64,000 nucleotides of DNA from Gemmatimonadota bacterium (GTDB taxonomy: Bacteria; Gemmatimonadota; Gemmatimonadetes; Palauibacterales; Palauibacteraceae). This document shows positions 1 to 64,000 of this stretch, piece after piece. The stretch covers positions 2,495,319 through 2,559,318 of the forward strand of contig OY762926.1 in the NCBI GenBank assembly GCA_963666735.1. The letters are read 5' to 3'. A model generated the notes under the pieces. The model saw nothing but the letters and a program-made list of their open reading frames with translations, made no database searches and was not told where the DNA came from. The stretch's first letter is position 1; every line of letters starts with the position of its first letter. A program made the translations under genes and the position numbers.

Positions 1-1
1 C

Positions 2-3000
2 GTGAGCCGGCTGCCCCTTTCATCGACGGAACGGATCGACCGCTCCCGGCCGCTCGGTTTCCGCTGGTGCGGACGCGCGCTGGAGGGGTTCGAGGGAGAT
101 ACCGTCGCATCGGCGCTCTGGGGGGCGGGGGTCCGCACCTTCGGCCGAAGCCTCGAGTATCACAGGCCCCGGGGGCTCTACGACCTGGAGGGAGAGGGGT
201 CGAGCCAACTCGTCTCGATCAACGGCGTTCCGAACCAGTCCGCCGGGACGACGCCGCTGCGCGAGGGGATGGAGGTCGGAGCCCAGAACGTGCGCGGCGA
301 TCCGCGGTTCGACGCCTTCGGTTTCCTGGACCGGCTGGACCGGTTCATGCCCGCGGGCTTCTACTACCGGCTCTTCCACCGGCCCGCCTGGGCCGCCCGG
401 TTCTTCCAGGAGCGGATGCGCGGGCTGGCCGGCCTGGGCGTGTTGCGGCTCGACGCACCGGACGGGGCGCGGGCCGGGGAGCGGGCCGGGGAGCGGGCCG
501 AGCGCTACCTGAACGCGGACGTGGCCGTGGTCGGCGGCGGCCCGGCCGGGATGTCTGCGGCGCTGGAGGCCGGGCGCCTCGGCCTCCGCGTATGCCTGTT
601 CGAGCGCCGGCCGTGGCTGGGGGGGCATCTCGACTGGCGCGTGCGGGACGGTCGTCCGCTCGCCGCGGAGGTATCCGCGCTGGCCGAAGAACTCGGACGC
701 ATGCCGTCCGTGCGCGTGTTCCGGCACGCACCGGTCACAGGGGTGTGGGGCGAGAACCTGCTGACGGGCTTCCAGCGCGGAGGGACAACCCACTGGGAGT
801 GTCGGGCACGAGCCATCGTGGTCGCGACGGGTTCCATCGAGCGGCCGCTCGTGTTCGAGCACAACGATCGTCCGGGCGTGATGCAGGTGGACACGGCGAT
901 CCGGCTCGCGCGGACGTACGGCGTCCGGCCGGGCGCGGCCGCCGCCTTCAGCGTAGGCGACGACCTCGGGCTCGAGGCGGCGGCGGACCTGGCCGCGGTC
1001 GGCGTGGATGTGCGCGTCGTCGCCGACGCCCGGCGCGACGGGCACGACCCGGACCTGATGGCCGCCCTGTCGTCCGCGAGGATCGACTTCCGGCCGGGGT
1101 GGGCGGCGAGTCGCGTGCGGGGGCGGAGCCGGGTGAGGGGCGTTGAACTGGCGGCCCGGGCGGGGAGCGGCACGGCGGGCGATTCGCTGCGCGTGGCGTG
1201 CGATCTGCTGGTGGCGACCGCGGGACGCCAACCGGACATCGGGGTCCTCTCGTGCGCCGGCGCGCGGTTCCGCCACGGCGAGCGCACCCGGACGTTCGAG
1301 CTCGAGCGCCTCCCGCCCGACGTGTTCGCCGCGGGCGGCGTCCTTCGACTCACCGATCTCGAGGCGCTCACATGTTCCGGGCGGATCGCGGGGCTCAAAG
1401 CCGCTGCGGCCTGCGGAGCGAGCGTCGGGGGGCCGCTGACCCGGGAGCGCGCGCGTCTGGACGACCTGCCGGGACCCGCGGAGGGCTCCTCGATCGTGCG
1501 CGGACCGGCCGCCGGCCGGGGCCTCGCCCCCGGCCGCAAGGCGTTCCTCGATCTCGACGAAGACGGCACGTGGAAGAACGCGGCCCAGAGCGCGGCGTAC
1601 GGCTTCGACGTGCCCGAACTCGCGAAGCGCTTCGGGAACTTCGGTCTCGGCCCGGGCCAGTACCGCGTGCCGGGCCAGAACCTCGCCATGGCGATGGCCG
1701 AGATCGCGGGGCGGCCGGTCGGCAGTTTCGCCGCCACCACGGTGCGCCCGCCGGTCATCCCCCCTTCCCTCGCGACGCTCGCGGGCCCGAACCACGACGT
1801 CCACAAACAGACCCCGCTGCACGAGGACCAGGCCTCGCGGGGCGCCGTGTTCCGCCGGGCGGGGCACTGGCTGAGGGCGCGCTACTTCAGTGCGGACCGG
1901 CAGTGTCTGGAGGAGATTCGCAACGTGCGCGAGAACGTCGGCCTCCTCGACAGTTCGCCGCTCGGGAAGTTCCGGATCTGGGGGCCCGACGCCCTGCGCG
2001 CGCTCCAGCGCGTCTATGTCTCCGACATGACGCGGGCCCGGCCCGGCCGGTGCACGTACTCGGCGATGTGCAACGACACGGGCAACATCATCGACGACGG
2101 CGTCGTCGTGCGGACGGGCGAGGACGAGTTCTACTTCACGACGAGTTCGAGCCGGGCGGGCGTCACCGTCGAGTGGCTCCGTTTCCACACGCGGTACGAC
2201 GGCTGGGACTACAACCTCGTGAACCTCACCGACGCCCTCGCCTCCATCAACGTGGCGGGGCCGAACGCGCGGCGGGTGCTGGGCAGGATCACGGACGCGG
2301 ATCTGTCGGACGAGGCGTTCCCCTACCTGGGGTGCCGCGAGATCGAGGTGGGAGACGGGGTCGCGGCGCGGTGTCTGCGCCTCGGGTTCGTGGGCGAGTT
2401 GTCCTATGAACTGCACGTCGGTGCGAGCTACGCCCGGTACGTGTGGGACCTCGTGTGGGAGGGCGGGGCGGAGTACGGCATCCGCCCGTTCGGGCTCGAA
2501 GCGCAGAACTGCCTGCGGTCCGAGAAGGGACACGTGATCATCGGGACGGAATCCGAGCAGCGCGTCACCCTCATCGACATCGGCATGGGCTGGCTCTGGG
2601 ACCGCGGGGATACGGCTTCCGGCAAGGTGGGGGCCGCGGCGCTGCGCCACTGCGAGGAACAGCCGGGGAGGTTGAAGCTCGTCGGACTGCGGGTCGACGA
2701 CCCCGCGGACCGCGACGCGGGGGCCACGGGCAATCGTGACGTGGCTCACCGGCCCGGGGACGGGGCGCTTGTCGTGGACGGGGACCGGATCGCCGGCTTC
2801 GTCTGCACGACGCGGCACAGCGAGACGCTGGGCTGGCAGTACGGACTCGCCCTCGTCGAGGACCGGCTCGCGGAGCGGGGCCGTTCGCTAGACCTGTACG
2901 AGTCGCTGGGCCGGCGGGCCGCGCGTTCGACCGCGACCGTGGTGCCTCCCCACTTCTACGATCCGAAAGGAACGCGCCTGCGGATCGCCCCCGGAGGGCG

Positions 3001-3682
3001 CCCGAATCGGTCGGGTGAGGCGCCATGGTCGGCGGCGCCCGCGGCCCATCGCCGGTCTCCGGTCCGCTTCGACGCCGCGCCCGCCCGCACCGAGCGCCGG
3101 GCCGGCTGGAACGTCGTGCTCGAATACAAACCGGACCGCGCCCCCGCCGACGCCCTGCGCCGGGCCTGCCTCATCGACCTCAGCCACCGCGCGCGCTGGG
3201 ACGTCCAGCATCGGGACATCGGGACCCTGCGGCCGTTCGGCCTCGACGTCCCGCCCAGGGCCGGAGACGTCGCGGTGCGGGACGGACTGATGATCAACCG
3301 GATGAACGGGACCCAGGCCTCGATCTGGCACGTCGGACCCGGCGCGGCCCCGGCCACGCCCGACGGGCCGCACTACACGGACACGACCGACGCGCACTGC
3401 TGGCTCGCCCTGCTCGGAGACTCCGTTCCGGAAGTGCTGGAGAGCGTCACCGATCTCGACCTCTTCGAACCGGGGCGCCCCCGGCCGGTCCTGACCCAGG
3501 GGCCGATCCTCCACGTCCCCTGCCAGATCGTCACCTGGCGTGAGCATCTCGTCCTCATCGCCTGCAGCCGGGGGTACGGACAGACCTTCGTCGAAGCGCT
3601 CCTCGAATCCGGGCGCCACGCGGGGCTGCGCCCGGCCGGCGAGCGCGTCTTCACCGATTGGATTCACGCGCTGGAGAGCTGA
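2..3682 (+). CDS. soxA: Sarcosine oxidase alpha subunit (NAD/FAD-binding N-terminus plus GcvT-like folate-binding domain) continuing in frame into a sarcosine oxidase gamma-subunit-like C-terminal ~200 aa; N-terminus at window edge (GTG at 2 plausible start)
   Basis: N-terminal EGFEGDTVASALWGAGV...EYHRPRG matches SoxA; central aminomethyltransferase-like block (GLLDSSPLGKFRIWGPDA...); tail after ...PPHFYDPKGTRLR resembles SoxG; single uninterrupted ORF. Confidence 0.75.
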   Translation: MSRLPLSSTERIDRSRPLGFRWCGRALEGFEGDTVASALWGAGVRTFGRSLEYHRPRGLYDLEGEGSSQLVSINGVPNQSAGTTPLREGMEVGAQNVRGDPRFDAFGFLDRLDRFMPAGFYYRLFHRPAWAARFFQERMRGLAGLGVLRLDAPDGARAGERAGERAERYLNADVAVVGGGPAGMSAALEAGRLGLRVCLFERRPWLGGHLDWRVRDGRPLAAEVSALAEELGRMPSVRVFRHAPVTGVWGENLLTGFQRGGTTHWECRARAIVVATGSIERPLVFEHNDRPGVMQVDTAIRLARTYGVRPGAAAAFSVGDDLGLEAAADLAAVGVDVRVVADARRDGHDPDLMAALSSARIDFRPGWAASRVRGRSRVRGVELAARAGSGTAGDSLRVACDLLVATAGRQPDIGVLSCAGARFRHGERTRTFELERLPPDVFAAGGVLRLTDLEALTCSGRIAGLKAAAACGASVGGPLTRERARLDDLPGPAEGSSIVRGPAAGRGLAPGRKAFLDLDEDGTWKNAAQSAAYGFDVPELAKRFGNFGLGPGQYRVPGQNLAMAMAEIAGRPVGSFAATTVRPPVIPPSLATLAGPNHDVHKQTPLHEDQASRGAVFRRAGHWLRARYFSADRQCLEEIRNVRENVGLLDSSPLGKFRIWGPDALRALQRVYVSDMTRARPGRCTYSAMCNDTGNIIDDGVVVRTGEDEFYFTTSSSRAGVTVEWLRFHTRYDGWDYNLVNLTDALASINVAGPNARRVLGRITDADLSDEAFPYLGCREIEVGDGVAARCLRLGFVGELSYELHVGASYARYVWDLVWEGGAEYGIRPFGLEAQNCLRSEKGHVIIGTESEQRVTLIDIGMGWLWDRGDTASGKVGAAALRHCEEQPGRLKLVGLRVDDPADRDAGATGNRDVAHRPGDGALVVDGDRIAGFVCTTRHSETLGWQYGLALVEDRLAERGRSLDLYESLGRRAARSTATVVPPHFYDPKGTRLRIAPGGRPNRSGEAPWSAAPAAHRRSPVRFDAAPARTERRAGWNVVLEYKPDRAPADALRRACLIDLSHRARWDVQHRDIGTLRPFGLDVPPRAGDVAVRDGLMINRMNGTQASIWHVGPGAAPATPDGPHYTDTTDAHCWLALLGDSVPEVLESVTDLDLFEPGRPRPVLTQGPILHVPCQIVTWREHLVLIACSRGYGQTFVEALLESGRHAGLRPAGERVFTDWIHALES

Positions 3683-3706
3683 GACGTTCCCGGACGACGG
3701 TTGTTT

Positions 3707-4978
3707 TCACTCGAATGACGCGCAACCAGACGTGAGAACCGGAGCGCCGCTGTCCGTTTCGGCGCGCAATCTCACGACGATCTCCACATCGAAAGCGTCC
3801 CTCGTGACGGCCAGCAGCCGACCTCCGCGATACGGAAGCCACGGGACGGCGTCCAAGGGTAGATCAGGCGTTGCCACCCCGAGGTGCCGCCCGCAGGGAT
3901 CGAAGATGTCCCATGCATCATCGTTCGGGTTGGAACTCCAGAGCCTCACCCACAACCACCCGTCGGGACCAGCCTTGATGTCTCGGATGAGTGGCTTGTG
4001 CGCCGGGAGCCCTGCGGCCGAGAAGGGTGACGATTCCGCGAGATCAGCACGTTCGCGTCCGGTCAGTGGGACTGGGACGCGGGGCAGCTTCACGGTCCGA
4101 ACGGTGTCGCCGCCGAGAGTGACGCGATGGAGAGCGTAGTCCGGGGCCCCCACTCGCCAAATCTCTCCGCCCGGATCGACGGTCCACGGCGTCTCTACGT
4201 GCATGGGCCGCGTCTGCATCACGTTGCCGCGTGCGCCGCCTCGGCTGACGGTTTGCCCGACCCGATACTCGACCCGGCCGAGGAGTAGCCTCCCCGCCGC
4301 CGAGACGGTGCCATCTTCCGACACCGCCAGCCTCTCGACCCAGGACTCGTGCACGAGCCGGGAAAACTCCCTCTCGACCAAGTCGAGACGGCGGCCATAG
4401 ATCCCCCCGAGGGTATCGGCGTGTGGAGTCCATGCAGCGTTGCCGGGCAACCGGTGCGCGACATCGCCTCCATTGCCCAGGGAGTCCACGAAGAACAGTG
4501 TGGGCGTGGCGCCAATCCAGAGCCGGTGCGGTTCCTGCCAGAGAAGGTTGAAGGGGAAAACGGATGCCGGGATTTGCCCTGGGCCGGGGCCGCGACGAGT
4601 GACGACGCGAAGGAAAGTCCCATCCGCGCCGAAGGAGCGAACCTCGCCCGCCGCGTAGTCGCCCACGTAGACGGATCCGGCTTGGTCAATGGCGAGCGAT
4701 CCCACGTTACCGAACACGTCGGGCCCAGTAGACACTATCGACCCGATCCTCAACTCCTCGACCAAGCGGAGGGGCAGCGCGCCACCCGGATCGGGGTTGC
4801 TCACGATGACGCGACCCGTCGGGAGCGTGTCCGGGAGCACGCCCCCCCGTCCCCCGTCCCCCGCGCACGCGACGAAGCCCGCAACTACAAGGAGGAAGAA
4901 GAGGGCTGGCCGCGCTAACGCGACCAGCCCCGGTGTTGAACGCTCAGCTACGTCCGTAAGGGTGGGTCGCGCTTGCAT
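3707..4978 (-). CDS. Secreted/lipoprotein 6-bladed beta-propeller (NHL/TolB-like) protein; paralog of 39568..40752 and of the partial gene at window end
   Basis: N-terminal hydrophobic segment with ...ACAGDGG, repeated ...DG..yv.D... beta-propeller-like motifs; similarity to other two copies in window. Confidence 0.45.
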   Translation of the reverse strand: MQARPTLTDVAERSTPGLVALARPALFFLLVVAGFVACAGDGGRGGVLPDTLPTGRVIVSNPDPGGALPLRLVEELRIGSIVSTGPDVFGNVGSLAIDQAGSVYVGDYAAGEVRSFGADGTFLRVVTRRGPGPGQIPASVFPFNLLWQEPHRLWIGATPTLFFVDSLGNGGDVAHRLPGNAAWTPHADTLGGIYGRRLDLVEREFSRLVHESWVERLAVSEDGTVSAAGRLLLGRVEYRVGQTVSRGGARGNVMQTRPMHVETPWTVDPGGEIWRVGAPDYALHRVTLGGDTVRTVKLPRVPVPLTGRERADLAESSPFSAAGLPAHKPLIRDIKAGPDGWLWVRLWSSNPNDDAWDIFDPCGRHLGVATPDLPLDAVPWLPYRGGRLLAVTRDAFDVEIVVRLRAETDSGAPVLTSGCASFE

Positions 4979-5406
4979 TCCTCATCCCATTCTCCGAACG
5001 CAATCTCCGTGAGCGATGTTTCGATCACTTCCTCGCCCCGACGCACTGTGATCTCCTGCGCCGCGCCGACCCGCGATTCCCGCCACGGCTTGGGCATCTC
5101 CCGAGCATCGCGCCCGTTGATCTCCAGCATCACATCTCCGTCCCGGAGACCCGCTTCATCCCCGGGCGAGCACGGACGAACCAAGACAATCACGGGATAG
5201 GGCCGCTCGGAAACAGGCGGGAAACTGATTTTTCCGTCCCGACCGATGAGGTCTTGGAGTCCGCCAGGGTAAGGATCGTAGGCTACACCTCGGAAAGGCT
5301 CCCAAGCCTCCGGGCGCGCGGGCTCCGGTCCCGCCACCTGGCCGCATACGACGACCGGCCGCGACAGCAGGACCGAAACCACTAATACGCACACGTACCG
5401 AGACAT
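4948..5406 (-). CDS. Secreted PDZ-domain protein
   Basis: Signal peptide MSRYVCVLVVSVLLS..., PDZ-like GSPGDEAGLRDGDVMLEINGRDA; start chosen at internal ATG (5406) with signal peptide. Confidence 0.45.
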   Translation of the reverse strand: MSRYVCVLVVSVLLSRPVVVCGQVAGPEPARPEAWEPFRGVAYDPYPGGLQDLIGRDGKISFPPVSERPYPVIVLVRPCSPGDEAGLRDGDVMLEINGRDAREMPKPWRESRVGAAQEITVRRGEEVIETSLTEIAFGEWDEECKRDPPLRT

Positions 5407-5447
5407 CGTCACGCCCTCGGTAACCCTCGGGAATCGCATCGGACTTC

Positions 5448-5693
5448 TTACCAGATATCGCATTCGATATCGATTGACGCTACATCGCCGTCTGAATTGC
5501 ACGTGAGGTAGAAGTTGCTCCGGTGCGGCCTCTCGCAGGCGGCGTTCAAGGCATCAAACCCCGCTTGGATGGCGTCGTCGCTGCATTGGTTAGCCGCCCC
5601 GTGCGCCGATTCCATGGGGAGACACACCCCCGAAACAGGCAAGGGGTTGGCAATCGATGTTAGGTTGGCCGCCCTTGCGGTACCGACACACAT
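5448..5693 (-). CDS. Small Cys-rich hypothetical secreted protein in lower-GC patch
   Basis: ORF only; signal-like MCVGTARAANLTS; no recognised domain. Confidence 0.2.
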   Translation of the reverse strand: MCVGTARAANLTSIANPLPVSGVCLPMESAHGAANQCSDDAIQAGFDALNAACERPHRSNFYLTCNSDGDVASIDIECDIW

Positions 5694-5897
5694 CGCCAAC
5701 AAGAATCGGAGACAGCGGGGAGAACAAATCGCGCCGTACACAACATGATACCATCTCGTAAGTTGAAGAAACAACAGCACCTTACGAAGGCGATACCGTA
5801 CCCCCTCGGGGTTCTTTAGCGCAAGCGGCCGAGTAGAAGACGGAGTAGAAGACCCTGGGGTCGCGAGCGAAGTTATTTCCGAGCTCGGCCCGAGGAC

Positions 5898-7025
5898 TCA
5901 GCCCGCGGCGGCGAGGGCCCGGTCCAGATCTTCCTTCAGGTCCTCGGCGTGCTCGAGGCCGACGGACATCCGGAGCAGGTTCTCCGGCGCACGGGTCGCC
6001 GCCCCCTCGATCGAGGCCCGGTGCTCGATGAGGGAGTGGGTGCCCCCGAGACTCGTCGCGCGGGCGATGATCTTCACCGCGGCGGCGACCGCGAAGGCCT
6101 CCTCCCGACCACCCGTCACATCGAACGACAGCATGCCGCCGAAGCCGGACATCTGACGCGCCGCGAGGCCGTGTCCCGGATCGTCCTCCAGACCCGGGTA
6201 GTGGACCCGCTCGACGCGCGGGTGGGCGTCGAGGAAGCGGGCAAGTTCCATGGCGTTGGCGCAGTGCATGGCCATGCGCGCGGCGAGGGATTCGAGTCCC
6301 CGTCTCGTGAGCCAGGCGTCGAAGGGCGACGGTACCAGGCCGCCATCCTTCTGGATCCCCCGCAGCGCTTCAAGCGTCTCGCCCCGCTCGCGCGCGATCA
6401 CCGCACCCCCGGTCACGTCGCTGTGGCCGCCGAAGTACTTGGTCGTGGAGTGCATGACGAGGTCCACCCCGAGCTCCAGCGGCCGCTGCAGAAGCGGCGT
6501 CGCCCACGTGTTGTCGCAGCACGAGATCGCCCGGCCCTCACGCGCGATGCCGGCGATCGCCTCGACGTCGGAGATGCGGATGAGCGGGTTCGACGGCGTC
6601 TCCATCCATACGAGGCGGGTGTTCGGCCTCATGGCGACCCGTACGGCGTCGAGGTCGGTCATATCGACGAAGCTCGCCTCGATCCCGCGCCGCGCGAACT
6701 GCTCCCGCAGGAGTACGCCGGTCCCGAAGTACGCGTCGTCCGCGGCGACGACGTGGTCCCCCGGCGCAAGGGAGAAGATGACGGAAAACGTCGCCGCCAT
6801 CCCGGAGGGGAAAGCGATGGCTTCCGGCCCGCCCTCCAGCGCGGCCAGCGCCGCCTCCAGCGCGGCCCGGTTCGGGTTCCCGCTGCGGGAGTAGTCGAAC
6901 CCCCCGGGGTACGACCCGTCCGCGCCGCGCTCGAAGGTGGTCGAGAGCGTGATCGGGGGCGCGATCGCCCGGCTCGTCCCGTCCGGATCCAAGCCCGTCT
7001 TCACCGCCAGCGTTTCAATTCGCAT
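5898..7025 (-). CDS. PLP-dependent Cys/Met metabolism enzyme (cystathionine gamma-synthase / beta-lyase family)
   Basis: HSTTKYFGGHSD lysine motif region, SGNPNR..., typical length 375 aa. Confidence 0.8.
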   Translation of the reverse strand: MRIETLAVKTGLDPDGTSRAIAPPITLSTTFERGADGSYPGGFDYSRSGNPNRAALEAALAALEGGPEAIAFPSGMAATFSVIFSLAPGDHVVAADDAYFGTGVLLREQFARRGIEASFVDMTDLDAVRVAMRPNTRLVWMETPSNPLIRISDVEAIAGIAREGRAISCCDNTWATPLLQRPLELGVDLVMHSTTKYFGGHSDVTGGAVIARERGETLEALRGIQKDGGLVPSPFDAWLTRRGLESLAARMAMHCANAMELARFLDAHPRVERVHYPGLEDDPGHGLAARQMSGFGGMLSFDVTGGREEAFAVAAAVKIIARATSLGGTHSLIEHRASIEGAATRAPENLLRMSVGLEHAEDLKEDLDRALAAAG

Positions 7026-7142
7026 GCCGTATACCTTTGGAGCCCTGGTATCGAATCAAGGGAACCCTCTTTCGAGATTCTGCTGAGGGAGTATAATTGG
7101 TCGTGTATCATTCGAGTGGAAATCTGAGGATCCCAGGAATCT

Positions 7143-8135
7143 TCAATATGTGAGGAGCAATCTATCTTTGACCACTTCCCCTTCAAGCGATTGGCCTTCC
7201 AACTGAAAGCGTCGCAGCATCGATCTACCGCAATTCACAGTTGCTTCACGCTCGAACAAACCTGAAGGAATCGGTACATCGCAGATCACATCCCCTGATC
7301 GTTTCGAGCCATCGATGCTAAGAGCAACCAGGACACCCCTTTCCTTGCAGCGATCGATTTCGACGAACAAACGCTTGAGATTGAACGTCTGCGCTCCATA
7401 TAGAATGGCTTGAGTACATGTGTACGGAGGGTCACAATATACAACGTCGCCCCTCTTAGCATCAGCCATCGTATCGGCGAAGTCACATACAGCAAAGGAA
7501 GCTCCCTGGAGCCTGGCTCGCCACTCATCCACACGCCGCGCAAAGGACTCCGGGGCAATAGGCTTATGCACACCGCATGGCGTACTCAAGTATCCGTCTT
7601 GGCGGAACCGGACGATTCCCCCGTAGCAAGCTCGCGAAATCATGAGGAGATCGGCTCCGTTGGGCCGGCGGTTATACGAGTCGCGTATCGCCGCATAGCC
7701 CATCTGCGGGGTTTGGGTGTGACGCATCATGCTGTTCCAGCGTCCGCTGTACCAAGTCTTGAGAAGCTCAGGGTCGCGAAGGAGGGTGTCCCAGATCTCA
7801 ACCAGAGGTTCTAAAACGTCAGATCCAACCGCGCGCCGTGGCGCCAGCGTTCCCATGACCGCTCCGCTACCGAGAAACGGCTCATAGTACGTCCCGTAGC
7901 CCCGAGGGAAATACCGCGCGATCTCATGGGCAAATCGTTGTTTGTTGCCAACCCATTTCAGGAGTTGCATCCGGAACGGCGGGACGCCGAACCCCAGCGC
8001 CGCATCCGACGTTGTATCCTCAAAATCCAGCTGTACCGGCAACCCTGCCCTCCCCTGTTGCTTTCGACCCGGTTTCCCTGCCTGAACGAACGGACGAAAC
8101 TTATCCGCTTTTGGGATATCCGCAACCCGGAGCAT
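7143..8135 (-). CDS. Dam-like (D12 class, gamma-type) N6-adenine DNA methyltransferase, R-M modification subunit; true start may be internal ATG at 7970
   Basis: LKWVGNKQRF...YYEPFLGSGAV (motif I) and C-terminal DPPY (motif IV); lower-GC island. Confidence 0.8.
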   Translation of the reverse strand: MLRVADIPKADKFRPFVQAGKPGRKQQGRAGLPVQLDFEDTTSDAALGFGVPPFRMQLLKWVGNKQRFAHEIARYFPRGYGTYYEPFLGSGAVMGTLAPRRAVGSDVLEPLVEIWDTLLRDPELLKTWYSGRWNSMMRHTQTPQMGYAAIRDSYNRRPNGADLLMISRACYGGIVRFRQDGYLSTPCGVHKPIAPESFARRVDEWRARLQGASFAVCDFADTMADAKRGDVVYCDPPYTCTQAILYGAQTFNLKRLFVEIDRCKERGVLVALSIDGSKRSGDVICDVPIPSGLFEREATVNCGRSMLRRFQLEGQSLEGEVVKDRLLLTY

Positions 8136-8183
8136 AGCATTCTTCCTACCCTCGGCAAGCCACCCACGGAACCCTTGAACAAC

Positions 8184-8438
8184 ATGCTAATCGGAGATCA
8201 GCCAGAAATCATCGTCAGATCCCTCCTGCGGACGATCCGCCTCGAGGCGGGTCTGACGCAAGCTGACGTGGCTCGGCAAATCGGGCGGCCCCAGAGCTTC
8301 GTCAGCAAGTATGAATCGGGCGAGCGACGTCTCACGCTGCATGAAGTTCGGTCCATCTGCATCGCGTGCCAAGTCGAGCTCGCCACGTTCGTTCAACGCT
8401 TCGAACGTCACCTCCACGGACCTTCTCATGCAACCTGA
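8184..8438 (+). CDS. Controller (C) protein, XRE-family HTH regulator of restriction-modification system
   Basis: 85 aa, HTH ...GLTQADVARQIGRPQSFVSKYESGERRLTL... (C-protein hallmark ESGER); divergent from MTase, overlaps next gene by 11 nt. Confidence 0.7.
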   Translation: MLIGDQPEIIVRSLLRTIRLEAGLTQADVARQIGRPQSFVSKYESGERRLTLHEVRSICIACQVELATFVQRFERHLHGPSHAT

Positions 8439-9279
8439 CCCGACGTTCCTTCGACAGCCTGGATCTTTCTGGGCAAATGTAAGAGCCATCAGCCAAGTGG
8501 CTGGCTATTCCGTGCGCGGAACCGGCTACGTATCCGCCCACGGACTGAGCGCCATGGTCCGTGCGGTGGAGCGTAAGGGCCTCCAAAGCACTCACCTACA
8601 AAGCGCCGACGGCCAGCCCACCGCCCTGGGGGCGAAGCTCACCAGCTATTTCCGGTTCCGAGCAAGAATGTTGAACGACTATGTTGAGCCTCGCCTAATG
8701 GATCTGGAGCGAGCACAGAACGTGTTCGGTGAATTACACGCTCGCTTGGCGCCCCGCTGCCCGATTCCGGCAAATAAGCAGAGGGGCGAAAAGGCCGGAC
8801 CAGCCTATTTCACGGGTATCATCAACATGCTCATTGAGCAGCATAGCCAAGGGTGTCCAGTAGATTACGACCCGCGCCAACTCACGACGGTTACACGAGA
8901 TGAGAAACCACTGCGAACACTGGCGCGACGTGTGGATGGAGCGTTTCCGGCGCCTTTGAACCCGATCGCCATTTGGGAAATCAAAGAATATTACTACACG
9001 ACGACGTTCGGAAGCCGTATTGCAGATGGCGTCTACGAGACCTTGTTGGACGGCATGGAGCTGTCAGAGTTGTTCACGAACGAGGACGTTCGGGTCGATC
9101 ACCTGCTAATGATCGATAGCCATCGTACATGGTGGAAATCGGGGCGGTCCTACCTCTGCCGTATCATCGACATGTTGCACATGGGTTTCGTCGATGAGGT
9201 GCTCTTCGGATATGAAGTCGTCGAGCGGCTCCCCGACGTTGTGGCAAACTGGGTCACCCGATATCGACAGCCCCACTAG
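8428..9279 (+). CDS. Putative Type II restriction endonuclease (partner of Dam-like MTase; GATC specificity plausible but unproven)
   Basis: 284 aa ORF immediately downstream/overlapping C gene in classical C-R arrangement; low GC; possible PD-(D/E)xK-like ...D...EIKEYYY; no recognisable other domain. Confidence 0.45.
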   Translation: MQPDPTFLRQPGSFWANVRAISQVAGYSVRGTGYVSAHGLSAMVRAVERKGLQSTHLQSADGQPTALGAKLTSYFRFRARMLNDYVEPRLMDLERAQNVFGELHARLAPRCPIPANKQRGEKAGPAYFTGIINMLIEQHSQGCPVDYDPRQLTTVTRDEKPLRTLARRVDGAFPAPLNPIAIWEIKEYYYTTTFGSRIADGVYETLLDGMELSELFTNEDVRVDHLLMIDSHRTWWKSGRSYLCRIIDMLHMGFVDEVLFGYEVVERLPDVVANWVTRYRQPH

Positions 9280-9306
9280 CGAGACAGTAGTAGCGATTCC
9301 GACGGA

Positions 9307-9801
9307 TCAGCTTCGCCGAGCCCGAAGAGACCCGCCGATGAGGACGCCGACGGGGCCGATGACGAGCATCGCGATGGGGTACCATGCCGGTCCGTAGGGA
9401 TCGCCGGAGGCGGAGAGGCCGGCGAGCGAGGCGAGGCTGAAGAAGACGAGAATCGCCGCCAGGACGCCGGCGTGGAGCCGTGGTGCGCGCGGCGCCGCCC
9501 AGGCCGCGAGGAAGCCGGCCAGGATGGTGACCGCGAGACGCACGCCCAGACTCGTGAAGATGAACGCGACGCCCGGCTCCGTGCCCGGTTCGACGCCGAA
9601 GAGCGACAGCAGGAGCCGGCCGGTGAGCACCGAGCCCAGCGTCAGCACGACGAAGCCCAGGATGACGGCCGCGACGCTGCGCAGGAGCGAGGCATCGTTC
9701 ATGCGCGACCACGTCTCGACCGCTTCGTCGAGGTCGGGACGGTGGCCAGGCGGAGGTCCCGCCGTAGAGGGTCCGGAAATCGAGGGTCCGGAAGGGGTCA
9801 T
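9307..9801 (-). CDS. Small integral membrane protein (4 predicted TM helices), translationally coupled (ATGA) to upstream hydrolase
   Basis: Hydrophobic segments; start ATG 9801 overlaps stop of 9798..11717. Confidence 0.4.
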   Translation of the reverse strand: MTPSGPSISGPSTAGPPPGHRPDLDEAVETWSRMNDASLLRSVAAVILGFVVLTLGSVLTGRLLLSLFGVEPGTEPGVAFIFTSLGVRLAVTILAGFLAAWAAPRAPRLHAGVLAAILVFFSLASLAGLSASGDPYGPAWYPIAMLVIGPVGVLIGGSLRARRS

Positions 9802-11717
9802 CGTGTCCCCTCCACAACGGGCAGGACGATGTGCGATGCCCGGTCGCCGGCGTGGTGGATCATGTTCTCCGCGACCTCCCATTCCGTCTCGTCATAGTTG
9901 TTGCCGCCCGTGTTCAGGTTGCGGTCGAAGCGGGGGAAGTTGGAACTCGAGACCTCGACCCGCACGCGGTGGCCGGGTGCGAACCAGTGCGCCACCGAAT
10001 GGAGGTCCACCCGGACCGGATAGACTTCGCCTTCCTCCATCATCGCGGGCGCCTCGTATCCGTCGCGGTAGCGCGCCCTCATGATGCCCTCGACGATGTT
10101 GATCGCCCGTCCATCGGGATGGACGTCGAGGAGCTTCACGGTGAAGTCGGTGTCTGCGGCGCTCGAACTCACGTAGAGCCGGGCCTCGAGCGGGCCCGCG
10201 ATCTCGAGGCCGTCGCCGGCGACCGGATCGCCGGTGTAGACGAGGACGTCCTCGCGTTCCTCGATGTCCGACTGGTCGAACGCCCCCGGCTGGTCGTCGG
10301 GGTTCCCGGTGCAGCAGACGGATCCGCCGCGGGAGGGGACGGGATCCCCCGGATCATAGACGAACCGGTCGGGAGGTTCGTCCGCGGGCGCTTCGGCGGA
10401 GAGGGCGCCGTCGCCGAGTCTCGTGTTCGCGTTCCCTCCGCTGCGAAGGTAGAGCCGGGTGGTCTCGACCCCGGGGGGCGGCCACGTTTCGGCGGCCGCC
10501 CACTCGTTCCGGCCCATCACGTAGTAGTGAACCTTCGGGATGTCGGTGATGCCGTTGTCCACGCCCTTCAGCCAGTAGTCGAACCAGGCGAGATAGAGCG
10601 AACGGTACGGCAGGCGGGCGTCGCCGAAGTCGACGTCCCCGACCACCGTGTGTTCCGTGGCGCGCTCGGACATGCAGTGGCTGGTGGGAGAGAGGATGAC
10701 GTACTGGTGCGCGCCGCCCCGGTCGCTCACCGCGTTGTCCCGCATCATCCGCCACTGCTGAAGCGTCTCGTTGGCGCCGAGGTCGTACCACGAGTTCACG
10801 TGGAGCGCCGGCGTGTCGAAGCGGTCGGCGTCGCTCAGGTATCCGAGTCCGTCCCACCATTCGTCGGCGAGCGGCGTGCTCAGGACCTCTTCCCAGTCCG
10901 TGTCGCGGTCGGGGGGGCCGTATTTTCGCATGAGGTCGATGGTGGGAAGCTCGCGGAGCGCGGCGAACATCTCGACCGGGGGCGGAGGCTCGCCTCCCGG
11001 GCGCTTCCGTCCGTTGCCGCGGAACCAGCCGAAGCTCGCGGAGAGCCCGAACGCGCCCCCCTCGAAGATGCCGAAGTAGCCGTACCGTCCGCCGGCCGAT
11101 CCGACCGACCCGCCGGCGGCCAGGGGGATGGCGGCGGCGTGCGCCGGGTGGCGCTGCGTCATGAGTTGCGTCTGGTTTTCTCCCAGGTAGGAACAGCCGA
11201 GGGTCCCCACCTTCCCGTTCGACCAGGGCCGGGTCGAAGCCCACTCGACGGCGTCGTAGCCGTCCTCCCGGTCCGCCGCGGAGAGGAGATAGTCCCCTTC
11301 CGACGCATGCTTGCCGCGCACGTCCTGGACGACGACGGCGTACCCCTGCCCCGCGAAGAACCGCGCCGGGGAGATCGCGCCGGCCCGATAGGTCGCCTTG
11401 TCGTACGGCAGCCGGATCATGACGACGGGAAGGCGGTCACCGCGGCCGGCGGGGTCGGCCGGCAGGTAGAGGTCCGTCGCGAGGCGAACCCCGTCCCGCA
11501 TGGGGACCATGAGGTCCGTTTCGACCCGCACCTCGAACTGCGCTTCCGGCATCGCATGGGGATCGGCCGGATCCGGCGCGAATCGATCAAGGGCGGAGGC
11601 GGCGTCCGGTCCGCTTCCGCCATCGGCGAGCCGGGCCGGGGGCGCGTCTCCAGCGCCGGCACAGGCGGTGAGCGCGGCCGCCAGGGCGATGACGATTCCC
11701 GGCCGAGATTTGTCCAT
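9798..11717 (-). CDS. CocE/NonD family hydrolase (S15 X-Pro dipeptidyl-peptidase-like), lipoprotein
   Basis: MVPMRDGVRLATDLYLP..., GCSYLG nucleophile elbow, C-terminal beta-sandwich; signal MDKSRPGIVIALAAALTACAG; start reassigned to ATG 11717. Confidence 0.75.
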   Translation of the reverse strand: MDKSRPGIVIALAAALTACAGAGDAPPARLADGGSGPDAASALDRFAPDPADPHAMPEAQFEVRVETDLMVPMRDGVRLATDLYLPADPAGRGDRLPVVMIRLPYDKATYRAGAISPARFFAGQGYAVVVQDVRGKHASEGDYLLSAADREDGYDAVEWASTRPWSNGKVGTLGCSYLGENQTQLMTQRHPAHAAAIPLAAGGSVGSAGGRYGYFGIFEGGAFGLSASFGWFRGNGRKRPGGEPPPPVEMFAALRELPTIDLMRKYGPPDRDTDWEEVLSTPLADEWWDGLGYLSDADRFDTPALHVNSWYDLGANETLQQWRMMRDNAVSDRGGAHQYVILSPTSHCMSERATEHTVVGDVDFGDARLPYRSLYLAWFDYWLKGVDNGITDIPKVHYYVMGRNEWAAAETWPPPGVETTRLYLRSGGNANTRLGDGALSAEAPADEPPDRFVYDPGDPVPSRGGSVCCTGNPDDQPGAFDQSDIEEREDVLVYTGDPVAGDGLEIAGPLEARLYVSSSAADTDFTVKLLDVHPDGRAINIVEGIMRARYRDGYEAPAMMEEGEVYPVRVDLHSVAHWFAPGHRVRVEVSSSNFPRFDRNLNTGGNNYDETEWEVAENMIHHAGDRASHIVLPVVEGTR

Positions 11718-11751
11718 CGGTTCCCACTCCCCAAGATTCACGCGTTCGAGA

Positions 11752-12125
11752 TGTTCTCGAAGATGACACCACGCCCAGCCACCGAGCGAGTGACGATGAC
11801 TTCCGCCGCGGTCGAGACGCTGGACCTGCAGACCATTCCCGGCGTCGGCCCCAGCATCGCGCGCGATCTGACGGAACTCGGCATCCGCCGGGTCCGGGAT
11901 CTCGAAGGCCGCGATCCGCACCGGCTCTACGAACAACTCTCCTCGCGGCGGGGCCAGCGCATGGACCCGTGTGTTCTATACGTCTTCCGCTGTGCCGTCT
12001 ACTACGCGGAGACCCATGCCGCGGAGGCCCACGCGGAGACGGGAGCGGCGGACCGCGAGCTGCTCAAGTGGTGGAATTGGAAGGGCCGGGTCCACGCCAA
12101 CGAGCGCTCGCGCGCACCCGCCTGA
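11752..12125 (+). CDS. Helix-hairpin-helix DNA-binding protein (pathogenicity-locus/Cdd1-like)
   Basis: LQTIPGVGPSIARDLTELGIRRVRDL HhH motif; real 3' portion of an otherwise antisense ORF. Confidence 0.4.
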
Positions 12126-12141
12126 CGGACGACCGACTGCC

Positions 12142-12483
12142 ATGGCTTCGGACCTCCACGAGCGCATCTGCAACGTCGTCGCCCGGATCCCGGCCGGTCG
12201 CGTCGCCACCTACGGACAGGTCGCCCAACTCGCCGGACTCGGCGGACAGGCCCGTCTTGTAGGTTACGCGCTCTACGCCTCGGACCGGCCGCTTCCGTGG
12301 CACCGCGTGATCAACGCGCGCGGCGAGATCAGCCCCCGCGGCGACTCCTACTCCGAGATGATCCAGTACCAGTTGCTGGCGAACGAAGGGGTGGAGTTCG
12401 ACAAGTGGGGACGCATCTCGCTCAAGCGCTTCCGCTGGAACGGGGAGATGCCGCCTCCCGCCAGCCCCTCGCCTCCCTCCTGA
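12142..12483 (+). CDS. MGMT-family DNA-binding protein (alkyltransferase-like / methylated-DNA-protein-cysteine methyltransferase DNA-binding domain)
   Basis: VARIPAGRVATYGQVAQLAG...WHRVINARG motif pattern. Confidence 0.6.
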   Translation: MASDLHERICNVVARIPAGRVATYGQVAQLAGLGGQARLVGYALYASDRPLPWHRVINARGEISPRGDSYSEMIQYQLLANEGVEFDKWGRISLKRFRWNGEMPPPASPSPPS

Positions 12484-12497
12484 CTCCGGAGCGTCGC

Positions 12498-14108
12498 ATG
12501 CGTCGTGACTTCCGCACCCGTACAGCAGCCCGTACAGGCCGTCCGCTGGCCGGCCTCCTCCTCGTCGCGCTGGCCGGCGGCGGCTTCGAAGCGCCGCTGG
12601 GCGCGCAGGACACCCGCGTCGAGACCGCCGCGGGGAACGTCGAGGGCGTCATGGTCGACGGCATCCGCTCCTACCGGGGGATTCCGTTCGCGGCGCCTCC
12701 CGTGGGGGACAGGCGCTGGAGGCCGCCGCAGCCGGTCGAAGCGTGGGGGCAGCGAACCCTGCGCGCGCACAGCTTCGGCCCGGAGTGCATGCAGGCCCCC
12801 TACGGCGCGGGCTCCTTCTTCGGAGGTCCCCCCGCCCCGACGGCGGAGGACTGCCTGTACCTGAACGTGTGGACCGGCGCCGCCGACGCCGCCGAGCGAC
12901 GGCCGGTCATGGTCTGGATCCACGGAGGCGCGCTCACGCGGGGGTCGGGCTCCACCGGCATCTACGACGGAACGGCACTGGCGGCGAAGGGCGCCGTCGC
13001 GGTCACGATCAACTACCGGCTCGGACCGTTCGGATACCTCGCGCATCCGCTCCTCTCGGCCGAGTCAGAACACGGATCTTCCGGCAACTACGGCGTTCTC
13101 GACCAGGTCGCCGCGCTGGAGTGGGTGCGCGACAACATCGCGGCCTTCGGCGGGGACCCGGACCGCGTGACGATTTTCGGCGAGTCGGCCGGGTCGTGGA
13201 GCGTGAACACGCTGATGGCGACGCCGCTGGCGGCGGGACTCTTCCACCGCGCCATCGGACAGAGCGGGGGGCGGTTCGGCCCCATGATGCGTCTCTCGGA
13301 GGCGCCGGAGGGCGGACGCTCGGCCGAAGAGACCGGGGCCGCGTTTCTCGGGGCGCTCGGGGCGGAGACCCCGGAGGATATGCGGAAGCTCTCGGCCGCA
13401 ACCGTGATGGCGGGGCTCGCCACGCCGGCCGGGCGCGGCTTCAGGACGGCGGAGAACGTGGACGGCTGGGTGTTGCCGACGGACGTGACGACGGCGTTCG
13501 CCGAGGGAACGCACAACAACGTTCCGGTGCTCGTCGGGTTCAACGCGGATGAGATGACCTCGCTCTCGTCGCCGAGAGCCGTGCCGGAGACGCTCGACGC
13601 GTGGCGCGAGTGGGTCGCCGGGCGCGTGGGCGACGATGCGGCGAGCTTCGACGCCGCCTACCCGGTGGGGGAGGAGGGCGAAATCTTCGACGCCTTCATG
13701 CGAAGCCGCGGCGACGCGCTGTTCGGCATCCAGATGCGGACATGGGCGCGGGCGTCGGAAGCCGCCGGCGCGGATGCCTGGCTCTACTACTTCACGCACG
13801 AGCCGCCCGGACCCGCGAAGAACTATCTCAAGTCGTACCACGCGGCCGAGATCGTGTACGCGTTCGGCAACGTCGATCCCGGCGAACGGGAGGCCGCGGA
13901 CCGTCGGTTGGCGCGTACGATGGCCTCCTACTGGGTCAACTTCGCCGCGAACGGCGACCCGAACGGTCCCGGACTGCCGCCGTGGCCGGCCTACACGCGC
14001 GACTCCGAGGCGCATCTCGTACTCGGGCCGACGGTCGAGGCGGGAAGCAGCCTGCGCGCGGTCCAACTGGACTTCTGGGATCGCCGACTCCGGGCCGGCA
14101 CGCCGTGA
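12498..14108 (+). CDS. Carboxylesterase type B (para-nitrobenzyl esterase-like), secreted
   Basis: IFGESAGSWS active-site serine motif, EDCLYLNVW, HGGAL; signal peptide; start at ATG 12498. Confidence 0.8.
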   Translation: MRRDFRTRTAARTGRPLAGLLLVALAGGGFEAPLGAQDTRVETAAGNVEGVMVDGIRSYRGIPFAAPPVGDRRWRPPQPVEAWGQRTLRAHSFGPECMQAPYGAGSFFGGPPAPTAEDCLYLNVWTGAADAAERRPVMVWIHGGALTRGSGSTGIYDGTALAAKGAVAVTINYRLGPFGYLAHPLLSAESEHGSSGNYGVLDQVAALEWVRDNIAAFGGDPDRVTIFGESAGSWSVNTLMATPLAAGLFHRAIGQSGGRFGPMMRLSEAPEGGRSAEETGAAFLGALGAETPEDMRKLSAATVMAGLATPAGRGFRTAENVDGWVLPTDVTTAFAEGTHNNVPVLVGFNADEMTSLSSPRAVPETLDAWREWVAGRVGDDAASFDAAYPVGEEGEIFDAFMRSRGDALFGIQMRTWARASEAAGADAWLYYFTHEPPGPAKNYLKSYHAAEIVYAFGNVDPGEREAADRRLARTMASYWVNFAANGDPNGPGLPPWPAYTRDSEAHLVLGPTVEAGSSLRAVQLDFWDRRLRAGTP

Positions 14109-14217
14109 AGGCGCCTCAGGCCGACGGGTCGTACCGATGACCGGACCGCTCTGCCGGCGGCTCGCCGCGATCCGCGCGGAGAAGGAAGGCGCGCGCCCGG
14201 CAGCCCTGACCGCGGTC

Positions 14218-14796
14218 ATGAGCGACGGCACGGAGGCACTGCGGAGTTCCGGCATCCTCGACGGGATTCCCGGGGTGGGCGACCGGGCGCCCTTGTTCGC
14301 ACGGCCGAGCGTGGCCGGCCCCACGGTCCGGTTGAAGACGCTCCTCAAGCGCGGATCCGTCGTGCTGAGCTTCTTCCGCGGCCGCTGGTGACCGTACTGC
14401 CGCGAAGGGCAGGTTGCTCTTCAGTCGGTTCTTCCAGAGATCGAGGCGAAAGGCGCCCGCCTCGTTACGCTCTCTCCGCAACTCGCGGAGTTCGCGCGCG
14501 GCTGGATCGAGGAGGACGGCATCGGGTTCGACGTCCTGCTCGACCTCGGATTGGGCGTGGCTCGTGACTACGGCCTGACGTTCAGGGTCGAGGGCGAACT
14601 GCGCGCGCTCTACCACGACAAGCTCGGCATCGACCTCGCCCGCTTCAACGGCGACGAGTCGTGGGAACTTCCGCTCACGTCCACCTTCGTCATCGACCGG
14701 GACGGAACGATCGCGTACGCCTCCGCCGACCCCGACTACACGGTGCGCGCCGAACCGGACGAGGTCGTCGCCGCGATCCCAACGTTCGACTCGTAG
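14218..14796 (+). CDS. AhpC/TSA (Prx-like) thiol-disulfide oxidoreductase with in-frame TGA (14389..14391) at catalytic Cys of FFRGRW-[TGA]-PYC: selenoprotein candidate or nonsense pseudogene; alternative start 14137
   Basis: GDRAPLF...VVLSFFRGRW*PYCREGQ... continuing in same frame to ...TFVIDRDGTIAYA...RAEPDEVVAAI; classical Sec/Cys position. Confidence 0.5.
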
Positions 14797-14923
14797 CGGC
14801 CTACGAGACCGGCCCCCCGTCGCCATCAGGCGGCCCCACGTCCTGTATGACATCATTGATTGCAACGACATCAGTCTGTACACTCAGACTGCGAGCGAAC
14901 TCCAGACCGGCGGTAGCAGAGAC

Positions 14924-15169
14924 GTGGCAAGCATCACAATTCGGAACCTGGGCGACGGAGTGAAGCGTCGGCTTCGGGTTAGAGCGGCGAAGAACGACCG
15001 TTCCATGGAGGAGGAAGCACGGGTGATTCTCCGGAAGGCGGTCGACCGGGAGGAGATGCCCGCGAAGGGCTTGGGAACGGCGATCCACGAGCTGTTCGCC
15101 CCTCTGGGTGGCGTGGAGCTTGAGATTCCTCCCCGCGAGCCGATGCGTGAACCGCCACGGTTCGACTGA
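14924..15169 (+). CDS. vapB: VapB/FitA-like ribbon-helix-helix antitoxin
   Basis: MASITIRNLGDGVKRRLRVRAAKNDRSMEEEARVIL. Confidence 0.7.
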   Translation: MASITIRNLGDGVKRRLRVRAAKNDRSMEEEARVILRKAVDREEMPAKGLGTAIHELFAPLGGVELEIPPREPMREPPRFD

Positions 15170-15178
15170 GTCACGCCG

Positions 15179-15601
15179 ATGTTCGTCCTCGACACGAATG
15201 TCGTCTCGGAGTTGATGCGCGGAGTCCCGCAGCCTGAAGTGCTTGCGTGGGTCGACGACCGTGCGAGGCGCGATTTGTTCGTCACCGCGATTACGGAAGC
15301 GGAAGTTCGAACCGGGATCGCCATTCTGCCGGCCGGCAGGCGCCGGCGGGACCTGGCGCATGTGGCGGATCGGTTCTTCGCGGACTTCTTCACAAACCGA
15401 GTGCTGCCGTTCGATGCTTCGGCGGCGAGAGCGTACGCGGTGATCACCGCCGGGCGACGGGCCGCGGGACGCCCGATCGGTCAACTCGACTGTCAGATCG
15501 CGGCCGTCACTCGTTGCCGAGGCGCAGCCCTGGCGACGCGAAACGTGAGGGATTTCGAGGGTACCGGGATCGATGTCCTGGATCCCTGGGCCGCAGTCTG
15601 A
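15179..15601 (+). CDS. vapC: VapC PIN-domain ribonuclease toxin
   Basis: MFVLDTNVVSEL... PIN acidic residues; 10 nt after antitoxin. Confidence 0.8.
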   Translation: MFVLDTNVVSELMRGVPQPEVLAWVDDRARRDLFVTAITEAEVRTGIAILPAGRRRRDLAHVADRFFADFFTNRVLPFDASAARAYAVITAGRRAAGRPIGQLDCQIAAVTRCRGAALATRNVRDFEGTGIDVLDPWAAV

Positions 15602-15659
15602 CAGCAACTTGCCCGGCATCCTGCGGGAGGTGCGGCTTCTCCATGGGCTCCGGGGGCGC

Positions 15660-17330
15660 ATGCGTGACGGGGTGCGGCTCTCGGCGGATGTCTATCTGCC
15701 CGCTTCCGGAGGCCCTTTCCCCGCCATCCTGACGCGGACGCCTTACGAGAGCGGCCGGGACGTATTCGTCGAGAACGGCGTGTGGTGGGCGGAGCGCGGG
15801 TACGCGTTCGTGGTGCAGGACTGTCGCGGGCGGTCCGAGTCCGAGGGCGTATTCCACGCGTATCTCCCCGAGATCGAGGACGGGTACGACACCCTGGAGT
15901 GGCTGGCCGGGCAGGCGTGGTGCGACGGGAAGATCGGAATGTGGGGGCGCAGCTACGGCGGCCTCACGCAGTGGCTGAGCGCGCCGCTCGGGAGCCCGCA
16001 CCTCACCTGCATGGCGCCGCATGTGATCTGCGACGACCACTTCGGGGACTGTCACTACCTCGGCGGCGCCTTCCAACTGCTTCTGTCGCTCGGCGCGGCC
16101 GTGATCTGGGAGACGAACCTCGCGACCGTGACAGGCCCGCAGGCCGCGCGCCTGTTTCAGAACCCGAAGTTCTGGGCCCACCTGCCCATCATCGAGATGG
16201 ACGAGCGCGCGATCGGGCGGAAGATCCCGTACTGGAGGGAATGGCTGGAACACCCGACGCGGGACGAGTACTGGCGTCGGCTCCGGGTCACGGATCGCTA
16301 CGACCGCGTCACGGCGCCGGTGTTTCAGCAGGGCGGCTGGTACGACGCGTATTCGGGTTCGCTGCTTCGAATGCACGAGGGGATGTCGGGCGCCGCGACC
16401 CCGCGCGCCCGCACGCAGAGCCGGAGCCTGCTCGGACCCTGGTCGCACGAGATCCCGGAGACGAGGACGGTCGGGGACCTCGACTTCGGACCCGGCGCCT
16501 GGGTGGACGTGCGGAAGGAGGAGCGGCGCTGGTTCGACTGGCAGCTTCGCGGCATGGACGACGGGATCGGTGAAGACCCGCCGTTGCGCTGGTTCACGAC
16601 GGGTGCCAACCGGTGGCGGGGCGGCGCGGGGTGGCCGCCGCCGGGGACGGAGGAAGTGCCTTGGTATCTGCACAGCGACGGGCGCGCGAACCGGGACGAC
16701 GACGCGCGCCTCGATCCGGAGCCGCCGGGGGACGAACCCCCCGACCGCTTCGAGTACGATCCGCGCGATCCGGCGCCCTCGCTCGGGGGCAATCTCTCTT
16801 CCCGGCTGATCACGACCCACGCCGAGACGCCGATGCGGGGCGGTCCCGTCGAGCAGGCGCCGATCGAGCGGCGGCCCGACGTGCTTGTCTATACGTCGCC
16901 GGCTCTGGAGGACGATCTCGAGGTCACGGGGCCGGTCGAGGTGGTGCTTTACGCCGAGTCGTCGGGGCCGGACACGGACTTCGTGGCGCGGGTGACGGAT
17001 GTCGATCCGGCGGGGGGATCATTCGTGCTGACGGAGGGGATCCTGCGCGCACGGTATCGCGGCGGGTTGAGCCGGACCGAACTGCTCGAGCCCGGCGAGG
17101 CGGCGGAGCTCCGGATCCGGCTCTACCCGATGAGCCATGTGTTCCGGGCCGGCCACCGGATCCGGCTTCAGGTCACGAGCAGTTGCTTCCCCCGCTTCAG
17201 TCGCAATCTCAACACCGGCGAAGACGTGGGGACCGGCACCCGCATGCGGACGGCCCGCAACACGGTGCTGCACTCGACGGCCTGTCCCTCGCACGTCCTG
17301 CTGCCGGTCCGCGCGGGCTCATCCGGCTGA
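15660..17330 (+). CDS. CocE/NonD family hydrolase (second paralog); alternative start 15573
   Basis: MRDGVRLSADVYLP, GRSYGG, C-terminal galactose-binding-like domain. Confidence 0.75.
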   Translation: MRDGVRLSADVYLPASGGPFPAILTRTPYESGRDVFVENGVWWAERGYAFVVQDCRGRSESEGVFHAYLPEIEDGYDTLEWLAGQAWCDGKIGMWGRSYGGLTQWLSAPLGSPHLTCMAPHVICDDHFGDCHYLGGAFQLLLSLGAAVIWETNLATVTGPQAARLFQNPKFWAHLPIIEMDERAIGRKIPYWREWLEHPTRDEYWRRLRVTDRYDRVTAPVFQQGGWYDAYSGSLLRMHEGMSGAATPRARTQSRSLLGPWSHEIPETRTVGDLDFGPGAWVDVRKEERRWFDWQLRGMDDGIGEDPPLRWFTTGANRWRGGAGWPPPGTEEVPWYLHSDGRANRDDDARLDPEPPGDEPPDRFEYDPRDPAPSLGGNLSSRLITTHAETPMRGGPVEQAPIERRPDVLVYTSPALEDDLEVTGPVEVVLYAESSGPDTDFVARVTDVDPAGGSFVLTEGILRARYRGGLSRTELLEPGEAAELRIRLYPMSHVFRAGHRIRLQVTSSCFPRFSRNLNTGEDVGTGTRMRTARNTVLHSTACPSHVLLPVRAGSSG

Positions 17331-18347
17331 ACTCGCCAGGTGCCGCGGTTCGGTCGCCGGGAGCGTCTCCCTCAGAGCGACCTCGTAGGCGGGCGAGTGG
17401 AGCAGAAACGCATCGTGTCCGGCCTCCGAGCGCAGGAGGCGAAGTCCCGCCGGCGCCCCGGCCCGGCGCGCCGTCTCCGTTATCAGCCAGGACGGGACGA
17501 GGGTGTCCTCCTCCCACCCGATGAACCACGCGGGCACCGCAAGATCTTCCGGCCTCAACTCGCACAGGTCGATGGACGCGGACAGGGTCAGATAGGTCTC
17601 GGCATCGAACCGTTCCGCGAACTCATCGCCGCGTTTCCGCAGAAAACGGTCGATGGCGTGGACCGGCGTCCCGTCCTCCCACTCCCAGTCGAACGGGAAG
17701 CGGGCATCGAGTCCCTCGGTCGACTTGTAGGTGGTGAACGCCAACGCCCGCGCCAGCGCCACACCCTCGCGACTCCGCCCCTGCCGGATCGCGAACTCCA
17801 CGACTCGTCGCTGCACGGAGCGCACGCCGGTCGCCTGCGCGTGGCCGCGGTGCGCGGCGCCGATCAGGACGACGCCGTCCGCGCGGGCGGGTCGGCGGCA
17901 ACCGAGAGCCAGCGCGACCATGCCGCCGTACGACGCGCCCAGGACACGGTGCACCCGCCGCGCGCCAAGGTGATCTAGCAGGGCGACGACGGCATTCGCC
18001 TGGTCGCCGGGAGTCACGTGCAACCGTCCCGGGGGTTCGACGGTGCCCGGCGACCCGAGGAAGTCGAACCCCAGCACCTGCCACCGGCCGGTGTCGATGG
18101 CCAGGCCCGGGCCCACGAGTTTTCGCCACCAGCCCGGCGAAGGGTCCAGTGCGTTGGCGCAGACGTGGCGGTTGGCGGAGATCCCGCCCGCGACGACGAG
18201 GAGAGGGGCATCCTCGGCGCCGGCGATCTCGTATCGCACCCGGAAACGCGCGTCGACGGCAGTGTCCAGTTCCGGTCTCCACGTAGCCGGCATCGGGACG
18301 CTGCCCCGTCGCCCCACCGGCAGCCCTTCTGGTAGCACGGCGTTCAA
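17319..18347 (-). CDS. metX: Homoserine O-acetyltransferase (alpha/beta hydrolase); likely true start ATG at 18293 (track start is TTG)
   Basis: GWW..LVGPGLAIDTGRW...NFLGSPGT and GASYGGMVALALG match MetX signatures. Confidence 0.7.
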   Translation of the reverse strand: MNAVLPEGLPVGRRGSVPMPATWRPELDTAVDARFRVRYEIAGAEDAPLLVVAGGISANRHVCANALDPSPGWWRKLVGPGLAIDTGRWQVLGFDFLGSPGTVEPPGRLHVTPGDQANAVVALLDHLGARRVHRVLGASYGGMVALALGCRRPARADGVVLIGAAHRGHAQATGVRSVQRRVVEFAIRQGRSREGVALARALAFTTYKSTEGLDARFPFDWEWEDGTPVHAIDRFLRKRGDEFAERFDAETYLTLSASIDLCELRPEDLAVPAWFIGWEEDTLVPSWLITETARRAGAPAGLRLLRSEAGHDAFLLHSPAYEVALRETLPATEPRHLASSAG

Positions 18348-18424
18348 CCTGTCTCTCCGTCGCGGGTCGCGTCTGTGGTTCGCGACGCCAACTCCGGAGC
18401 AGTCGACCGACCCGTGCGGGTGCG

Positions 18425-18549
18425 ACGCTCATCTCTCGGATCCCCGTTCGAGGGTCCGCAGGAGTTGGCACCGCTGGGCGTGCATGTGGGCATGCATGCC
18501 CCGGTTGCCCCGGCTTCAAAGGGCCCGTCCCTCAGCCGGTCTCGATGAG
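18425..18549 (-). ncRNA. SAM-I (S-box) riboswitch aptamer in 5' leader of metX
   Basis: Minus-strand reading CUCAUCGAGACCGGCUGAGGGACGGGCCCUUUGAAGCCGGGGCAACC...GGUGCCAACUCCUGCGGAC...GAGAUGAG matches S-box consensus incl. P1 pairing. Confidence 0.7.
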
Positions 18550-18683
18550 TAGCTGCCGAAGCTCGCGGCTCCGGCAACGGGCGTCAAGAAATGCTCGGCG
18601 CGCGCCGCCCCGGCCCCCGGCACGCGCCTCTCCGGCGAATAGTTGACGGGGGGCCCACGACCCGGTACCCTCTGCCCGCTAAC

Positions 18684-18800
18684 GCTCATCGAGACCGGTC
18701 GAGGGACAGGCCCGAAGACACCGGGGCAACCTGTGGAAGGTGGCTCTTCCACTGATGTGCCAACTCCTGCGACGGATGCAATCCGTTGGTAGATGAGTCG
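18684..18800 (+). ncRNA. SAM-I (S-box) riboswitch aptamer in 5' leader of aspartokinase-like/metY operon
   Basis: CUCAUCGAGACCGGUCGAGGGACAGGCCCGAAGACACCGGGGCAACC...GGUGCCAACUCCUGCGACGG...GAUGAG; P1 closes CUCAUC/GAUGAG. Confidence 0.75.
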
Positions 18801-18810
18801 CCCGCTGCGC

Positions 18811-18852
18811 TTCGTTGCGCGGCCGCTGTTTGTTCCCAGGGCGTCGCTTCTC
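18811..18852 (+). terminator. Candidate riboswitch expression-platform terminator hairpin (GCTGCGC-ttcgtt-GCGCGGC followed by tgtttgtt)
   Basis: 7-bp stem with one GU plus U-rich tract directly after aptamer. Confidence 0.3.
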
Positions 18853-18897
18853 CGGAGTCCGCTGAGTGTGCACCGAGACTCGGGGGGAGGCGTTTCA

Positions 18898-19671
18898 TTG
18901 CGCGAAGTTCACCGCGTTCACGTACTCAAGTTCGGTTCATCCGTGCTGGCGCGTCCGGCCGCATACCGGTCGGTGGCCGAGGAGATCCGGACCGAAGTCG
19001 CCGGGGGCGCGAAAGTCGTCGCGGTCGTGTCGGCGATGGGTGACACCACCGACGACCTGCTCGCCGCGGCGCGCGAACTCGCTCCGTCACTCCCCGACCA
19101 TCTCATGGGATCTCTCCTGGCGACGGGCGAAGAGGCGTCCGTCGCGCTTCTCCGTCTCGCGCTCGCGACGGCGCGCGTCCGTGCCCTCGACATGTCGTTC
19201 TGGCGCCTGCCGCTCCGCACCCGGGGCCCGCTCGGCGCCGCCGATCCCGTCGACGTGGACGTCCACCGGATCGAAACGGCCCTCGCGGCCCACGATGCGG
19301 TCGTTCTTCCCGGGTTCGTGGGCGTCGACGCGACGGGCGTCACGTCGCTGCTCGGCAGGGGGGGATCGGACCTCACGGCGATCTTCCTCGGGCATGCCCT
19401 GGGCGCCGCCGCGATCCGTCTCGTGAAGGATGTGGACGGCATCTTTCCGGCCGACCCGAAACGGTTCCCGGACATCGCGCCGCTGCGCAGGGCGACATGG
19501 AGCGAGGCGCGGCGGACGGCCGGCGGCGTCGTTCAGGATCGGGCCCTGCGTTTCGCCCAGCGCCACCGCATCCCGTTTCGCGTGGCGGCGCCCGGCGGCA
19601 CGGGCACGTGGGTCGGCCGGCACGATTCGACGAACACCGAATTCCGTCTCGCGGGCTGCGCGCGCGGCTGA
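18898..19671 (+). CDS. Amino-acid kinase family protein, aspartokinase-like but short (no ACT domains); start reassigned to TTG 18898 with GGGAGG SD
   Basis: VLKFGSSVLARP...VVAVVSAMGDTTDDLL N-terminal AAK motifs; track start 18793 lies inside riboswitch P1. Confidence 0.55.
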   Translation: MREVHRVHVLKFGSSVLARPAAYRSVAEEIRTEVAGGAKVVAVVSAMGDTTDDLLAAARELAPSLPDHLMGSLLATGEEASVALLRLALATARVRALDMSFWRLPLRTRGPLGAADPVDVDVHRIETALAAHDAVVLPGFVGVDATGVTSLLGRGGSDLTAIFLGHALGAAAIRLVKDVDGIFPADPKRFPDIAPLRRATWSEARRTAGGVVQDRALRFAQRHRIPFRVAAPGGTGTWVGRHDSTNTEFRLAGCARG

Positions 19672-19788
19672 TGAACACGAGTACCGGTCCGCGTTCCACG
19701 GCCGTTCCGCAGCGATGAGACGGTCGGCCGGAGGCGCGGACATTCACCGCCCGAGAGATCGGGCACCACCGGAGAGAAGACGGAGATC

Positions 19789-21084
19789 ATGAGAGACGAA
19801 ACTGTAGCGATCCACCTCGGATACGATTCCGAGCCCACGACGCACGCCGTCGCGGTGCCGCTGTACCAGACCGTGGCGTACGAGTTCGACGACGCGCAGC
19901 ACGGCGCGGACCTCTTCAACCTCGAGGTCGAGGGCAACATCTACTCCCGCATCATGAACCCCACGCAGGCCGTGCTGGAGGAGCGGCTTGCCCAGCTCGA
20001 ACGCGGCCTGGCGACGCTTGCGCTCTCCTCGGGCAGCGCGGCCGTCAACTATTCGATCCTCAACCTCGCCGCCTCCGGGGACAACATCGTCTCGGTGCCC
20101 CAGTTGTACGGCGGCACGTACACGCTCTTCGCCCACATGCTGCCGCAGCTGGGCATCGAAGTGCGCTTCGCCGACGGCGACGGCGCGGACGATCTGGCTA
20201 AGCTGATCGATGACCGGACGAAGGCCGTGTTCGTCGAAAGCATCGGGAACCCGGCGGGTAATATCGTGGACCTCGCGGCGGTGGCCGACGCGGCGCACGC
20301 CCACGGCGTCGCCACCATCGTGGACAACACGGTCGCCAGCCCGGCGCTCCTCAAGCCGATCGAACACGGGTTCGACATCGTGGTGCACTCGCTGACGAAG
20401 TACATCGGCGGGCACGGCAACTCGCTCGGCGGCGCGATCGTCGATTCCGGGAAATTCCCGTGGACGGAGCACGCGAGCCGCTACCCGCAGTTCACGACGC
20501 CGGAACCCAGCTACCACGGAGTCGTCTACACGGAGGCGCTGGGGCCGGCCGCGTACATCGGGCGGGCGCGCACGGTGCCGCTGCGCAACACGGGGTCGGC
20601 GATCTCGCCCTTCAACGCGTTCCAGATCATCCAGGGGATCCAGACGCTGAACCTCCGCGTCGAGCGCCACTCCGAGAACGCGCTCGCGGTGGCGAAGCAC
20701 CTGAAGGACCACCCGGCCGTGGAGTGGGTGAGCTACGCCGGACTGCCGGGCGATCCGTACCACGACCTGGCCCTCAAGTACCTGGGCGGCCGGGCCTCGG
20801 GGATCCTGACGTTCGGGGTGAAGGGCGGCTTCGAGGCGGGCGTGAAGTTCTACGACGCGCTCGAGCTGTTCAAGCGGCTCGTGAACATCGGGGATGCCAA
20901 GTCGCTGGCGTGCCATCCGGCGTCCACGACGCACCGGCAGCTCACCGAGGAAGAGCAGCTCAGCGTCGGCGTGCGTCCGGAGACCATCCGGCTCTCCGTA
21001 GGCATCGAGCACATCGATGACATCATCGAGGACCTCGACCGCGCGCTGGACGGGGCGTCGTCCGCCCGGCCGGCCGCGGCGTAA
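19789..21084 (+). CDS. metY: O-acetylhomoserine sulfhydrylase / aminocarboxypropyltransferase
   Basis: 431 aa, HSLTKYIGGHGNSLGGAIVDSGKFPW, strong full-length match. Confidence 0.9.
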   Translation: MRDETVAIHLGYDSEPTTHAVAVPLYQTVAYEFDDAQHGADLFNLEVEGNIYSRIMNPTQAVLEERLAQLERGLATLALSSGSAAVNYSILNLAASGDNIVSVPQLYGGTYTLFAHMLPQLGIEVRFADGDGADDLAKLIDDRTKAVFVESIGNPAGNIVDLAAVADAAHAHGVATIVDNTVASPALLKPIEHGFDIVVHSLTKYIGGHGNSLGGAIVDSGKFPWTEHASRYPQFTTPEPSYHGVVYTEALGPAAYIGRARTVPLRNTGSAISPFNAFQIIQGIQTLNLRVERHSENALAVAKHLKDHPAVEWVSYAGLPGDPYHDLALKYLGGRASGILTFGVKGGFEAGVKFYDALELFKRLVNIGDAKSLACHPASTTHRQLTEEEQLSVGVRPETIRLSVGIEHIDDIIEDLDRALDGASSARPAAA

Positions 21085-21106
21085 CCGGCCCGCCCGGACG
21101 CCCGCC

Positions 21107-21139
21107 ACCGGCCCTCCGCGGATCCACCTTTCCGCGGAG
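21107..21139 (+). terminator. Perfect 10-bp hairpin CCCTCCGCGG-atccaccttt-CCGCGGAGGG after metY
   Basis: Inverted repeat seen directly; no U-tract so rho-independence uncertain. Confidence 0.3.
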
Positions 21140-21199
21140 GGCTGAGCGGCAGGTCAATCCGGACGGCTGGCCGGCGGGTCAATCCGGCGGCAGCCGCCG

Positions 21200-22999
21200 T
21201 TGACGGTCGGCCGGGACGCCGGCTACGGTGGCGCTCGCCCGGCTCGGTTGCGGCCACCTCATACGGCGACCTCATCGCGGGAGCGTCTCCAGACCTTGAG
21301 CGCCCTGGATTGGCTGATCGTCCTCGGACTGAACGGTGCGATCATCGCCTACGGGCTGCGCCGCGCACGCGGCACCTCCACGAGCGGCGAGTGGTTCCTG
21401 AGTTCGCGCGCGCTGCCGTGGTGGGCCGTCGGCCTGTCCCTCTTCGCGACCAACATGGACAACTCGGAGTTCGTGTCGGCCACGGGGACGATCGCGAGCG
21501 AGGGCCTGCATTTCCTCTCCGCGCACACGTTCGGCGGACTCATCGGGGTCACGATCGCGACCTTCGTGATCGTCCCCGCCATGTATCGCGCGGGGCTGTA
21601 CACCAACTCCGAGTACCTCGAGCACCGCTTCGGTCCCGGGACCCGCGTGCTCGGCGCACTGATCCAGATCCAGTACCGGACCTCCGTGCTGGGACTCATG
21701 ATCTGGGCCGTCCACCTGACCCTGGTCGGGGTCGGCGGGCTGAGACCGGGACTGTCCTGGGCGCTGATCGTGTCGCTCGTCGTCCTGTCGGGCGTCTACA
21801 CGGCCGTTGGCGGGTTGCGGGCGGTCGTGGCGACGGACGTGCTGCAGAGCGTGCTCGTGATGGCGGGAGGTCTCGCGGTGTGCGTCGCCGTCTGGCAGGC
21901 CGCGGGCGGGTGGGACGCGATGGTCGCCCAACTGGAGGGCCTGGGGACGACGGCCGAGGGACTGGCGCCGGGACTCGCCGCCGCGGACCTGGCCCATGTG
22001 GGCGCCTTCCGGGGACGGGACGGGACCACGTCGCCGGCCGTGATCTTCATCGCGTGGATTCTCATCTCCTCCGGCTGGTGGACCGTGAGCCACACGTCCA
22101 CTCAGCGGATGATGGGGGCCCGCTCGCTGTGGGACATGAAGATGGCCGGGGTGCTCGGCGCGGGCGCGAGCCTCGTCATCCTGCTCTTCACGGACATGCT
22201 CGGACTCTTCGGGCGCGCACAGTTCCCGGATTTCGCCCGGCCCGACGAAATGTACCCGCACCTGATCTCCACCTATCTCGGGACCGGCGCCAAGGGGCTG
22301 GTCGTGGCCGGGGTCGTGAGCGCTGCGGTGAGCACCTTCGACTCGATGGGGTCGTCGATGTCGGCCGTCTTCACGCGCGACATCTACGCGCGCTTCATCT
22401 CGCGGGACCGCGACGACGCCCACTACCTCCGCGCGGGACGCATCGCGACCATCGCGATCCTGGTGCTGGGGTTCGCCTACCTGCCGCTGATCCTGCGGGC
22501 GCCGACGATGCTCGCCGCCTTCCGCTCGGTCACATCGGTGTTCGTCACGCCGCTCCTCATCGTCTACCTGGTCGGCGCCGTGACGCGTACGAACCGGCGA
22601 GTGGGAATCGCCGGCCTGGCGACGGGCGGACTGTACGGGGTCGTCGGTTTCGTGGACCGCGAGGTGGTCGACGTCTCCTGGCTGCCCTCCTGGCTGACCG
22701 GACAGTGGGAGGCGTTCGTGTGGGCGGTCGCGTTCACGGCAGCGGGCTGCGCCTTTGCGGCGCTACACCCGCGCTGGCGCAGGTCGGCCGGCGTGCTGGC
22801 GAGCGGCGGCGAAGCGGCGCCCCCCGGTGATGCGCCGCCTCCCGGCGCCGGCGACTGGCTGGCGAAGAGTTCCGGCGAACTCGGCCCGATCCGGCTCCAC
22901 CCCTTCAGAGAGCGCGTGCCGTTGCTGGCCAGCCCCGCGCTCTACACGGGAATCCTCCTGGCGATTTCAGCGTGGCTCGTCTTCGGCGTCTTCTGGTGA
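21200..22999 (+). CDS. Sodium:solute symporter family transporter; possible TTG start at 21296
   Basis: Multiple TM helices, SSF motifs (GEWFLSSRALPWWAVGLSLFATNM...). Confidence 0.7.
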   Translation: MTVGRDAGYGGARPARLRPPHTATSSRERLQTLSALDWLIVLGLNGAIIAYGLRRARGTSTSGEWFLSSRALPWWAVGLSLFATNMDNSEFVSATGTIASEGLHFLSAHTFGGLIGVTIATFVIVPAMYRAGLYTNSEYLEHRFGPGTRVLGALIQIQYRTSVLGLMIWAVHLTLVGVGGLRPGLSWALIVSLVVLSGVYTAVGGLRAVVATDVLQSVLVMAGGLAVCVAVWQAAGGWDAMVAQLEGLGTTAEGLAPGLAAADLAHVGAFRGRDGTTSPAVIFIAWILISSGWWTVSHTSTQRMMGARSLWDMKMAGVLGAGASLVILLFTDMLGLFGRAQFPDFARPDEMYPHLISTYLGTGAKGLVVAGVVSAAVSTFDSMGSSMSAVFTRDIYARFISRDRDDAHYLRAGRIATIAILVLGFAYLPLILRAPTMLAAFRSVTSVFVTPLLIVYLVGAVTRTNRRVGIAGLATGGLYGVVGFVDREVVDVSWLPSWLTGQWEAFVWAVAFTAAGCAFAALHPRWRRSAGVLASGGEAAPPGDAPPPGAGDWLAKSSGELGPIRLHPFRERVPLLASPALYTGILLAISAWLVFGVFW

Positions 23000-23131
23000 C
23001 CGCAGTCGTGGCGCGAGGGGTGACACTGGCGCGCCGCCCACCCGGACCACAGCCTTGGGCGACGCCGAAGTGAAGTCGGCGGCAGTCCGTGGCAGATCCG
23101 GCGCAATTCGGACCCGCACGCTGGGAGACCC

Positions 23132-23425
23132 ATGAATCAACGCGCAGCAGACCGCGACCACCTGGCGTACTGGCGCCGCAACCTCCGTTACCTGGGGGGC
23201 CTCCTCGCGATCTGGGCTCTGGTGTCCTTCGGCGCGGGCATCCTGTTCGCCGGCGCGCTCGACACGGTCAGGATCCCGGGCACGGGCTTCCCCCTCGGGT
23301 TCTGGTTCGCGCAGCAGGGCTCCATCTACGTCTTCGTCGTCCTCATCTTCGTCTACGTCTTCCTCATGAACCGGCTCGACCGGGAGTTCGACGTGGACGA
23401 GCGTGACGAGGAGGGCACGGCATGA
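23132..23425 (+). CDS. DUF4212 small membrane protein (putative solute:sodium symporter small subunit)
   Basis: 97 aa, two TM helices, ATGA-coupled to following SSF transporter as typical. Confidence 0.7.
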   Translation: MNQRAADRDHLAYWRRNLRYLGGLLAIWALVSFGAGILFAGALDTVRIPGTGFPLGFWFAQQGSIYVFVVLIFVYVFLMNRLDREFDVDERDEEGTA

Positions 23426-25143
23426 CGGTTCTCCAGTGGACGGCGACGCTCGTCGGGATTTCGTTCGCGCTCTACATCGGGATCGCGATCTGGTCGCGGG
23501 CCCATTCCACGAGCGAGTTCTACGTGGCCGGCAAGGGGGTCCATCCCCTGGCCAACGGGATGGCGACGGCGGCGGACTGGATGTCGGCCGCCTCCTTCAT
23601 CTCCATGGCCGGGATCATCTCCTTCCTGGGATACGACGGGTCGGTCTACCTGATGGGCTGGACCGGCGGATACGTGCTCCTGGCGCTGCTGCTCGCCCCG
23701 TATCTGCGGAAGTTCGGAGCCTTCACCGTCCCGGACTTCGTCGGCGACCGCTACTACTCGCAGACGGCCCGGGTCGTGGCCGTCATCTGCGCGATCTTCG
23801 TCTCCTTCACCTACGTGGCGGGCCAGATGCGCGGCGTGGGGATCGTGTTCAGCCGCTTCCTCGAGATCGATGTGATGTGGGGCGTGATCATCGGGATGGG
23901 GATCGTGTTCTTCTACGCGGTGCTCGGGGGGATGAAGGGGATCACCTACACGCAGGTCGCGCAGTACTGCGTGCTGATTTTCGCCTACACGGTGCCGGCG
24001 ATCTTCCTGTCGATGATGATCACGGGGATTCCGATTCCCCAGATCGGGTTCGGGGCGGCGGAGCAGGAGACCGGGACGTTCCTGCTCGACCGCCTGAACG
24101 GCCTGCACGAGGAACTGGGCTTCGCCGCCTACACGGCCGGGACGAAATCGACGCTCGACGTGCTGGCGATCACGGCCGCGCTCATGGTGGGGACGGCGGG
24201 GCTCCCGCACGTGATCATCCGCTTCTACACGGTGCCGCGGGTGCGCGACGCGCGGATCAGCGTGGGCTGGGCGCTCGTGTTCATCGCGCTCCTGTACACG
24301 GCGGCGCCGGCGGTGGCGGTGTTCGCGAGGACGAACCTGCTCAATACGGTGACGGACCAGCCGTACGCGGAGATGCCGGAGTGGTTCACGAAGTGGGAGG
24401 CGACGGGGTTGATCTCGTACGAGGACCACAACGCGGATGGGTTGATCCAGTACGTGGGGGCGGACGCGGTGGACGCCGCGGGCGCGCCCGTGCAGAACGA
24501 ACTCACGATTAACCGGGACATCATGGTGCTGGCGAACCCGGAGATCGCGCGCCTGCCGAACTGGGTGGTGGGACTGGTGGCGGCGGGCGGGCTGGCGGCG
24601 GCGCTCTCGACGGCGGCCGGACTCCTGCTCGTGCTCTCGGCGGCGATCAGCCACGACCTGCTCAAGCGCAACTGGCGACCGGACATCAGCGAGCGGGGCG
24701 AACTCATCGCAGCGCGGTTCAGCGCCGTGTTTGCCGTCCTCGCGGCGGGCTACCTGGGGATCAACCCGCCCGGCTTCGTGGCGGAGGTGGTCGCGTTCGC
24801 GTTCGGGCTCGCGGCGGCTTCGTTCTTCCCCGTCATCATCCTCGGCATCTTCTCGAAACGGCTCAACCGGGAGGGGGCGATCGCCGGCATGCTGTGCGGG
24901 ATCACGTTCACCGCCGCCTACATCGTCTACTTCAAGTTCGTGAACCCGGGCGCCAACGTGGCGGAGAACTGGTGGTTCGGGATCTCGCCGGAGGGGATCG
25001 GCGCGGTCGGCATGACGGTGAACTTCGTCGTCGCGACCGTCGTGTCGCGCTTCACGCCGCCGCCGCCGCCGGAGGCGCAGAGGCTGGTCGAGCGGATCCG
25101 GCTGCCGCGGGGGGCGGGCGAGGCGCACGAGATCAGCGGCTGA
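23422..25143 (+). CDS. Sodium:solute symporter, VC_2705/ActP-like subfamily
   Basis: 573 aa, strong SSF conservation (GKGVHPLANGMATAADWMSAASFISMAG...). Confidence 0.85.
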   Translation: MTVLQWTATLVGISFALYIGIAIWSRAHSTSEFYVAGKGVHPLANGMATAADWMSAASFISMAGIISFLGYDGSVYLMGWTGGYVLLALLLAPYLRKFGAFTVPDFVGDRYYSQTARVVAVICAIFVSFTYVAGQMRGVGIVFSRFLEIDVMWGVIIGMGIVFFYAVLGGMKGITYTQVAQYCVLIFAYTVPAIFLSMMITGIPIPQIGFGAAEQETGTFLLDRLNGLHEELGFAAYTAGTKSTLDVLAITAALMVGTAGLPHVIIRFYTVPRVRDARISVGWALVFIALLYTAAPAVAVFARTNLLNTVTDQPYAEMPEWFTKWEATGLISYEDHNADGLIQYVGADAVDAAGAPVQNELTINRDIMVLANPEIARLPNWVVGLVAAGGLAAALSTAAGLLLVLSAAISHDLLKRNWRPDISERGELIAARFSAVFAVLAAGYLGINPPGFVAEVVAFAFGLAAASFFPVIILGIFSKRLNREGAIAGMLCGITFTAAYIVYFKFVNPGANVAENWWFGISPEGIGAVGMTVNFVVATVVSRFTPPPPPEAQRLVERIRLPRGAGEAHEISG

Positions 25144-25147
25144 CGCG

Positions 25148-26008
25148 ATGCCGGGACGGGACGAGAGTCCGGGATTCGGGGGCCGCCTGCGGTCGCTGCC
25201 GACCCGGCACCGGACGTTCATCGAGCGCGCGTTGGCTGCGGTCCCCGGGGTCGACGGCGTCGTCGGTCTGGCGGCGGGCGGTTCGTTCATCGCGGCCGAG
25301 ATCGACGAGTTCTCGGACCTCGACCTCGTGCTGGCGGTGGAGCCGGAGGCCTGGCCCGAAATCCTCGACCGTCGGCAGGCGATCGCCGCCGAACTCGGTC
25401 CCTCGTTTCTCGCCGGCTTCACGGGGGAGCACGTCGGAGAGCCGCGCCTGCTCGTGTGCCTCTACGGCCCTCCGCTCCTGCACGTGGACCTCAAGTTCGT
25501 GTCGCTCGACGACGTGCACGAACGAGTCGAGGATCCGGTCATTCTGTGGGAACGCGACGGCCGGCTGAGCGCCGCTTTCGCCCGCGCGGAAGCCCGCTAC
25601 CCGGCCGCCGACCCGGCCTGGATCGAGGCGCGCTTCTGGATCTGGGCCCACTACATCGCGGACAAGATCGAGCGGGGAGAGATCTTCGAGGCGCTGGACG
25701 GACTGACGTTGCTGCGGGCGGCGGCGCTGGCGCCGCTGGCGTTCCTGCGGGCGGGCGCACACGCCACCGGGGTGCGGCGGGTCGAGGATCGGCTCCCCGC
25801 CTTCGCGACCGATCTACAGCGAACGGTTGGAGGTGTCGGCGCCGCCGCGTGTGCGGGCGCGCTCGAGGCCGCAGTCGAACTCTACACCGAGTTGCGGGCG
25901 GCCGACGACCAGGGGAGCGACGGCGCAATGAGCGACGTGGAGCGCGAGGTCCGCAACTATGTAGCGGGCCTGCGCGACCGGCTGCAGTTACGCGATCGAG
26001 ATGCGTAA
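25148..26008 (+). CDS. Nucleotidyltransferase-domain protein
   Basis: GGSFIAAEIDEFSDLDLVL NTase G[SG]...D.D motif. Confidence 0.5.
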   Translation: MPGRDESPGFGGRLRSLPTRHRTFIERALAAVPGVDGVVGLAAGGSFIAAEIDEFSDLDLVLAVEPEAWPEILDRRQAIAAELGPSFLAGFTGEHVGEPRLLVCLYGPPLLHVDLKFVSLDDVHERVEDPVILWERDGRLSAAFARAEARYPAADPAWIEARFWIWAHYIADKIERGEIFEALDGLTLLRAAALAPLAFLRAGAHATGVRRVEDRLPAFATDLQRTVGGVGAAACAGALEAAVELYTELRAADDQGSDGAMSDVEREVRNYVAGLRDRLQLRDRDA

Positions 26009-26034
26009 GGCGTCCGGTTCGTCTGGATCGAGCA

Positions 26035-26325
26035 TCAAGTGGGGGTCGGTATCCGCTCGACGTGGATACCGCCGGCCCTCCTCATCGCCTGGGCAAGGTC
26101 ATACGCCGACTGAAGGCGATACCAGGTCTCGGCTCCGCCTCCAAACGCCTTGTCCAAGCGGATCGCCATTTCGGGAGAGATGCCGGAACGGCCGTTGACG
26201 AGTGCGGAAAGCTGCTTTCGGCTGACACCCAGCCTCCGCGCCGCCTCCGTCACGGTGAGCCCCAGCGGCTCCAGACAATCGTGGCGCACGGAAAGGCCCG
26301 GATGCGGCGGGTCCTTCATCGACAT
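26035..26325 (-). CDS. higA: HigA-family HTH antitoxin (apparently orphaned)
   Basis: [71 protein letters not shown]. Confidence 0.7.
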
Positions 26326-26416
26326 GTCGCGAGCCTCCTAATTCCGGGGGGATCCGCCTCCGGTCTCCCCTCTCGAACGAACGTTTGAGGCCTCGGTGGC
26401 GAAAGCCATGAATCAT
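26326..26416 (-). pseudogene. HigB toxin N-terminal remnant (~30 codons) directly upstream of higA
   Basis: MIHGFRHRGLKRSFERGDRRRIPPE matches HigB N-terminus then frame runs into higA in another frame. Confidence 0.4.
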
Positions 26417-26552
26417 CGCATGAGAACTGTAACGTGTTACGGGACAGGTTTCACGTGCTTCATGGCCACCTGGCTCATCTCGTTGAGCGGCGACCGGCCC
26501 ACGTGGTATGATCGAAGGGAACCATCAACCTGCGATCAACAGGAGGCGGTCG

Positions 26553-27680
26553 GTGCGGAGCAGATGTGCGATGCGGAGCAGGCTTTCCGGGAGAGGTTAC
26601 GACAGGAGCGCCGTTCAGGCCGGGATCCTCGTGGCGGCGGGGATCTGTGCCGGGTGCGCTCCGGCGGACCCGGGGAGCGGCGGCGGGGCGGGCTCCGAGA
26701 TGGGCGGCCCGCCGCCGTCCGAAGCCGTCCACTTCGAGTTCACGGAGGTGGTGCCCGGCGTCTACCACGCGCGCGGCGCGAGCGATCTTGTCGTGGGGTC
26801 GAACGCCGGTGTGATCGTGAACGAAGCGGACGTGCTGCTCGTCGATTCCCACATCTCCCCCGCGGCGGCGAACGCGCTCGTCGAGAACCTGCGCTCGATC
26901 ACCGACAGGCCCGTGCGCTACGCCGCGAACACGCACTGGCACTTCGACCACGCGCACGGCAACCAGGTGTATCCGCCCGAGGTGGAGATCATCAGCCACG
27001 AGGCGACGCGGGCGGCGATCGCGGAGGGACGGTCGAACTCGGGCCGGTCGTACGAACTCTTCGTGGGGTCGATTCCCGGCCGGATCGCGCAGATGGAGGC
27101 GACGCTGGACACGCTGACCGACGAGGCCGCGCGCGCGGAACTCGAGGCCACGCTCGAAGGGCAGCGGACCTACTACGCGCAACTTCAGGAGGTCGTCCCG
27201 ACACCCCCCAACACGACGCTCTCGGAGCGGCTCACGCTCTACCGGGGCGGACGCGAGATCCAGTTCCACTTCTTCGGCCGCGCGCACACGGAAGGCGACG
27301 TCATCGTCTACCTGCCGAATGACCGCGTGATCATCACCGGGGACATGCTCACCGGCGGCCTTCCCTACATGGGCGACGGCTACGTGAACGAATGGATCGA
27401 GACGCTGGACCGGGTGAAGGCGCTCGACTTCGACTGGATCATCCCGGGCCACGGTGCGCCGTACCGCGAGCGCGAGCGGATCGACCACCTGCAGGCCTAC
27501 CTGCGGGACCTGTGGGACCAGTCCGTCGGGCTCCACGGCGAGGGCGTGAGCCCCGAGGACGCCGCGGGCCGCATCGATCTCACCGCGCACGCCGACAATT
27601 TCGACGGCATCAGCGGCCCCGGCGCCAATCCCGTCGCCGTGCTGCGGATCTTCGAGTTGCTCGACGGCACCACGAACTGA
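26553..27680 (+). CDS. MBL-fold metallo-hydrolase lipoprotein; start GTG 26553 with AGGAGG SD
   Basis: HWHFDHAHGN motif, signal/lipobox ...AAGICAGCA. Confidence 0.75.
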   Translation: MRSRCAMRSRLSGRGYDRSAVQAGILVAAGICAGCAPADPGSGGGAGSEMGGPPPSEAVHFEFTEVVPGVYHARGASDLVVGSNAGVIVNEADVLLVDSHISPAAANALVENLRSITDRPVRYAANTHWHFDHAHGNQVYPPEVEIISHEATRAAIAEGRSNSGRSYELFVGSIPGRIAQMEATLDTLTDEAARAELEATLEGQRTYYAQLQEVVPTPPNTTLSERLTLYRGGREIQFHFFGRAHTEGDVIVYLPNDRVIITGDMLTGGLPYMGDGYVNEWIETLDRVKALDFDWIIPGHGAPYRERERIDHLQAYLRDLWDQSVGLHGEGVSPEDAAGRIDLTAHADNFDGISGPGANPVAVLRIFELLDGTTN

Positions 27681-27691
27681 GAGGAGTCACG

Positions 27692-28831
27692 ATGTCCACC
27701 GATTCGAACCGGCGCGATTTTCTGAAGGTTACGGCTGCGGCGGGCGCCGCCCTCGGGTTCGGCGTCCCCGTCGGGGCGTGCTCGGGCCCCGCCGCCACGC
27801 CCCAGGCCTCGGGCAGCGGCGGCAGGCTGCTCATCCTGGGCGGGACCGGGTTCATCGGCCCCTACCAGGTGCGGTCGGCGGTCGCGCAGGGCCTGGAGGT
27901 GACGATCTTCAACCGCGGCAACCGCCCCGGGATGTTCGAGGGGGTGGAGGAACTCGTCGGGGACCGGAACGGGGACTTCGAGTCGCTGCGCGGCCGGACG
28001 TGGGACGTCGTCATCGACAACTCCACGGCCCGCCCCGACTGGGTGACGAGCATCGGGGAGTTTCTGCGCGACTCCGTCGAGTACTTCTACTACGTCTCGT
28101 CGCGCTCGGCGTACGCGAGCCACTCCACGGTGCCGATGACGGCCGAGGTCCCGTCGTACACCTACGAGACGGCCGGCGTGGATCGCGCGACCGCGGACAT
28201 CACGGATCTGCCCTACGGCCTCGCCAAGGCGGAGTCCGAGCGCGAGGCGATGCGGATCTTCCCCGACCGCTACGGGATCTTCCGCCCGGGCCTCATTATC
28301 GGACCCGACGACCCCACGGACCGGTTCACCTACTGGCCGGTGCGGATCCACCGAGGCGGCGAAGTACTCTCGCCCGGCGACGGGACCGACCCCGTGCAGA
28401 TCATCGACGTGCGCGACCTGGGCGACTTCATGGCGCTGTCCTCCGACATGGGACACACGGGCATCTTCAACCTCGTGGGCCCCGCGACGCCGCGGCCGAT
28501 GGCGGAACTCCTGTACGGGATCCGCGCCGTGACCGCCGCGGAGACGACGTTCACGTGGGTGCCGCGCGAGTTCCTGGCCGAGCGCGGCGTGCGCCCCTAC
28601 GCCGAGATGCCGGTGTGGCGGCCTCCGACGCCGGGATCGGAGGGGTTCGCGCGCTTCGACCTCTCCAACGAAGTGGCGCACGGGCTCACGTTCCGCTCGC
28701 TGGCCGACACGACGCAGGCGACGCTGGACTTCCACTTCTCCCGTACGCCCGAGCGGCAAGCGGAGATGCGGCCGGGACTCTCCGCGGAGCGGGAGGCGGA
28801 GATCCTGGGGGAGTGGCACGCAGCGCGGTGA
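27692..28831 (+). CDS. NAD-dependent epimerase/dehydratase (SDR) with Tat signal
   Basis: RRDFLKVTAAAGA twin-arginine; LILGGTGFIGP Rossmann motif; GAGGAG SD. Confidence 0.65.
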   Translation: MSTDSNRRDFLKVTAAAGAALGFGVPVGACSGPAATPQASGSGGRLLILGGTGFIGPYQVRSAVAQGLEVTIFNRGNRPGMFEGVEELVGDRNGDFESLRGRTWDVVIDNSTARPDWVTSIGEFLRDSVEYFYYVSSRSAYASHSTVPMTAEVPSYTYETAGVDRATADITDLPYGLAKAESEREAMRIFPDRYGIFRPGLIIGPDDPTDRFTYWPVRIHRGGEVLSPGDGTDPVQIIDVRDLGDFMALSSDMGHTGIFNLVGPATPRPMAELLYGIRAVTAAETTFTWVPREFLAERGVRPYAEMPVWRPPTPGSEGFARFDLSNEVAHGLTFRSLADTTQATLDFHFSRTPERQAEMRPGLSAEREAEILGEWHAAR

Positions 28832-28904
28832 CGGCCGGGTCGGCCGGGGCCGCCCTTGCTGGCCGTCGTGAAGGCGGCAACTGTGGTCAGCGAACCCATG
28901 CGGG

Positions 28905-30194
28905 ATGGCGCGGGGGACGGGGACGGAAGGCGAGTACGATACCGACGGAAACGGAGGCGAGGTGAACGACCGCGAAGAAGGTTCGGGACTCACGCGGCGA
29001 GCCCTGATCGCTGGAGCCGCCGCGGCGGCCGGGGGCGCAATCACGGCCGGCGCAACGCGCGGACTGGTGCAGGATGCGGCGGACCCGACGAAGGTTCCGG
29101 GCGCTCGACCCGTCGTGGTCGGATCCCGCTCTCCTCACGAGACGCCTGAGAAGCTCCTGTCCGGTTCCATGGGCGGTTCCTCGCGCACGCCACTCCAGGA
29201 CCTGCACGGGATCATGACGCCGGCGGACCTCCACTTCGAGCGGCATCATCACGGGATTCCCGAGATCGACCCAGCTCGTTATCGGCTGCTGATCCACGGG
29301 ATGGTGGACCGGCCCACGCTGTTCACGCTCGACGACCTGAAGCGGTTCCCGCAGGTCTCGAAGCTGCTCTTCATCGAGTGCTCGGGGAACGGCGGGGGCG
29401 CCTACTCCCCGGCGCCCAGCCCGGAGCACACGCCGCAGTCGGTCGACGGACTTCTGAGCACGAGCGAGTGGTCCGGGGTCGCGCTTTCCACCCTGTTCGA
29501 GGAGGTGGGGGCGCACGCGGACGCGACCTGGTTCCTGGCCGAGGGCTCCGACGCGGCGGTCATGGGCCGCAGCATCCCGATGGAGAAGGCGTGGGACGAC
29601 GCGATGATCGCCTACGCCCAGAACGGCGAGGCGATACGGCCCGAGCAGGGCTACCCCGCGCGGGTGTTCCTGCCCGGGTGGGAGGGCAACGCGAGCGTGA
29701 AATGGGTCCGGCGGATCGAGCTCTCCGACCGCCCTTCCATGTTCCGGGACGAGACCTCCAAGTACACCGATCCGCTGCCGGACGGGACGGCGCGGCAGTT
29801 CTCGTTCGTGATGGACGCGAAGTCGATCATCACCTACCCGACCTACCCGCAGCGGCTGTCGGAACCCGGGTTCGTGGAGATCTCCGGTTACGCCTGGACC
29901 GGCCGCGGCCTCATCGAGCGCGTCGAGGTAAGCACGGACGGCGGCGGCTCGTGGCACGACGCGGCGCTCCAGGAACCCGTGCTGCCCAAGTGTACGACGC
30001 GGTTCCGCCACGGCTGGGAGTGGGACGGCGGCCCGGCGCACCTGCTGAGCCGCGCAACCGACGAGACGGGCTACACGCAACCGGTCCGGCAGCAGGTCCT
30101 CGACGCGCGCGGGCCCGGCACGCGGTATCACTCCAACGCGATCCGCGGGTGGCGCGTGGCGAGCGACGGCTCCATCACCTTCGCGCCGGTATGA
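28905..30194 (+). CDS. Sulfite dehydrogenase/oxidase molybdopterin subunit (SorA-like), Tat-exported
   Basis: Tat motif TRRALIAGAAAAAG; Mo-cofactor domain (FIECSGNGG...), dimerisation domain. Confidence 0.8.
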   Translation: MARGTGTEGEYDTDGNGGEVNDREEGSGLTRRALIAGAAAAAGGAITAGATRGLVQDAADPTKVPGARPVVVGSRSPHETPEKLLSGSMGGSSRTPLQDLHGIMTPADLHFERHHHGIPEIDPARYRLLIHGMVDRPTLFTLDDLKRFPQVSKLLFIECSGNGGGAYSPAPSPEHTPQSVDGLLSTSEWSGVALSTLFEEVGAHADATWFLAEGSDAAVMGRSIPMEKAWDDAMIAYAQNGEAIRPEQGYPARVFLPGWEGNASVKWVRRIELSDRPSMFRDETSKYTDPLPDGTARQFSFVMDAKSIITYPTYPQRLSEPGFVEISGYAWTGRGLIERVEVSTDGGGSWHDAALQEPVLPKCTTRFRHGWEWDGGPAHLLSRATDETGYTQPVRQQVLDARGPGTRYHSNAIRGWRVASDGSITFAPV

Positions 30195-30868
30195 GCCGCG
30201 CCAGGGTGGTCTCGCGGCTGCTGGCGCTGGCGGCCCTTATGCCCGTGCTGGCGGCCTGCGGCTCGGATGAGGGCAGTCGGACGACCGAGTCCGGCGCCAG
30301 CGCCATGGCCGTAACCATCGCCTCCGGCGACGATCCGCAGGCCTCGCAGGCTTCGGGACGGGCCGGCGCGGCCCAGCCCGTGTACGGCTTCGGGACTCCC
30401 GCGACGGAATCGCAGATCGCGGCGTGGGACATCGACATCGGTCCCGACGGCGCGGGTCTGCCGCCCGGACGGGGCACGGTCGCGGAGGGCCTCGAAGTCT
30501 GGGAGCGGCACCGCTGCGTTCTCTGCCACGGACCCAGCGGGCGCGAAGGGCCGAACGACATCATCGCGGGCCGCATCCCGGGCGACGAGTTCCCGTTCGC
30601 GAACGACCGCACGCTGCGCTCGACGGTCGGCAACTACTGGCCCTACGCGACGACGCTGTTCGACTACACGCGCCGCGCCATGCCCTTCGACCTGCCGGGA
30701 ACGATGACGGACGAAGAGGTCTACGCGGTGGTCGGGGCCATGCTCTACTTCAACGACCTGCTGCCGGCGGATGCCGTCGTAGATTCGGCCACCGTCGTCG
30801 ACACCCACATGCCGGCCCGCAACCGCTTCGTCCCCGACAACCGAACCGGCGGCCCCGAGGTCCGCTGA
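30191..30868 (+). CDS. Cytochrome c subunit (SorB-like), ATGA-coupled to sorA
   Basis: CVLCHG heme-binding site; signal/lipobox LAACGS. Confidence 0.7.
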   Translation: MSRARVVSRLLALAALMPVLAACGSDEGSRTTESGASAMAVTIASGDDPQASQASGRAGAAQPVYGFGTPATESQIAAWDIDIGPDGAGLPPGRGTVAEGLEVWERHRCVLCHGPSGREGPNDIIAGRIPGDEFPFANDRTLRSTVGNYWPYATTLFDYTRRAMPFDLPGTMTDEEVYAVVGAMLYFNDLLPADAVVDSATVVDTHMPARNRFVPDNRTGGPEVR

Positions 30869-30877
30869 GAAGCGCGG

Positions 30878-31165
30878 CTACACGAGCTCGATTCTGAGCC
30901 GTCGGCCGAGCGCTTCGGCGGCCCCTATCAGCGTGGCGAGTTGTATCCGATCGTTGCCCGGATCCAGGATCCGGTCCAGCTGGCTGCGGCTCGTGTTCAT
31001 CTTCCTCGCCATCGCGTTTTTGCTCAAACGTTCCGTAGCCATGGCTTCCTTCAATTGCCACGCGATGACGCGCTTGACGGCCGCGGCCGTCGTCTCCTCC
31101 AGCGTTCCGTGTTCCCGGAGATAGTCCTCGAACGACGAACCGACGCGTCCTCTTTCTTCAACCAT
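30878..31165 (-). CDS. HTH (XRE-like) antitoxin
   Basis: 95 aa; ...LSKNAMARKMNTSRSQLDRIL...LATLIGAAEALGRRLRIELV. Confidence 0.65.
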   Translation of the reverse strand: MVEERGRVGSSFEDYLREHGTLEETTAAAVKRVIAWQLKEAMATERLSKNAMARKMNTSRSQLDRILDPGNDRIQLATLIGAAEALGRRLRIELV

Positions 31166-31508
31166 GAGCGATCCCCCTTGCCCGCTTTCGTGCGATGTCC
31201 ATATCGGACTTCGGCGTCTCCTTTGTCTTCTTCACGAATCCGTGCAGCAACACCAACCGATTGTCGTGGATCAGGAAGATCACGCGAGCGATCCGCCCGC
31301 CGCTGATCCGCGATCGAATCTCATGGAGACCCCGGCCAAGTGATCGGGTGAGCGGCATGCCAACCGGCCATCCGAATTCGACCGTGGCGATGTCAGTTCC
31401 GATGGTACGGCGGCTCTCGCTGTCGAGATCCAGAAGCCACTCCCGCACGGGTTCGTTGCCGCCAGCGGTGGCATAGAACGCGGCGGGGAGTCGCTTAGGC
31501 GCCGGCAT
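31158..31508 (-). CDS. RelE/ParE-family (HigB-2/Gp49-like) toxin
   Basis: 116 aa, ...EFGWPVGMPLTRSLGRGLHEIRSRISGGRIARVIF...; 8-nt overlap with antitoxin. Confidence 0.65.
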   Translation of the reverse strand: MPAPKRLPAAFYATAGGNEPVREWLLDLDSESRRTIGTDIATVEFGWPVGMPLTRSLGRGLHEIRSRISGGRIARVIFLIHDNRLVLLHGFVKKTKETPKSDMDIARKRARGIAHG

Positions 31509-31564
31509 GGTATCTTGCGGGATGCATGTACCTTATGTGGTACAGCGCGTCAAGTGGGTCTCAA

Positions 31565-32461
31565 CTACAGTTCTGTGGTGAGGTGGGCGCGGTATTCCTG
31601 GAGTTCCGCCTGTTCGTGGTCGGGCAGCGTGGGGTGCGTGAGATCGAGCGTGGCGAGTTGATCGCGCACCAGCTGGGCGACGAGTAGCCGCATCCAGGGC
31701 TTCGAGTCGGCGGGGATCGCGTACCACGGCGCCCACGGGCGGGCGGTCGCGTTGATCGCGTCCTCGTAGGCGGCCATGTACTCGTCCCAATGCCGCCGCT
31801 CCTCGATGTCCGCGCGGCTGAACTTCCAGTTCTTGTCGGGGCGATCGATGCGGCGCAGGAAGCGGCGCGCCTGCTCCTCCCTCGAGATGTTGAGCCAGAA
31901 CTTCAGGATCACGGTCCCGTTGCGGGCCAGGTGCGCCTCGTGATCCCGGATCGACTGGTAGCGCTCCTCGCAGCGTTCCATGATCGGGAGCCGGCGCGGC
32001 AGCTTCTGCCGCTCCAGGTAATCGGGGTGGACCCGCACGATGAGCACTTCCTCGTAGTAGCTGCGGTTGAAGATCCCGATCCGGCCCTTCTCCGGGAGCC
32101 GGCGCGTCGTGCGCCACAGGAAGTCGTGCCTCGCCTCTTCGTTGGACGGCGCCTCGAAGGCGTTGATCCGGAATCCCGCCGGGTTCACGCCCGTCATGAC
32201 CGCCCGCAGCGTCGAGTCCTTGCCGGCCGCGTCCATCGCCTGGAAGACGAGCAGCACCGCGTAGTGCCGGTGCGCGTGGAGACGCCGCTGGAGCCGCGAG
32301 ATCTCGCGGACCGTGCGTTTCAGTTCCTTCTTGATCGCGGCGTCGGACGGCGCGTCGGGCGGCGGCGCGGCAATCGCCCGGGCGATTTCGAAGTCGCCGT
32401 CGTAGCTGATCCGGAACGGACTCTCGGGCGGCGAGAAGTCGATCATGAGAGGTGCCTCCAC
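31565..32461 (-). CDS. ppk2: Polyphosphate kinase 2 family (PPK2)
   Basis: VLLVFQAMDAAGKDSTLR Walker A-like, full-length PPK2 similarity. Confidence 0.85.
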   Translation of the reverse strand: MEAPLMIDFSPPESPFRISYDGDFEIARAIAAPPPDAPSDAAIKKELKRTVREISRLQRRLHAHRHYAVLLVFQAMDAAGKDSTLRAVMTGVNPAGFRINAFEAPSNEEARHDFLWRTTRRLPEKGRIGIFNRSYYEEVLIVRVHPDYLERQKLPRRLPIMERCEERYQSIRDHEAHLARNGTVILKFWLNISREEQARRFLRRIDRPDKNWKFSRADIEERRHWDEYMAAYEDAINATARPWAPWYAIPADSKPWMRLLVAQLVRDQLATLDLTHPTLPDHEQAELQEYRAHLTTEL

Positions 32462-32471
32462 CCGGCGGGGC

Positions 32472-34106
32472 TCAGAATCTGGAGCTGCGCAGCCAGGTGT
32501 CGGCGCGGACCCAGTAGCGATCGAATTCCCGGCGCGCCTCCTGCGCCTGGGCCGGCTTCTCCTGCGCCTCGAGCGCCCGCATGAGGCCGAACCAGGCCCA
32601 GCCCTGATTGGGCAGATCTTCGAGCGCGTCGCGGTACACCCGCTCCGCCTCCGCTGGCCGGTCGTTTTCGAGCAGGATGGCGCCGAGCGTGTGACGGACC
32701 GGCATATGCCACGCCCGCGGCTCGGAGTAGATCAGTCCGTCTTCCTTCTCGATCCCGTGTCTCAGCGCCGTCTCGGCCTCGTCCGCCTTTCCCTCCGCGT
32801 TCAGGATCTCTCCGGCGAGGATCGAGCGCGGCAGCGCGACGACGTCCGAGAGCGGGCTGTAGCGGAAGGTGGCGGAGGGATCGGCGTCCTCAAGCACCCC
32901 GTCGATCTCCTCGAGATGGCCCCGCGCGACGTCGACGTGTCCCATGCGGAGGTAGGCCAGGCCGCGCGAGAAGCTCCACGCCACGAGCTCCATGGGCTCG
33001 TCCGATTTCGGGCCGCCCCCCGCCAGAATCTCGCTCCAGCGGCCGAACGCCGCGTAGGTGAGCGGGATGTAGGCCGCCCACGGGCCGCGGTGTCCCGCCA
33101 GATCCTTCGCCGCCTGGATCGCGACGGCGCTCTGCCCGTCCATCACGGCGGCGTTGAGCAGCATGTGCAGGTTGTGCGACGGATAGACGCCGGGAGGACC
33201 GCCGTGCTCCGCCTTCTGGTCCGCGTGCCACGCCTGCTGGTTGCCGCGCACCGCGTCGCCCCAGCGGCCGATGTTCATGTAGATGTGCGTCGGCATGTGG
33301 TGGATGTGGCTCACCGCGATCTGGCTGCCGAGGTGGTCCGAACACGCCTCGGCCAGACCCGGCTCCTGCGACGCCTCCACGAGGTGGATGTAGAGGTGAC
33401 AGGCGCCGGGGTGACGGATGTCGCGCGCCAGGACGGTTTCGAGGATGGGACGGATCTTCTTCACGTCGTCCGCCTTGAGATCGACATCGCCGCGGCGGGG
33501 CCGCAGCAGCATCCACGACTCGGCCTGCAGCGTGAGCACGTCCAGATCGTCCGGGAAGCGCGCCGCGACCTTGTCCATCTCGCGCGCGTACAGCGTGTCG
33601 AGCATACGGCGGCGGGAGCGTTCCGGGTCGGCCTCGAAGCGCACGTCGAAGGCGTCGATCAGCGCCTGCTCGACCTCGGTCGCCCTCGACCTGTGCTCCT
33701 TGGCCTTCTGCATGGCGGCGTGGGCCGAGCGTTCATTCCCGGGCGACATGCCGCCGTTCAGGTACGGGGCCAGCGACCACGCCTCGCCCCAGTAGCACGA
33801 GGCGCACTCCGGGTCCTCGGCCTGTGAGGCCCGGAACGACTCCTCGGCGATCGAGGTCCCGAAGGCGTACATGAAGAGGAGGCCCTCGTCGAAGTAGGCC
33901 TGCGCCTTCTCCGACTGCGTGGTGACCGGGCGCTTGTGCGGCCCCAGGTTCCCGTACAGCGGCGTCGAGTTGCCGTCGCCGTTGCCCGCCTGCGCGGCGC
34001 CCGCCATGGAGGCCCCCGCCATCTGCGGCGTACTACGCTGCCCGCTCGAACACCCGGCCACCAGCACCGCCAGGCCCACCGCCAACATCAGATTACATCG
34101 CCGCAT
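32472..34106 (-). CDS. TPR-repeat lipoprotein of unknown function; start ATG 34106 with GAGGAGG SD
   Basis: Lipobox LVAGCSS; alpha-helical repeats. Confidence 0.5.
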   Translation of the reverse strand: MRRCNLMLAVGLAVLVAGCSSGQRSTPQMAGASMAGAAQAGNGDGNSTPLYGNLGPHKRPVTTQSEKAQAYFDEGLLFMYAFGTSIAEESFRASQAEDPECASCYWGEAWSLAPYLNGGMSPGNERSAHAAMQKAKEHRSRATEVEQALIDAFDVRFEADPERSRRRMLDTLYAREMDKVAARFPDDLDVLTLQAESWMLLRPRRGDVDLKADDVKKIRPILETVLARDIRHPGACHLYIHLVEASQEPGLAEACSDHLGSQIAVSHIHHMPTHIYMNIGRWGDAVRGNQQAWHADQKAEHGGPPGVYPSHNLHMLLNAAVMDGQSAVAIQAAKDLAGHRGPWAAYIPLTYAAFGRWSEILAGGGPKSDEPMELVAWSFSRGLAYLRMGHVDVARGHLEEIDGVLEDADPSATFRYSPLSDVVALPRSILAGEILNAEGKADEAETALRHGIEKEDGLIYSEPRAWHMPVRHTLGAILLENDRPAEAERVYRDALEDLPNQGWAWFGLMRALEAQEKPAQAQEARREFDRYWVRADTWLRSSRF

Positions 34107-34143
34107 CGAGCTTCCTCCTCTTGTTCGCCGCCCGTGGCCGGAG

Positions 34144-35721
34144 TCAGACCCCGGGGCCCGCCGTACACACGTCCGGCGGGCAGTCGTCCTCGTATTCCCT
34201 GAAGTTCTCCTTGAAGAGCCGCGCCAGGTGCGCGGCCTTCTCATCGTACGCCGCCGCATCCGGCCAGGTTGCCCGCGGCCGCAGAATCTCGCTCGGCACT
34301 CCCGGCACTTCCGTCACGACGTGCACCCCGAATACCGGGTCCGGCTCCGTCGGGGCGCCGGCCAGCTCGCCCGCGTGGATGGCGTCGACCATCCGGCGCG
34401 TATGCGGCAGGTCGATCCGCGCACCGACACCGAACGGCCCCCCGCTCCAGCCCGTGTTCACGAGCCACACCTTCACGCCGTGCTCGCGCATTCGCTCGGC
34501 GAGCAGGCTCGCGTACTTCGCCGGGTGCCACACCAGGAAAGGCCCGCCGAAACAGGGCGAGAACGTGGCCACGGGATCCGTGACGCCGACCTCCGTGCCC
34601 GCGACCTTTGCCGTGTACCCGCTGATGAAGTGGTACATGGCCTGCTCGGGCGTCAACCGGCTCACCGGCGGCAGCACGCCGAACGCGTCCGCCGTCAGGA
34701 AGATCACGTCCGTCGGGTGGCCCGCCACGCACGGCACCTTCGCGTTCTCGATGAACTCGATCGGGTAGCTGCCGCGGGTGTTCTGTGTGATCGACGAGTC
34801 CGACCAGTCCACGCTCCCGTCGTCGCGCAACACGACGTTCTCAAGCACCGCTCCGTACCGCAGGGCCCGGTAGATGTCGGGCTCCTTCTCCTCGGAGAGG
34901 TCGATCGCCTTCGCGTAGCAGCCGCCCTCGATGTTGAAGATCCCGGAGTCGGTCCAGCAGTGCTCGTCGTCGCCGATCAACAGGCGGTGCGGATCCGCCG
35001 ACAGCGTCGTCTTCCCCGTCCCCGACAGACCGAAGAGGAGCGACGAGGCGCCGGTCTCCGGATCCGTCGTCGCCGAGCAGTGCATGGAGAGCACGTCCCG
35101 TTTCGGCATGAGGTAGTTCATGATCGTGAACACGCCCTTCTTCATCTCTCCCGCGTACTCCGTGCCCAGAATGCAGGCCTCGTTGTCGGCGAAGGAGAGA
35201 TCGACGCTCGTCGGCGAGGTGACGCCCTCCACCGACGGGTCCGCCGCCTCCTGGCCCGCGTTGTAGACGACGAAGTCGGGTTCGCCGAACTCCGCCAGTT
35301 CCCCGGGCGTGGGGCGGATGAGCATGTTGTGCATGAAGAGGGCGTGGTACGGGCGGTTGCAGATGATCCGGACGTTGAGGCGGTACTCCGGGTCCCAGCC
35401 CGCGAAGCCATCGATGACGTAGAGGAGATCCCGCGCGTTCAGGAAGGCACGCGCGCGGGCCCTGTTCCGCAGGAAGCTCTCGCGCTCGAGGGGGAAGTTG
35501 ACCGGACCCCACCAGACATCCCGCTCGGTCTCGGGATCGCGCACCACGTGCTTGTCGTTCGGCGAGCGGCCGGTCTTGGCGCCGGAAAAAGCCACGAGGG
35601 CTCCGTTCGCCGCCTTGATCGCGCCGGGTTCGCGTCCTCTCAGGGCATCGGCATAGAGCTCCTCCACGGAGGGATTCCGTTTGATGCGGGTGACGGTGAT
35701 GCCGTGCGCGGTGAGGTTCAT
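34144..35721 (-). CDS. pckA: Phosphoenolpyruvate carboxykinase (ATP)
   Basis: GLSGTGKTTLS kinase-1a, TGRSPNDK, full-length; start MNLTAHGI by comparison with known PckA N-termini. Confidence 0.9.
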   Translation of the reverse strand: MNLTAHGITVTRIKRNPSVEELYADALRGREPGAIKAANGALVAFSGAKTGRSPNDKHVVRDPETERDVWWGPVNFPLERESFLRNRARARAFLNARDLLYVIDGFAGWDPEYRLNVRIICNRPYHALFMHNMLIRPTPGELAEFGEPDFVVYNAGQEAADPSVEGVTSPTSVDLSFADNEACILGTEYAGEMKKGVFTIMNYLMPKRDVLSMHCSATTDPETGASSLLFGLSGTGKTTLSADPHRLLIGDDEHCWTDSGIFNIEGGCYAKAIDLSEEKEPDIYRALRYGAVLENVVLRDDGSVDWSDSSITQNTRGSYPIEFIENAKVPCVAGHPTDVIFLTADAFGVLPPVSRLTPEQAMYHFISGYTAKVAGTEVGVTDPVATFSPCFGGPFLVWHPAKYASLLAERMREHGVKVWLVNTGWSGGPFGVGARIDLPHTRRMVDAIHAGELAGAPTEPDPVFGVHVVTEVPGVPSEILRPRATWPDAAAYDEKAAHLARLFKENFREYEDDCPPDVCTAGPGV

Positions 35722-35905
35722 GGTGCCGATTTCGGCTGTTTTTGGGCTGCTGTGGTCGCCATATGTCATCGTCGCCATAATCAAGGGAGGGCCGACACCA
35801 CGGCGACGAGCCCACGAATCAAGGACGGGCTCCCAGCGCCGTACGGAATCGGCGCCGACCGTCCGATTCACGAGCAATCCGTCAAAATAAGCCTTCAGAC
35901 TTGAG

Positions 35906-36931
35906 ATGACTACCGAAACGGGGGAAATCCTCATGACCGGCCCGGCACGATCTTCGATCTCTCGCGGACTCGCCGTCGTCCTTTGCGGCGTGGCGGCTGC
36001 TGCAGCGGCTGCAGCGATTCCAGCGGCGGCGAACGCGGCTCAGGAGGCGGACGACCCGCCGTGGCGCTGGTCGGAGGAGCGCGTGTTCGAGGCCGTCAAC
36101 CGGGTGCGGGCGGGGCGCGACCTCAACCCGGACTCGTGGCCGGACGGCGGCCGCGTCGCCGTGCTGCTCTCCTTCGACGTGGACAACGAGACGGTCTGGC
36201 TGCGCAACGGCGACACCAACGTGGGGGGGCTCTCGCAGGGAGAGTACGGTTCGCGCGTCGCCCTCGGCCGCGTCGTGGACCTCCTCGACGAGTACGGGAT
36301 CGCGGCCTCCTTCTTCGGCCCCGCGCTCAGCTTCAGCCTCGCGCCGCACCAGATCGGGATGATCCAGGCCTCCGGGCGGCACGAGATCGGCGTCCACGGC
36401 TGGATCCACGAGCGCAACGCGACGCTCCCGCGCGAGGAGGAGGAACGTCTCCTGCGCATGGCCGTGGAGCGCATGACGGAACTCATGGGCGAACGCCCGG
36501 TCGGCTACCGCGCGCCGTCGTGGAACTTCAGCGACGCGACGCTCGACCTGCTGCTCGAGATGGACTTCCTGTACGACTCGTCCCTGATGGCGGACGACCG
36601 GCCGTACGAGATCAACGCGAACGGCGAGCCCACGGGCCTCGTCGAACTTCCGGTGGACTGGATCCTCGACGATGCTCCGCTCTTCAACCCCCTCGGCGAC
36701 CGCTACGCCAACCCGCGCGAGGTGCTTGAGGTGTACAAGGACGAGTTCGACGTGGCCTACGAGGAGGGGACGATGTTCCTCCTCACCATGCACCCGCACT
36801 ACATCGGGCACCGCTCGCGGATCGTCATCCTGCGCGAACTCATCGAGCACATGCGGTCGAAGCCGGGCGTGTGGTTCGGCACGCACCGCGACGCCGTCGA
36901 ATGGGTCCGAGCCCAAGCGTCGATGCCGTGA
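35906..36931 (+). CDS. Polysaccharide deacetylase (NodB-homology) family, secreted
   Basis: LSFDVDNET, HGWIHE motifs; signal peptide. Confidence 0.75.
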   Translation: MTTETGEILMTGPARSSISRGLAVVLCGVAAAAAAAAIPAAANAAQEADDPPWRWSEERVFEAVNRVRAGRDLNPDSWPDGGRVAVLLSFDVDNETVWLRNGDTNVGGLSQGEYGSRVALGRVVDLLDEYGIAASFFGPALSFSLAPHQIGMIQASGRHEIGVHGWIHERNATLPREEEERLLRMAVERMTELMGERPVGYRAPSWNFSDATLDLLLEMDFLYDSSLMADDRPYEINANGEPTGLVELPVDWILDDAPLFNPLGDRYANPREVLEVYKDEFDVAYEEGTMFLLTMHPHYIGHRSRIVILRELIEHMRSKPGVWFGTHRDAVEWVRAQASMP

Positions 36932-36964
36932 CATACCGGCGCCATGGGTATATGTTTTTATGTC

Positions 36965-37213
36965 ATGCGAACCACAATTCGGCTGGACGATGACCTCATG
37001 CGAGCGGTGAAGCGTCATGCGCTCGAGTCGGGAACGACCGTCACGGCCGTCATCTCGCAGTCGCTACGGGAGCGACTTCAACGGCACAGGAACCGGACTT
37101 CGAACCCGCCCACGCCGCTTTCTCTCGTAACCGCGGGGGAGGGCGGCCTGCTGCCCGGCGTCGACCTCGATGATTCCGCAGCCCTCATCGAACTCATGGA
37201 AGACGGCGTTTGA
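36965..37213 (+). CDS. vapB: VapB-like RHH antitoxin
   Basis: MRTTIRLDDDLMRAVKRHALESGTTVTAVISQSLRERL. Confidence 0.6.
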   Translation: MRTTIRLDDDLMRAVKRHALESGTTVTAVISQSLRERLQRHRNRTSNPPTPLSLVTAGEGGLLPGVDLDDSAALIELMEDGV

Positions 37214-37668
37214 TCCTTCCCGACGTCAACATCCTCATCTACGCCCATCGCCGCGATGCTCCGGACCATCGGCAATATCTCGAATGGCTGATCGCCGAGG
37301 TCGACTCCGATGCGGCGTTCGGGCTGAGCCCGCTGGTTCTCAGCGGATTCATCCGCGTGGTCACGCACCCGAAGGTCTTCAAGAGTCCGAGTATGCTGTC
37401 CGAGGCGACCGCGTTCGCGGAGCAACTTCGTGAGCGGCCCAACTGCATCGAGGTGACACCCGGCTCCCGCCATTGGGCCATCTTCCTGCGGTTGTGCCAT
37501 CAGGCCGGGACGAGGGGCAACCTGGTGCCGGACGCGTATCTGGCGGCGATGGCGATCGAGAGCGGATGCGAGTGGGTGACGACCGACCGCGATTTCAGTC
37601 GATTCGAGGGGCTGAAGTGGCGCCATCCGCTCCCAAGTCCGTTGTCGGTCATTGTTGCGCCGAAATGA
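37210..37668 (+). CDS. vapC: VapC PIN-domain toxin (ATGA-coupled)
   Basis: MILPDVNILIYAHRRD... Confidence 0.75.
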   Translation: MILPDVNILIYAHRRDAPDHRQYLEWLIAEVDSDAAFGLSPLVLSGFIRVVTHPKVFKSPSMLSEATAFAEQLRERPNCIEVTPGSRHWAIFLRLCHQAGTRGNLVPDAYLAAMAIESGCEWVTTDRDFSRFEGLKWRHPLPSPLSVIVAPK

Positions 37669-37833
37669 CCGACAAACCAGCTTGTCCGCCATGGGTGACC
37701 GGCAAACCCACACAGAATGCGAGGAGGAAGTCGTGGTGGCACGGATTCGACCCGGCCCCGGCGCCGCGGCGCGCGGCGTCGTCCCGGCGGCGGAACGAGT
37801 CTCGCCTCCGGCGCTCCCGCAAGGAGTCGGCTG

Positions 37834-38961
37834 ATGCCTCCGGTCCGCTACCACGCGGGTGCGTTTCCGCCGACATCGGAGGAATTTGACTGGCACGCGC
37901 TTCTGCCCCACCTCGGACCTGCGGCGGCTGCCGTCGCCCGATACGATGGCGTGCTCCAAGGCATTCCGAACTCGGGCGTCCTGCTGTCGCCGTTGTCGAC
38001 GCAGGAGGCCGTTCTCTCTTCGCGTATCGAGGGCACGCAGGCCACGATGACCGAGGTTCTGGAGCTCGAGGCCGGGGCCGAAGCTGAATCGCCGGAGCGC
38101 CGCGAGGACATCCACGAGATTCTGAACTACCGCCGGGCCATGTACGAGGCGGCGCGGATGCTGGAGACGCTTCCAATTTCCGGCCGCGTGATCCGCGGCG
38201 CCCACGCGGTGCTTCTGGACAGCGTGCGCGGAGCCGGAAGGTCGCCGGGGGAGTATCGCCGGGCGTCCAACTGGATCGGTCCCCCGGGGTGCGGCATCGA
38301 GGAGGCCCGCTTCGTGCCGCCCGCCGCCCACGAGATCCCGGACGCCATGGGCCGGTGGGAACGGTACGCCAACGAGGGTGCGGACGGGGTGCCGGACCGC
38401 TTGGTGCAGCTGGCCGTCCTCCATGCCGAGTTCGAGGCGCTGCATCCGTTTCTGGACGGCAACGGCCGGGTGGGGCGCATGCTCGTCCCCCTTCTGCTCT
38501 GGCAATGGAGAATGATCGAGCGCCCGCATCTCTACATCAGCGGATTTCTGGAGGCGCACCGGAACGACTACTACGACGCCCTGCTCTCCGTGTCGCGCGG
38601 CCGCGACTGGACGACATGGACCCTCTTCTTCCTGAGGGCCGTGCGTGCCCAGGCGGAGGAGAACCTGGCCAAGGCGAAGGGGATTCTGCAGCTGTACGAC
38701 GACCTGAAGAACCGAGTCCCCAAGATGACCCGGTCGCAATACGCGACGCTGGCGGTGAACTGGATGTTCGGGCGACCGATCTTCTCAAGCACCGATTTCG
38801 TGAAGAAGTCGGGCATTCCCGAGTCCACGGCGCGTCGCTTTCTCACGGTGCTGCGAGAGAACGACGTGATTGGGGAGCTCCTCCCGCCCGCCGGGCGGAG
38901 GGCCGCGCTGTGGGTCTTCCCCAGTCTGCTCAATTTGGCAGAGGGGCGGAAGGCGTTCTGA
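37834..38961 (+). CDS. fic: Fic family protein (AMPylase/filamentation), with Fic_N and C-terminal winged helix
   Basis: HPFLDGNGRVGR core motif; AAGGAG SD 7 nt upstream. Confidence 0.8.
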   Translation: MPPVRYHAGAFPPTSEEFDWHALLPHLGPAAAAVARYDGVLQGIPNSGVLLSPLSTQEAVLSSRIEGTQATMTEVLELEAGAEAESPERREDIHEILNYRRAMYEAARMLETLPISGRVIRGAHAVLLDSVRGAGRSPGEYRRASNWIGPPGCGIEEARFVPPAAHEIPDAMGRWERYANEGADGVPDRLVQLAVLHAEFEALHPFLDGNGRVGRMLVPLLLWQWRMIERPHLYISGFLEAHRNDYYDALLSVSRGRDWTTWTLFFLRAVRAQAEENLAKAKGILQLYDDLKNRVPKMTRSQYATLAVNWMFGRPIFSSTDFVKKSGIPESTARRFLTVLRENDVIGELLPPAGRRAALWVFPSLLNLAEGRKAF

Positions 38962-39098
38962 AGCGGAGCTGCGGGATCGCGGAGGCCACCGCGTTGTCGG
39001 TCACATGTGAGCAGCAAAACCGGTTGTTGCCCATCTAAGGCCAGAAGTGATCGACAAGATCGGGATCAGCCGGCGGCGATCTGAGGGCTCTGCTTCGG

Positions 39099-39312
39099 TC
39101 ATCCGGGACCGGCATCGAGCAGGTCGAGGATGAAGGCGAACTCGAAGGCGAGTTCCTCGTACTCCCGGTCCCGGCCGGAGCCGCCGCCGTGGCCCGCGTC
39201 CATGTGCGTCTTGAGGAGCAGGCGGTTCTCGTCCGTCTTCGTCGCGCGCAGCTTCGCGACCTTCATCTTCCCGTCCTCGTACCACGCCCGGCCCAGTTCC
39301 TGTCCGCACCGG
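39099..39312 (-). pseudogene. Degenerate partial duplicate of oligopeptidase B 3' end (two non-contiguous pieces joined: ~96% identical to 40971..41116 and 41506..41551)
   Basis: Direct nucleotide comparison within window. Confidence 0.6.
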
Positions 39313-39324
39313 CCTCGGGCCGCC

Positions 39325-39480
39325 AACCCGCCCACGCCGCTTTCTCTCGTAACCACAGCGGAGGGCGGCCTGCTGCCCGGCGTCGACCTCGATGATTCCG
39401 CAGCCCTCATCGGATCCGTGGAAGACAGCGTTTTGATCCCTCCCGACGGCAACGTCTTGGTCTACGCCCCACCATCAAGA
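39325..39480 (+). pseudogene. Partial duplicate (~90% id) of vapB 3' end / vapC 5' start (cf. 37096..37252)
   Basis: Direct nucleotide comparison within window. Confidence 0.55.
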
Positions 39481-39567
39481 CAATCGAGAACGTATTCGTA
39501 TCGGCCCAAGACAGCCAATCCAATCGTTACCGTGTCAGATGCACTCGGCGTCCAGCAAGATCTATCC

Positions 39568-40752
39568 TCAACCTGGGGCAATTTCGATCCGGTATTTTAT
39601 TATGCGTGGCAAGTCGAACATGGAGGCCTCAAGAAGCCATACGTAGTCGGGCGTCGCCAGTAAGGGACGCTGGTAATCGGCGAGGGTGACTCTAGCCAAG
39701 GCACCCTCACTCTGCGTCGCAAGGACCCAGTTCGCCTCTCGAGACGCCGACCGTTCACGCCCGATCCAGATTGCGCCCGCTGATCCTTGGATCAAATCGT
39801 TGAGCGGTGGATAGTATCGTGGAACATAGATTGCCTCTCGCAATTGACGTGCTATTTCCTGCGTTGGCCTAGCCGCCTGTCCACGACTTCCGGGTCGCGT
39901 TGAATTCTGGCGACCCAACTCATCCACCACACTGTCCACGGCCGCAGCCGTCAAACGCATCGGCCGGTAACGCAGCGCCACGCTGGTGTCGCGTCGGCCA
40001 TCAAAGTGATACCGCTCCACCACAATAAGTGCTTCGTCGTCCGCTTCGACAACTGCCCGCGCCGCCAGCGCGTAACGTTCCGTTCCTCCGAACGCCACTG
40101 GGGCTCGTTCGCTGAACGGTTGCTGCAATCTCGCGACGCCGCCAGTGCGCCCAGAGGGGCGCAACAGCATGTGTTCGTGCCACACTTCGCTCGCGACTAG
40201 TGAATCCAGCAGTCCTTCGTTCGCATGCCATCGCCACCATAGCACCCGACCCCGCCCACTCGGATCGCCTGACACGCCATTCAGAGGCAGCGGAGATCCG
40301 ACGATGGAACCATCCGGTGCCAATCTCAGACGTTGACCAGTGGCCCGCCCCGGAACGTCCGGAGTGACCGTTTCCAAGAGAGCACCATCTGGTAAGAACC
40401 GCGTCACGCGACCAAGTAAGGGGTCCGAAGTCCAGACTGTGTCGCCGTGGGCACCTAGGCCGTCAAGCCACCGAAATTCCCCCGGCCCATCACCCGCCCG
40501 TCCAATCTCCCTTCCGTACGACCCATCCCTGTCGAATACGAGCACTTCCGTTTGTCCCCCCAACAGTACTGTTCCATCCGACAGTTCCCAGAGATACGAC
40601 GGTCGCCTGCTGAGCGGAGCGTTCAAGACGTCTATCGCCGCGACTTCGACGAGCCTGGCCGAGGGCAATTCCTCTTCGTGCGGTATGGCCTGACCGAGAA
40701 CCGGAGCAGCCCATACGCTCAGCGGAGCCAAGCGTGCCAGCCGGATGCACAT
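39568..40752 (-). CDS. Secreted beta-propeller (NHL-like) protein, paralog of 3707..4978, in lower-GC patch
   Basis: Signal peptide MCIRLARLAPLSVWAAPVLG; family resemblance; upstream part of the 39568..41526 track ORF is out-of-frame overlap with ptrB. Confidence 0.5.
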   Translation of the reverse strand: MCIRLARLAPLSVWAAPVLGQAIPHEEELPSARLVEVAAIDVLNAPLSRRPSYLWELSDGTVLLGGQTEVLVFDRDGSYGREIGRAGDGPGEFRWLDGLGAHGDTVWTSDPLLGRVTRFLPDGALLETVTPDVPGRATGQRLRLAPDGSIVGSPLPLNGVSGDPSGRGRVLWWRWHANEGLLDSLVASEVWHEHMLLRPSGRTGGVARLQQPFSERAPVAFGGTERYALAARAVVEADDEALIVVERYHFDGRRDTSVALRYRPMRLTAAAVDSVVDELGRQNSTRPGSRGQAARPTQEIARQLREAIYVPRYYPPLNDLIQGSAGAIWIGRERSASREANWVLATQSEGALARVTLADYQRPLLATPDYVWLLEASMFDLPRIIKYRIEIAPG

Positions 40753-40949
40753 CCGCAGCCTACAAGCGGTAGGCCGAATCACAGCGAAATCTGCGCAGTC
40801 AACGCTCGGACCCGCCTCGCCGCCTCGACGTCGTAACGCCGCGTCGCTTCGTCCAACAGCTCGATCACGGGTAAGTGACTCCAACGTCTCTGGTTGATCG
40901 CGCTCACTCCGGGTTGGCAGAGTAAGATGGAGCGGTCGACCTATCAAGT

Positions 40950-43130
40950 TTAGCGCGGCGCAGTCTCCTCCAGCAGGTCGAGGATGAAGGCGAACTCGAA
41001 AGCGAGTTCCTCGTACTCCCGGTCCCGGCCGGAGCCCCCGCCGTGGCCGGCATCCATGTGCGTCTTGAGGAGCAGGCGGTTCTCGTCCGTCTTCGTCGCG
41101 CGCAGCTTCGCGACCCACTTCGCCGGCTCCCAGTACTGGACCTGCGAGTCGTGGAGACCCGTCGTGACCAGCAGGTTGGGGTAGTCCTTCGCCTCCACCT
41201 GGTCGTAGGGGGAGTAGGAGAGCATGTAGCGGTAGGACTCGAGTTCGCTCGGGTTGCCCCATTCGTCCCATTCGAACGTCGTGAGCGGAATCGACTCGTC
41301 CAGCATCGTCGTCACGACATCGACGAACGGGACGTGCGCGACCACCCCCCGGAACAGTTCCGGCCGCATGTTCACGACCGCGCCCATGAGCAATCCCCCG
41401 GCGCTTCCGCCGCGCGCGAAGAGCTTCTCCGGGCTGGTGTAGCCCTGCGCGACGAGGAAGTCCGCCACGTCCACGTAGTCGGTGAAGGTGTTCTTCTTGT
41501 TGAACATCTTCCCGTCCTCGTACCACGCCCGGCCCAGTTCCTGTCCGCCGCGGATATGGGCGATCGCGTACACGAACCCGCGGTCGAGGAGGCTGAGGCG
41601 GGTGGAGGAGAAGGTGGGCTCCATGCTCGCCCCGTATGAGCCGTAGGCGTAGAGGAGGAGCGGGTTGTCGCCGTCCTTCTCGAGACCGCGCCGGTAGACG
41701 ACGGACACGGGGACTTCCACGGCGCCGTCGCGGGCGGGGGCGTGCAGCCGTTCCACCACGTAATCCCCCCGGTCGTAGCCGCCCAGGACCTCGTCCTCCT
41801 TGAGCAGCGTACGCTCGCGCGTGGACATGTCGTAGTCGTAGACCGAGCGCGGCGCGGAGAGCGAAGTGTACCCGTAGCGCAGGATGTTCGTGTCCAGTTC
41901 GGGGTTGGCGGACAGCGAGGCCAGGTAGGCCGGCTCGTCAAAGGCGATCTCGTGCTCTTCCCCTTCCCACTCGCGGACGCGCAGGCGGGTGAGCCCTCCC
42001 TCGCGCTCCGAGAGCACGAGGTAATCCCGGAACAACTCGAACCCCTGCAGGAACACGTCGCTCCGGTGCGGGACGACGGTCTCCCACTGGTCCGTCGCCG
42101 TCCTCTCGACGGGGGTCCGCATGAGCTTGAAGTTCTCGGCCCCGCCGAGGTTGGTGCGGATGTAGAAGTGGTCCCCGAGGTGATCGAAGCGGTGCTCGTG
42201 CCCGCGCTCGCGCGGGAGGAAGAGGGTGAACTCGCCCTCGGGATCGCTAGCATCGAGGAACCGGTGTTCGTCCGCCAGCGTGTGGGAGGAGGAGATGACG
42301 ATGTACCGCTTCGACTTCGTCTTGCGGACGCGGGAACTGAACTCCTCGTCGTCCTCCTGATAGACGAGCACGTCGTCCGCCGGATCGGCGCCCACGCGGT
42401 GCCGGTAGATCTGGTACGAGCGCAGGGTGCCGGAGTCCCGCCGCGCATAGAAGAGCGTCCGGTTGTCCTCGGCCCACACCATGTTGCCGGAGGCGCCCTC
42501 GATGGACTCCGGGTAGTCCTCTCCCGTGTCGAGATTCCGGATGCGGATGGTGTAGATGCGGCGCCCGCGCGTGTCCTCGGCCCACGCCATCAGGTCGCCG
42601 GCAGTGCTCACCGCGGGAAAGGCGGAGTAGTAATCGTGTCCTTCGGAGTGCGCGTTGACGTCGAGGATGACCTGCTCGGTCGCGTCGAGCGATCCGCGCT
42701 TCCGGGCGTAGATCGGATAGTCCCGGCCGTCCTCGGTGCGGCGGTAGTAGAAGAAGTCGCCCTCCCTCACGGGCACGGAGAGGTCGCTCTGCTTGATCCG
42801 GCCCTTGATCTCCTCGAACAGCTCCGCCTGGAGACCCCCGGTGTGCGCCATTAGCGCATCGGTGTAGGCGTTCTCCTCCTCCAGATACTCGATGACGGCC
42901 GGGTTGTCGCGCTGGTTCAGCCAGTAGTAATTGTCGATGCGGGTGTGCCCGTGCGTCTCCAACTGTTCCGGGATCACGCGTGCGACGGGGGGCGCGACCC
43001 CGGCGTCGGCCGGGGACTCCGGGGCGGGGTCGGCACCCTCCCCGGTGCAGCCGGCGGCCTGGACGCTCACGGCGAGCAACGCCGCGACGAGGGGGAAACG
43101 GTCACGGCATGCTGCCTTCGCTCGCGGCAT
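40950..43130 (-). CDS. ptrB: Oligopeptidase B (S9A prolyl oligopeptidase family), lipoprotein
   Basis: Full-length; GGSAGGLLMG serine elbow; beta-propeller + catalytic domain. Confidence 0.9.
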   Translation of the reverse strand: MPRAKAACRDRFPLVAALLAVSVQAAGCTGEGADPAPESPADAGVAPPVARVIPEQLETHGHTRIDNYYWLNQRDNPAVIEYLEEENAYTDALMAHTGGLQAELFEEIKGRIKQSDLSVPVREGDFFYYRRTEDGRDYPIYARKRGSLDATEQVILDVNAHSEGHDYYSAFPAVSTAGDLMAWAEDTRGRRIYTIRIRNLDTGEDYPESIEGASGNMVWAEDNRTLFYARRDSGTLRSYQIYRHRVGADPADDVLVYQEDDEEFSSRVRKTKSKRYIVISSSHTLADEHRFLDASDPEGEFTLFLPRERGHEHRFDHLGDHFYIRTNLGGAENFKLMRTPVERTATDQWETVVPHRSDVFLQGFELFRDYLVLSEREGGLTRLRVREWEGEEHEIAFDEPAYLASLSANPELDTNILRYGYTSLSAPRSVYDYDMSTRERTLLKEDEVLGGYDRGDYVVERLHAPARDGAVEVPVSVVYRRGLEKDGDNPLLLYAYGSYGASMEPTFSSTRLSLLDRGFVYAIAHIRGGQELGRAWYEDGKMFNKKNTFTDYVDVADFLVAQGYTSPEKLFARGGSAGGLLMGAVVNMRPELFRGVVAHVPFVDVVTTMLDESIPLTTFEWDEWGNPSELESYRYMLSYSPYDQVEAKDYPNLLVTTGLHDSQVQYWEPAKWVAKLRATKTDENRLLLKTHMDAGHGGGSGRDREYEELAFEFAFILDLLEETAPR

Positions 43131-43158
43131 CGACGACTCCTTCGTGATTCAGTGCTTC

Positions 43159-43623
43159 TCAACAGCCTTGGGTCTCCATGATTCCGGCCGGCGTCTCCGA
43201 CCTCGTTCGGAAGGGGTTGATCACGCGGAGGCCGCCGAAGTCATGTCCGTGCTGCAGGTCCTCGGTCAGGAGGATAGAGCACTCGCACGATTGGGCGGCG
43301 GCGACGATGAGCGCGTCCCACCAGGATATGGAGTGGCGATCCTGCAGCAACCAGGCGCGTTCCAAAACCCGTGTGTCGGTCGCCACCGGCCGCCACGCCG
43401 TGAGATCGCGAACGATTTCACGAACCTCGGGAGGGTTGAACGCGAGACGCCCCTTCCGGGTGAGGGTCACGTAGAGTTCCTGAAGAACCTGAAAGCTCAG
43501 GCGCCCGGTGCGCGAGCGCGCAAGGAAAGCGATCCATTCCGCGGCGCAAGCCTGCTTCGTGAGATCGCTCTCATCATGCCGGTAGACGAAGATGTTCGTG
43601 TCAACGAAGACCTGAGCGATCAT
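43159..43623 (-). CDS. vapC: VapC PIN-domain toxin
   Basis: MIAQVFVDTNIFVY... Confidence 0.75.
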   Translation of the reverse strand: MIAQVFVDTNIFVYRHDESDLTKQACAAEWIAFLARSRTGRLSFQVLQELYVTLTRKGRLAFNPPEVREIVRDLTAWRPVATDTRVLERAWLLQDRHSISWWDALIVAAAQSCECSILLTEDLQHGHDFGGLRVINPFRTRSETPAGIMETQGC

Positions 43624-43849
43624 ATAACTCCTCTCGAGTGGGCCTCCGGCCTTCGGGCCAGTCGATCTTGCGAGGCTTCCGAGCGAGGTAACGCTTCATC
43701 GCGACCTCGTAGTCGTCCTCTCGGCGCCGCGTCCGTTCCAGTAGCTCGCAGATCCATCTCGAGACGCTCCGGTCGTCCTCGGCCGCCTTGACCCGTAGCC
43801 ACCGGGCGACATCTTCGGGCAGTGTGATGGTGATGTTCTTCACGTCCAC
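43601..43849 (-). CDS. RHH/CopG-like antitoxin
   Basis: MDVKNITITLPEDVARWLRVKAAEDDRSVSRWICELL. Confidence 0.6.
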   Translation of the reverse strand: MDVKNITITLPEDVARWLRVKAAEDDRSVSRWICELLERTRRREDDYEVAMKRYLARKPRKIDWPEGRRPTREELYDRSGLR

Positions 43850-43880
43850 TTCTCCTCAAGCGAAACACAGCACGATTATC

Positions 43881-44984
43881 GTGAAACACGAAAACCGTGT
43901 CAAGAAAGCCGGAACGCTGGTCGCGCTGGGGTTGGCGCTCGCGACGGGGTTCGCGTGCTCTCCGCCGCCGGTCGCGGATCGCGGAGCTGAGGCGGTCTAT
44001 CCGGGCGCGTCGTGGGAGCGGATCGCGGATCCGGCGGCCGCGGGGTTCTCGGCCCCGGCGCTGGAGGCGATCCATCCGTACGTGGACGGGATCAACACGT
44101 CGGCCGTGATGGCCGTCGCCGGCGGACGCGTCCTGTTCGAGCACGGACCCGTGGACTCGCTGAGCTACCTCGCCTCGGTCCGGAAGAGCATCCTCGCCAT
44201 GCTGTACGGGAACTACGTGGCGGACGGGACGATCGACCTCGAACTCACCCTCGAGGAGTTGGGCATGGACGATGTCCAGGGTCTCCTCCCGATCGAGAAG
44301 CGCGCTCGGATCCTCGATCTCGTCACCGCGCGCTCCGGCGTCTATCACCCGGCTTCGAACGCGGGGGACAACCTCGCGGATGCGCCGCCCCGGGGCTCAC
44401 AGGAACCCGGCACGTACTACCTGTACAGCAACTGGGACTTCAACGCGGCCGGCACCGTCTTCGAGCAACTCACGGGCCGCAACATCTACGACGCGCTGGA
44501 GACCGATCTCGCCCTGCCGCTGGGCTTCGAGGACTGGGACCGGTCGATCCACGGAAAAACGGGGGACGCGACCCGGTCGCGCAACCTCGCCTATCACATC
44601 ACACTCTCCACGCGGGACATGGCCCGGATCGGCCACCTCATGCTGTTGGGTGGTATATGGGGGGAGGAACGGGTGCTGCCGCAGGGGTGGGCCGAGCGCA
44701 TCGCGAGCGTCGTCACGCCCTCGGAGGAGATGAATCCGGAGGGCCTGCGCGGGGGCGAGTTCGGCTACGGCTACATGTGGTGGGTGTGGGATGGTCCCGC
44801 GGTGCCGGAGGGATTCGAGGGGGCGTACAGCGGCCGGGGCGCCTACGGCCAGTTCATCACCGTCATCCCGTCGCTCGACATGGCCGTCGCCCACAAGACC
44901 GTGCCGGACGCCCAGACGCCGTGGGATGACTACATGGGCATCCTCACTCGCCTCGTCGCCGCGCACTGCGGCACTGATTGCTGA
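43881..44984 (+). CDS. Serine hydrolase, beta-lactamase-related (class C-like) lipoprotein; GTG start 43881
   Basis: SVRKS (S-x-x-K), lipobox LATGFACS. Confidence 0.7.
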   Translation: MKHENRVKKAGTLVALGLALATGFACSPPPVADRGAEAVYPGASWERIADPAAAGFSAPALEAIHPYVDGINTSAVMAVAGGRVLFEHGPVDSLSYLASVRKSILAMLYGNYVADGTIDLELTLEELGMDDVQGLLPIEKRARILDLVTARSGVYHPASNAGDNLADAPPRGSQEPGTYYLYSNWDFNAAGTVFEQLTGRNIYDALETDLALPLGFEDWDRSIHGKTGDATRSRNLAYHITLSTRDMARIGHLMLLGGIWGEERVLPQGWAERIASVVTPSEEMNPEGLRGGEFGYGYMWWVWDGPAVPEGFEGAYSGRGAYGQFITVIPSLDMAVAHKTVPDAQTPWDDYMGILTRLVAAHCGTDC

Positions 44985-44988
44985 GGAC

Positions 44989-46188
44989 TCAGGCGGTCCA
45001 TTCCACCCACACGGTTTGGGGCTTCCGGAACTCGTAGCCATAGGGGGGCGCGGGGCGGTCCGGGTCAAGGCGGAGCCCGGGGCAGCGGGCCCAGAGCGTT
45101 TCGAGCACGACGCGGGTCTCGAGGCGGGCGAGGGGGGCGCCGAGGCAGAAGTGGCGGCCCACCGCGAATGAGAGGTGGTCTCCGGCGTTCGGGCGCGTCA
45201 CGTCGAAGCGGCCGGGGTCCTCGAAGTGACCGGGGTCCCGGTTCGCGGCACCGAGCATGCAGTGGACGACCTCCCCTTCGGCGATGCGCACGTCACGGAT
45301 CTCGGTGTCGCGCGTGGCGTGGCGGGCTGCGGACTGGACGGCGGGTTCCCAGCGCAGCGTCTCCTCTATCGCCAGATCGAGGGCGGCAGGGCTGGCCCGT
45401 GCAGTCTCGATCTGCTCCGGGTGGGACAACAGGGCCCACACGGCATTCGCGATCATCGACTCGGTGGTCTCGATCCCGCCGAAGAGGATGATGAGCGCGT
45501 TGGAGCGGATCTCCTCCGCCGTGAGCGGGTCGACATGGTCGCACACCAGGTCGGAGAGGAGGCTGCCATCCGGATCCCGCTCGAGTTCGTCGAGGATCGG
45601 TTCGAGCGCCCGGCCGAACGCGTCGGCCGCACCTTTCCCGGCTGCGCGCAACTCCGGGTCGCCCGCGAAGTTCGCCAGGGCGCGGGCGAAGTGCTCGTAC
45701 CACTCGTTCACGCGCTCCGTCTCGGCCGGGGGGATGCCGAGCACCGAGAGGACCGAATGGAGCGCGACCGGCCGCGCCACGCCCGTCCGCACCTCGCCCG
45801 TGCGCCCACCCTCCGATCTCAGCGTCGCCACCCGCCGCTCGACCTCCGCGACCAGGGGTGCCAGCGACGCCGTCCTCAGGCGGGAAGCGTGGAACGGCGG
45901 CAGACACGTCCGCTTGTAGCGAATCCGCGCCGGACCCTCCGTCGTCATCATGTGGACGCCGAACATGTCGCGGATCGTGGACGGCGCATCCGTCGTGAAC
46001 AGGTCGGGATCGCGGAGCACGGCGACCATGTCGTTGCGCCGGGTGAGGAACCAGCGCTCGATCTCCGGCACCCAGGTGACGGGCTCCGCCTTCCGCAGTT
46101 CGGCGAAGATCGGGTAGGGATCGACCGCCAGGTCCGCGAGACGGACCCGCGCCCCGAGCGGGAACCGATCGACCCGCGGCTCGCTCAC
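44989..46188 (-). CDS. Cytochrome P450
   Basis: FAVGRHFCLGAPLA heme-ligand loop; EETLRW; GGIETT. Confidence 0.85.
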   Translation of the reverse strand: MSEPRVDRFPLGARVRLADLAVDPYPIFAELRKAEPVTWVPEIERWFLTRRNDMVAVLRDPDLFTTDAPSTIRDMFGVHMMTTEGPARIRYKRTCLPPFHASRLRTASLAPLVAEVERRVATLRSEGGRTGEVRTGVARPVALHSVLSVLGIPPAETERVNEWYEHFARALANFAGDPELRAAGKGAADAFGRALEPILDELERDPDGSLLSDLVCDHVDPLTAEEIRSNALIILFGGIETTESMIANAVWALLSHPEQIETARASPAALDLAIEETLRWEPAVQSAARHATRDTEIRDVRIAEGEVVHCMLGAANRDPGHFEDPGRFDVTRPNAGDHLSFAVGRHFCLGAPLARLETRVVLETLWARCPGLRLDPDRPAPPYGYEFRKPQTVWVEWTA

Positions 46189-46222
46189 GCGCCGGTTCGG
46201 CTCGCAGTCGCCCCGCCGGCCA

Positions 46223-46858
46223 TCAGAGGCCCGACCACATCAGCACGGCGAAGCCGATGAAGAGCGCGTAGACGCCGGCTACCCCGGCCACAATCCAGCG
46301 GCCCCGCCCCCGGTAGGTCCGGAAGAGGAAGACGGAGACGGCCAGCACGAGGACGACCTCGCCGACCGCCGCGTACCCTCCGTAGTGGTCCGGATCCCAG
46401 TACGACACGGGGCTGGTGAACCGCCAGTCGCTGAAGGGGAAGAAGTGGCGGTGCGCGTCCTCGCGGTGCAGGGGGAGGTCGCCCAGCGCGTGGAGGATCA
46501 TGCTCGCGACGAACAGGGCGGGTGCCGTGCGCAATCCGCGTCGCAGGCCGGTCGTTACGCCCGACTCAAGGCCGGGGGCGGCAGAGGCTTCCCGCCGGCC
46601 GAAGAGCACCATCAGGCCGAGCACGAGCGCCAGCAGCGGAATCGAACTCGGGATGTCGAACACGACCTGCCAGCCGGGGTCGAAGTAGCGCTCCGACCAG
46701 ATCCGTCCCTCCGACACGCCGCGCACGAGCCGTTCCCAGAGGTAGAAGACGAGCATCGGGGCGTCCGGGGCGACGGCCCCGAGCGCGACCGGCAGCGCGT
46801 TGCGCTCCGACCGGCCCAGCACGATCAGGCTGAACGCCGCGTGCGCCGGCGTCGTCAC
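46223..46858 (-). CDS. Membrane-bound metal-dependent hydrolase-like protein (YdjM/DUF457-like)
   Basis: MTTPAHAAFSLIV...APDAP N-terminal pattern, multiple TM helices. Confidence 0.4.
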   Translation of the reverse strand: MTTPAHAAFSLIVLGRSERNALPVALGAVAPDAPMLVFYLWERLVRGVSEGRIWSERYFDPGWQVVFDIPSSIPLLALVLGLMVLFGRREASAAPGLESGVTTGLRRGLRTAPALFVASMILHALGDLPLHREDAHRHFFPFSDWRFTSPVSYWDPDHYGGYAAVGEVVLVLAVSVFLFRTYRGRGRWIVAGVAGVYALFIGFAVLMWSGL

Positions 46859-46910
46859 GCGTCCGTCCGCGGCGAGGGCCCGCGCCGCCGGGACAGTGCA
46901 GAGACCTCCG

Positions 46911-47465
46911 TCAGACGCCCGCTCCGCGCTTGAGCCGCTGCAGGTGCTGCCGCCGGAACTTCGCCACCTTGGGCGCCACGACGGCCTGGCAGTACGGCTG
47001 GGTCGGGTTCCGATTCAGGTAGTCGTCGTGGTACGCCTCGGCCGGGTGGAACGTCTCCAGCGGAGCGACCTCCGTCACGATCGGCCCCAGCCAGATCCCG
47101 GCGGCGGTGATCTCCGCGATCTTCCGCCCGGCCGCTTCCTTCTGTGCCTCGCTCTCGTGGAAGATCGCCGAGCGGTACTGCGTCCCGACATCCGCGCCCT
47201 GCCGGTTGAGCGTCGTGGGATCGTGGATCGTGAAGAAGACATCCAGCAGATCGTCGAATGTCACTCTGTCCGGATCGAAGCTGACCCGCACCACCTCCGC
47301 GTGCCCGGTGCGCCCCGTGCACACCTGTTGGTACGTCGGGTTCTCGGCATGCCCCCCCGCGTAACCCGACTTCACGCCGTGCACGCCTTCCAGAAGCTGA
47401 TACACGGCCTCGAGGCACCAGAAGCACCCCCCGGCCAGCGTCGCCGTTTCTCTTCGATTATTCAT
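46911..47465 (-). CDS. msrA: Peptide-methionine (S)-S-oxide reductase
   Basis: GCFWC active site, full-length. Confidence 0.9.
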   Translation of the reverse strand: MNNRRETATLAGGCFWCLEAVYQLLEGVHGVKSGYAGGHAENPTYQQVCTGRTGHAEVVRVSFDPDRVTFDDLLDVFFTIHDPTTLNRQGADVGTQYRSAIFHESEAQKEAAGRKIAEITAAGIWLGPIVTEVAPLETFHPAEAYHDDYLNRNPTQPYCQAVVAPKVAKFRRQHLQRLKRGAGV

Positions 47466-48216
47466 GGTTTTCCTCTTCAGAAGGCAGTTCCGGGCTTGCG
47501 GATCTGTACGCCTGTTTGGGGTGGGTGGGATTGTCCGGATAGCGCCGCACGAGCCGCCCCGCTTCCACCATCGGCGTCAGGTGGCGACCGCTCAGATTAC
47601 GCTGGGAGAAGTTCAGGAATCGCGCGATCTCTCCCGATGTCGTCCACTCCCGGGCCTCGCAGATCGCTTCGATGACCGCACGTAACCGTTCTTTCCGAGG
47701 CCGCGGTCCCAAGCCATCGACCGCGCGCTGTACGTCCGCGGGCAGCTCCCCTCGATCGGCACGCAGCTCCCCTCGATCCGCAGGTAGCTCCCCCCGATCC
47801 ACAGGCAGCTCCCCCCGATCCACGGCGAGGTCACGGACCACCGGCGTAAGCGTGTAGAAGCTATCCGCGCCACGCCCCTGCAACGTGAGGAGTTCCCGGT
47901 CGCGAAGGCCGCGCAGCAGATGGCTGGCGCGCAGTGTGTCGAGTCCGGTGACGGAACGCAGCGCGGCATTATCTACGCGGCCACGCCTGTGGGCGATGAG
48001 AAGCGCACGGAATTCCTGACGACTCAGGTCGGCGTTCCCCAGGCTGGCCACGAACTGGCGAAATGCGGCCACGTATTCGGCCGCCTGCCGCCGCATCTCA
48101 CGACGATCCCGCGAACGCTTCTCGCCGGGCGGACCCTCCAACATGGACTTGCGGTCGAAGTGCTGGCCTTCGACCTGCGTCAGGAACGGCGTGACGTCGA
48201 ACTTCGGGTTCGCCAA
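47458..48216 (-). CDS. DNA-binding protein with AlbA_2-like N-terminal fragment and C-terminal winged-helix, containing in-frame heptapeptide tandem repeats
   Basis: ...FDVTPFLTQVEGQHFDRKS...; (DRGELPA)x4; C-terminal wHTH-like. Confidence 0.4.
   Translation of the reverse strand: MANPKFDVTPFLTQVEGQHFDRKSMLEGPPGEKRSRDRREMRRQAAEYVAAFRQFVASLGNADLSRQEFRALLIAHRRGRVDNAALRSVTGLDTLRASHLLRGLRDRELLTLQGRGADSFYTLTPVVRDLAVDRGELPVDRGELPADRGELRADRGELPADVQRAVDGLGPRPRKERLRAVIEAICEAREWTTSGEIARFLNFSQRNLSGRHLTPMVEAGRLVRRYPDNPTHPKQAYRSASPELPSEEENHE
47741..47824. repeat. 4 tandem copies of a 21-nt unit (cagctcccctcgatccgcagg-like) inside CDS, encoding DRGELP(A/V) heptads
   Basis: Seen directly in sequence. Confidence 0.7.
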
Positions 48217-48217
48217 G

Positions 48218-49876
48218 CTAACTCCCGTTGTCGGTGGCCGTGGTTGTGGCGCGCTTCTGTTCTTCGACCATCTCGGCCACGTCGGCGAGCAGTTGCTTCG
48301 CGTCGTACACGATGCCGTCCTTGATCGTGTAGAGGATGCCGCCGACGGTTTCCACCTCGCCCGTCTCGTCGTTGAGGCGCCGCGCCCCGGTGCCGTACAG
48401 GACCTTCAGGTTCCGGATCGGGTTCTCGTCCACGATCACGAGATCCGCCAGCAGGCCGCGGCGCACGACCCCGAACTCGATGGGGCGGCCCGTCGGCTTG
48501 AACAGCGTCTCGGCCGCGTGCATGGTCGCGGCGCGGATCACCTCCAGCGGATGGAACCCGGCGTGCTGCAGGAGTTCCATCTCCTGGATCGTGGAGAAGC
48601 CCATGAGGTTGTAGATGTAGCCGGCATCCGAACTCGCCGTGACGCGGCCGCCCATGTTCTTGTAGTCGTTGAGCAGGTCGTGCCACACCTCGAGGAAATC
48701 GCGCCACGCCACCTCCTCCCACGTCGTCCAGTCGAAGTAGTAGGAGCCATGGTCCTCGCGGTTCGCCTCGTAGAACTCCCACAGCGTGGGCAGCGTGTAG
48801 GTCTCGTGCCACGGCGCGTACATCTGGTCGTCGACATCCCAACTCGCCTGGTAGGCGGTCATCGTGGGGTCGAGGGTGACGTCGTACGAGAGCATTTCCT
48901 CCAGGAAAGCGTTCCACTCGGGGCTGCCGCGCTCGTGGATCAGGTTCCACTGCCTGGGGACCTGGCCGAAGCGGTGCTGCTCGTCGTTGTAGTTCATCTC
49001 CGGGGGCCACGGTTGGACGTCGTGGTCCTTGTACAGCGCCTCGAACAGTCCGTAGAAGTGCGTGACGGTGCCGAGGCCGAGGCGCGCCGCGTCGAGCGCG
49101 TTCATCTGCGCGACACCCATCTGGCCGAGGTGGGCCGTGCTGCCGAGGCCAAGTTGGGCGGCCTCGTCGAGCAGCGCCTCCATGATCTCGGGGCGGAACG
49201 AGTTGAGCTTGAGCCCGTCGCCGCCTGATTCCTTCACGTACCGGACCCAGTCGCGCGCGTCCTCCGGGGTGTCGATCCGGCGACCGCCCCATCCCTCGCC
49301 GCCGGCGCCGGTGAAGGGATAGACCCACATGCGCGGGGCCACGATCTCGTTCGCCGCGCTGCGCGCCTTCTCCGCGACCGCCCAGTCGTGCGGGCCGAAG
49401 CCGACCCCGCGCCCGGTCGTGATCCCGTGCGACATCCAGAGCTTGTACGTGTACTCGGCCTCGGGCGCCTTGGGGACGCCACCGGTGTGCAGGTGGAGGT
49501 CGACGAAACCCGGCAGGACATACATGCCCGTCGCGTCGATCTCGTGCACGATCGCGTCCGGGTTGCCCTCGACCGTGAGGCCGGGGCGGCGCGCCTCGTC
49601 GATCGGGCGCTGCGGAACGCCCACGCCGACCACGTCGACGATGCGGTTCCCCTCGATGACGATGTCCATCGGGCCGATGGGGGGCGCGCCGGTGCCGTCG
49701 ATCACGGTGGCGCCGCGGATGATGAGGCGGTCGTACGGTCCCTCGCCTTCGTCCGGGCCCCGGTCCGGAGCCCCGATCATCTGCGTCGGCTGCGCGGCCG
49801 GGGCCGCTGTGGCGAGAAGGATCAGCGCCGCGGAGGCGGCCGGAATGCTTCGGATGGCGTGGCCGATTGTTTTCAC
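48218..49876 (-). CDS. Amidohydrolase family protein (Amidohydro_3-like), secreted
   Basis: Signal peptide; VDLHLH metal-binding start; length 552 aa. Confidence 0.7.
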   Translation of the reverse strand: MKTIGHAIRSIPAASAALILLATAAPAAQPTQMIGAPDRGPDEGEGPYDRLIIRGATVIDGTGAPPIGPMDIVIEGNRIVDVVGVGVPQRPIDEARRPGLTVEGNPDAIVHEIDATGMYVLPGFVDLHLHTGGVPKAPEAEYTYKLWMSHGITTGRGVGFGPHDWAVAEKARSAANEIVAPRMWVYPFTGAGGEGWGGRRIDTPEDARDWVRYVKESGGDGLKLNSFRPEIMEALLDEAAQLGLGSTAHLGQMGVAQMNALDAARLGLGTVTHFYGLFEALYKDHDVQPWPPEMNYNDEQHRFGQVPRQWNLIHERGSPEWNAFLEEMLSYDVTLDPTMTAYQASWDVDDQMYAPWHETYTLPTLWEFYEANREDHGSYYFDWTTWEEVAWRDFLEVWHDLLNDYKNMGGRVTASSDAGYIYNLMGFSTIQEMELLQHAGFHPLEVIRAATMHAAETLFKPTGRPIEFGVVRRGLLADLVIVDENPIRNLKVLYGTGARRLNDETGEVETVGGILYTIKDGIVYDAKQLLADVAEMVEEQKRATTTATDNGS

Positions 49877-49958
49877 GCGTCGTTCTCCATCGATGGTGCA
49901 GGGGCGGGCGGCCGAAAGGACCGCTGGCAGCCTGCTGCGTTTGGGCGGCCACGGACTG

Positions 49959-51227
49959 CTACGGTCCGAGGGCCGCGACGGGGATTACGGCGACACCGTC
50001 CGCACGTTCGTATGCATAGCCATCGTGGACGATAACGCAGAGGGCTGCCGGTTCTCCACACCGGTCCGTATCCACCCGCTGCGCGAACTTGAGCAGGATC
50101 TTGGCGGCGTCGTCGATCCGGTGCGTACCCAGCTTGACTTCGAAGGCGGCCCAACGGCCGGGTCCCCCGTCGACGATGACGTCCACCTCCAAACCTGTGT
50201 TGTCTCGATAGTGGTACACGTGCGCATCCATGGCTTGGGCGTAGACGCGCAGATCCCGCACGACCAGCGACTCGAACAACAGCCCAAACCACGCGATATC
50301 ACTCATTAGATGACGGGCGTCCGCACGGAGCGCCGCGGTGGCCACCGATGGGTCCGCGAAGTGCCGCTTGGGCGTGGACCGCAGCCGTGAGCGCGAGCGG
50401 AGATGGGGTCCCCAGGGAGGCTGCGGCTCGATAAGCATGAGGCGTTGCAGTGTCGCCAAGTAGGTGTGCGCCGTCCCTTCGCTCAGCGGCGGCCCCGGCC
50501 CGCCGACGTCCGCCGCCAACGTCGAGATGGATGCGGTCGTCGATACGTTGCGCGCGTACGACTGCAGCAGCCGGCTCACGCGCTCCGGGTTATGCCGCGT
50601 TCCGTCCAAGTTAGGGACGTCGGTCCGGCAGACCTCTTCGATGTAGTCCCGGTTCGCCCGCAGAGCCGCGCGTGGCGACTTTCCAAGGTTGGCGGGCCAG
50701 CCGCCGAAACAGACGAGGTCGGCGAGCGCCCTCGCGCCCAGTCGAGCCTCCGAACCCGGTACGCGTTCGCCGCCCAGGACGGCCCGGAGCGACACGGATC
50801 CGGTGGACCGGCCCAGTTCGAACAAGGACATGGGCCGTAGGCGAAGTCGGCTGACGCGGCCCGCGCCGGAATGACGCGTGATGTCATCCGACGGCACGGC
50901 GGAGCCCGTGAGGATGAACTGCCCCGCCGCCTGGCGGTCGTCCACCGCGCGCCTCATGTGATTCCAAAGTCCGGGCTCCAGCTGCCACTCGTCCAGGAGG
51001 CGAGGTGCCGGGCCCGCCAGTAGCTCGGCCGGATCCAGCCTGGCGAGCCGGCGGGCCGTCTCGTCCACATCAAGGAGTACCTGGCTGCGCGCGAGGCGCT
51101 GCGCCGTCCACGTCTTGCCGGAGGCGCGCGGTCCTTCGATGAGAACGGTGCCCGCCGCCGCGAGGCGTTCCTCCAGCTCCGCGTCCGCGACCCGCGGGCG
51201 GTAGCCCTGTGTAGATGCCATCGTCAC
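49959..51227 (-). CDS. AAA-domain ATPase with DUF4143-like C-terminal region
   Basis: GPRASGKTW Walker A; typical 420-aa architecture. Confidence 0.7.
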   Translation of the reverse strand: MTMASTQGYRPRVADAELEERLAAAGTVLIEGPRASGKTWTAQRLARSQVLLDVDETARRLARLDPAELLAGPAPRLLDEWQLEPGLWNHMRRAVDDRQAAGQFILTGSAVPSDDITRHSGAGRVSRLRLRPMSLFELGRSTGSVSLRAVLGGERVPGSEARLGARALADLVCFGGWPANLGKSPRAALRANRDYIEEVCRTDVPNLDGTRHNPERVSRLLQSYARNVSTTASISTLAADVGGPGPPLSEGTAHTYLATLQRLMLIEPQPPWGPHLRSRSRLRSTPKRHFADPSVATAALRADARHLMSDIAWFGLLFESLVVRDLRVYAQAMDAHVYHYRDNTGLEVDVIVDGGPGRWAAFEVKLGTHRIDDAAKILLKFAQRVDTDRCGEPAALCVIVHDGYAYERADGVAVIPVAALGP

Positions 51228-51470
51228 ACTCGACCCGGTTGTGCGGCTGGCTGTTGAAACCGCTGCCGACCTTCAGGTTACGTTGGAGCACTCGGATTCG
51301 CAACGCGTTTGTGAGTTGTATCGCAACGCTGTCACAATCTGATTTGCGGCAGTTTTGTACATGGTTTTGCAACAATAACGCAATCTGTTTTGCAATATTC
51401 CTGTGATCGGAATAACAGATCTGTGGGTTTGCAAGCGGTTGTAAGCGCGGCGTGGGTGGAGCTTTCGGCT
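51228..51470. promoter_or_regulatory. Low-GC (~45%) intergenic region upstream of AAA ATPase with 5+ copies of (T)TTGCAA / TCGCAACGC motifs; candidate operator array/promoter
   Basis: Repeats visible: gattcgcaacgcg, tatcgcaacgctg, ttttgcaacaat, ttttgcaatatt, gtttgcaagcgg. Confidence 0.3.
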
Positions 51471-52922
51471 CTAACCGTCGAGATGGTACAGGCGGCGGTT
51501 GTTCTCGTGCAGGATCATGCGCGCCGCCGCCACGGCCTCGTCACGGTTCAGGATCCCTGCGTCAACGTAGATCCCGAGCGCCTGCGCGAGGAACCGCCGA
51601 CCCCACTTGGCGGCGAGCCAGTAGAACTCCGGCAGGTGGTAGGCGTCGCTCCCGAACAGGATCTTGGAGAGGGGGACGACCTCCATCACCTCGAGGAACA
51701 TGCGCAGCATGCCGTGGTGGATGAGGGGCGCGGCGAGCGACAGCTCGAAGTGGCAGTTCGCGTACAGGTGGGTCAGCCACGCGGCGCGCCCGATCAGCGG
51801 GTAGCCGGCGTGGATGAGGATGACCTGCGGCATGCGCATCACGCCGCCGCGCTCGAAGCGGACCATCTCCTCCATGAGGAACGGGTCCTGGTGGCGCATG
51901 ATCCCGCGCGGGGCTTCGCCATCGCCGGCGTGGAACTGCATCGGCATGTCCCGCTCCAGGCACGCCTCGAGCGCGAGGGAGTGGAGGTAGAGCAGCGCCT
52001 CGCTCTGCATCTGCCAGTAGTCGTCGCGGTCCCGGGCGTCGGCCGCCGGGACCTCGCCGCGCGCGCGGCTGGCCCGGAACGCGTCCCACGAGCGGCGGGC
52101 CGCGGCCCGGTCGAAGTGCGGCTTGAGGAGCCCGAGGCGCGGGAGCAGGTACGACTTCATCCCATACGAGGGGGCGCCGAGGTTGCCGCTCCCGTCGAGT
52201 CCGCTCTCGATCTCGGCCATCATCCGCGTCTCGATCTCGTCGAGACTCAGATCCTCGCTCATGGGTGCCCGCAGGATCGTGTCCACGCGCAGGATATGGC
52301 GGCCGCGGGTGGGGAGGATCGCGTCCTTGAAGCGGGCCACGCCGCCCTGGTCCATCCCTTCCCGGTAGCCCATGTCGAGCATCGCGTTCTCGATGTTCGC
52401 GTCGGCGAACATGGCGCGGAGATAGCTCGCGTAGTCCCGCCCGCGCTCGTTACGGGCCTCGATCACCGCCTCGAAGGTCGGGTCGCAGTCGAGGAAGGCG
52501 GCGAGTTCCTTCACGAGATAGCGGAGGAAGACCGTCTCCCCCGCCTGTTCGAGGACGCGGGCCCGCGTGTTCGAGACATCGAATTCCGCGTCGAGCGCGC
52601 TCCGCTCCGCCGCGTCGCCCGCCCGCCAGCGCTGGTAAACGCCGGCCGGAAAATAGCGGTCCATGGGGAAGGCGGAGAGCGCGAGCCGCTCGATGAACTC
52701 GCCGGCATCCGTCTCCGCGTCGTCGAACGTGAGCGGGTGACAGTGCGTGTCGTCGACCGGGATCTCGCGCAGTTCGTCGAGGAGCGCGCGGGCCGTCGGG
52801 TCCAGGCCCTCGCTCCCCGCACGGGCGGAAGCGAATCCGGCGCCACCGCCGACACAGGCCGCGAGCAGCGCACTGCCCCCGCCGACGCCGGCCAGATTCA
52901 GAAACTCCCTGCGATCCGGCAT
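51471..52922 (-). CDS. Amidohydrolase (Amidohydro_2 TIM-barrel) with Tat signal
   Basis: RREFLNLAGVGGGSALLAA twin-arginine; metal-dependent hydrolase pattern. Confidence 0.65.
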   Translation of the reverse strand: MPDRREFLNLAGVGGGSALLAACVGGGAGFASARAGSEGLDPTARALLDELREIPVDDTHCHPLTFDDAETDAGEFIERLALSAFPMDRYFPAGVYQRWRAGDAAERSALDAEFDVSNTRARVLEQAGETVFLRYLVKELAAFLDCDPTFEAVIEARNERGRDYASYLRAMFADANIENAMLDMGYREGMDQGGVARFKDAILPTRGRHILRVDTILRAPMSEDLSLDEIETRMMAEIESGLDGSGNLGAPSYGMKSYLLPRLGLLKPHFDRAAARRSWDAFRASRARGEVPAADARDRDDYWQMQSEALLYLHSLALEACLERDMPMQFHAGDGEAPRGIMRHQDPFLMEEMVRFERGGVMRMPQVILIHAGYPLIGRAAWLTHLYANCHFELSLAAPLIHHGMLRMFLEVMEVVPLSKILFGSDAYHLPEFYWLAAKWGRRFLAQALGIYVDAGILNRDEAVAAARMILHENNRRLYHLDG

Positions 52923-52975
52923 AATCGCGCCCCTTTCGCGGCGCTACGCGCTCGGCCCGGCCGGCCGCACCGCCG

Positions 52976-54238
52976 TCAGTGGCGGACCTCCGTGTCTACC
53001 CCCTCCTCCCCTTCCGAGCGGGCGATGATCGCGGCGCCGCACGAGTCGCTGAACACGTTGACCGCGGTGCGGTACATGTCGAGCGGCCGGTCGATGGCGA
53101 GCATCGCGCCCACGATCGTGATCGCCTCCGGGTTGTCGCCGAGGCCGATCGCGTTGAGGACGATGAAGATCACGACCACGCCGGCCGACGGCACCGCGGC
53201 CGCCCCGATCGAGGCGAGGAGCGCCGTGAGGACGACGATCGCCTGCTGCCCGATGCTGAGGTCGACGCCGAGCACCTGCGCGATGAAGAGGGCGCCGGCG
53301 CACTCGAAGATCGCCGTGCCGTCCATGTTCACGGTGGCGCCCATCGGGAGCACGAACGAGGAGACCTTGTTCGAGACGCCGACCTTCTCGCGCAACGTCT
53401 TGATCGTGACCGGGAGCGTCGCGCCCGACGAGCTCGTCGAGAACGCGGTGAGGAGCGGCTCGCGCAGGTTCGCGAAGTGGACCAGCGGCTTGATGCGGCC
53501 CAGCACGATCAAGAGGAGCGGCATCGTGATGAAGAGGTGGATCGTGAGCCCCGACCCGATCGTCGCGAAGTACTTCGCGAGCGCGGCGAAGCGGTCGAAT
53601 CCGGTCTCCCCCACCATGCGCGTGATGAGCGCGAAGACGCCGATGGGGAGGAACTTTATGATCCCCGACGTGAGCGCCATCATCGCCTGGAAGAAGGCGT
53701 TGAAGATGTCGGTGACCACGACGCGGGGCTTCTCCGGCAGCCCGGTGATCGCCGCGCCGAAGACGATGCAGAAGAAGATGACCGCCAGCATGTCGCCCGC
53801 GGAGGCGGCGGCGAAGAAGTTGCTCGGGACGATGTCGAGGATGAGGTCCACCGGAGAATCCGGCGTGCTGAGTTCGGGCACTTCCTGTTGGGCCGCCGCG
53901 CCCATGTCCGCGTTTCGGCCCGGGCGGATGAGGTTCACCATCAGGAGCCCGGTCAGCGCCGCCAGCATGCTCGACAGCACGTAGTAGCCCATCGTCTTGC
54001 TGAACAGGCGGCCGATGGCCCTTCCCCCGCCCACCGACGCGACCCCGGACACGATCGACGTGAGCACGAGCGGCACGATGATCATCCGGAGCAGCTTCAT
54101 GAACAGCTCGCCGATCCAGCCGATCGCGTTGGCCGCGGGCAGCCCGAAAGCCCAGCCCGTGATGAGCCCCAGGGCCATGGCGGCCAGCACCTGCCAGTGA
54201 AGGCGTCGGTACCAGGGGAGCGTGGGATCGTATTCCAT
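52976..54238 (-). CDS. Dicarboxylate/amino acid:cation symporter (GltP/DctA family); start ATG 54238 with GGAG SD
   Basis: Strong DAACS conservation through 8 TM/HP regions. Confidence 0.85.
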   Translation of the reverse strand: MEYDPTLPWYRRLHWQVLAAMALGLITGWAFGLPAANAIGWIGELFMKLLRMIIVPLVLTSIVSGVASVGGGRAIGRLFSKTMGYYVLSSMLAALTGLLMVNLIRPGRNADMGAAAQQEVPELSTPDSPVDLILDIVPSNFFAAASAGDMLAVIFFCIVFGAAITGLPEKPRVVVTDIFNAFFQAMMALTSGIIKFLPIGVFALITRMVGETGFDRFAALAKYFATIGSGLTIHLFITMPLLLIVLGRIKPLVHFANLREPLLTAFSTSSSGATLPVTIKTLREKVGVSNKVSSFVLPMGATVNMDGTAIFECAGALFIAQVLGVDLSIGQQAIVVLTALLASIGAAAVPSAGVVVIFIVLNAIGLGDNPEAITIVGAMLAIDRPLDMYRTAVNVFSDSCGAAIIARSEGEEGVDTEVRH

Positions 54239-54525
54239 TGGCGTCTCCGGTGCGGCGCCGTCGGGCGGCGCATGTCCAGCGTCTCGGGGCGGCCGGATAC
54301 CGAGGCGGTCCAACCGCTGTTCGAACGATCGATCCAACGGGGGTTGATCGTGGTGTCCAGACGGCAAACGGGCAATGGGCGTCACTTCCCCGCCCGCGTT
54401 GAGCGCCTTACGGGCCCCGGCGCCTCGGCACTTTCGGTAGCTCGCGAACTCCCGGGACGCGACTCTAGCTTCACCCGAGCCCGAAACGCCCCGCGCGACG
54501 CGGGCGGCGCCGCCCCGGAGATGCC

Positions 54526-55398
54526 ATGCCCAGAATCATGCTTGCGGACAACCTCGACGCGCTCCGGCGCCTGGCCGATGGCCACGCGGATCTCATCTAC
54601 ATCGATCCGCCGTTCAACACCGGCCGGACGCAGCAGATGACGCGGGTTCGGACGCGTCGCGTCTCACCGGGTGAAGGCGGAGACCGGACGGGCTTCCAAG
54701 GGGCGCGCTACGAGACGACCGCTTGGGGCACGCGCCGCTTTGCGGACCGGTTCGACGACTACCTCGAGTTCCTCGGCCCCCGGCTCGTCGAGGCATACCG
54801 CGTTCTCGCTCCGCACGGGTCTTTCTACCTCCACGTCGACTACCGGGAGGTGCACCACTGCCGCGTCTTCCTGGACGACCTGTTCGGGCCGGAAAACCTC
54901 CTGAACGAGATCATCTGGGCGTACGACTACGGCGCGCGGCCGAAGACGCGGTGGCCGGCGAAGCACGACAACATCCTGTTCTACGTGAAGGACCGGACCA
55001 ACTACGTCTTCAATGTGGATGAGATCGAGCGCATCCCCTACATGGCGCCGGGGCTCGTCGGGCCCGAGAAGGCCGCGCGCGGCAAGCTGCCCACGGACAC
55101 CTGGTGGCACACGATCGTCCCCACGAGAGGCGCCGAGAGGACGGGCTATCCGACCCAGAAACCGCTCGGCATCCTGCGCCGCATCATCACGGCTTCCTCG
55201 AATCCCGGCGACCTCGTGCTCGACTTCTTCGCGGGCAGCGGCACCACCGGCATGGCCGCCCACGAACTGGGGCGAGACTTCATCCTCGTCGACGATAACC
55301 CCGAGGCACTCGAAGTGATGGCGAAACGGTTCGAATCCATGCGCGGCGTCCGCTGGGAGGGCTTCGACCCGCCCAAGATCTTGGAATCACATGCATAG
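54526..55398 (+). CDS. Beta-class DNA methyltransferase (N6-adenine or N4-cytosine), orphan or partner of adjacent unknown genes
   Basis: DPPF (motif IV) near N-terminus followed later by FFAGSGTTG (motif I). Confidence 0.8.
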   Translation: MPRIMLADNLDALRRLADGHADLIYIDPPFNTGRTQQMTRVRTRRVSPGEGGDRTGFQGARYETTAWGTRRFADRFDDYLEFLGPRLVEAYRVLAPHGSFYLHVDYREVHHCRVFLDDLFGPENLLNEIIWAYDYGARPKTRWPAKHDNILFYVKDRTNYVFNVDEIERIPYMAPGLVGPEKAARGKLPTDTWWHTIVPTRGAERTGYPTQKPLGILRRIITASSNPGDLVLDFFAGSGTTGMAAHELGRDFILVDDNPEALEVMAKRFESMRGVRWEGFDPPKILESHA

Positions 55399-55590
55399 CA
55401 TCGACTTGCGTGCGCGCCACGGCCCGATTCCGTGTTGTCTTCGCCTCCTCGGGAAACCCTCGTCCGGCTCCACGAGTCGCATGCAACGGCGGACCGGCAA
55501 CGGTGGCCCGGGCGGGTTGCTCGCTACACGAACAACCTCCATTCTGCTCGACGTTCGTCGATTCCTGGCCTGGGGTGAGGGGAGGAGGGA

Positions 55591-56124
55591 GTGGGGGAAA
55601 AGGTCCTTGATCTGGGCGACCTGGGCGACGGAACCATGGTCGGGCTGAGCCCGGAAGTTGGAAGCTCCTTGGCCCAAGCGGGTGCCGTGTGCCTGGAATC
55701 GCAGTCTCACGTGCCGGGGGTTGACCTAGCGGTCACGGGCAGGATCGTGGGCACGCATCCCCTGCACTGGGAACCTCCGGATGATCAGGCACGCCTTTCC
55801 TGGGGCAACGAGATCGACGCGACCGAGGACGGCGCGGCGGGGATCGCCCTTCTGTTGGCCCGTCGGTTGATGAACCTTGTCGTGATGAGCCGATCTCGGC
55901 ACGGCACCGGCTTCGACTACTGGCTGGGCGGGGACACCGCCGAACCCCCGATCCAAGGTGCGGTCCGTCTGGAGGTGTCCGGTGTTCGCAGTGGACCGTC
56001 CGCCGTTGTGGCGCGGCGATTGAAGCAGAAGCTGGACCAGATGCAACGTGGTGACCCGACGTTCGCGGGCTATGCGATCGTGATCGAATTCGGACGACCA
56101 ACGACCGCCGTGGCAACACCATGA
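55591..56124 (+). CDS. Hypothetical protein, no recognisable domain; GTG start with GGAGGAGGGA SD
   Basis: ORF + strong RBS + ATGA coupling to next gene. Confidence 0.4.
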   Translation: MGEKVLDLGDLGDGTMVGLSPEVGSSLAQAGAVCLESQSHVPGVDLAVTGRIVGTHPLHWEPPDDQARLSWGNEIDATEDGAAGIALLLARRLMNLVVMSRSRHGTGFDYWLGGDTAEPPIQGAVRLEVSGVRSGPSAVVARRLKQKLDQMQRGDPTFAGYAIVIEFGRPTTAVATP

Positions 56125-57218
56125 ACGAGTCGCGCACCGCTCACGATCGGGCGATGGACCTTGCGTTTCTTGCGGATCGATCCAAGGCGGCAGGCAACTT
56201 GGAGGAAGCCGGCCGGCTCTATGCGCAAGCCTTGGAGCGCGAGTTGGCGGCGCTGCGCGCCCTCCGAGACCCGGCCCCCGTTACGTTCGCGGTCATGCAT
56301 CGGAGCGCCGCTTGGCTAGCTCTGGAATGCGATGACGTCCGGCTCGCCGAGAAGCTCGCGTCCGCCGGACTTGCAGGAGACCCGCCTCCCGAGATTGCTG
56401 ACGAACTGCGCGAAGTCTGGGAACAGGCCAATTTCCACCGGCACCTCTATGCACGAGGGGTTGTCCTCTCGGATAACGAGATTCAGATGACCCTTTCGGG
56501 CCCCGGAGTGGGCTTGGGCATTACCGAATGGACGGGATATCGCACCCGCGTGGACCACACGTTGCGCATGATCACCCGCATCACCGAAAGAAGAGCGGAG
56601 CGGCCGTTCAGGTACGGGAAACCTCCCGGAGTCGAGATCCAAAAGCACCTGAGTCCGCATGTCTCCCTAGCGAAGGCGGCGAGCTACTCGGTGTCCATCC
56701 GACTAGGGGCTGACCAACTGCGCTTTCCCGGGCTGGACCTGCCTGAGATGCCGGACGTGATTCACGACTTCTTGACGATCGTCGAGAAAGTGAACGGCGC
56801 CGGCGACGATCAGCTTGAAGAGACGATCCCGGACGCCTCCTATCGTCGAAACGCCCTCGCCCTTGCCAAGAAGATCGCTCCCGACGGTAAGAGCATCAGA
56901 CAGGTCGGATTCGCGGCTGCGGGGGTTGAAGGGCGTCGCACGATTGGATTCACTCGCACGAGGAAGGAGGTCCGGCCACCCGCCATCGACCGCACACAGG
57001 AGGAGGAGGAGGTTGAGATCCACGGTACCCTGCTGTTTGCGGATGCTCGGAGTAGCAGCAACGAGATCAGGATCGTTGCTGACGACGGTGATCACAAAGT
57101 AAAGGTTCCACCTGAAATGATGGACGATATCGTTCGTCCGTTGTGGAATGCGGCGGTTTCGGTTCGAGGCGTGCGGCGCGGCAAGTCTGTCACTTTGACA
57201 GAAATCGACCCCTCATGA
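56121..57218 (+). CDS. Hypothetical protein (helical/TPR-like N-half, beta-rich C-half), translationally coupled to preceding gene
   Basis: ORF, coupling, lower GC than flanks. Confidence 0.4.
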   Translation: MNESRTAHDRAMDLAFLADRSKAAGNLEEAGRLYAQALERELAALRALRDPAPVTFAVMHRSAAWLALECDDVRLAEKLASAGLAGDPPPEIADELREVWEQANFHRHLYARGVVLSDNEIQMTLSGPGVGLGITEWTGYRTRVDHTLRMITRITERRAERPFRYGKPPGVEIQKHLSPHVSLAKAASYSVSIRLGADQLRFPGLDLPEMPDVIHDFLTIVEKVNGAGDDQLEETIPDASYRRNALALAKKIAPDGKSIRQVGFAAAGVEGRRTIGFTRTRKEVRPPAIDRTQEEEEVEIHGTLLFADARSSSNEIRIVADDGDHKVKVPPEMMDDIVRPLWNAAVSVRGVRRGKSVTLTEIDPS

Positions 57219-57312
57219 GGCGCCGCTGTGACGTGAACGACGTCATCGAGGGACTCGGCACCCAACGGCGGCGACGGGTGGAGGAGCCGCTGCTGAACTC
57301 ATCGCGGAGGAA

Positions 57313-57537
57313 ATGACGCTGCGCGAGCTGCGCAAGGCCCGGCGGCTCACCCAAGTCAGCCTGGCACGCCAACTCGGCATAGGCCAGGAAGGCATATCGC
57401 GGCTGGAAAAGCGTAGTGACCTGCTCCTCTCGACTCTGCGCAGGACCGTTGAGGCCATGGGAGGTAGGCTCTCGCTGGTCGCGAGGTTCCCCGACCGGCC
57501 GCCCGTCGAGTTGTCCGGCATCGCCGATCCGGAATAG
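57313..57537 (+). CDS. XRE-family HTH protein (antitoxin/regulator-like)
   Basis: MTLRELRKARRLTQVSLARQLGIGQEGISRLEKR. Confidence 0.55.
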   Translation: MTLRELRKARRLTQVSLARQLGIGQEGISRLEKRSDLLLSTLRRTVEAMGGRLSLVARFPDRPPVELSGIADPE

Positions 57538-57763
57538 AAACCCCGATTCCCAGTCCTTCGAGTCCGCCGGGCGCGCGGCGGCGCGACTTGGCGGGCCAAG
57601 GCCCGCGGTCTGCCGCGGCAAGCCGGAAGCGTAACGCTAGGGCCGGTTGTGCCGCCTCTCGCGTCTCAACATGTTTGCCCATGTCCATCAAGAATCATCC
57701 CGCATAACCGATGGATTCATCCAAACCGCCACGGTCCATCGTCCGGTCGGAGTGGGGGACGCG

Positions 57764-60172
57764 GTGAGGCGTTTGTCGCGTCTTCGCTCGGCCGAGCTCG
57801 CGACTCTCGGACTTGTCACCGTCCTCGTTCCGGGCTGCGGGAGCGAGGAGACGGCTGGACCGCCACCCCCTTCGCCGGAACCCCCGCGACCGGCCTCCAT
57901 CTCGGTCACTCCGGCCACAGTCACGCTGACTGCCCTGCGAGACACAGTTTGGCTGGTGGTGGAGGTGCGCGACCAGCGCGGCCGTCCGTTGGAGGGCGCG
58001 GCGGTGGCTTGGGCGAGCGGCGATCCGGCGGTGGCGTCCGTCGAGGGTTCCGGGCTGGTGACGGCCGTGGGCAACGGGACCGCTTCGGTGTCGGCGACTT
58101 CCGGGGCGTTGTCGGCTATGGCGTCGCTGACCGTGACGCAGGAAGCGAGCCGGGTGGCGGTCACGCCAACGGCGGCCACGCTGGTCGCCGGCGACACGCT
58201 GCGACTGTCAGCGGAGGCGTTCGACGCGAACGGGCACGCGATGCCGGGAGCGGCGTTCGCGTGGAGCACAGACAACGCGGCGGTCGCGACCGTCGATTCC
58301 ACTGGTTTGGTGCGCGGGGTGGCCGAGGGGACGGCAATGATCGCGGCGTCGGCGGGGAGCGCGGAGGACACGGCCGATATCGTCGTGGAAACGGATCCCA
58401 ACCGTGCCGCCTTGGTGGCGCTCTACGAAGCGACCGACGGGCCGAACTGGGTGAAGAACGAGAACTGGCTCACCGATCGCCCGCTCAACGAATGGTACGG
58501 CGTTGCGACCGATGAACTGGGCCGAGTCGTTGGCTTGCACCTGGCGGACAACCGGCTGGCTGGCCCGATCCCGCAACTGCTTGGGCATCTCGAACACCTG
58601 ACTTATTTGGCCTTCTGGGACAACAAACTCACCGGCTCGATCCCCGTCGAAATGGGGAAACTCACTCGCTTGCAGTGGCTGTACATGCGCGGGAACAGAC
58701 TGGCGGGGCCTTTGCCGCCGGAGCTAGGAGGTCTCACCAATCTCATAGACATGCGCTTGGACGGGAACGTTCTCAGCGGTCCGATCCCGGCAGAGTTCGG
58801 CGAGCTCGCCAACCTGACGTTCCTTGACCTTGGCGGGAACGCTCTTTCGGGGTCCGTGCCGTCCGAGTTGGGCGACCTGACCGGCTTGGCGCAACTTCAT
58901 CTCGGCTGGAACGCCCTATCGGGCGCGATCCCATCGGAACTCGGAAACCTCGCCAGCTTGACACACCTGGTGCTCGCTTCGAACGACCTCTCGGGTCCGA
59001 TTCCCGAGAGTTTTCTGGAGCTCACCGCGCTTGAGACCTTCAACTTTCTTGGGAACCCGAACCTGTGCGCTCCGGGCACAACCGGTTTCGTGACTTGGCT
59101 GGAGGGCATGGGCGAGACGTCCGGGCCGTATTGCAACGCTTCGGACATGGGCGTGCTGGAGCGCCTGTACGAAACTGCGGGGGGATCGGATTGGACGAAT
59201 TCCAATGGTTGGATCGAGACGCCCGCGCTCGAAGAATGGTACGGCGTTTCGGCGAACTCGCTTGGACAAGTCGTGACGCTCGATCTTACGAGCAACAATC
59301 TCGTGGGTGATTTGCCGGCCGACCTGGGTGCGCTGACCGAGTTGACCGCAATGCGGATCGGCGGCAACGCGCTGTCCGGTCGGCTGCCGGTTTCCCTGGC
59401 CGGTCTCCCGCCCCTTGACGAGTTGCACTACGCCGATACCGGGCTGTGTATACCCGGCGAGCTTCGTTCGTGGCTCGGCGGCATTCCGTCGCACGAGGGT
59501 ACGGGCGGGGAGTGCGATCCCGTGACGGTCCGTGCGGTGTATGCGCTTCCTTCCGATCGGGAGTATCTCACCAGGTACCGCGACGGGATCAGCAACGCAC
59601 TGCGGCAACTACAAACGTGGTACGGGGAACAACTCGGAGGACCAACCTTCCGGCTCTACGATACGATCCCGGACCGTTGCGACATGCCCCGGGAGCACGA
59701 TTACTACCGGCACGGCGGGTGGCCGAGGGTATGGAACGAAGTGCTGGCCGCGGTTCAGCGATGCGCCGACGTGAAGTATAACTCCGCGGAGCATGTCTGG
59801 CTGGTGTTCGCGGACGTCGACGAACGTCCCGGAGAGTGCGACGATCCCGGTGTTGTGAAGGGGCTGGGACGAGGTGGCGGCGGGATCGCGATGGTGAGTT
59901 GGTGGGACTTGGAGGGGTTGAGCGATCCGAACTTCGAACTCTGTCCCTACGGCGTTCTAGGGATGGGAAAATGGATAGGCGGCGTCGGCCATGAACTAGG
60001 CCATGCCTTCGGGCTTCCGCACCCACTGGGCTGCGAGGAGCGCCGCGAGGACTGCGCTGAGGGGACCCGCAAGTGGGACGCGCTTATGTGGTACGGATTC
60101 CATTATTGGCCGGACACCTACCTACTGGAGCCCGAGAAGGAGTACCTGCGCACAACGCCAGCCTTCCGTTAG
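57764..60172 (+). CDS. Multidomain lipoprotein: 2x Big_2 Ig-like, two plant-type LRR modules each with LRRNT-like cap, C-terminal metzincin-like Zn-protease domain; GTG start 57764
   Basis: Lipobox LVPGCGS; 24-aa LxxLxLxxNxLSGxIPxxLGxL repeats; HELGHAFGLPH (HExxHxxGxxH). Confidence 0.65.
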   Translation: MRRLSRLRSAELATLGLVTVLVPGCGSEETAGPPPPSPEPPRPASISVTPATVTLTALRDTVWLVVEVRDQRGRPLEGAAVAWASGDPAVASVEGSGLVTAVGNGTASVSATSGALSAMASLTVTQEASRVAVTPTAATLVAGDTLRLSAEAFDANGHAMPGAAFAWSTDNAAVATVDSTGLVRGVAEGTAMIAASAGSAEDTADIVVETDPNRAALVALYEATDGPNWVKNENWLTDRPLNEWYGVATDELGRVVGLHLADNRLAGPIPQLLGHLEHLTYLAFWDNKLTGSIPVEMGKLTRLQWLYMRGNRLAGPLPPELGGLTNLIDMRLDGNVLSGPIPAEFGELANLTFLDLGGNALSGSVPSELGDLTGLAQLHLGWNALSGAIPSELGNLASLTHLVLASNDLSGPIPESFLELTALETFNFLGNPNLCAPGTTGFVTWLEGMGETSGPYCNASDMGVLERLYETAGGSDWTNSNGWIETPALEEWYGVSANSLGQVVTLDLTSNNLVGDLPADLGALTELTAMRIGGNALSGRLPVSLAGLPPLDELHYADTGLCIPGELRSWLGGIPSHEGTGGECDPVTVRAVYALPSDREYLTRYRDGISNALRQLQTWYGEQLGGPTFRLYDTIPDRCDMPREHDYYRHGGWPRVWNEVLAAVQRCADVKYNSAEHVWLVFADVDERPGECDDPGVVKGLGRGGGGIAMVSWWDLEGLSDPNFELCPYGVLGMGKWIGGVGHELGHAFGLPHPLGCEERREDCAEGTRKWDALMWYGFHYWPDTYLLEPEKEYLRTTPAFR

Positions 60173-60314
60173 TGCACGCAGAGGCCCGTCAACTTCGCTT
60201 GCCCGGTAACAGTCGTCGTGGCGAGACGTAATCCCTGACGCCGAGGCATGGATACCTCAGGATAAGGAATGACATCCACGCCCGCTGAAGGTCACGGGGG
60301 TACTGAACGAGTCG

Positions 60315-60677
60315 TTAGGGATCGCGGTGGACGGTGTAGGGGGAGAAGGCGGGGAGGCAGACAGCGACGTACTCGGCCCCGTCGGGGCCCGGCGTGCTGT
60401 AGCGGACCCATTCGCCCGCGCGGGTCACGACCGCCTGGCCGGCCTTCACGTCGATCACGCCGCCCTCGTGCTCGACGCGCAGGGTGCCCCGCAACACGAC
60501 GGTGATCTCCTCGAACTCGGGGCGCTGACCCGGTTCGACCCACCCGGACGGCGCCGTCATGCGCGCCACGCTGACACGGTCGTGCCCCGTCCGGACACGA
60601 CCGGCGTATTCCTCGATGCGCTTGGGCTGGTTCCCGGCCGCCTCGATGACGGCCGGGGCTTCGATCAATGTCGGCAT
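60315..60677 (-). CDS. Cupin-domain protein
   Basis: Small beta-barrel pattern ...ITVVLRGTLRVEHEGGVIDVKAGQAVV... Confidence 0.5.
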   Translation of the reverse strand: MPTLIEAPAVIEAAGNQPKRIEEYAGRVRTGHDRVSVARMTAPSGWVEPGQRPEFEEITVVLRGTLRVEHEGGVIDVKAGQAVVTRAGEWVRYSTPGPDGAEYVAVCLPAFSPYTVHRDP

Positions 60678-60713
60678 GTCCCGGACCCGGGCCGGGCGTT
60701 CTCCCCGTTGTTC

Positions 60714-62753
60714 CTACATCCCCGCGCCCGCGAGGGCCCGGACCGCGTCGGCCAGCATGCCGACCTTCGCGACGTCTCCGGCCCCGCCGGCGTCTCCGGA
60801 CACGTCGTCGGCCAGCGAACGCAGCGCGCCGGCGCGCCCCGAGCCCGACATCCCCTCGGCTGCGGCGAGTTCGGCCCGGATCGCGCCGATCCTGGCGGCG
60901 GAGAGCCCTCCGTGCCGCTCCAACTGGTCCAGGTAGGCCCTCGCGAGCGCGAACGTCGCGGGCCATTCGAAGATGGGCTGACCCTGGGAATTGAGGTGCG
61001 TGAGCTGGACGGAGTTGGCCGCATCGATCTCGTTCTGCGTGAGCGCCTCGCTCGGGACCAGTTCGAGGATGTCGAGGCCGCGCGCGATCTCCGAGTTCAC
61101 GATGACGCCGTTGTACCAGTAGACGGACCAGCTGCCGCCCATCTGCATGCGGTCGGGGTTCACCGGACCGCGGTCGAAGTAGGCGATTTCCGCCGGGTTC
61201 GCCGGATCGGTCCAGTCGATGAGCGAGACTCCCCCCTGGTACCAGCCCTGAATCATGATGTCGCGGCCGGGGACCGGGATCAGCGATCCGTTGTGGGCCA
61301 CGCAGTTCTCCTCGGGCGTCTGCGGCGCGGGCAGCTTGAAGTAGCTTCGGAATTCCATCTCCGTGCCCTCGATGGTGAAGATCGCGTTCGCGCCCCACTC
61401 CATCGGGTCCGAGGCCCGGCACTTCGGCGCGCCGCCGCCACCCCACTCGTCCGTGAACAGGATCGCGGTGCCGTCGTTGTTGAAGGTGGCCGAATGCCAG
61501 TAGGAGAAGTTGGAGTCGGACACGGCGGAGAGCCTGCGGGGATTCTCCGGATCGGAAATGTCGAGAAGCATGCCGTAGCCCTCGCACGCTCCACCGGCGA
61601 GGCCGATGGCCGGATACACGGTGATGTCGTGGCACTGCGTCGGGCCGGGCTCGGGGCCGTCCCCCTCCTCGCCCTGCTGTCCCGTCATCTGCGCCACGAT
61701 CGAAGGCAGCGCTTCCCGCAGCGTCGCGCTGTCGGCGGCGGTGGGCGCGCCTTCGCCGCCGCGCTGGGCCACGATCTGTCCGAGCATCTGCTGCGCGGCC
61801 TGCTCCGGCAGCACCATCTCCTGCCCCATCATCTCGATGATGAAGGCGCCGCGCTCGCGGGCCGCCTCGATCGCCGCAATGTCGTCGGGCGCCAGACCGT
61901 GCGTCGGGGGCGCCACCAGGTCCTCGAAGATGCGGGGCGAACTCACGACCGCGGCGCTCGCCGGATCCGCCAGCGGCACGCGGATCACTTCGATGCGGAA
62001 GAGGGCGGTGTTCGGGTCCTCATCCGGCGGCGCGCCCGAGCAACCCGCGAGTTCCTCCTCCGGGCGCACCGGCGCGGAGCCGGACACATAGATGTAGACG
62101 TTCTCCTCATCCCCGGGGTGTTCCAGCAGCGTGTGCGTGTGCGAACCGCGGCAGGTCTGGACGTTCGCGACGTATGCCGGCGCCGTGATGTCCGAGATGT
62201 CGAAAATGCGGATCCCGCGCAGCCGGTCGTGGCTCACGGCCTCCTCGACGCCCTGGTCACCGCAATCCAGCCGCCCGCCGAACCCCTCGCCTGAGACGAA
62301 CAGCAGGTTCTCGTACACGGAGACGTCGCTCTGGGAAGCGGGACAGACGTACGTGATGACGGTCTGCGGATTGGCGGGATCGGAGATGTCCCAGATCTGA
62401 ATCCCGTCGTAGTTCCCCTGGATCGCGTACGGGCCGGAGAAGGCGAGGTCGGAGTTCGTCTTGCCCACGAACGGGTCCGGCGGCGGCGTGGCGGACAGGA
62501 GGTCGAGGTTCCAGATCGCCTCGCCCGCGTCGAACATGCCGGAAGCGAGCCCGACGCGCGGGTCCGGCGTGGGCGGATCGACCTGCAGCCCCGTGGGCGC
62601 GGCGGCGGGGGCCGCGGGAGCGGTGGCCATGCCGGTCTGCGTCGACTGGTATGCACAGCCCGCGAAGCTTACCGCGGCGATCGCGCCGGCGAGCAGCGTC
62701 GCGAGGCGAGCGGTGAATCGCGTGTCGTCTCGTTCGTTCGTTACAGCGGACAT
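60714..62753 (-). CDS. LVIVD-repeat beta-propeller lipoprotein; start ATG 62753 with AAGGA SD
   Basis: Lipobox FAGCA; repeated G.IWDISDPANP / GIRIFDISD / LLDISDPENP / LIDWTDPANP. Confidence 0.6.
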   Translation of the reverse strand: MSAVTNERDDTRFTARLATLLAGAIAAVSFAGCAYQSTQTGMATAPAAPAAAPTGLQVDPPTPDPRVGLASGMFDAGEAIWNLDLLSATPPPDPFVGKTNSDLAFSGPYAIQGNYDGIQIWDISDPANPQTVITYVCPASQSDVSVYENLLFVSGEGFGGRLDCGDQGVEEAVSHDRLRGIRIFDISDITAPAYVANVQTCRGSHTHTLLEHPGDEENVYIYVSGSAPVRPEEELAGCSGAPPDEDPNTALFRIEVIRVPLADPASAAVVSSPRIFEDLVAPPTHGLAPDDIAAIEAARERGAFIIEMMGQEMVLPEQAAQQMLGQIVAQRGGEGAPTAADSATLREALPSIVAQMTGQQGEEGDGPEPGPTQCHDITVYPAIGLAGGACEGYGMLLDISDPENPRRLSAVSDSNFSYWHSATFNNDGTAILFTDEWGGGGAPKCRASDPMEWGANAIFTIEGTEMEFRSYFKLPAPQTPEENCVAHNGSLIPVPGRDIMIQGWYQGGVSLIDWTDPANPAEIAYFDRGPVNPDRMQMGGSWSVYWYNGVIVNSEIARGLDILELVPSEALTQNEIDAANSVQLTHLNSQGQPIFEWPATFALARAYLDQLERHGGLSAARIGAIRAELAAAEGMSGSGRAGALRSLADDVSGDAGGAGDVAKVGMLADAVRALAGAGM

Positions 62754-62786
62754 GTCGGATCCTTCGATTGGGGTGAGCTTCACGAA

Positions 62787-63445
62787 TCAGCCGCCCGTCT
62801 CCGGCGCGGCGAGCGCCTCGAGCATCAGCTCCATGCGGGCGATTTCCGTGGCCTGATCGACGTGGATGTCGGAGGCCAGCTTGAAGACGAAGTCATCCTG
62901 CGCGGCGCCGTCGGTCGCGAACAATTCCCGCACCATCGTGACGGCGCCCTTGTGGTGCCGGATCATGTATTCGAGGAAGAGCCGGTCGAAGTCGGCCCCG
63001 CGCGCGGCCTCGAGTTCCGCGAGTTGCTCCGGGGTCAGCATCCCGGCCATGAGCATGGCCCCGTCGCCGTGGCCCCGCATGTCTCCGGTCTCGGGCACGG
63101 GCAGCCCGCGGTCGGAGAGCCAGCGGCTCATGACGGCGATTTCATCGGTCTGCGCGTTGATGATCCTCGCACACAGCGTCCGGATCGAGGGACTCGCGTC
63201 GGCGTCCGGAGCGAAGCCCGCATGACCAGAGCCTGCGCGTGATGCGGGATCATGTGCGTCATGAAGCGGATGTCCGCCTCGTGCGCGCCCTCGAGGGCCG
63301 CTTCGGCGCGCGCCCGGTAGATCGCCTCGAGTTCGGCCACGCGCGCCGCGTTCGGGCGAGCCGGCGACTCGGATGGACGGCCGCCGGACCCCGCACTGGC
63401 ACACGCCTGTGCGACCGCCAGTAGGCCGAAGAGTGCAACGCGCAT
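62787..63445 (-). pseudogene. DUF305-family protein disrupted by a frameshift near 63195..63215 (N-part in one frame, C-part in another)
   Basis: N-terminal ...MIPHHAQALVM then frame change to ...GFAPDADASPSIRTLCARIINAQTDEIAVMSRWL...; both halves match DUF305 pattern (HH motifs). Confidence 0.55.
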
Positions 63446-63654
63446 GGCGCGCGTGGCGTGCGTTGTGTGGTGGGTCCTCATACTTCGCCGCGTGGTTACG
63501 TCCGTTACCGAGGGGTGTCCAGCTTGAAATCTGCCGAACAGGCATACCGAATCAGGCTTACGAATACAATCCTGAACGGTTTCGCAACCGGCTGCCGCGA
63601 GGGATCGGCAGCGGGGTGGCGGTCCGGCGAGGGCGGTGGCTGTGGCCCCGGCTA

Positions 63655-64000
63655 CGGGCCGAGATTGTAGCGGTAGAGCCTGACCTCTTCCTCGTCCAGG
63701 GCATCGCGCAGGAGGAGCACGAAGCGGTCGGCATCGACGGCCAGTACGCTCGCTTCCGCGGGAAGGTCGATCTGTCCGCTCAATTCCCCGTCGGGGCCGA
63801 TGACGAGCCAGCGTCGCATCTCCGCGCCGAAGCGCGTCGCGAGTCCGATCCAGACGATCTCATCGGGACCCAGGACGGCCGAATAGAAGGCCGGGTGTGT
63901 CTCGCGCCGGGAGGCATTCTCGACGAATTTCAGGTACCAGTCCGGGGCGTCCGGACCTCTGCGTTCGAGGCGATCCGCTCTCCATGTCCGGACTTCCTCG
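63655..64000 (-). CDS. 3' part of a beta-propeller paralog (C-terminus only; gene continues beyond window)
   Basis: Manual translation gives open frame ...WIGLATRFGAEMRRWLVIGPDGELSGQIDLPAEASVLAVDADRFVLLLRDALDEEEVRLYRYNLGP* resembling C-termini of 3707..4978 and 39568..40752. Confidence 0.35.

What the first reader, a model, noticed from the sequence alone, without database searches (positions are those of the whole stretch)
7030..9300. Low-GC island carrying a complete C-protein-controlled restriction-modification system
Seen in sequence: GC drops to ~50-55% between the metB/metC-family gene and the next membrane protein. The island carries a Dam-like gamma-class N6A MTase (minus strand), a divergent 85-aa C-protein with the diagnostic ESGER HTH, and an overlapping 284-aa ORF in the canonical C-R arrangement (11-nt overlap). 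The putative REase has no recognisable family and would be novel. Given the Dam-like MTase, GATC is a plausible target, but this is unproven. The short M-C intergenic region (8136..8183) should contain the C-box operator.
Basis: partly seen in the sequence, partly recalled or inferred. Interest (0 to 1): 0.5.

Follow-up and report, generated by a model that had tools for sequence, protein, structure and literature searches.

The report
BclI-type restriction-modification gene cassette
A 2.3-kb low-GC insert carries an intact, regulator-controlled restriction-modification system related to the known enzyme BclI (cuts TGATCA), so it is an ordinary bacterial defence cassette, not a new kind of nuclease.

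Summary
Window 7026-9303 is a 2,278-bp insert with GC 0.56, against about 0.69 in the flanks. Two close relatives, with flanks 96% and 89% identical, lack it. It carries a Dam-like N6-adenine methyltransferase on the minus strand. Divergent from it are an 84-aa HTH protein and a 283-aa ORF that overlaps the HTH gene by 11 nt.

The "family-less" nuclease matches Pfam DUF7690+DUF7687 and the PADLOC REase_II model PDLC03423. It is 40% identical, full length, to the gene beside C.BclI on plasmid pBcl1 of the BclI source strain. The methyltransferase is 48% identical to M.BclI and is alpha-class, not gamma.

An AlphaFold model (pLDDT 94) resembles type II PD-(D/E)XK restriction enzymes (BstEII, NgoMIV). 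D170, E184 and K186 are invariant.

The M(-)|C(+)R(+) layout recurs in 78 of 80 homologous loci from many phyla. The operator is a conserved palindrome at 8101-8119, not in 8136-8183. Its half-sites co-vary with the regulator's recognition helix.

The likely target is TGATCA, inferred by homology only. This is a new member of a known kind and of low interest.

The parts
7026..9303 (.). 2,278-bp low-GC insert holding only the M, C and R genes. It is absent from the same site in close relatives.
   Evidence: blastn/tblastn against empty-site loci L089 and L090; GC 0.562 vs about 0.69 and GC3 0.60-0.66 vs 0.86-0.90
7143..8042 (-). Alpha-class (D12/Dam-family) N6-adenine DNA methyltransferase, an M.BclI homologue. 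The probable start is TTG 8042..8040 (299 aa). The maximal ORF runs to ATG 8135 (330 aa), but that start lies upstream of the inferred promoter.
   Evidence: Pfam PF02086 E 2.5e-25; PADLOC MTase_II PDLC03290 matches residues 57-330. 48% identity to M.BclI, E 2e-91. FxGxG at 7857-7880 and DPPY at 7422-7433. Homologue N-termini and the 297-aa gene calls in L169/L170.
8048..8055 (-). Shine-Dalgarno-like GGGGAGGG, 5 nt upstream of the TTG start of M
   Evidence: read from sequence; GAGGAGGG and GAAGGAGG occupy the same place in L170 and L169
8101..8119 (.). Operator (C-box) palindrome TTATCCGCTTTTGGGATAT; family consensus ATATCCnAnTTTGGGATAT
   Evidence: The only match in the 64-kb window with up to 3 mismatches; 0 expected from shuffles. 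Present at 12-17 of 17 specified positions in all 73 other C-bearing homologous loci, and scoring no better than chance (9-11 of 17) in the 5 C-less loci. Half-sites co-vary with the recognition helix.
8098..8125 (-). Inferred methyltransferase promoter: -35 TTGCGG (8125..8120), 16-bp spacer that is the operator, -10 TAAGTT (8103..8098)
   Evidence: Family profile shows CTTGAC, a 17-bp spacer and TATnnT at fixed offsets from the palindrome. The window copy is degenerate and is not called by the strict consensus scan. Inference only.
8111..8140 (+). Inferred C/R promoter: -35 TTGGGA (8111-8116, inside the right half-site), 18-bp spacer, -10 TAGCAT (8135-8140)
   Evidence: Family profile shows TAnnnT at +34..+39 and the C start codon at +46..+51 in 51 of 74 loci, implying leaderless mRNA. 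In the window the start is at +84. Inference only.
8184..8438 (+). Controller (C) protein, 84 aa, XRE-type HTH; recognition helix PQSFVSKYE at 8289-8315
   Evidence: Pfam HTH_31 6e-13 and HTH_3 5e-12. PDB hits 3eus 2e-10 and C.BclI 2b5a 6e-7. 71-75% identical C genes with the same start in L169 and L170.
8428..9279 (+). Type IIP restriction endonuclease of the BclI family, 283 aa. N-terminal helical domain (DUF7690) and PD-(D/E)XK domain (DUF7687). Candidate catalytic residues D170 (8935-8937), E184 (8977-8979) and K186 (8983-8985).

Best explanation
The insert is a horizontally acquired, apparently intact type IIP restriction-modification cassette of the BclI family, in the order M(-) | C(+) R(+).

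The methyltransferase is an alpha-class Dam-family enzyme. It would methylate the adenine of the target, most probably TGATCA, and so protect host DNA. The 283-aa PD-(D/E)XK endonuclease would cut unmethylated sites. By analogy with BclI it would cut T^GATCA and leave 5' GATC overhangs.

Timing would be set by the 84-aa HTH controller protein. A C dimer binds the 19-bp palindrome at 8101-8119. That palindrome forms the spacer and -10 of the leftward M promoter, and contains the -35 (TTGGGA) of the rightward C/R promoter.

In a naive cell there is no C, so the M promoter wins and the DNA is methylated first. As C accumulates it occludes the M promoter and favours or activates the overlapping C/R promoter, which switches on the endonuclease.

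Shown: homology, fold, synteny, the operator and its co-variation with the protein, and presence/absence of the insert.

Inferred: the exact target sequence, the promoter assignments, and the direction of regulation.
For: 1. Identity with BclI. Plasmid pBcl1 of [Bacillus] caldolyticus NEB414 has the same M(-)|HTH(+)|285-aa ORF(+) layout. Its HTH protein is 100% identical to PDB 2b5a, C.BclI. NEB414 is the original BclI source strain, and its methylome assigns TGATCA m6A to a type II alpha methyltransferase (PMC5805893).

2. Similarity of the window genes. R is 40% identical to the pBcl1 ORF over 283 of 285 aa (E 2e-75). M is 48% identical (E 2e-91). C is 30% identical. R.BclI and the window R share Pfam DUF7690+DUF7687 and PADLOC PDLC03423, at 681 and 206 bits.

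3. A second characterised member. pBM69 of B. methanolicus carries the same module. It is reported to encode BmeTI, a BclI isoschizomer, and curing the plasmid abolishes TGATCA-dependent restriction (bioRxiv 10.1101/2025.05.06.652373).

5. Synteny. In 78 of 80 species-representative loci, M lies divergently upstream of R, and 73 of them have a C homologue in between.

6. Operator. The palindrome sits at a fixed offset in all C-bearing loci and is absent from C-less ones. It is unique in the window. Symmetric half-site changes track helix changes: ATATCC with PQS, ATATTC with SQS, ATATAC with PQP, and ATATGC with SRYE.

7. Promoters. Promoter elements are conserved at fixed offsets from the palindrome.

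8. Methyltransferase recognition region. The DNA-recognition hairpin region is 60% identical to M.BclI and 29% identical to E. coli Dam, and it is conserved family-wide.

9. Foreign origin. Empty sites exist in L089 and L090, and the insert has low GC and GC3.
Against: - The target sequence is inferred only from 40% and 48% identity to characterised enzymes. Related endonucleases at this distance sometimes differ in the outer bases of their site.
- TGATCA is not depleted in the window (14 sites, O/E 1.08). It is not specifically depleted in 1.1 Mb of flanks of homologous loci either (O/E 0.59, rank 14 of 64 palindromes), so there is no independent support from site avoidance.
- The window's promoter hexamers are degenerate (TTGCGG/TAAGTT and TTGGGA/TAGCAT), and the strict sigma-70 scan finds none.
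- The C gene has a leader of roughly 37 nt, unlike the leaderless arrangement in most homologues.
- A C dimer centred on the -35 of the C/R promoter could repress that promoter rather than activate it.
- No expression, methylation or cleavage data exist for this locus.
Confidence: 0.85

Rival explanations
1. It belongs to the same BclI-family R-M cassette, but this clade (about 40% identical to BclI and BmeTI) recognises a different sequence. That could be another NGATCN hexamer, bare GATC, or a degenerate variant.
For: Only two closely related Bacillaceae members are characterised. R identity to them is 40%. The first part of the methyltransferase target-recognition region is only 26% identical to M.BclI. 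Site-avoidance analysis gives no support for TGATCA specifically.
Against: The methyltransferase hairpin region that reads the bases in Dam is 60% identical to M.BclI and nearly invariant across the family, and it is clearly different from GATC-specific Dam. The C-terminal catalytic and recognition half of R is very strongly conserved between BclI and this clade. The R and M of both clades fall in the same PADLOC models.
Confidence: 0.25
2. The cassette is a decaying or silenced relic. The genes are intact, but the regulatory region has drifted, so the endonuclease or the whole system is no longer expressed in this high-GC host.
For: Both promoters deviate from the family consensus, with a 1-nt deletion in the GTCAAG element. 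The left half-site is TTATCCGC rather than ATATCCnA. The C start is displaced by about 37 nt. The homologous GTG start of M is mutated to GTA.
Against: All three ORFs are full length, with every family-invariant residue kept. R is 100% identical on six fetched metagenome contigs (11 contigs carry it), so it is maintained in the population. The relatives L169 and L170 share the same long-leader arrangement, so it is a stable sub-clade feature. An active methyltransferase with a dead endonuclease would usually show frameshifts in R.
Confidence: 0.1
3. The 283-aa protein is not a restriction endonuclease. The HTH protein and the ORF would form another two-gene module (toxin-antitoxin-like, or a different defence effector) beside an orphan regulatory Dam-like methyltransferase.
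For: Public annotation calls it 'hypothetical protein' or a DUF7687 domain-containing protein. NCBIfam has no model for it. The HTH protein also hits HipB- and MqsA-type antitoxin models weakly.
Against: It is a full-length homologue of the endonuclease gene in the BclI and BmeTI loci. It has a PD-(D/E)XK restriction-enzyme fold with invariant D...ExK. It is almost always linked to the methyltransferase. C-less loci keep the M-R pair, so the conserved functional pair is M+R, not HTH+R.
Confidence: 0.02

Closest known systems
BclI restriction-modification system (R.BclI / M.BclI / C.BclI) of [Bacillus] caldolyticus NEB414 plasmid pBcl1, and its isoschizomer BmeTI on B. methanolicus pBM69
   Same: Identical gene order and orientation: M(-) | C(+) R(+). 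R is homologous over its full length (40% identity) with the same two Pfam domains and the same PADLOC model. M is an alpha-class D12 enzyme (48% identity). A small XRE-type C protein lies directly upstream of R.
   Different: The C protein is only 30% identical and belongs to another subgroup. The PADLOC control-protein models score it at E about 1e-4, against 1e-24 for C.BclI. The operator is ATATCC-N7-GGATAT rather than the BclI AGACTT-type boxes described in PMC2094064. C and R overlap by 11 nt, whereas pBcl1 has a 2-nt gap. R lacks two insertions of about 6 aa each that are present in R.BclI. The cassette is chromosomal, in a 70%-GC genome, rather than on a Bacillus plasmid.
C-protein-controlled type II systems with divergent M and C-R units, such as EcoRV. 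PvuII, AhdI and Esp1396I are comparators for C-box logic and leaderless C mRNA.
   Same: A small HTH dimer binds a dyad operator placed between or over the M and C/R promoters. C is co-transcribed with R. The family consensus places the C start codon at the predicted transcription start, which implies leaderless mRNA. C-box regulation is described in PMC2175313.
   Different: There is a single 19-bp palindrome, with an occasional third half-site, instead of the 35-bp double-box GACT...AGTC motif of the PvuII group described in PMC2632904. I could not compare it with the C.EcoRV operator because that paper is not held. The divergent-EcoRV analogy therefore rests on memory.
E. coli Dam / DpnM / T4 Dam (orphan or GATC-specific D12 methyltransferases)
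   Same: Same fold family and motif order. K in (F/L)LKWxGxK, and the Arg and Pro of the recognition hairpin (Dam R124 and P134), are conserved.
   Different: Identity in the recognition hairpin region is 29%. The score is just below the TIGR00571 cut-off (114.5 vs 114.85) and far below the Dam equivalog cut-off (65.8 vs 441). The enzyme is paired with an endonuclease rather than being an orphan.
BstEII, NgoMIV, Cfr10I, Bse634I, SgrAI, PspGI and BsoBI (structural neighbours)
   Different: Sequence identity is only 11-14%. The recognition sequences differ. No solved structure belongs to the BclI family itself: phmmer of this R against PDB finds nothing.

Membership tests
BclI-family type IIP restriction endonuclease | Full-length sequence homology to R.BclI | tested here: met
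   40% identity over 283 of 285 aa, E 2e-75. Both proteins hit PADLOC PDLC03423 end to end and Pfam DUF7690+DUF7687. R.BclI is identified by its position next to a gene 100% identical to PDB C.BclI, in the BclI source strain.
BclI-family type IIP restriction endonuclease | PD-(D/E)XK nuclease fold with conserved catalytic D...(D/E)xK | tested here: met
BclI-family type IIP restriction endonuclease | Cleaves T^GATCA and is blocked by adenine methylation | not testable with these tools
   Inferred from homology only. Site-avoidance statistics were uninformative.
Type II restriction-modification system | Cognate methyltransferase adjacent to the endonuclease, with the linkage conserved across genomes | tested here: met
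   M lies divergently upstream of R in 78 of 80 homologous loci from many phyla.
Alpha-class (D12/Dam-family) N6-adenine methyltransferase | Motif order: AdoMet-binding FxGxG, then target-recognition region, then catalytic DPPY | tested here: met
   PFLGSGAV at residues 86-93 and DPPY at 235-238. Pfam PF02086. M.BclI is published as type II alpha.
   About 140 residues, including the Dam-type recognition hairpin, separate FxGxG from DPPY.
Orphan Dam (GATC) methylase | Passes the Dam equivalog model and has no linked endonuclease | tested here: not met
   NF008152 scores 65.8 bits against a cut-off of 441. TIGR00571 scores 114.5 against 114.85. The gene is linked to R.
R-M controller (C) protein | Small XRE-type HTH protein encoded immediately upstream of, and co-oriented with, the endonuclease gene | tested here: met
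   84 aa; HTH_31 and HTH_3 hits. 11-nt overlap with R. A homologous gene is in the same position in 73 of 80 loci.
R-M controller (C) protein | Conserved dyad operator (C-box) upstream of its own gene | tested here: met
   The palindrome is at a fixed offset in all C-bearing loci and absent from C-less loci. Half-sites co-vary with the recognition helix. It is unique in the window.
R-M controller (C) protein | Autogenous regulation: delays R expression and represses M | not testable with these tools
   Inferred from the operator overlapping both inferred promoters.
C.PvuII / C.AhdI / C.BclI C-box group | Close C-protein similarity and a GACT/AGTC-type double-box operator | tested here: not met
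   30% identity to C.BclI. PADLOC control-protein models score E 9e-5 or weaker, against 1e-24 for C.BclI. The operator sequence is unrelated to the BclI boxes.

The most novel reading that the evidence does not exclude
The large environmental clade to which this cassette belongs may use a controller-protein and operator module that has not been described. The clade has at least 598 species-level genomes and is about 60% identical across phyla. The module would be a single ATATCC-N7-GGATAT palindrome embedded in two mutually overlapping divergent promoters, with recognition-helix and half-site specificity variants (PQS/CC, SQS/TC, PQP/AC, SRYE/GC). The clade might also have a target that differs from TGATCA.
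Probability: 0.3. Interest if true: 0.35.

Novelty: new member of a known kind. Interest (0 to 1): 0.2.

Why it matters
For this genome it matters little. It is one more mobile type II R-M cassette that presumably restricts incoming DNA.

Three practical points follow:
- Pfam DUF7687 and DUF7690, and thousands of 'hypothetical proteins', can be named as BclI-family restriction endonucleases.
- The public gene calls at this locus miss the controller gene and over-extend the methyltransferase across its own operator.
- The family offers a clean natural data set of operator half-site and recognition-helix co-variation. That could be used to study or re-engineer C-protein specificity.

Tried and rejected
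- Site avoidance. I computed observed/expected counts (maximal-order Markov) for all 64 palindromic hexamers in the window, and in 1.1 Mb flanking 78 homologous cassettes. TGATCA is not specifically depleted (O/E 1.08 in the window; 0.59, rank 14 of 64, pooled). Nearly all palindromes are 'depleted' by this estimator, so the test cannot discriminate targets.
- Sequence search of R against PDB: nothing meaningful. Only the fold search was informative.
- Phage collection: no homologue of R.
- NCBIfam: no model for R.
- The strict sigma-70 consensus scan found no promoter in 6900-9500. The promoter assignment therefore rests on the comparative profile.
- Known C-box classes. Motif logos are not in the text of PMC2632904, no supplement is held, and the EcoRV paper (PMC1310966) is not held. 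I could not decide whether the palindrome equals a published motif class.
- Terminal repeats of the insert. No convincing direct or inverted terminal repeats were found. There is only a weak resemblance between the left junction and the 22-bp empty-site spacer, which I treat as speculative.
- Gain versus loss. Closer relatives lack the insert, while more distant relatives (L169, L170) carry cassettes about 75% identical at the same site. The direction is unresolved.
- Organism name: the exact-sequence look-up gave no annotation.
- Literature: a full-text search for DUF7687 and DUF7690 found no paper.
Full report
**Observation**

The composition profile shows GC falling from about 0.70 to 0.49-0.60 between 7000 and 9400.
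- 7143..8135 (-), 330 aa;
- an HTH-bearing frame whose ATG at 8184 gives 84 aa, ending at 8438;
- 8428..9279 (+), 283 aa, overlapping the previous gene by 11 nt.

**It is an insert**

I scanned metagenome contigs with the flanking Cys/Met-metabolism PLP enzyme. This returned two close relatives: L089 (flanks 96% nt identical) and L090 (89%). In both, that gene and the membrane-protein gene are separated by only 22-30 bp, and tblastn finds no M, C or R. Blastn places the break points at window 7025|7026 and 9303|9304, so the insert is 7026-9303, 2,278 bp.

The insert's GC is 0.562, against 0.698 and 0.678 in the flanks. GC3 of its genes is 0.60-0.66, against 0.86-0.90 in the neighbours. It contains nothing but the three genes: no integrase or transposase.

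Two somewhat more distant relatives, L169 and L170, have flank proteins about 87-92% identical. They carry cassettes about 75% identical at the same site, together with different extra genes. The site is therefore a variable hotspot. Whether the window lineage gained the cassette or L089 and L090 lost it is unresolved. The composition says the cassette is foreign to this genome either way.

**What the genes are**

The minus-strand protein is a D12-class N6-adenine methyltransferase (Pfam PF02086, E 2.5e-25; PADLOC MTase_II PDLC03290 over residues 57-330). Its FxGxG motif (residues 86-93) precedes DPPY (235-238) by about 140 residues, which include the Dam-type recognition hairpin. That is the alpha-class order, not gamma.

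The 84-aa protein is an XRE-type HTH (HTH_31 6e-13). Its best solved relatives are two structural-genomics XRE proteins, followed by C.BclI (E 6e-7) and C.Esp1396I.

The 283-aa protein is not family-less. It matches Pfam DUF7687 (E 3e-79) and DUF7690 (3e-21), and the PADLOC 'REase_II' model PDLC03423 from end to end. It has 7,233 relatives in the protein database, nearly all unnamed.

**Link to BclI**

A tblastn search of plasmids found seven records. They include pBcl1 of [Bacillus] caldolyticus NEB414 and pBM69 of B. methanolicus MGA3. Both carry the same layout: DNA adenine methylase (-), 77-aa HTH regulator (+), 285/286-aa 'hypothetical protein' (+).

The pBcl1 regulator is 100% identical to PDB 2b5a, C.BclI. 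NEB414 is the original BclI source strain, and its SMRT methylome assigns m6A at TGATCA to a type II alpha methyltransferase (PMC5805893). The pBcl1 285-aa protein scores 681 bits over 285 of 285 positions of PDLC03423, so that model is in effect R.BclI. It has the same two Pfam DUF domains.

pBM69 is reported to encode BmeTI, a BclI isoschizomer. Curing pBM69 removes TGATCA-dependent restriction of transforming DNA (bioRxiv 10.1101/2025.05.06.652373).

The window proteins compare with the pBcl1 set as follows:

| Protein | Identity | E-value |
|---|---|---|
| R (full length) | 40% | 2e-75 |
| M | 48% | 2e-91 |
| C | 30% | 5e-12 |

**Fold**

**Distribution and synteny**

The best 80 are 56-64% identical and come from Acidobacteriota, Planctomycetota, Chloroflexota, Spirochaetia, Gemmatimonadota, Nitrospirota and several proteobacterial orders.

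In 78 of the 80 loci, a homologue of M lies divergently just upstream of R. The other two contigs end too close to R to tell. In 73 loci, a homologue of C (40-66% identical) lies between them. Five loci have M and R but no C. The M-C-R unit is therefore a widely transferred module.

**Start of M and the true intergenic region**

Homology to M begins at about residue 51 of the 330-aa ORF in most loci. The homologues start with M-Q-x-x-L-(L)-F about 20-25 residues before the QLLKW motif. In the closest relatives, M is called at 297 aa and starts at a GTG preceded by GGAGG.

In the window that codon is GTA, but a TTG lies two codons upstream (8042..8040). It is preceded by GGGGAGGG at a 5-nt spacing. 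I therefore take M as 7143-8042 (299 aa). This is an inference. The ATG at 8135 lies upstream of the inferred M promoter. The real M-C intergenic region is then 8043-8183, not 8136-8183.

**Operator**

All 73 C-bearing homologous loci (BclI and BmeTI excluded) carry a 19-bp palindrome, consensus ATATCCnAnTTTGGGATAT, matching 12-17 of the 17 specified positions. The five C-less loci reach only 9-11, which is chance level.

The window copy, TTATCCGCTTTTGGGATAT at 8101-8119, is the only match in 64 kb with up to 3 mismatches, and none is expected from shuffles.

The two half-sites change together, and with the recognition helix of the neighbouring C protein:

| Half-sites | Recognition helix | Loci |
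|---|---|---|
| ATATCC / GGATAT | PQS(F/Y)VSKYE | 48 loci; P in nearly all readable cases |
| ATATTC / GAATAT | SQS | 9 of 10 |
| ATATAC / GTATAT | PQP | 2 |
| ATATGC / GCAT | ...SRYE | 2 |

These loci are not phylogenetically independent. Even so, symmetric DNA changes matched by helix changes are what direct dimer-operator recognition predicts. The window has PQSFVSKYE and CC-type half-sites.

The BclI operator (AGACTT-type boxes; PMC2094064; sequence) is unrelated. The R/M pair has therefore been combined with different C/operator modules in different lineages.

**Promoter logic (inferred)**

An ungapped profile of 74 loci anchored on the palindrome (start = +1) shows the following:
- GTCAAG at +22..+27, which reads as the -35 CTTGAC on the minus strand.
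- A at -3 in 85% of loci. Together with +1..+3 this gives TATnnT on the minus strand, exactly 17 bp from that -35.
- TAnnnT at +34..+39 on the plus strand, 17 bp after TTGGGA (+11..+16).
- The C start codon at +46..+51 in 51 of 74 loci, which is at the expected transcription start and implies leaderless mRNA.

The leftward M promoter and the rightward C/R promoter thus interpenetrate, and the operator covers the M -10 and spacer and the C/R -35. The most economical reading runs as follows. Without C, RNA polymerase uses the better M promoter. Accumulated C then blocks it and favours the C/R promoter. This gives the delay of R relative to M that C systems are known to provide (PMC2175313).

The window's elements are weaker: TTGCGG-16-TAAGTT, and TTGGGA-18-TAGCAT. 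Its C start lies about 37 nt further downstream, a feature shared with L169 and L170. The strict consensus scan calls no promoter here.

**Target sequence**

Both characterised members recognise TGATCA. The methyltransferase region equivalent to the Dam recognition hairpin is 60% identical between the window enzyme and M.BclI. It is nearly invariant across the family and only 29% identical to Dam. That favours a shared TGATCA specificity, but homology at 40-48% cannot prove it.

Site-avoidance statistics gave no help. The window has 14 TGATCA sites, none inside the insert, where about 0.5 would be expected.

**Verdict**

The finding is a real, apparently intact, C-controlled type IIP restriction-modification cassette on a foreign insert. 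It belongs to the BclI family. The claimed novelty of the endonuclease, the gamma-class label and the C-box location are wrong. It is a new member of a known kind.

The modestly interesting by-products are these:
- the naming of Pfam DUF7687 and DUF7690 as BclI-family endonuclease domains;
- the mis-annotation of the locus in public gene calls;
- a well-populated controller/operator co-variation series.

Noticed in passing
window 8184-8438; loci L001-L006: Public gene calls on the contigs carrying this exact locus never call the controller gene. They show either a 74-aa minus-strand ORF or nothing between M and R. The exact 84-aa sequence is absent from a collection of about 15 billion predicted proteins. 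M is called at 330-334 aa, running across its own operator.
   Followed up: partly
L007:4001-4858 and L008:4001-4861 (pBcl1, pBM69): R.BclI and R.BmeTI are annotated 'hypothetical protein' in RefSeq. Their family is filed in Pfam as DUF7687 and DUF7690, and no paper in the library mentions these DUFs. This is an annotation gap for a commercial enzyme.
   Followed up: yes
L009-L088, M-C intergenic regions: Operator half-site variants (CC, TC, AC, GC at positions 5-6) co-vary symmetrically with substitutions in the C-protein recognition helix (PQS, SQS, PQP...SRYE). Mixed half-site operators also exist, in about 12 loci.
   Followed up: partly
L014, L028, L032, L073, L088: Five homologous cassettes (an Acidobacteria gp4 MAG, Actibacterium, Roseisalinus, Paracoccus, Geotalea) have M and R divergent, with only about 115-260 bp between them. 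They have no C gene and no palindrome, so they are C-independent versions of the same R/M pair.
   Followed up: partly
L015, L019, L037 (Planctomycetota): The C start is about 135 bp from the main palindrome. A second, weaker copy of the motif (for example GAATCCGATGTTGGGATGC) lies closer to C, which suggests a two-operator variant.
   Followed up: no
many loci, about 9 bp downstream of the palindrome (e.g. L011, L029, L033, L063, L069): A third half-site, GGATA(T/C), often overlaps the -10 of the C/R promoter. It may be a low-affinity site for negative feedback.
   Followed up: no
L169:3913-4395; L170:1102-1687: In relatives, the same intergenic site also holds other cargo: a 160-aa ORF after R in L169, and two AAA_15/AAA_21 ATPase gene fragments between the PLP-enzyme gene and M in L170. 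The site therefore looks like a small variable defence hotspot.
   Followed up: no
window 7026-7048 and 9297-9304, compared with the L089/L090 empty site: The left junction (GCCGTATACCTTTGGAGCCCTGG) loosely resembles the 22-bp empty-site spacer (TTCCGACCTTTCCGGGGGCTCTG). The right junction keeps only TTCCGAC. This may be a decayed target duplication, but that is speculative.
   Followed up: partly
window 5400-5800: There is a second, smaller GC dip (0.56) upstream of the PLP-enzyme gene, in a region of short overlapping ORFs next to a weak PDZ-like gene.
   Followed up: no
PDB 3eus and 3f6w: The closest solved relatives of this C protein are two uncharacterised structural-genomics XRE proteins that share the PQSFV(S/A)K.E..ERRLD helix. 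They may be controller proteins of the same subgroup, but their genomic contexts were not examined.
   Followed up: no

Follow-up and report, generated by a model that had tools for sequence, protein, structure and literature searches.

A thioredoxin (Trx)-fold, peroxiredoxin-like oxidoreductase of 219 residues is encoded by a marine Gemmatimonadota bacterium on the forward strand at 14137-14796, and the first residue of its redox motif is, with a probability of roughly 0.9, selenocysteine (Sec), specified by a UGA codon at 14389-14391. Positions refer to the window, that is, the whole stretch of 64,000 nucleotides analysed in this study. The replacement of Cys by Sec had been proposed in a preliminary description of this DNA, and the proposal was supported by the alignment of Cys homologues, the fixation of TGA in 30 species, dN/dS values below 1 on both sides of the codon and a downstream hairpin of the bacterial SECIS (bSECIS) type.

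Reading frame and conservation of the in-frame TGA

The features of the gene are as follows:

14137..14796, + strand: predicted coding sequence of a Prx-like (Trx-fold, UxxC) selenoprotein, with 219 codons including Sec85 and a TAG stop at 14794-14796
14389..14391, + strand: TGA codon predicted to be read as selenocysteine (residue 85), present in 30/30 Gemmatimonadota orthologues and replaced by a Cys codon in distant homologues
14389..14400, + strand: predicted redox motif U-P-Y-C, from Sec85 to Cys88 (TGC, 14398-14400), placed by structure and family alignments

The forward-strand translation of 14218-14796 reads MSDGTEAL...FFRGRW up to the TGA at 14389-14391, which is the sole internal stop, and continues as PYCREGQ...AAIPTFDS to the terminal stop codon. 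The AhpC/TSA redoxin frame with a single in-frame TGA reported in the preliminary description is real, as judged by translation and Pfam match. The start that it placed at 14218 was wrong; the in-frame ATG at 14137, 28 nt past the stop of the upstream gene at 14108, is the start and adds 27 residues (MTGPLCRRLAAIRAEKEGARPAALTAV). These added residues are kept in orthologues, and Cys homologues of approximately 217-220 aa have their N-terminal helix at the aligned positions; the full-length Cys homologues are collinear across the TGA junction. Synteny of the locus, with a carboxylesterase upstream and a CocE/NonD hydrolase downstream, is confined to the genus level and is gone in more distant orthologues, among which a conserved operon partner was sought and none was found.

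TGA was detected at the same codon in all 30 Gemmatimonadota orthologues, each from a separate GTDB species and assembly (59-96% identity), and this conservation is far beyond chance. It was also detected in five loci from outside Gemmatimonadota, belonging to Terriglobia, Planctomycetota and an unclassified MAG. A further 38 more distant homologous loci carry TGC or TGT at this position. The claim that the TGA takes the place of the first Cys of WCPYC was borne out: the motif reads W-[TGA]-P-Y-C, and alignment of the Cys homologues across the TGA placed the codon on a conserved Cys and not on a variable position. In the 26 orthologues tested, the ungapped block of 209 codons around the TGA holds exactly one stop and no frameshift. 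The dN/dS ratio was 0.19 over the 83 codons upstream of the TGA and 0.125 over the 125 codons downstream (171 pairs), and both halves of the gene evolve under purifying selection.

The window was also scanned for other TGA-interrupted genes. A motif-based scan yielded 185 candidates and no second selenoprotein candidate; only the site at 14389 combined the correct codon-position GC periodicity on both sides with a redox motif. A GC3-based scan of the window missed 14389 and gave off-frame artefacts.

A constrained hairpin downstream of the TGA

Two hairpins were considered in the region following the TGA:

14404..14422, + strand: candidate bSECIS stem-loop, identified by folding, pairing conservation and synonymous constraint
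14397..14412, + strand: hairpin CUGCC-GCGAAG-GGCAG of the preliminary description, which shares bases with the conserved hairpin and competes with it

The candidate bSECIS consists of a 5' arm GAAGGGCA (14404-14411), an apical loop GGU (14412-14414) and a 3' arm UGCUCUUC (14415-14422), thereby forming an 8-bp stem with a GGY loop at a fixed offset; the loop begins 20 nt past the UGA. Minimum free energy (MFE) folding picked this hairpin in most of the 36 TGA-form sequences, and approximately ten more divergent sequences folded otherwise. Pairing was found in 87.5% of cells, versus 35-59% in slid controls. Compensatory changes, including A-U to C-G (five sequences) and A-U to U-A (three), occur at three pairs only and stem from few lineages. 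The mean number of paired stem positions was 7.0 of 8 in the 35 TGA forms versus 3.8 of 8 in the 38 Cys forms, and the loop starts with GG in 33/35 TGA forms; the hairpin is largely missing from the Cys forms. The most divergent Gemmatimonadota orthologues (L021, L023 and L025-L030) have just 4-5 bp of the stem left. A hairpin of 7-8 bp at the same offset is also present in four Cys-form homologues, so the encoded peptide (E-E/L-Q-x-A-L-Q) may supply part of the pairing potential.

Synonymous variation was zero at codons +6 to +9 from the TGA among 25 species. The four lowest-diversity segments of 190 in the sliding synonymous analysis all overlap the hairpin, which is the most constrained stretch of the gene. 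Three consecutive rare codons, GTT-GCT-CTT, form the basis of the hairpin, with usages of 5.2%, 4.7% and 6.3% (product approximately 1.5e-4). The hairpin, which co-occurs with the TGA, is under constraint at the RNA level. The local free energy is unexceptional (z = -0.09 for 14380-14450); conservation, not stability, sets the hairpin apart. An extension of the lower stem (GCCGC / G.CGGU) that forms when the window and L001 are folded by MFE does not hold in L009, L011 and L015-L017, and it is thus not conserved.

Similar to the E. coli fdhF-type bSECIS, the candidate is a stem-loop inside the ORF just 3' of the UGA with a small, G-led apical loop. The spacer between the UGA and the base of the upper stem is 12 nt, and that of the E. 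coli minimal SECIS element is 11 nt. Spacing within 16-37 nt is likewise shared with the fdhF type (PMC13188914). Unlike the fdhF element, the candidate shows no sequence similarity to it, and has an apical loop of 3 nt (GGU/GGC; 5 nt with the closing A-U pair open), and no bulged U was identified in it; SelB binding here is putative. The published constraints on bSECIS elements comprise a loop of 3-9 nt, G in the first two loop positions, a stem of 4-16 bp, a spacing of 16-37 nt and MFE <= -7.5 (PMC13188914). The hairpin at 14404-14422, with an MFE of -10.1 kcal/mol by itself, agrees with every one of these constraints (criteria of PMC13188914).

A permissive Rfam search of 14330-14480 returned a chance match only (P5 sRNA, E=6.5), and the hairpin was unmatched. 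To our knowledge, Rfam holds no general bacterial SECIS model, and this null result is therefore weak evidence against the hairpin. An Rfam gathering search of the window detected two SAM riboswitches and nothing else.

The CUGCC/GGCAG hairpin described previously is present in the window but was not supported as a SECIS element. Its fifth pair is formed in only 2/31 sequences and no covariation was found. Its pairing, 76.8% of cells versus 76.0% in shuffles, is at the shuffled level, indicating that conserved codons account for the other four pairs. Its loop opens at 11 nt from the UGA, short of the 16-37 nt spacing of bSECIS elements (PMC13188914). The doubt that had been expressed about this hairpin at the outset was justified; the conserved candidate starts 7 nt further downstream and overlaps it.

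Decoding of the UGA

The UGA would be decoded by insertion of Sec rather than another residue. A SelB-GTP-Sec-tRNA(Sec) complex is expected to bind the stem-loop at 14404-14422, bring Sec to the UGA and forestall termination by release factor 2; this delivery step is proposed because the hairpin fits the bSECIS consensus. The organism would presumably possess the capacity to decode Sec. Genes of the Sec machinery were sought in the 64-kb window and approximately 1.2 Mb of locus flanks. ARAGORN detected no tRNA-Sec in the window and 35 related loci, and a 91-nt 'tRNA-Glu' that it called in one of them (L015) was a false positive inside a coding sequence. NCBIfam models identified no sel genes among the 20 largest ORFs of the window. 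A tblastn search of the locus flanks for selA, selB and selD with approximate E. coli queries revealed GTPase domains in unrelated Actinomycetes loci only. A literature search on Sec use in Gemmatimonadetes, Gemmatimonadota and Palauibacter found nothing relevant.

These null results in the window, the flanks and the literature would accord with read-through of the UGA in which Sec has no part, either by a near-cognate tRNA (Trp or Cys) aided by the hairpin or through reassignment of UGA in this lineage. Downstream RNA structures can stimulate read-through in general. We nevertheless regard Sec-free read-through as very unlikely. UGA ends 27 of the 42 genes called in the window, more than any other ordinary stop, and hence it is not reassigned. 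Trp at the UGA would destroy the CxxC motif, and mutation to TGC would be a cheaper route to Cys, yet TGA is kept in 30 species. The recoded site is exactly the redox Cys, which is a signature of Sec rather than of leaky termination. Furthermore, the hairpin has features of the SelB type, namely, a small apical loop that begins with GG at a distance of 20 nt from the UGA (PMC13188914).

Public gene calls for at least 30 orthologues are all fragments of 106-134 aa without the active site, and many such C-terminal calls in databases carry AhpC-TSA Pfam matches. Such calls would accord with a gene whose halves are made apart, as a short N-terminal peptide that stops at the TGA and a C-terminal protein in its own right of approximately 118 aa, and this arrangement is highly improbable. 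The called starts vary among orthologues (MEAKGARL, MLPEIRAKG, MEQAALQES), indicating that no internal start is conserved. The C-terminal piece contains neither the redox motif nor the beta-strands with which the fold begins, and the Cys homologues are collinear over their whole length across the junction.

A nonsense pseudogene, or a sequencing or assembly error in one genome that misread TGC or TGT as TGA, can be dismissed: TGA is one substitution from either Cys codon and public gene callers take it as a stop, but the same TGA in 30 independent assemblies of different species excludes both, and its presence in the five loci of other phyla, the lack of any further stop or frameshift in the 209-codon block and the purifying selection on both halves also stand against them. 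A shared assembly artefact across different projects and technologies is implausible.

Fold, family and lineage

With Cys placed at the TGA, the protein matched the Pfam family AhpC-TSA (PF00578; E=1.4e-22; 80.4 bits versus a cutoff of 26; profile positions 1-123 of 124) and Redoxin (PF08534; E=3.3e-16). The W-U-P-Y-C motif spans 14386-14400, and W84, C85, P86 and C88 are invariant among the 41 family members aligned. In alignments with ResA (4nmu) and 3hdc, Sec85 falls on the first Cys of WCxxC and WCPYC, respectively. These alignments put Sec at the nucleophilic position that opens a Trx-type UxxC motif, and not at the peroxidatic position of Prx. The fold was assessed by proxy, using the AlphaFold model of the Cys homologue P0028, which is 46% identical in the A3 alignment and 49% identical by BLASTP. 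In this model (pLDDT 95.3), the motif Cys directly precedes helix 92-110. The best Foldseek matches of the model were BcpB (5epf; E=2.4e-14, TMt 0.86) and Bcp4 (3hjp; TMt 0.89), and its nearest solved folds are those of BCP/PrxQ, AhpE and ResA. Through this modelled homologue, the window protein is predicted to have the Prx/Trx fold.

The redox chemistry is proposed on the basis of the family. The protein is of the cytoplasmic type and belongs to the 'peroxiredoxin-like' group, which has a Trx-type CxxC motif in place of the Prx catalytic residues. Sec85 would hold the position of the CxxC nucleophile and is predicted to lie directly ahead of the N-terminal end of the long helix that comes first in the Trx fold. 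Its attack on the disulfide of a substrate, or on an oxidant such as a peroxide, would give a selenenylsulfide or a selenenic acid as intermediate. This intermediate would be resolved by Cys88 to an intramolecular Se-S bond, and a cellular thiol reductant would then reduce the Se-S bond.

The 'Prx-like thiol:disulfide oxidoreductase' with PF00578 and UxxC/UxxU is a listed selenoprotein family (PMC13188914), and 'Prx-like 1' (pfam00578, UxxC) of the GOS data includes 225 Sec sequences (PMC2398784). The window protein resembles the Prx-like selenoproteins (the family of Kryukov and Gladyshev) and GOS Prx-like 1 in combining PF00578 with a Sec-first UxxC, in having Cys in place of Sec in many homologues, in bearing an in-ORF bSECIS just past the UGA (a candidate here) and in being predicted from sequence; the likeness is defined by the PF00578 domain and the UxxC motif as given in descriptions, with WP_010940744.1 as the reference member. 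Unlike the Prx-like references, the Cys relatives of the window protein ('peroxiredoxin-like family protein') have an N-terminal helical extension of approximately 45 residues and WCPYC. The gene joins an already known kind of predicted bacterial selenoprotein and brings no conceptual novelty, because the Prx-like family, the UxxC motif and the recoding of UGA are established.

The canonical Prx selenoprotein (PF00578, TxxU) and BCP/PrxQ share the fold and the Pfam family, and the nearest solved structures, 5epf (BcpB), 3hjp (Bcp4) and 2cx3 (A. pernix BCP), are on the BCP/PrxQ side. The canonical Prx/BCP motif PxxxT/SxxC(U), in which the catalytic residue comes last, is not found in the window protein. 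In the alignment with A. pernix BCP (2cx3; ffPaafSPVC / ffRgrwUPYC), the Pro is replaced by Arg81 and the Thr/Ser by Sec85, Cys88 aligns with the Prx peroxidatic Cys, and only this final Cys of the Prx motif is retained. The same register was seen against the Prx-type loci L077-L079. The Pro and Thr of Prx are therefore missing from the window protein, whose motif is a UxxC of the Trx type and not TxxU.

Among solved structures, the closest matches by sequence were to ResA/TlpA/DsbE proteins (4nmu ResA, E=2.8e-8; 3hdc, with an identical WCPYC), and the window protein scored far below the cutoffs of both ResA (NF002854; 29 versus 170) and DsbE (TIGR00385; 21 versus 123.15). These proteins are extracytoplasmic cytochrome-maturation factors of approximately 140-180 aa with membrane anchors. 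In contrast, the N-terminal helical extension of the window protein is soluble, and the genomic context of its gene is not comparable to theirs. The window protein had no match to PF13911 (AhpC-TSA_2; SelU / PRXL2) at E<=0.01, and its score against the SelL-related NCBIfam model NF040769 was 27.6 bits, below the cutoff of 120. The Cys homologue P0027 bears a precomputed PF13911 match, so a distant tie to SelU / PRXL2 is possible.

Palauibacterales and other Gemmatimonadota are absent as hosts from the selenoproteome literature searched, and selenium is unmentioned in the ecogenomic descriptions of the lineage (PMC10469786, PMC11596202). The Sec forms from Terriglobia and Planctomycetota, which group apart from the Gemmatimonadota clade in a rough tree, have closely similar hairpins (GAGCWGG-N-WGCUC) at an identical offset. 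We tentatively suggest that Palauibacterales and neighbouring Gemmatimonadota orders may represent an unreported Sec-decoding lineage, in which the N-terminally extended, WUPYC-bearing Prx-like subfamily would be a selenoprotein fixed across the clade. If this is true, then the similar hairpins outside the clade would point either to joint horizontal transfer of the gene and its SECIS or to repeated conversion of Cys to Sec, the latter guided by a hairpin already present.

The gene reveals a systematic annotation error at UGA. Because public calls lack the active site, functional profiling of these genomes overlooks the enzyme. The sequences collected here, 35 with TGA and 38 with Cys, constitute a clean natural data set on bSECIS versus coding constraints and on the interconversion of Sec and Cys. 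With this finding, a cosmopolitan marine and sponge-associated lineage, for the most part uncultured, gains a well-supported selenoprotein and, by implication, the whole trait of Sec decoding.

Reading frame and conservation of the in-frame TGA

A Prx-like protein is encoded on the forward strand of the window, with an in-frame TGA at the first Cys of a W-C-P-Y-C motif. On sequence comparison, the gene very probably does encode a selenoprotein; its features are as follows.

14137-14796, + strand: Prx-like selenoprotein gene (predicted), 219 codons, Sec as residue 85
14404-14411 / loop 14412-14414 / 14415-14422, + strand: bSECIS (bacterial SECIS hairpin) candidate, recurrent fold of the TGA forms

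The preliminary description gave an ORF at 14218-14796 (+) with a lone internal stop, TGA 14389-14391. The window translation matched its sequence exactly, with the TGA lying within SFFRGRW-TGA-PYCREGQ and a terminal TAG at 14794-14796. When Cys was put at the TGA, the protein matched AhpC-TSA PF00578 (E=1.4e-22, 80.4 bits, profile 1-123/124) and also Redoxin PF08534. The start was moved upstream: the Met at 14218 is internal, and the ORF beginning there has 192 codons versus ~217-223 aa in full-length Cys homologues. An in-frame ATG at 14137, 28 nt past where the upstream carboxylesterase gene (12297-14108) ends, contributes the extra N-terminal segment MTGPLCRRLAAIRAEKEGARPAALTAV. The gene was assigned to 14137-14796 because this segment is kept in all Palauibacter orthologues, each with either ATG or GTG at the corresponding site, and lines up with the Cys homologues' N-terminal helix (L..QL.A.RAE....P).

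Among the matches listed in a whole-database protein search, the nearest (65-91% identity) were all 106-134 aa long and limited to the query's C-terminal 55-65%, and full-length matches (~220 aa) were only 41-51% identical; the short matches resemble truncated gene calls following a stop. All public gene calls for the Gemmatimonadota orthologues (loci L001-L030; database proteins P0001-P0011 and others) were C-terminal fragments of 106-134 aa with differing, arbitrary starts, the NCBI-source calls P0004, P0005 and P0036 were C-terminal fragments too, and no full-length selenoprotein annotation occurred among the calls for these orthologues.

A scan in which each GTDB species was represented by one genome gave 79 loci, and the codon aligned with the window TGA was extracted from each. 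The top loci (96% identity) belonged to Candidatus Palauibacter (Gemmatimonadota). TGA was present in 30/30 Gemmatimonadota loci (59-96% identity; motif FFRGRW-TGA-PYCR) and in five loci outside the phylum, namely, Terriglobia L037 and L046, Planctomycetota L058 and L068, and the unclassified L072. In the alignment of Cys homologues across the TGA, 38 more distant homologues carried TGC or TGT at this position, which places the TGA on the first Cys of WCPYC as originally claimed; three genuine Prx-type loci carried AGC. Two Terriglobia homologues have GAT (Asp) at the Sec/Cys position (L066, position 9389; L076, position 10151) in a shifted motif, W-D-P-F-C-C, which hints that the active site is arranged differently in that branch.

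The TGA was the lone stop in 26/26 orthologues tested (ungapped 209-codon block). For 19 Palauibacter sequences (Nei-Gojobori, 171 pairs, mean dS ~0.5), dN/dS was 0.19 over the 83 codons upstream and 0.125 over the 125 codons downstream of the TGA; the halves on either side are both translated and under selection. A nonsense pseudogene, raised initially as an alternative, is excluded by the same TGA in all Gemmatimonadota loci, the single stop per block and the purifying selection on both sides. Sequencing error is likewise excluded, given an identical TGA in 30 Gemmatimonadota and 5 other loci. UGA is not reassigned, because TGA is the stop of 27/42 called genes in the window. Separately, a second copy in Pseudovibrio ascidiaceicola (L074, ~10020-10031) carries an in-frame stop, three codons ahead of CxxC (VFR-stop-AWCPYC), and gives a truncated match; this paralogue, unlike the gene with the conserved TGA, is probably a true pseudogene.

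A conserved hairpin downstream of the UGA

The hairpin first proposed, at 14397-14412, did not hold up as a recoding signal, with 76.8% of cells paired versus 76.0% in shuffles. Its loop starts 11 nt past the UGA, and it overlaps and competes with a hairpin at 14404-14422. Its fifth pair depends on a GGG codon specific to the window, and the other four owe their persistence solely to the conserved codons TGC (Cys88) and CAG (Gln).

The 55 nt past the UGA were folded for all 36 TGA-containing sequences, and the recurrent hairpin was a different one, GAAG(A/G)GCA-GG(U/C)-UGCUCUUC, a well-supported bSECIS candidate on comparative grounds. The stem base lies 12 nt and the apical loop start 20 nt past the UGA. 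In a 31-sequence alignment, 87.5% of cells were paired versus 35-59% when the 3′ partners were slid by 1-3 columns. Two-sided changes occurred at three pairs (A-U became C-G in 5 sequences, A-U became U-A in 3, and one more change was from A-U to C-G), the observed covariation score was reached in 0/500 column shuffles, and the 5-bp core was recovered independently by RNAalifold.

Comparison with the Cys forms is the key control, because the hairpin region is coding. The positions paired at the hairpin offset averaged 7.0/8 in 35 TGA forms versus 3.8/8 in 38 Cys forms, and GG stood at the loop start in 33/35 TGA forms. Four Cys forms, L063 and L069 (Pseudovibrio) and L044 and L064 (Flavobacteriaceae), have a 7-8 bp hairpin at the exact SECIS offset (~16-34 nt past the Cys codon), with loops TGA, AAG or GAA, not GGY; these could be relics of a lost SECIS or by-products of the encoded peptide.

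Codons +6 to +9 (GAG CAG GCT GCT) were invariant across 25 species. Mean synonymous diversity was 0.176 in the hairpin codons versus 0.381 in the remainder of the gene, and the lowest four of 190 sliding windows all overlapped the hairpin; this pattern is independent evidence of RNA-level constraint. Three codons that make up the hairpin are rare in this 67.6% GC genome (GTT 5.2% of Val, GCT 4.7% of Ala, CTT 6.3% of Leu). The published bSECIS consensus has an apical loop of 3-9 nt with G at the first or second position and usually G or U next, an upper stem of 4-16 bp, a UGA-to-loop distance of 16-37 nt and MFE <= -7.5 kcal/mol (PMC13188914). The 14404-14422 hairpin, with an MFE of -10.1 kcal/mol by itself, agrees with every one of these constraints.

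Genomic neighbourhood and Sec machinery

Within the genus, the selenoprotein gene lies between a type-B carboxylesterase (PF00135), encoded upstream in the same orientation, and a CocE/NonD hydrolase downstream. In the window, a VapBC-type pair (14924-15601) is inserted directly after the selenoprotein gene, ahead of the hydrolase; it is strain-variable and, of 18 Palauibacter loci, limited to the window, L013 and, in part, L004.

14924-15169, + strand: FitA-like ribbon-helix-helix antitoxin of the pair
15179-15601, + strand: PIN-domain toxin of the pair
18426-18551 (-) and 18683-18799 (+): SAM (S-box) riboswitches, divergent, back to back (78.8 and 73.2 bits)

No functional partner can be read from this context, because more distant orthologues have neither the carboxylesterase nor the hydrolase nor the VapBC-type pair beside them. 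A DUF4212 small protein and a VC_2705-family Na+/solute symporter are found in the window 9 kb downstream of the selenoprotein gene (23132-25143, +) and directly adjoin it (~+1.5 kb) in the distant Gemmatimonadota loci L020, L022 and L024; this neighbourhood may be ancestral and split later by insertion of met genes and hydrolases. One riboswitch precedes a MetX-like homoserine O-acyltransferase (17319-18347, -), and the other an aspartate-kinase-like ORF (18793-19671) and an O-acetylhomoserine sulfhydrylase (19789-21084). Elsewhere, a PIN-domain ORF (37210-37668), a Fic/DOC protein (37717-38961) and an S9 peptidase C-terminal fragment (39099-39452, -) are flanked by a 128-nt direct repeat (37084-37211 and 39306-39433). 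The repeat copies are 88% identical and 2222 nt apart, and the region resembles an inserted cassette whose ends are duplicated.

No tRNA-Sec was detected in the window or ~1.2 Mb of locus flanks. selA, selB and selD were found neither by NCBIfam on the 20 largest ORFs nor by tblastn with approximate E. coli queries in the window and locus flanks; no sel genes lie near the selenoprotein gene, and the 64-kb window holds no second selenoprotein candidate. An ARAGORN call in L015 (6907-6997, +; a 91-nt 'tRNA-Glu(ctc)') lies in coding-like sequence with no Rfam tRNA match, and was rejected as a false positive and not a tRNA-Sec. We infer a Sec-decoding system in the host only because purifying selection in 30 species could hardly have kept the UGA and hairpin if nothing decoded them.

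Protein family, active site and known relatives

No NCBIfam model claims the protein; the best were ResA (29 bits, cutoff 170) and a SelL-related model (27.6, cutoff 120). Sequence matches to solved structures were distant Trx-fold proteins only: ResA 4nmu (E=2.8e-8), BCP 2cx3 and 3hdc, whose WCPYC is identical to the motif of the Cys version. The N-terminal nucleophilic Cys of CxxC in ResA and 3hdc aligns with Sec85. In A. pernix BCP (ffPaafSPVC), the Prx Ser/Thr aligns with Sec85, the peroxidatic Cys with Cys88 and the Prx Pro with Arg81, a register that recurs with the Prx-type loci L077-L079. Read from this register, the protein has a Prx-like fold with a thioredoxin-type UxxC centre. Neither the Prx Pro nor the Prx Thr is present, and it is not the TxxU Prx selenoprotein.

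The model of P0028, a same-length Cys homologue used as a proxy (46% identical in the protein alignment A3, 49% by BLASTP; pLDDT 95.3), has three N-terminal helices and then a Trx/Prx core, with the motif Cys directly before helix 92-110; its closest solved folds were BcpB 5epf, Bcp4 3hjp, AhpE and ResA. Sec85 would attack a disulfide or oxidant, Cys88 would resolve the adduct to give an Se-S bond, and a cellular reductant would regenerate the enzyme.

This kind of selenoprotein is already known, since 'Prx-like thiol:disulfide oxidoreductase' (PF00578; UxxC/UxxU) is among the high-confidence predicted prokaryotic selenoproteins (PMC13188914), 'Prx-like 1' (pfam00578, UxxC) was represented in GOS data by 225 Sec sequences alongside 2,740 Cys homologues (PMC2398784), and a 2016 survey counted the Prx-like family in 28 organisms (PMC5029168). 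The searchable literature yielded no paper stating that Gemmatimonadota or Palauibacterales use Sec. In a rough NJ tree without support values, the Gemmatimonadota Sec forms made one clade and the other Sec forms fell in three separate places among Cys forms. This scatter fits the repeated Cys/Sec exchange that PMC1794560 describes for bacterial redox selenoproteins.

The Sec-for-Cys reading of the preliminary description is thus supported, with start and hairpin corrected, by the conserved TGA, selection on both halves and a hairpin in line with the bSECIS consensus. The gene adds a new member to an established family and is misannotated as fragments in public databases; unsurprising to a specialist, it has value in annotation and in understanding an uncultured marine lineage's biology.

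Follow-up and report, generated by a model that had tools for sequence, protein, structure and literature searches.

Where two S-boxes stand back to back and face away from each other ahead of methionine-pathway genes, the question is whether both are intact SAM sensors, by what means each would act on its gene and whether the arrangement is out of the ordinary for its host. The case considered here is in a 64-kb window (the whole stretch of DNA that was analyzed) from a marine member of the Gemmatimonadota, and the window belongs to Candidatus Palauibacter.

The identity of the aptamers can be dealt with first. A cmscan of the whole window against Rfam at gathering thresholds gives exactly two matches, both to RF00162 (SAM-I), each covering model positions 1-108 of 108. 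The preliminary description had put forward a covariance-model scan of both strands as the check on its reading, and both copies come out above the RF00162 gathering score of 44.4 (Table 1). When 18300-18950 was scanned again at a permissive E<=5, nothing beyond the two came up. The core strings originally quoted are present on both strands within full-length matches, and the core stretches fit the RF00162 model consensus with high posterior probability; P1 of the plus aptamer is formed by 18684-18690 and 18792-18798. As aptamers, the two do not appear to differ from the SAM-I family, with which they share four helices with all the conserved cores, a position in the sense-strand 5′ leader of methionine-pathway genes and, on the scheme proposed below, OFF logic. 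Both RNAs presumably bind SAM. Judged from its sequence, the locus is two independent SAM-I riboswitches, back to back on opposite strands.

Table 1. Features of the divergent locus, in window coordinates
Feature	Coordinates	Strand	Basis or remark
SAM-I aptamer (S-box) upstream of metX	18551..18426	minus	RF00162, 78.8 bits, E 7e-17
SAM-I aptamer upstream of aspartokinase-like gene	18683..18799	plus	RF00162, 73.2 bits, E 3e-15
Helix b:b′ around hairpin H1	18799..18843	plus	RNAalifold
b, CGCCC	18799-18803	plus	pairs with b′
Hairpin H1	18804-18823	plus	
b′, GGGCG	18839-18843	plus	pairs with b
SD-sequestering hairpin	18847..18890	plus	invariant in 13 orthologues
anti-SD, CUUCUCC	18847-18853	plus	
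e, GGAGUC	18854-18859	plus	
f, CGCUGAGU	18860-18867	plus	
e′, GACUC	18877-18881	plus	3′ side of sequestor
SD, GGAGG	18886-18890	plus	3′ side of sequestor
Expression platform of metX leader	18348..18425	minus	near-invariant in 11 orthologues
anti-SD, CUCC	18399..18396	minus	
GGAGUUGGCGUC	18395..18384	minus	
SD, GGAGAG	18358..18353	minus	
Promoter-like elements, metX leader	18559..18587	minus	alignment; -35 TTGACG 18587..18582, -10-like GAGCTT 18564..18559
Promoter-like elements, plus leader	18643..18671	plus	alignment; -35 TTGACG 18643-18648, 17-nt spacer, -10 TACCCT 18666-18671
metX-like homoserine O-acyltransferase CDS, 342 aa	17319..18347	minus	start TTG 18347
Aspartokinase-like CDS, 257 aa	18898..19671	plus	amino-acid-kinase catalytic domain alone, without ACT
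metY, O-acetylhomoserine sulfhydrylase family	19789..21084	plus	TIGR01326, 628 bits (cutoff 495)
Sodium:solute symporter (SSF)	21200..22999	plus	Pfam SSF; TIGR00813, 173.6 bits

How the two copies are related is a separate matter. They had been called near-identical, which is overstated: it is fair for the 5′ 47 nt, 83% identical when compared in inverted orientation, and not for the whole aptamers, which are 67% identical. Nor are they duplicated sensors in any recent sense, a recent duplication of the aptamer being ruled out by that 67% and by the grouping of the plus copy with aptamers of other genera, to which it is 81-85% identical and so closer than to its minus neighbor. The divergent intergenic region of ~375 bp first reported corresponds to the span from aptamer to aptamer (18426-18799, 374 bp); from start to start the true figure is 550 bp (18348-18897). 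That one of the two is a decaying relic without regulation is hardly credible. Loss does happen in this clade, where the metX-side riboswitch of locus L010 is cut down to its first ~40 nt, but both copies in the window are full length at 73-79 bits, have intact platforms and are more strongly conserved among orthologues than the adjacent coding DNA.

The wider record of conservation points the same way for the arrangement as a whole. The divergent pair is kept in 10 of 12 Palauibacter relatives (the metX-side aptamer in L001-L008, L011 and L012, at 71-87 bits), and across 13 Palauibacter genomes the plus aptamer is ~100% invariant and the plus leader 93% identical, with flanking DNA at ~84%. 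In 71 related leaders, P2, P3 and P4 covary (RNAalifold) and P1 is invariant; the P2 pair 19:41, for instance, is CG in 44, UA in 16 and UG in 11, and many pairs of P3 and P4 are changed on both sides. Compensatory variation is also seen in P3 of the minus aptamer among 11 orthologues. Beyond the genus, a SAM-clan riboswitch is upstream of the same kinase gene in 75 of 80 related loci, the usual arrangement being one operon of SAM-I, metX, metB, kinase and asd; in most Longimicrobiales the operon includes metB too. S-boxes ahead of metX have, moreover, long been known in Geobacter (PMC545781) and Xanthomonas (PMC7270179). The view that such sensors are unusual for a Gram-negative-like, high-GC genome is at odds with these counts and precedents, and among the sequences compared SAM-I is the rule here, not an oddity.

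As to what is controlled, Pfam and NCBIfam bear out the initial assignment of a metX-type gene behind the minus aptamer and of an aspartokinase-like gene, then metY, behind the plus one. Two gene starts are, however, corrected. For metX, ATG 18296 is ruled out and TTG 18347 preferred from the orthologue alignment, in which the start codon alternates between TTG and GTG, is preceded by GGAGA(G/A) and is followed by an in-frame indel of 12 nt. For the kinase gene, the ATG at 18793-18795 is indeed covered by the 3′ strand of P1 (18792-18798), and the downstream TTG at 18898 that had been argued for instead is the start: L004 and L009 have GTG as the homologous codon, the orthologous proteins begin MREV(H/R)RVHVLKFGSS and the SD GGGGGGAGG (18882-18890) stands ahead of it.

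The metX product has NF006449 (‘homoserine O-succinyltransferase MetX’) as its best NCBIfam model at 286.9 bits, under the cutoff of 296, with Abhydrolase_1 in Pfam; its orthologue in L018 passes the same cutoff with 322.7. MetX of the window is accordingly described as closest to the Xanthomonas-type succinyltransferase model, just under cutoff, with acetyl or succinyl as its possible acyl donor. To have the whole direct-sulfhydrylation route under the two sensors, as was first claimed, was an interpretive step beyond a MetX that is nearest to a succinyltransferase model and under its cutoff. (A PLP-enzyme/kinase fusion suggested by a 675-aa ORF in L018 is ruled out; the two genes do not share a reading frame, and the long ORF is an artefact of high GC.)

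The kinase is the less usual gene. Its only Pfam domain is AA_kinase (PF00696, E 4e-32), and its alignment with the 421-aa Corynebacterium glutamicum aspartokinase 3aaw takes in residues 5-232 of the latter, of which the kinase keeps the motifs SAMGDTTD, GE (LLxxGE), GRGGSD (LGRGGSD) and DVDG. NCBIfam aspartate kinase models match it, all under cutoff (e.g. 156.6 against 376 and 152.9 against 208.7). Because it has no ACT domain and these scores are under the cutoffs, the protein is filed by sequence as aspartokinase-like only, and not as a member of the aspartate kinase family. The best 120 homologues, of 236-368 aa, all have PF00696 only and no ACT domain. The metY gene is probably co-transcribed with the kinase gene, and no terminator-like site was found in the gap between them. 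That gap, of 118 nt, evidently marks the place from which asd was deleted, the lineage of the window having lost the copy that belonged to the operon. The SSF gene is downstream of metY in most Palauibacter loci, with no terminator-like site ahead of it in the window, and its membership of the operon is uncertain.

Transcription of the two units would start from putative promoters that are back to back and directed outward between 18552 and 18682. On the plus side all 13 orthologues have TTGAC and TAnCCT without variation; on the minus side TTGAC is invariant, and the hexamer that lies 17 nt further downstream has its second base conserved as A and its sixth as T in 12 orthologues. A sigma-70 scan called neither promoter, the plus one being under threshold.

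By what means the aptamers would act depends on what follows them. Classical Firmicute and Geobacter S-boxes attenuate transcription (PMC545781), and a GC hairpin with a U-rich tract behind the plus aptamer had been taken in the same sense, so that SAM would let hairpin and tract act as an intrinsic terminator. Both do exist. The scan calls a terminator-like site at 18804-18823, with CGCTGTTTGT as its tail, and with a hairpin and UGUUUGUU standing 3′ of the plus aptamer in this genome some termination may occur. However, a single site of this kind in 800 nt is no excess over the 0.3 ± 0.6 expected from shuffles, three bases intervene between the H1 stem and the U-run, and the run is missing in 11 of 13 orthologues (only the window and L001 have it) that otherwise agree fully in aptamer and SD hairpin, H1 being the most variable part of the leader. 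Throughout the order, H1 is a covarying helix (compensatory changes at six of its seven pairs) nested in b:b′, itself 98.6% paired in the 71 leaders by RNAalifold, and is followed by AGCCGGAAGUAC, not by U's. Folding of the plus leader disclosed no antiterminator pairing with the 3′ strand of P1, and no hairpin-plus-U terminators are found at gene ends within 15400-23300. Among 82 family aptamers, only 23 have a downstream hairpin with a U-run, several of which turn out to be the SD hairpin. In the minus platform the terminator scan gave neither a U-tract nor a terminator. As a conserved plus-strand mechanism, intrinsic termination is ruled out by the unconserved U-tract and the nested covarying helix, and as the way in which the plus riboswitch works it is improbable. 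Although Bacillus S-boxes and those of Geobacter metX and metIC (PMC545781) share this aptamer class and commonly serve metX, their leaders have a strong hairpin followed by poly-U of which there is no conserved counterpart here, and in place of the terminator/antiterminator platform of the Bacillus type there is one of another kind.

In the plus leader this other kind of platform is a hairpin that sequesters the SD. RNAalifold of the 71 leaders recovers it together with the aptamer, b:b′ and H1, the sequestor helix being 92% paired, and with the aptamer formed the predicted P(unpaired) of GGAGG is 0.01. Its elements e and f are complementary to the 5′ strand of P1 and J1/2 (18684-18695). Element f pairs inside the platform too, which could account for part of its conservation. 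For the minus platform, RNAfold pairs CUCCG with CGGAG (SD) and UCGAC with GUUGA (start), and RNAalifold pairs GGAGUUGGCGUC with the G of the start codon and the first 14 nt of the CDS, and the 3′ strand of P1, GAG-CGUCG, with CGAC-CUC; these minus-leader pairings are invariant and hence without covariation support.

The two riboswitches are, in our judgement, probably OFF switches whose main point of action is translation initiation, with an exchange of strands between aptamer and platform; the comparative and thermodynamic evidence, as modelled, favours translational control over transcription termination. The minus RNA would control metX, and the plus RNA the aspartokinase-like gene and metY. 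When SAM is bound, P1 would close, the platform of roughly 100 nt would fold and its anti-SD would pair with the Shine-Dalgarno sequence: CUUCUCC-GGAGUC with GACUC-GGGGAGG in the plus leader, and CUCC(G) with (C)GGAG in the minus leader, where GGAGUUGGCGUC would mask the start codon and early CDS. Without SAM, strands of the aptamer would capture platform elements, and the SD would be freed. In the plus RNA the 5′ strand of P1 and J1/2 would pair with GGAGUC-CGCUGAGU (18854-18867); in the minus RNA the partners would be the P1 3′ strand and CGAC-CUC just mentioned, together with the core stretch CCAACUCC and GGAGUUGG (18388-18395).

For the plus-type ON helix (5′ strand of P1 with f) there is comparative evidence. 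It is 90.5% paired in the leaders, and sliding the partners lowers this to 31-46%. Column 5, which in 19 leaders does not pair with its partner in P1, forms with column 240 of the ON helix CG in 64 leaders, UA in 4 and GC and UG in 1 each. Further pair types number 11, against 8.3 ± 0.9 in shuffles (reached by 1 of 500), and the covariation score is 0.065, against 0.050 shuffled (0 of 500), with 5 compensatory cells, the covariation coming from ~5 sequences and perhaps 3 lineages. As formed by the plus leaders of Palauibacter, this helix is interrupted by an internal U x C mismatch (GCUGAG, not GAUGAG). Energetically, the plus leader with the aptamer enforced (-89.3 kcal/mol) and with the ON helix enforced (-90.5) is isoenergetic, and on enforcing the ON helix the P(unpaired) of GGAGG would rise from 0.01 to 0.8-0.9. 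For the minus leader the figures are -98.0 (aptamer) and -96.5 kcal/mol (ON), with start codon and SD predicted to be partly freed. The unconstrained minimum for the plus leader, -97.6 kcal/mol, corresponds to neither proposed state and leaves the SD paired; such whole-leader folds are uninformative, with a z-score of -0.96 for the plus leader and the aptamer misfolded.

Two other ON pairings were considered. An anti-sequestor formed by the 3′ strand of P1, an idea that works well for the minus leader, is not preferred for the plus and consensus leaders, in which complementarity to the anti-SD is weak, at 5/6 with a bulge (window) and 3/6 (consensus). Pairing of f just upstream of the start codon, as an anti-start element like that of Xanthomonas campestris, is available to some leaders (GAUGA:UCAUC), is not conserved and is weak in the window.

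A block to translation might itself be only the first step, with the main loss coming from Rho-dependent termination or from decay of the mRNA once leader and operon go untranslated. Neither leader has an intrinsic terminator, and both are long and rich in C; for the Xanthomonas system, Rho-dependent termination could not be excluded by those who studied it (PMC7270179), and metY has no riboswitch of its own, so that its co-regulation would need polarity. We see this as possible, though less likely than not; such an effect is secondary to, and compatible with, SD sequestration.

The closest known parallel is SAM-I(Xcc) of Xanthomonas campestris, which controls metX(A)-metB-hom translationally by means of a platform that sequesters SD and AUG (Tang et al. 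2020, Nat Commun, PMC7270179). Leaders there and in Palauibacter are alike in their ~200 nt, in having no intrinsic terminator and, as modelled here, in translational control; in both, a platform hairpin with anti-SD and anti-start elements sequesters SD and start codon, and the target is a metX, whose product here comes closest to the Xanthomonas-type succinyltransferase model. Insofar as the SAM-I(Xcc) sequence can be rebuilt, in part, from primer tables, its platform CUCGAUGG is complementary to the 5′ strand of its P1, CCAUCGAG (PMC7270179), so that a platform copy of the P1 3′ strand, complementary to the 5′ strand, would be common to both. Within the same partial sequence, platform sequence and helix layout differ from those here, with no demonstrable homology beyond the f element. 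Downstream, Xcc has hom where the present clade has the aspartokinase-like gene and asd, and in Palauibacter, unlike Xcc, the operon has been divided into a divergent pair of units that have a riboswitch apiece.

In Xcc, uncharged initiator tRNA (tRNA-fMet) binds the anti-SD, which is known for Xanthomonas only (PMC7270179). By analogy, the ~100-nt platform across the Longimicrobiales could be a second sensor, e.g. for that tRNA, with the SD sequestered in the absence of SAM until a trans factor binds the anti-SD. The SD does stay paired in every unconstrained or partial fold, which mirrors the persistence of the Xcc anti-SD hairpin without SAM (PMC7270179), and across 13 genomes the loops of the platform, like its stems, are invariant, with H1 left to vary freely. 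Against this, the ON-state helix would on paper be enough to free the SD, and the platforms of Xcc (from the partial sequence) and of this clade can be aligned at the f element only. We hold a second sensor to be unlikely; were it true, the ACT-less aspartokinase/asd module would be under combined control by SAM and translation status, and RNA sensing would replace the ACT-domain allostery that gates entry to the aspartate pathway elsewhere. A different comparison is with tandem SAM riboswitches (PMC12452182), which also place two sensors for the same ligand within a few hundred bases. Those are on one transcript and serve one gene; here strands are opposite, and transcripts and targets separate, so that no cooperative logic is implied.

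For the kinase, the relevant precedents are branch-dedicated aspartokinases whose end product acts via gene expression besides, or instead of, allostery. One such gene, lysC, is under a lysine riboswitch. Another, E. coli metL (AKII-HDHII), is in the MetJ/SAM regulon (PMC3228920). Unlike either, the kinase here is a catalytic domain alone, without ACT domain or fusion, is paired with asd and has a SAM riboswitch. Searches of the literature for an aspartokinase without ACT domains or under a SAM riboswitch found no paper describing the combination.

The riboswitches as such are ordinary, and add examples from the Gemmatimonadota (Palauibacterales/Longimicrobiales) to a well-known class. What they offer is a set of ~70 natural variants of a putatively translational SAM-I platform, with evidence for strand exchange between the 5′ strand of P1 and the platform, and so comparative data for a mechanism studied so far in Xanthomonas only. 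That the same regulon occurs as one operon, or as tandem or divergent units, with a riboswitch kept for each unit, shows the reshuffling of riboswitch-gene units. The most interesting by-product is the riboswitch-controlled module of asd and an aspartokinase devoid of a regulatory domain. The family of ~255-aa ACT-less aspartokinase-domain proteins, uncharacterised as yet, almost always adjoins asd and in two phyla has a SAM-I or SAM-I/IV riboswitch to control it, which suggests an entry to the aspartate pathway that is dedicated to methionine and may be regulated by RNA in place of allostery.

The Rfam covariance-model scan of the whole 64-kb window at gathering thresholds returned exactly two matches, both full-model SAM-I (RF00162) elements scoring above the gathering score of 44.4 on their respective strands (see table), and a permissive rescan (E<=5) of 18300-18950 gave no further match. 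The preliminary description had set such a scan as its own deciding check, and both strands pass it; its back-to-back sensors are therefore genuine, and at the aptamer level both are plain RF00162 members. That they lie on opposite strands stands, but to call them near-identical overstates their likeness, as the 83% identity of their 5' 47 nt, in inverted orientation, becomes 67% over the full aptamers. Nor is the pair, which had been termed duplicated, a recent duplication, since the plus aptamer is 81-85% identical to aptamers of three related loci (L013, L014 and L030) and 67% identical to its minus neighbour. The plus leader (18630-18912) has 93% identity across 13 genomes, with the aptamer essentially invariant, whereas the surrounding 4 kb has ~84% DNA identity and MetX only ~70% protein identity. 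Among the related loci, the aptamers L019:1512-1627 and L027:1538-1674 have a 13-30 nt insertion in P4 and still score 64-68 bits. In a Ca. Palauibacter irciniicola MAG (L010:3617-3786, minus) the metX-side riboswitch is cut to its first ~40 nt, with the remaining aptamer, platform and SD all deleted, either a natural switch loss or an assembly artefact.

Riboswitches and genes of the divergent region, in window coordinates
Feature	Position	Strand	Assignment
metX-type alpha/beta hydrolase ORF	17319..18347	minus	best model NF006449
SAM-I aptamer	18551..18426	minus	RF00162, 78.8 bits, E 7e-17, full model
SAM-I aptamer	18683..18799	plus	RF00162, 73.2 bits, E 3e-15, full model
Aspartokinase-like gene	18898-19671	plus	start TTG 18898; amino-acid-kinase domain only
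metY	19789-21084	plus	next after the kinase gene; TIGR01326, 628 bits
Sodium:solute symporter gene		plus	after metY

An invariant TTGAC precedes each aptamer at the same distance on both sides, and the hexamer 17 nt past it is conserved at key positions (TAnCCT on the plus strand, nAnnnT on the minus). These elements are putative promoters of both leaders; they are not called by a sigma-70 scan.

Family models and domains agree with the earlier assignment of a metX-type gene to the minus switch and of an aspartokinase-like gene followed by metY to the plus switch. The metX product scores 286.9 bits, just below the cutoff of 296, against the Xanthomonas-type 'homoserine O-succinyltransferase MetX' model. 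Its start is TTG 18347, with orthologues switching between TTG and GTG, GGAGAG lies 5 nt upstream, and the orthologue alignment has an in-frame 12-nt indel just downstream. At its other end, the gene shares 12 nt (17319-17330) with the 3' end of a CocE/NonD-family hydrolase gene that converges on it (15573-17330; TIGR00976, 436 bits), and no terminator-like site separates the two. On the plus strand, ATG 18793-18795 is within the P1 3' strand (18792-18798), as had been stated, and the downstream TTG start favoured in its place is well founded: it is 7 nt after GGGGGGAGG, is GTG in two orthologues, and orthologous proteins begin at the same site. MetY identity is 96-97% among Palauibacter and 84-86% with the counterparts in Vicinamibacteria/Acidobacteriota sponge MAGs (L044, L045, L050, L051, L054, L056), for which the figure with the adjacent kinase is only 62-64%. 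The gap suggests either horizontal metY transfer between sponge symbionts or a binning error.

Transcriptional attenuation had been proposed for the plus strand on the basis of a hairpin, here H1, and a U-rich tract. A terminator-like site is called there (18804-18823, then CGCTGTTTGT), 1 site versus 0.3 +/- 0.6 in shuffles. Among 13 orthologous leaders, with aptamer and distal platform invariant, the greatest variation falls in H1 and its tail, and the U-run is confined to the window and one relative (L001). Across 71 leaders, 6 of the 7 base pairs of the H1 helix show compensatory changes; this helix is nested within another conserved one, b:b' (98.6% paired), and what follows it is AGCCGGAAGUAC, not a run of U's. 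A hairpin with U-run occurs within 260 nt for only 23 of the 82 family aptamers, several of these being the SD hairpin and then UUUCAUUG, and there are no such terminators in the minus leader or at gene ends in 15400-23300. Given the chance-level call, the variable tail, the nested covarying H1 and the lack of terminators elsewhere, intrinsic termination is rejected as the conserved mechanism, though it may make a minor contribution in this particular genome.

What is conserved on the plus strand is the order aptamer, b, H1, b', anti-SD (UCUCC), e (GGAGUC), f (CGAUGAG; CGCUGAG in Palauibacter), a short loop, e' (GACUC), SD (GGAGA/GGAGG) and start codon. The sequestor helix of anti-SD and e with e' and SD is 92% paired and is also recovered by RNAalifold. 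In sequence, f is a copy of the P1 3' strand; e and f together are complementary to the P1 5' strand with J1/2 (CUCAUCG-A-GAC). The corresponding long-range helix is 90.5% paired on the alignment versus 31-46% with the partners slid, and its covariation, 11 further pair types versus 8.3 +/- 0.9 in shuffles (1 in 500 reaching 11), rests on few lineages; in Palauibacter there is one internal U x C mismatch. P1 position 5 and its f partner are CG in 64 cases, UA in 4, and GC and UG in 1 each. In at least 19 leaders the P1 3' strand proper reads GAUGAA or GAUGAU and offers that position no partner, and the platform copy is GAUGAG, so the P1 5' strand is there better matched by the platform than by the 3' strand of P1 itself (alignment columns 5, 152 and 240). 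When the window RNA is folded with the aptamer imposed, the predicted energy is -89.3 kcal/mol and the SD is 1% unpaired; with the long-range helix imposed, the energy is -90.5 kcal/mol and GGAGG is 80-90% unpaired. Left unconstrained, the RNA has its MFE (-97.6 kcal/mol) in yet another structure, neither of these states. The plus RNA would thus have two near-isoenergetic states with ligand binding tipping the balance, which is the requirement of a thermodynamic translational switch.

Apart from CUCCGGAGU, which both platforms contain, the minus platform differs from the plus one. Once the aptamer has formed, CUCCG is predicted to pair with CGGAG (SD) and UCGAC with GUUGA (start codon). The RNAalifold consensus of 11 orthologues is different: in it GGAGUUGGCGUC pairs with the G of the start codon plus the first 14 nt of the CDS, and the P1 3' strand GAG-CGUCG with CGAC-CUC, the anti-SD. 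Enforcing the latter helix (-96.5 versus -98.0 kcal/mol for the aptamer state) brings in pairing of CCAACUCC, in the aptamer core, with its exact complement GGAGUUGG, and makes the start codon (0.84-0.88) and some of the SD accessible. As modelled, this is a classical anti-sequestor design; all the pairing positions are invariant in the 11 orthologues, which therefore lend it no covariation support.

Among characterised systems, SAM-I(Xcc) of Xanthomonas campestris comes closest. It controls metA(X)-metB-hom mainly translationally and without a terminator, its SD and AUG are sequestered by a platform hairpin, and without SAM the SD stays sequestered until uncharged initiator tRNA binds the anti-SD (PMC7270179). 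In its published primer tables the 5' strand is CCAUCGAGACC and the platform ...GCAAGCUCGAUGGCCGAUCCACCCCGGAUAUCGCCAUG (PMC7270179), which, as in the plus leaders, places a copy of the P1 3' strand, CUCGAUGG, opposite the P1 5' strand; to judge from these primers, the copy may pair with P1 5' in SAM-free Xcc RNA. Xanthomonas also supplies the models, NF006449 and NF006450, that best match Longimicrobiales metX and metB.

A genome scan with the kinase family yielded 80 loci, all Rfam-scanned and with window proteins mapped onto them. At the protein level, the window shares 97% identity with a MAG of Candidatus Palauibacter, a described taxon (PMC10469786); the other loci are from Palauibacter, other Longimicrobiales/Gemmatimonadota and a few Vicinamibacteria/Acidobacteriota, many from sponges. 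A SAM-clan riboswitch is upstream on the kinase strand in 75 loci from two phyla (69 SAM-I, 6 SAM-I/IV). There is no match in the other 5, of which at least two (L035, L068) are short contigs ending inside metX, so that a riboswitch would lie past the contig end. The commonest layout is a single operon of SAM-I, metX, metB (cystathionine gamma-synthase; TIGR02080, 512 bits), kinase and asd, and three loci (L013, L014, L030) have a stand-alone SAM-I, kinase and asd. The divergent layout, with metY replacing metB, is found in Palauibacter (window, L001-L008, L011, L012). Alternative solutions to it are a single SAM-I (3621-3737) ahead of kinase, asd, metX and metB in L057, and, in L066, a pair of units in tandem on one strand, with a SAM-I for each (3630-3749; 5990-6108). 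The divergent pair is therefore one lineage's own way of arranging a regulon that is always kept under SAM control. To consider it unusual for a Gram-negative-like genome is mistaken, as Gram-negative S-boxes upstream of metX have been on record since 2004 (PMC545781).

The window kinase is matched by every aspartate kinase model, always below the model's own cutoff. Its alignment with the 421-residue C. glutamicum aspartokinase covers residues 5-232 of that protein, catalytic motifs intact, and domain and family model searches find no ACT domain in the window kinase. Its family consists of unnamed proteins of ~255 aa with PF00696 only, and has an invariant KFGSS instead of KFGG(S/T)S. The gene is under SAM-I in Gemmatimonadota and SAM-I/IV in Acidobacteriota MAGs, and asd directly follows it in ~50 of the 80 loci. 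In Palauibacter asd is between the kinase gene and metY (L003:4735-5752) except in the window and L001, where it is cleanly deleted (window 19614-19788; the window-L003 alignment runs to L003 4734 and resumes at 5753), the loss altering the kinase C-terminus; asd is absent from the whole 64-kb window. Because catalytic motifs are kept and ACT domains absent, the simplest reading would be a putative methionine-dedicated aspartokinase in which the riboswitch has taken over control from allostery, in functional terms a parallel to E. coli metL under MetJ/SAM. Overall, the preliminary observation is confirmed and its interpretation only partly supported. As a SAM-I pair the locus is routine annotation, and its modest interest comes from the conserved translational platform and the riboswitch-controlled ACT-less aspartokinase/asd module.
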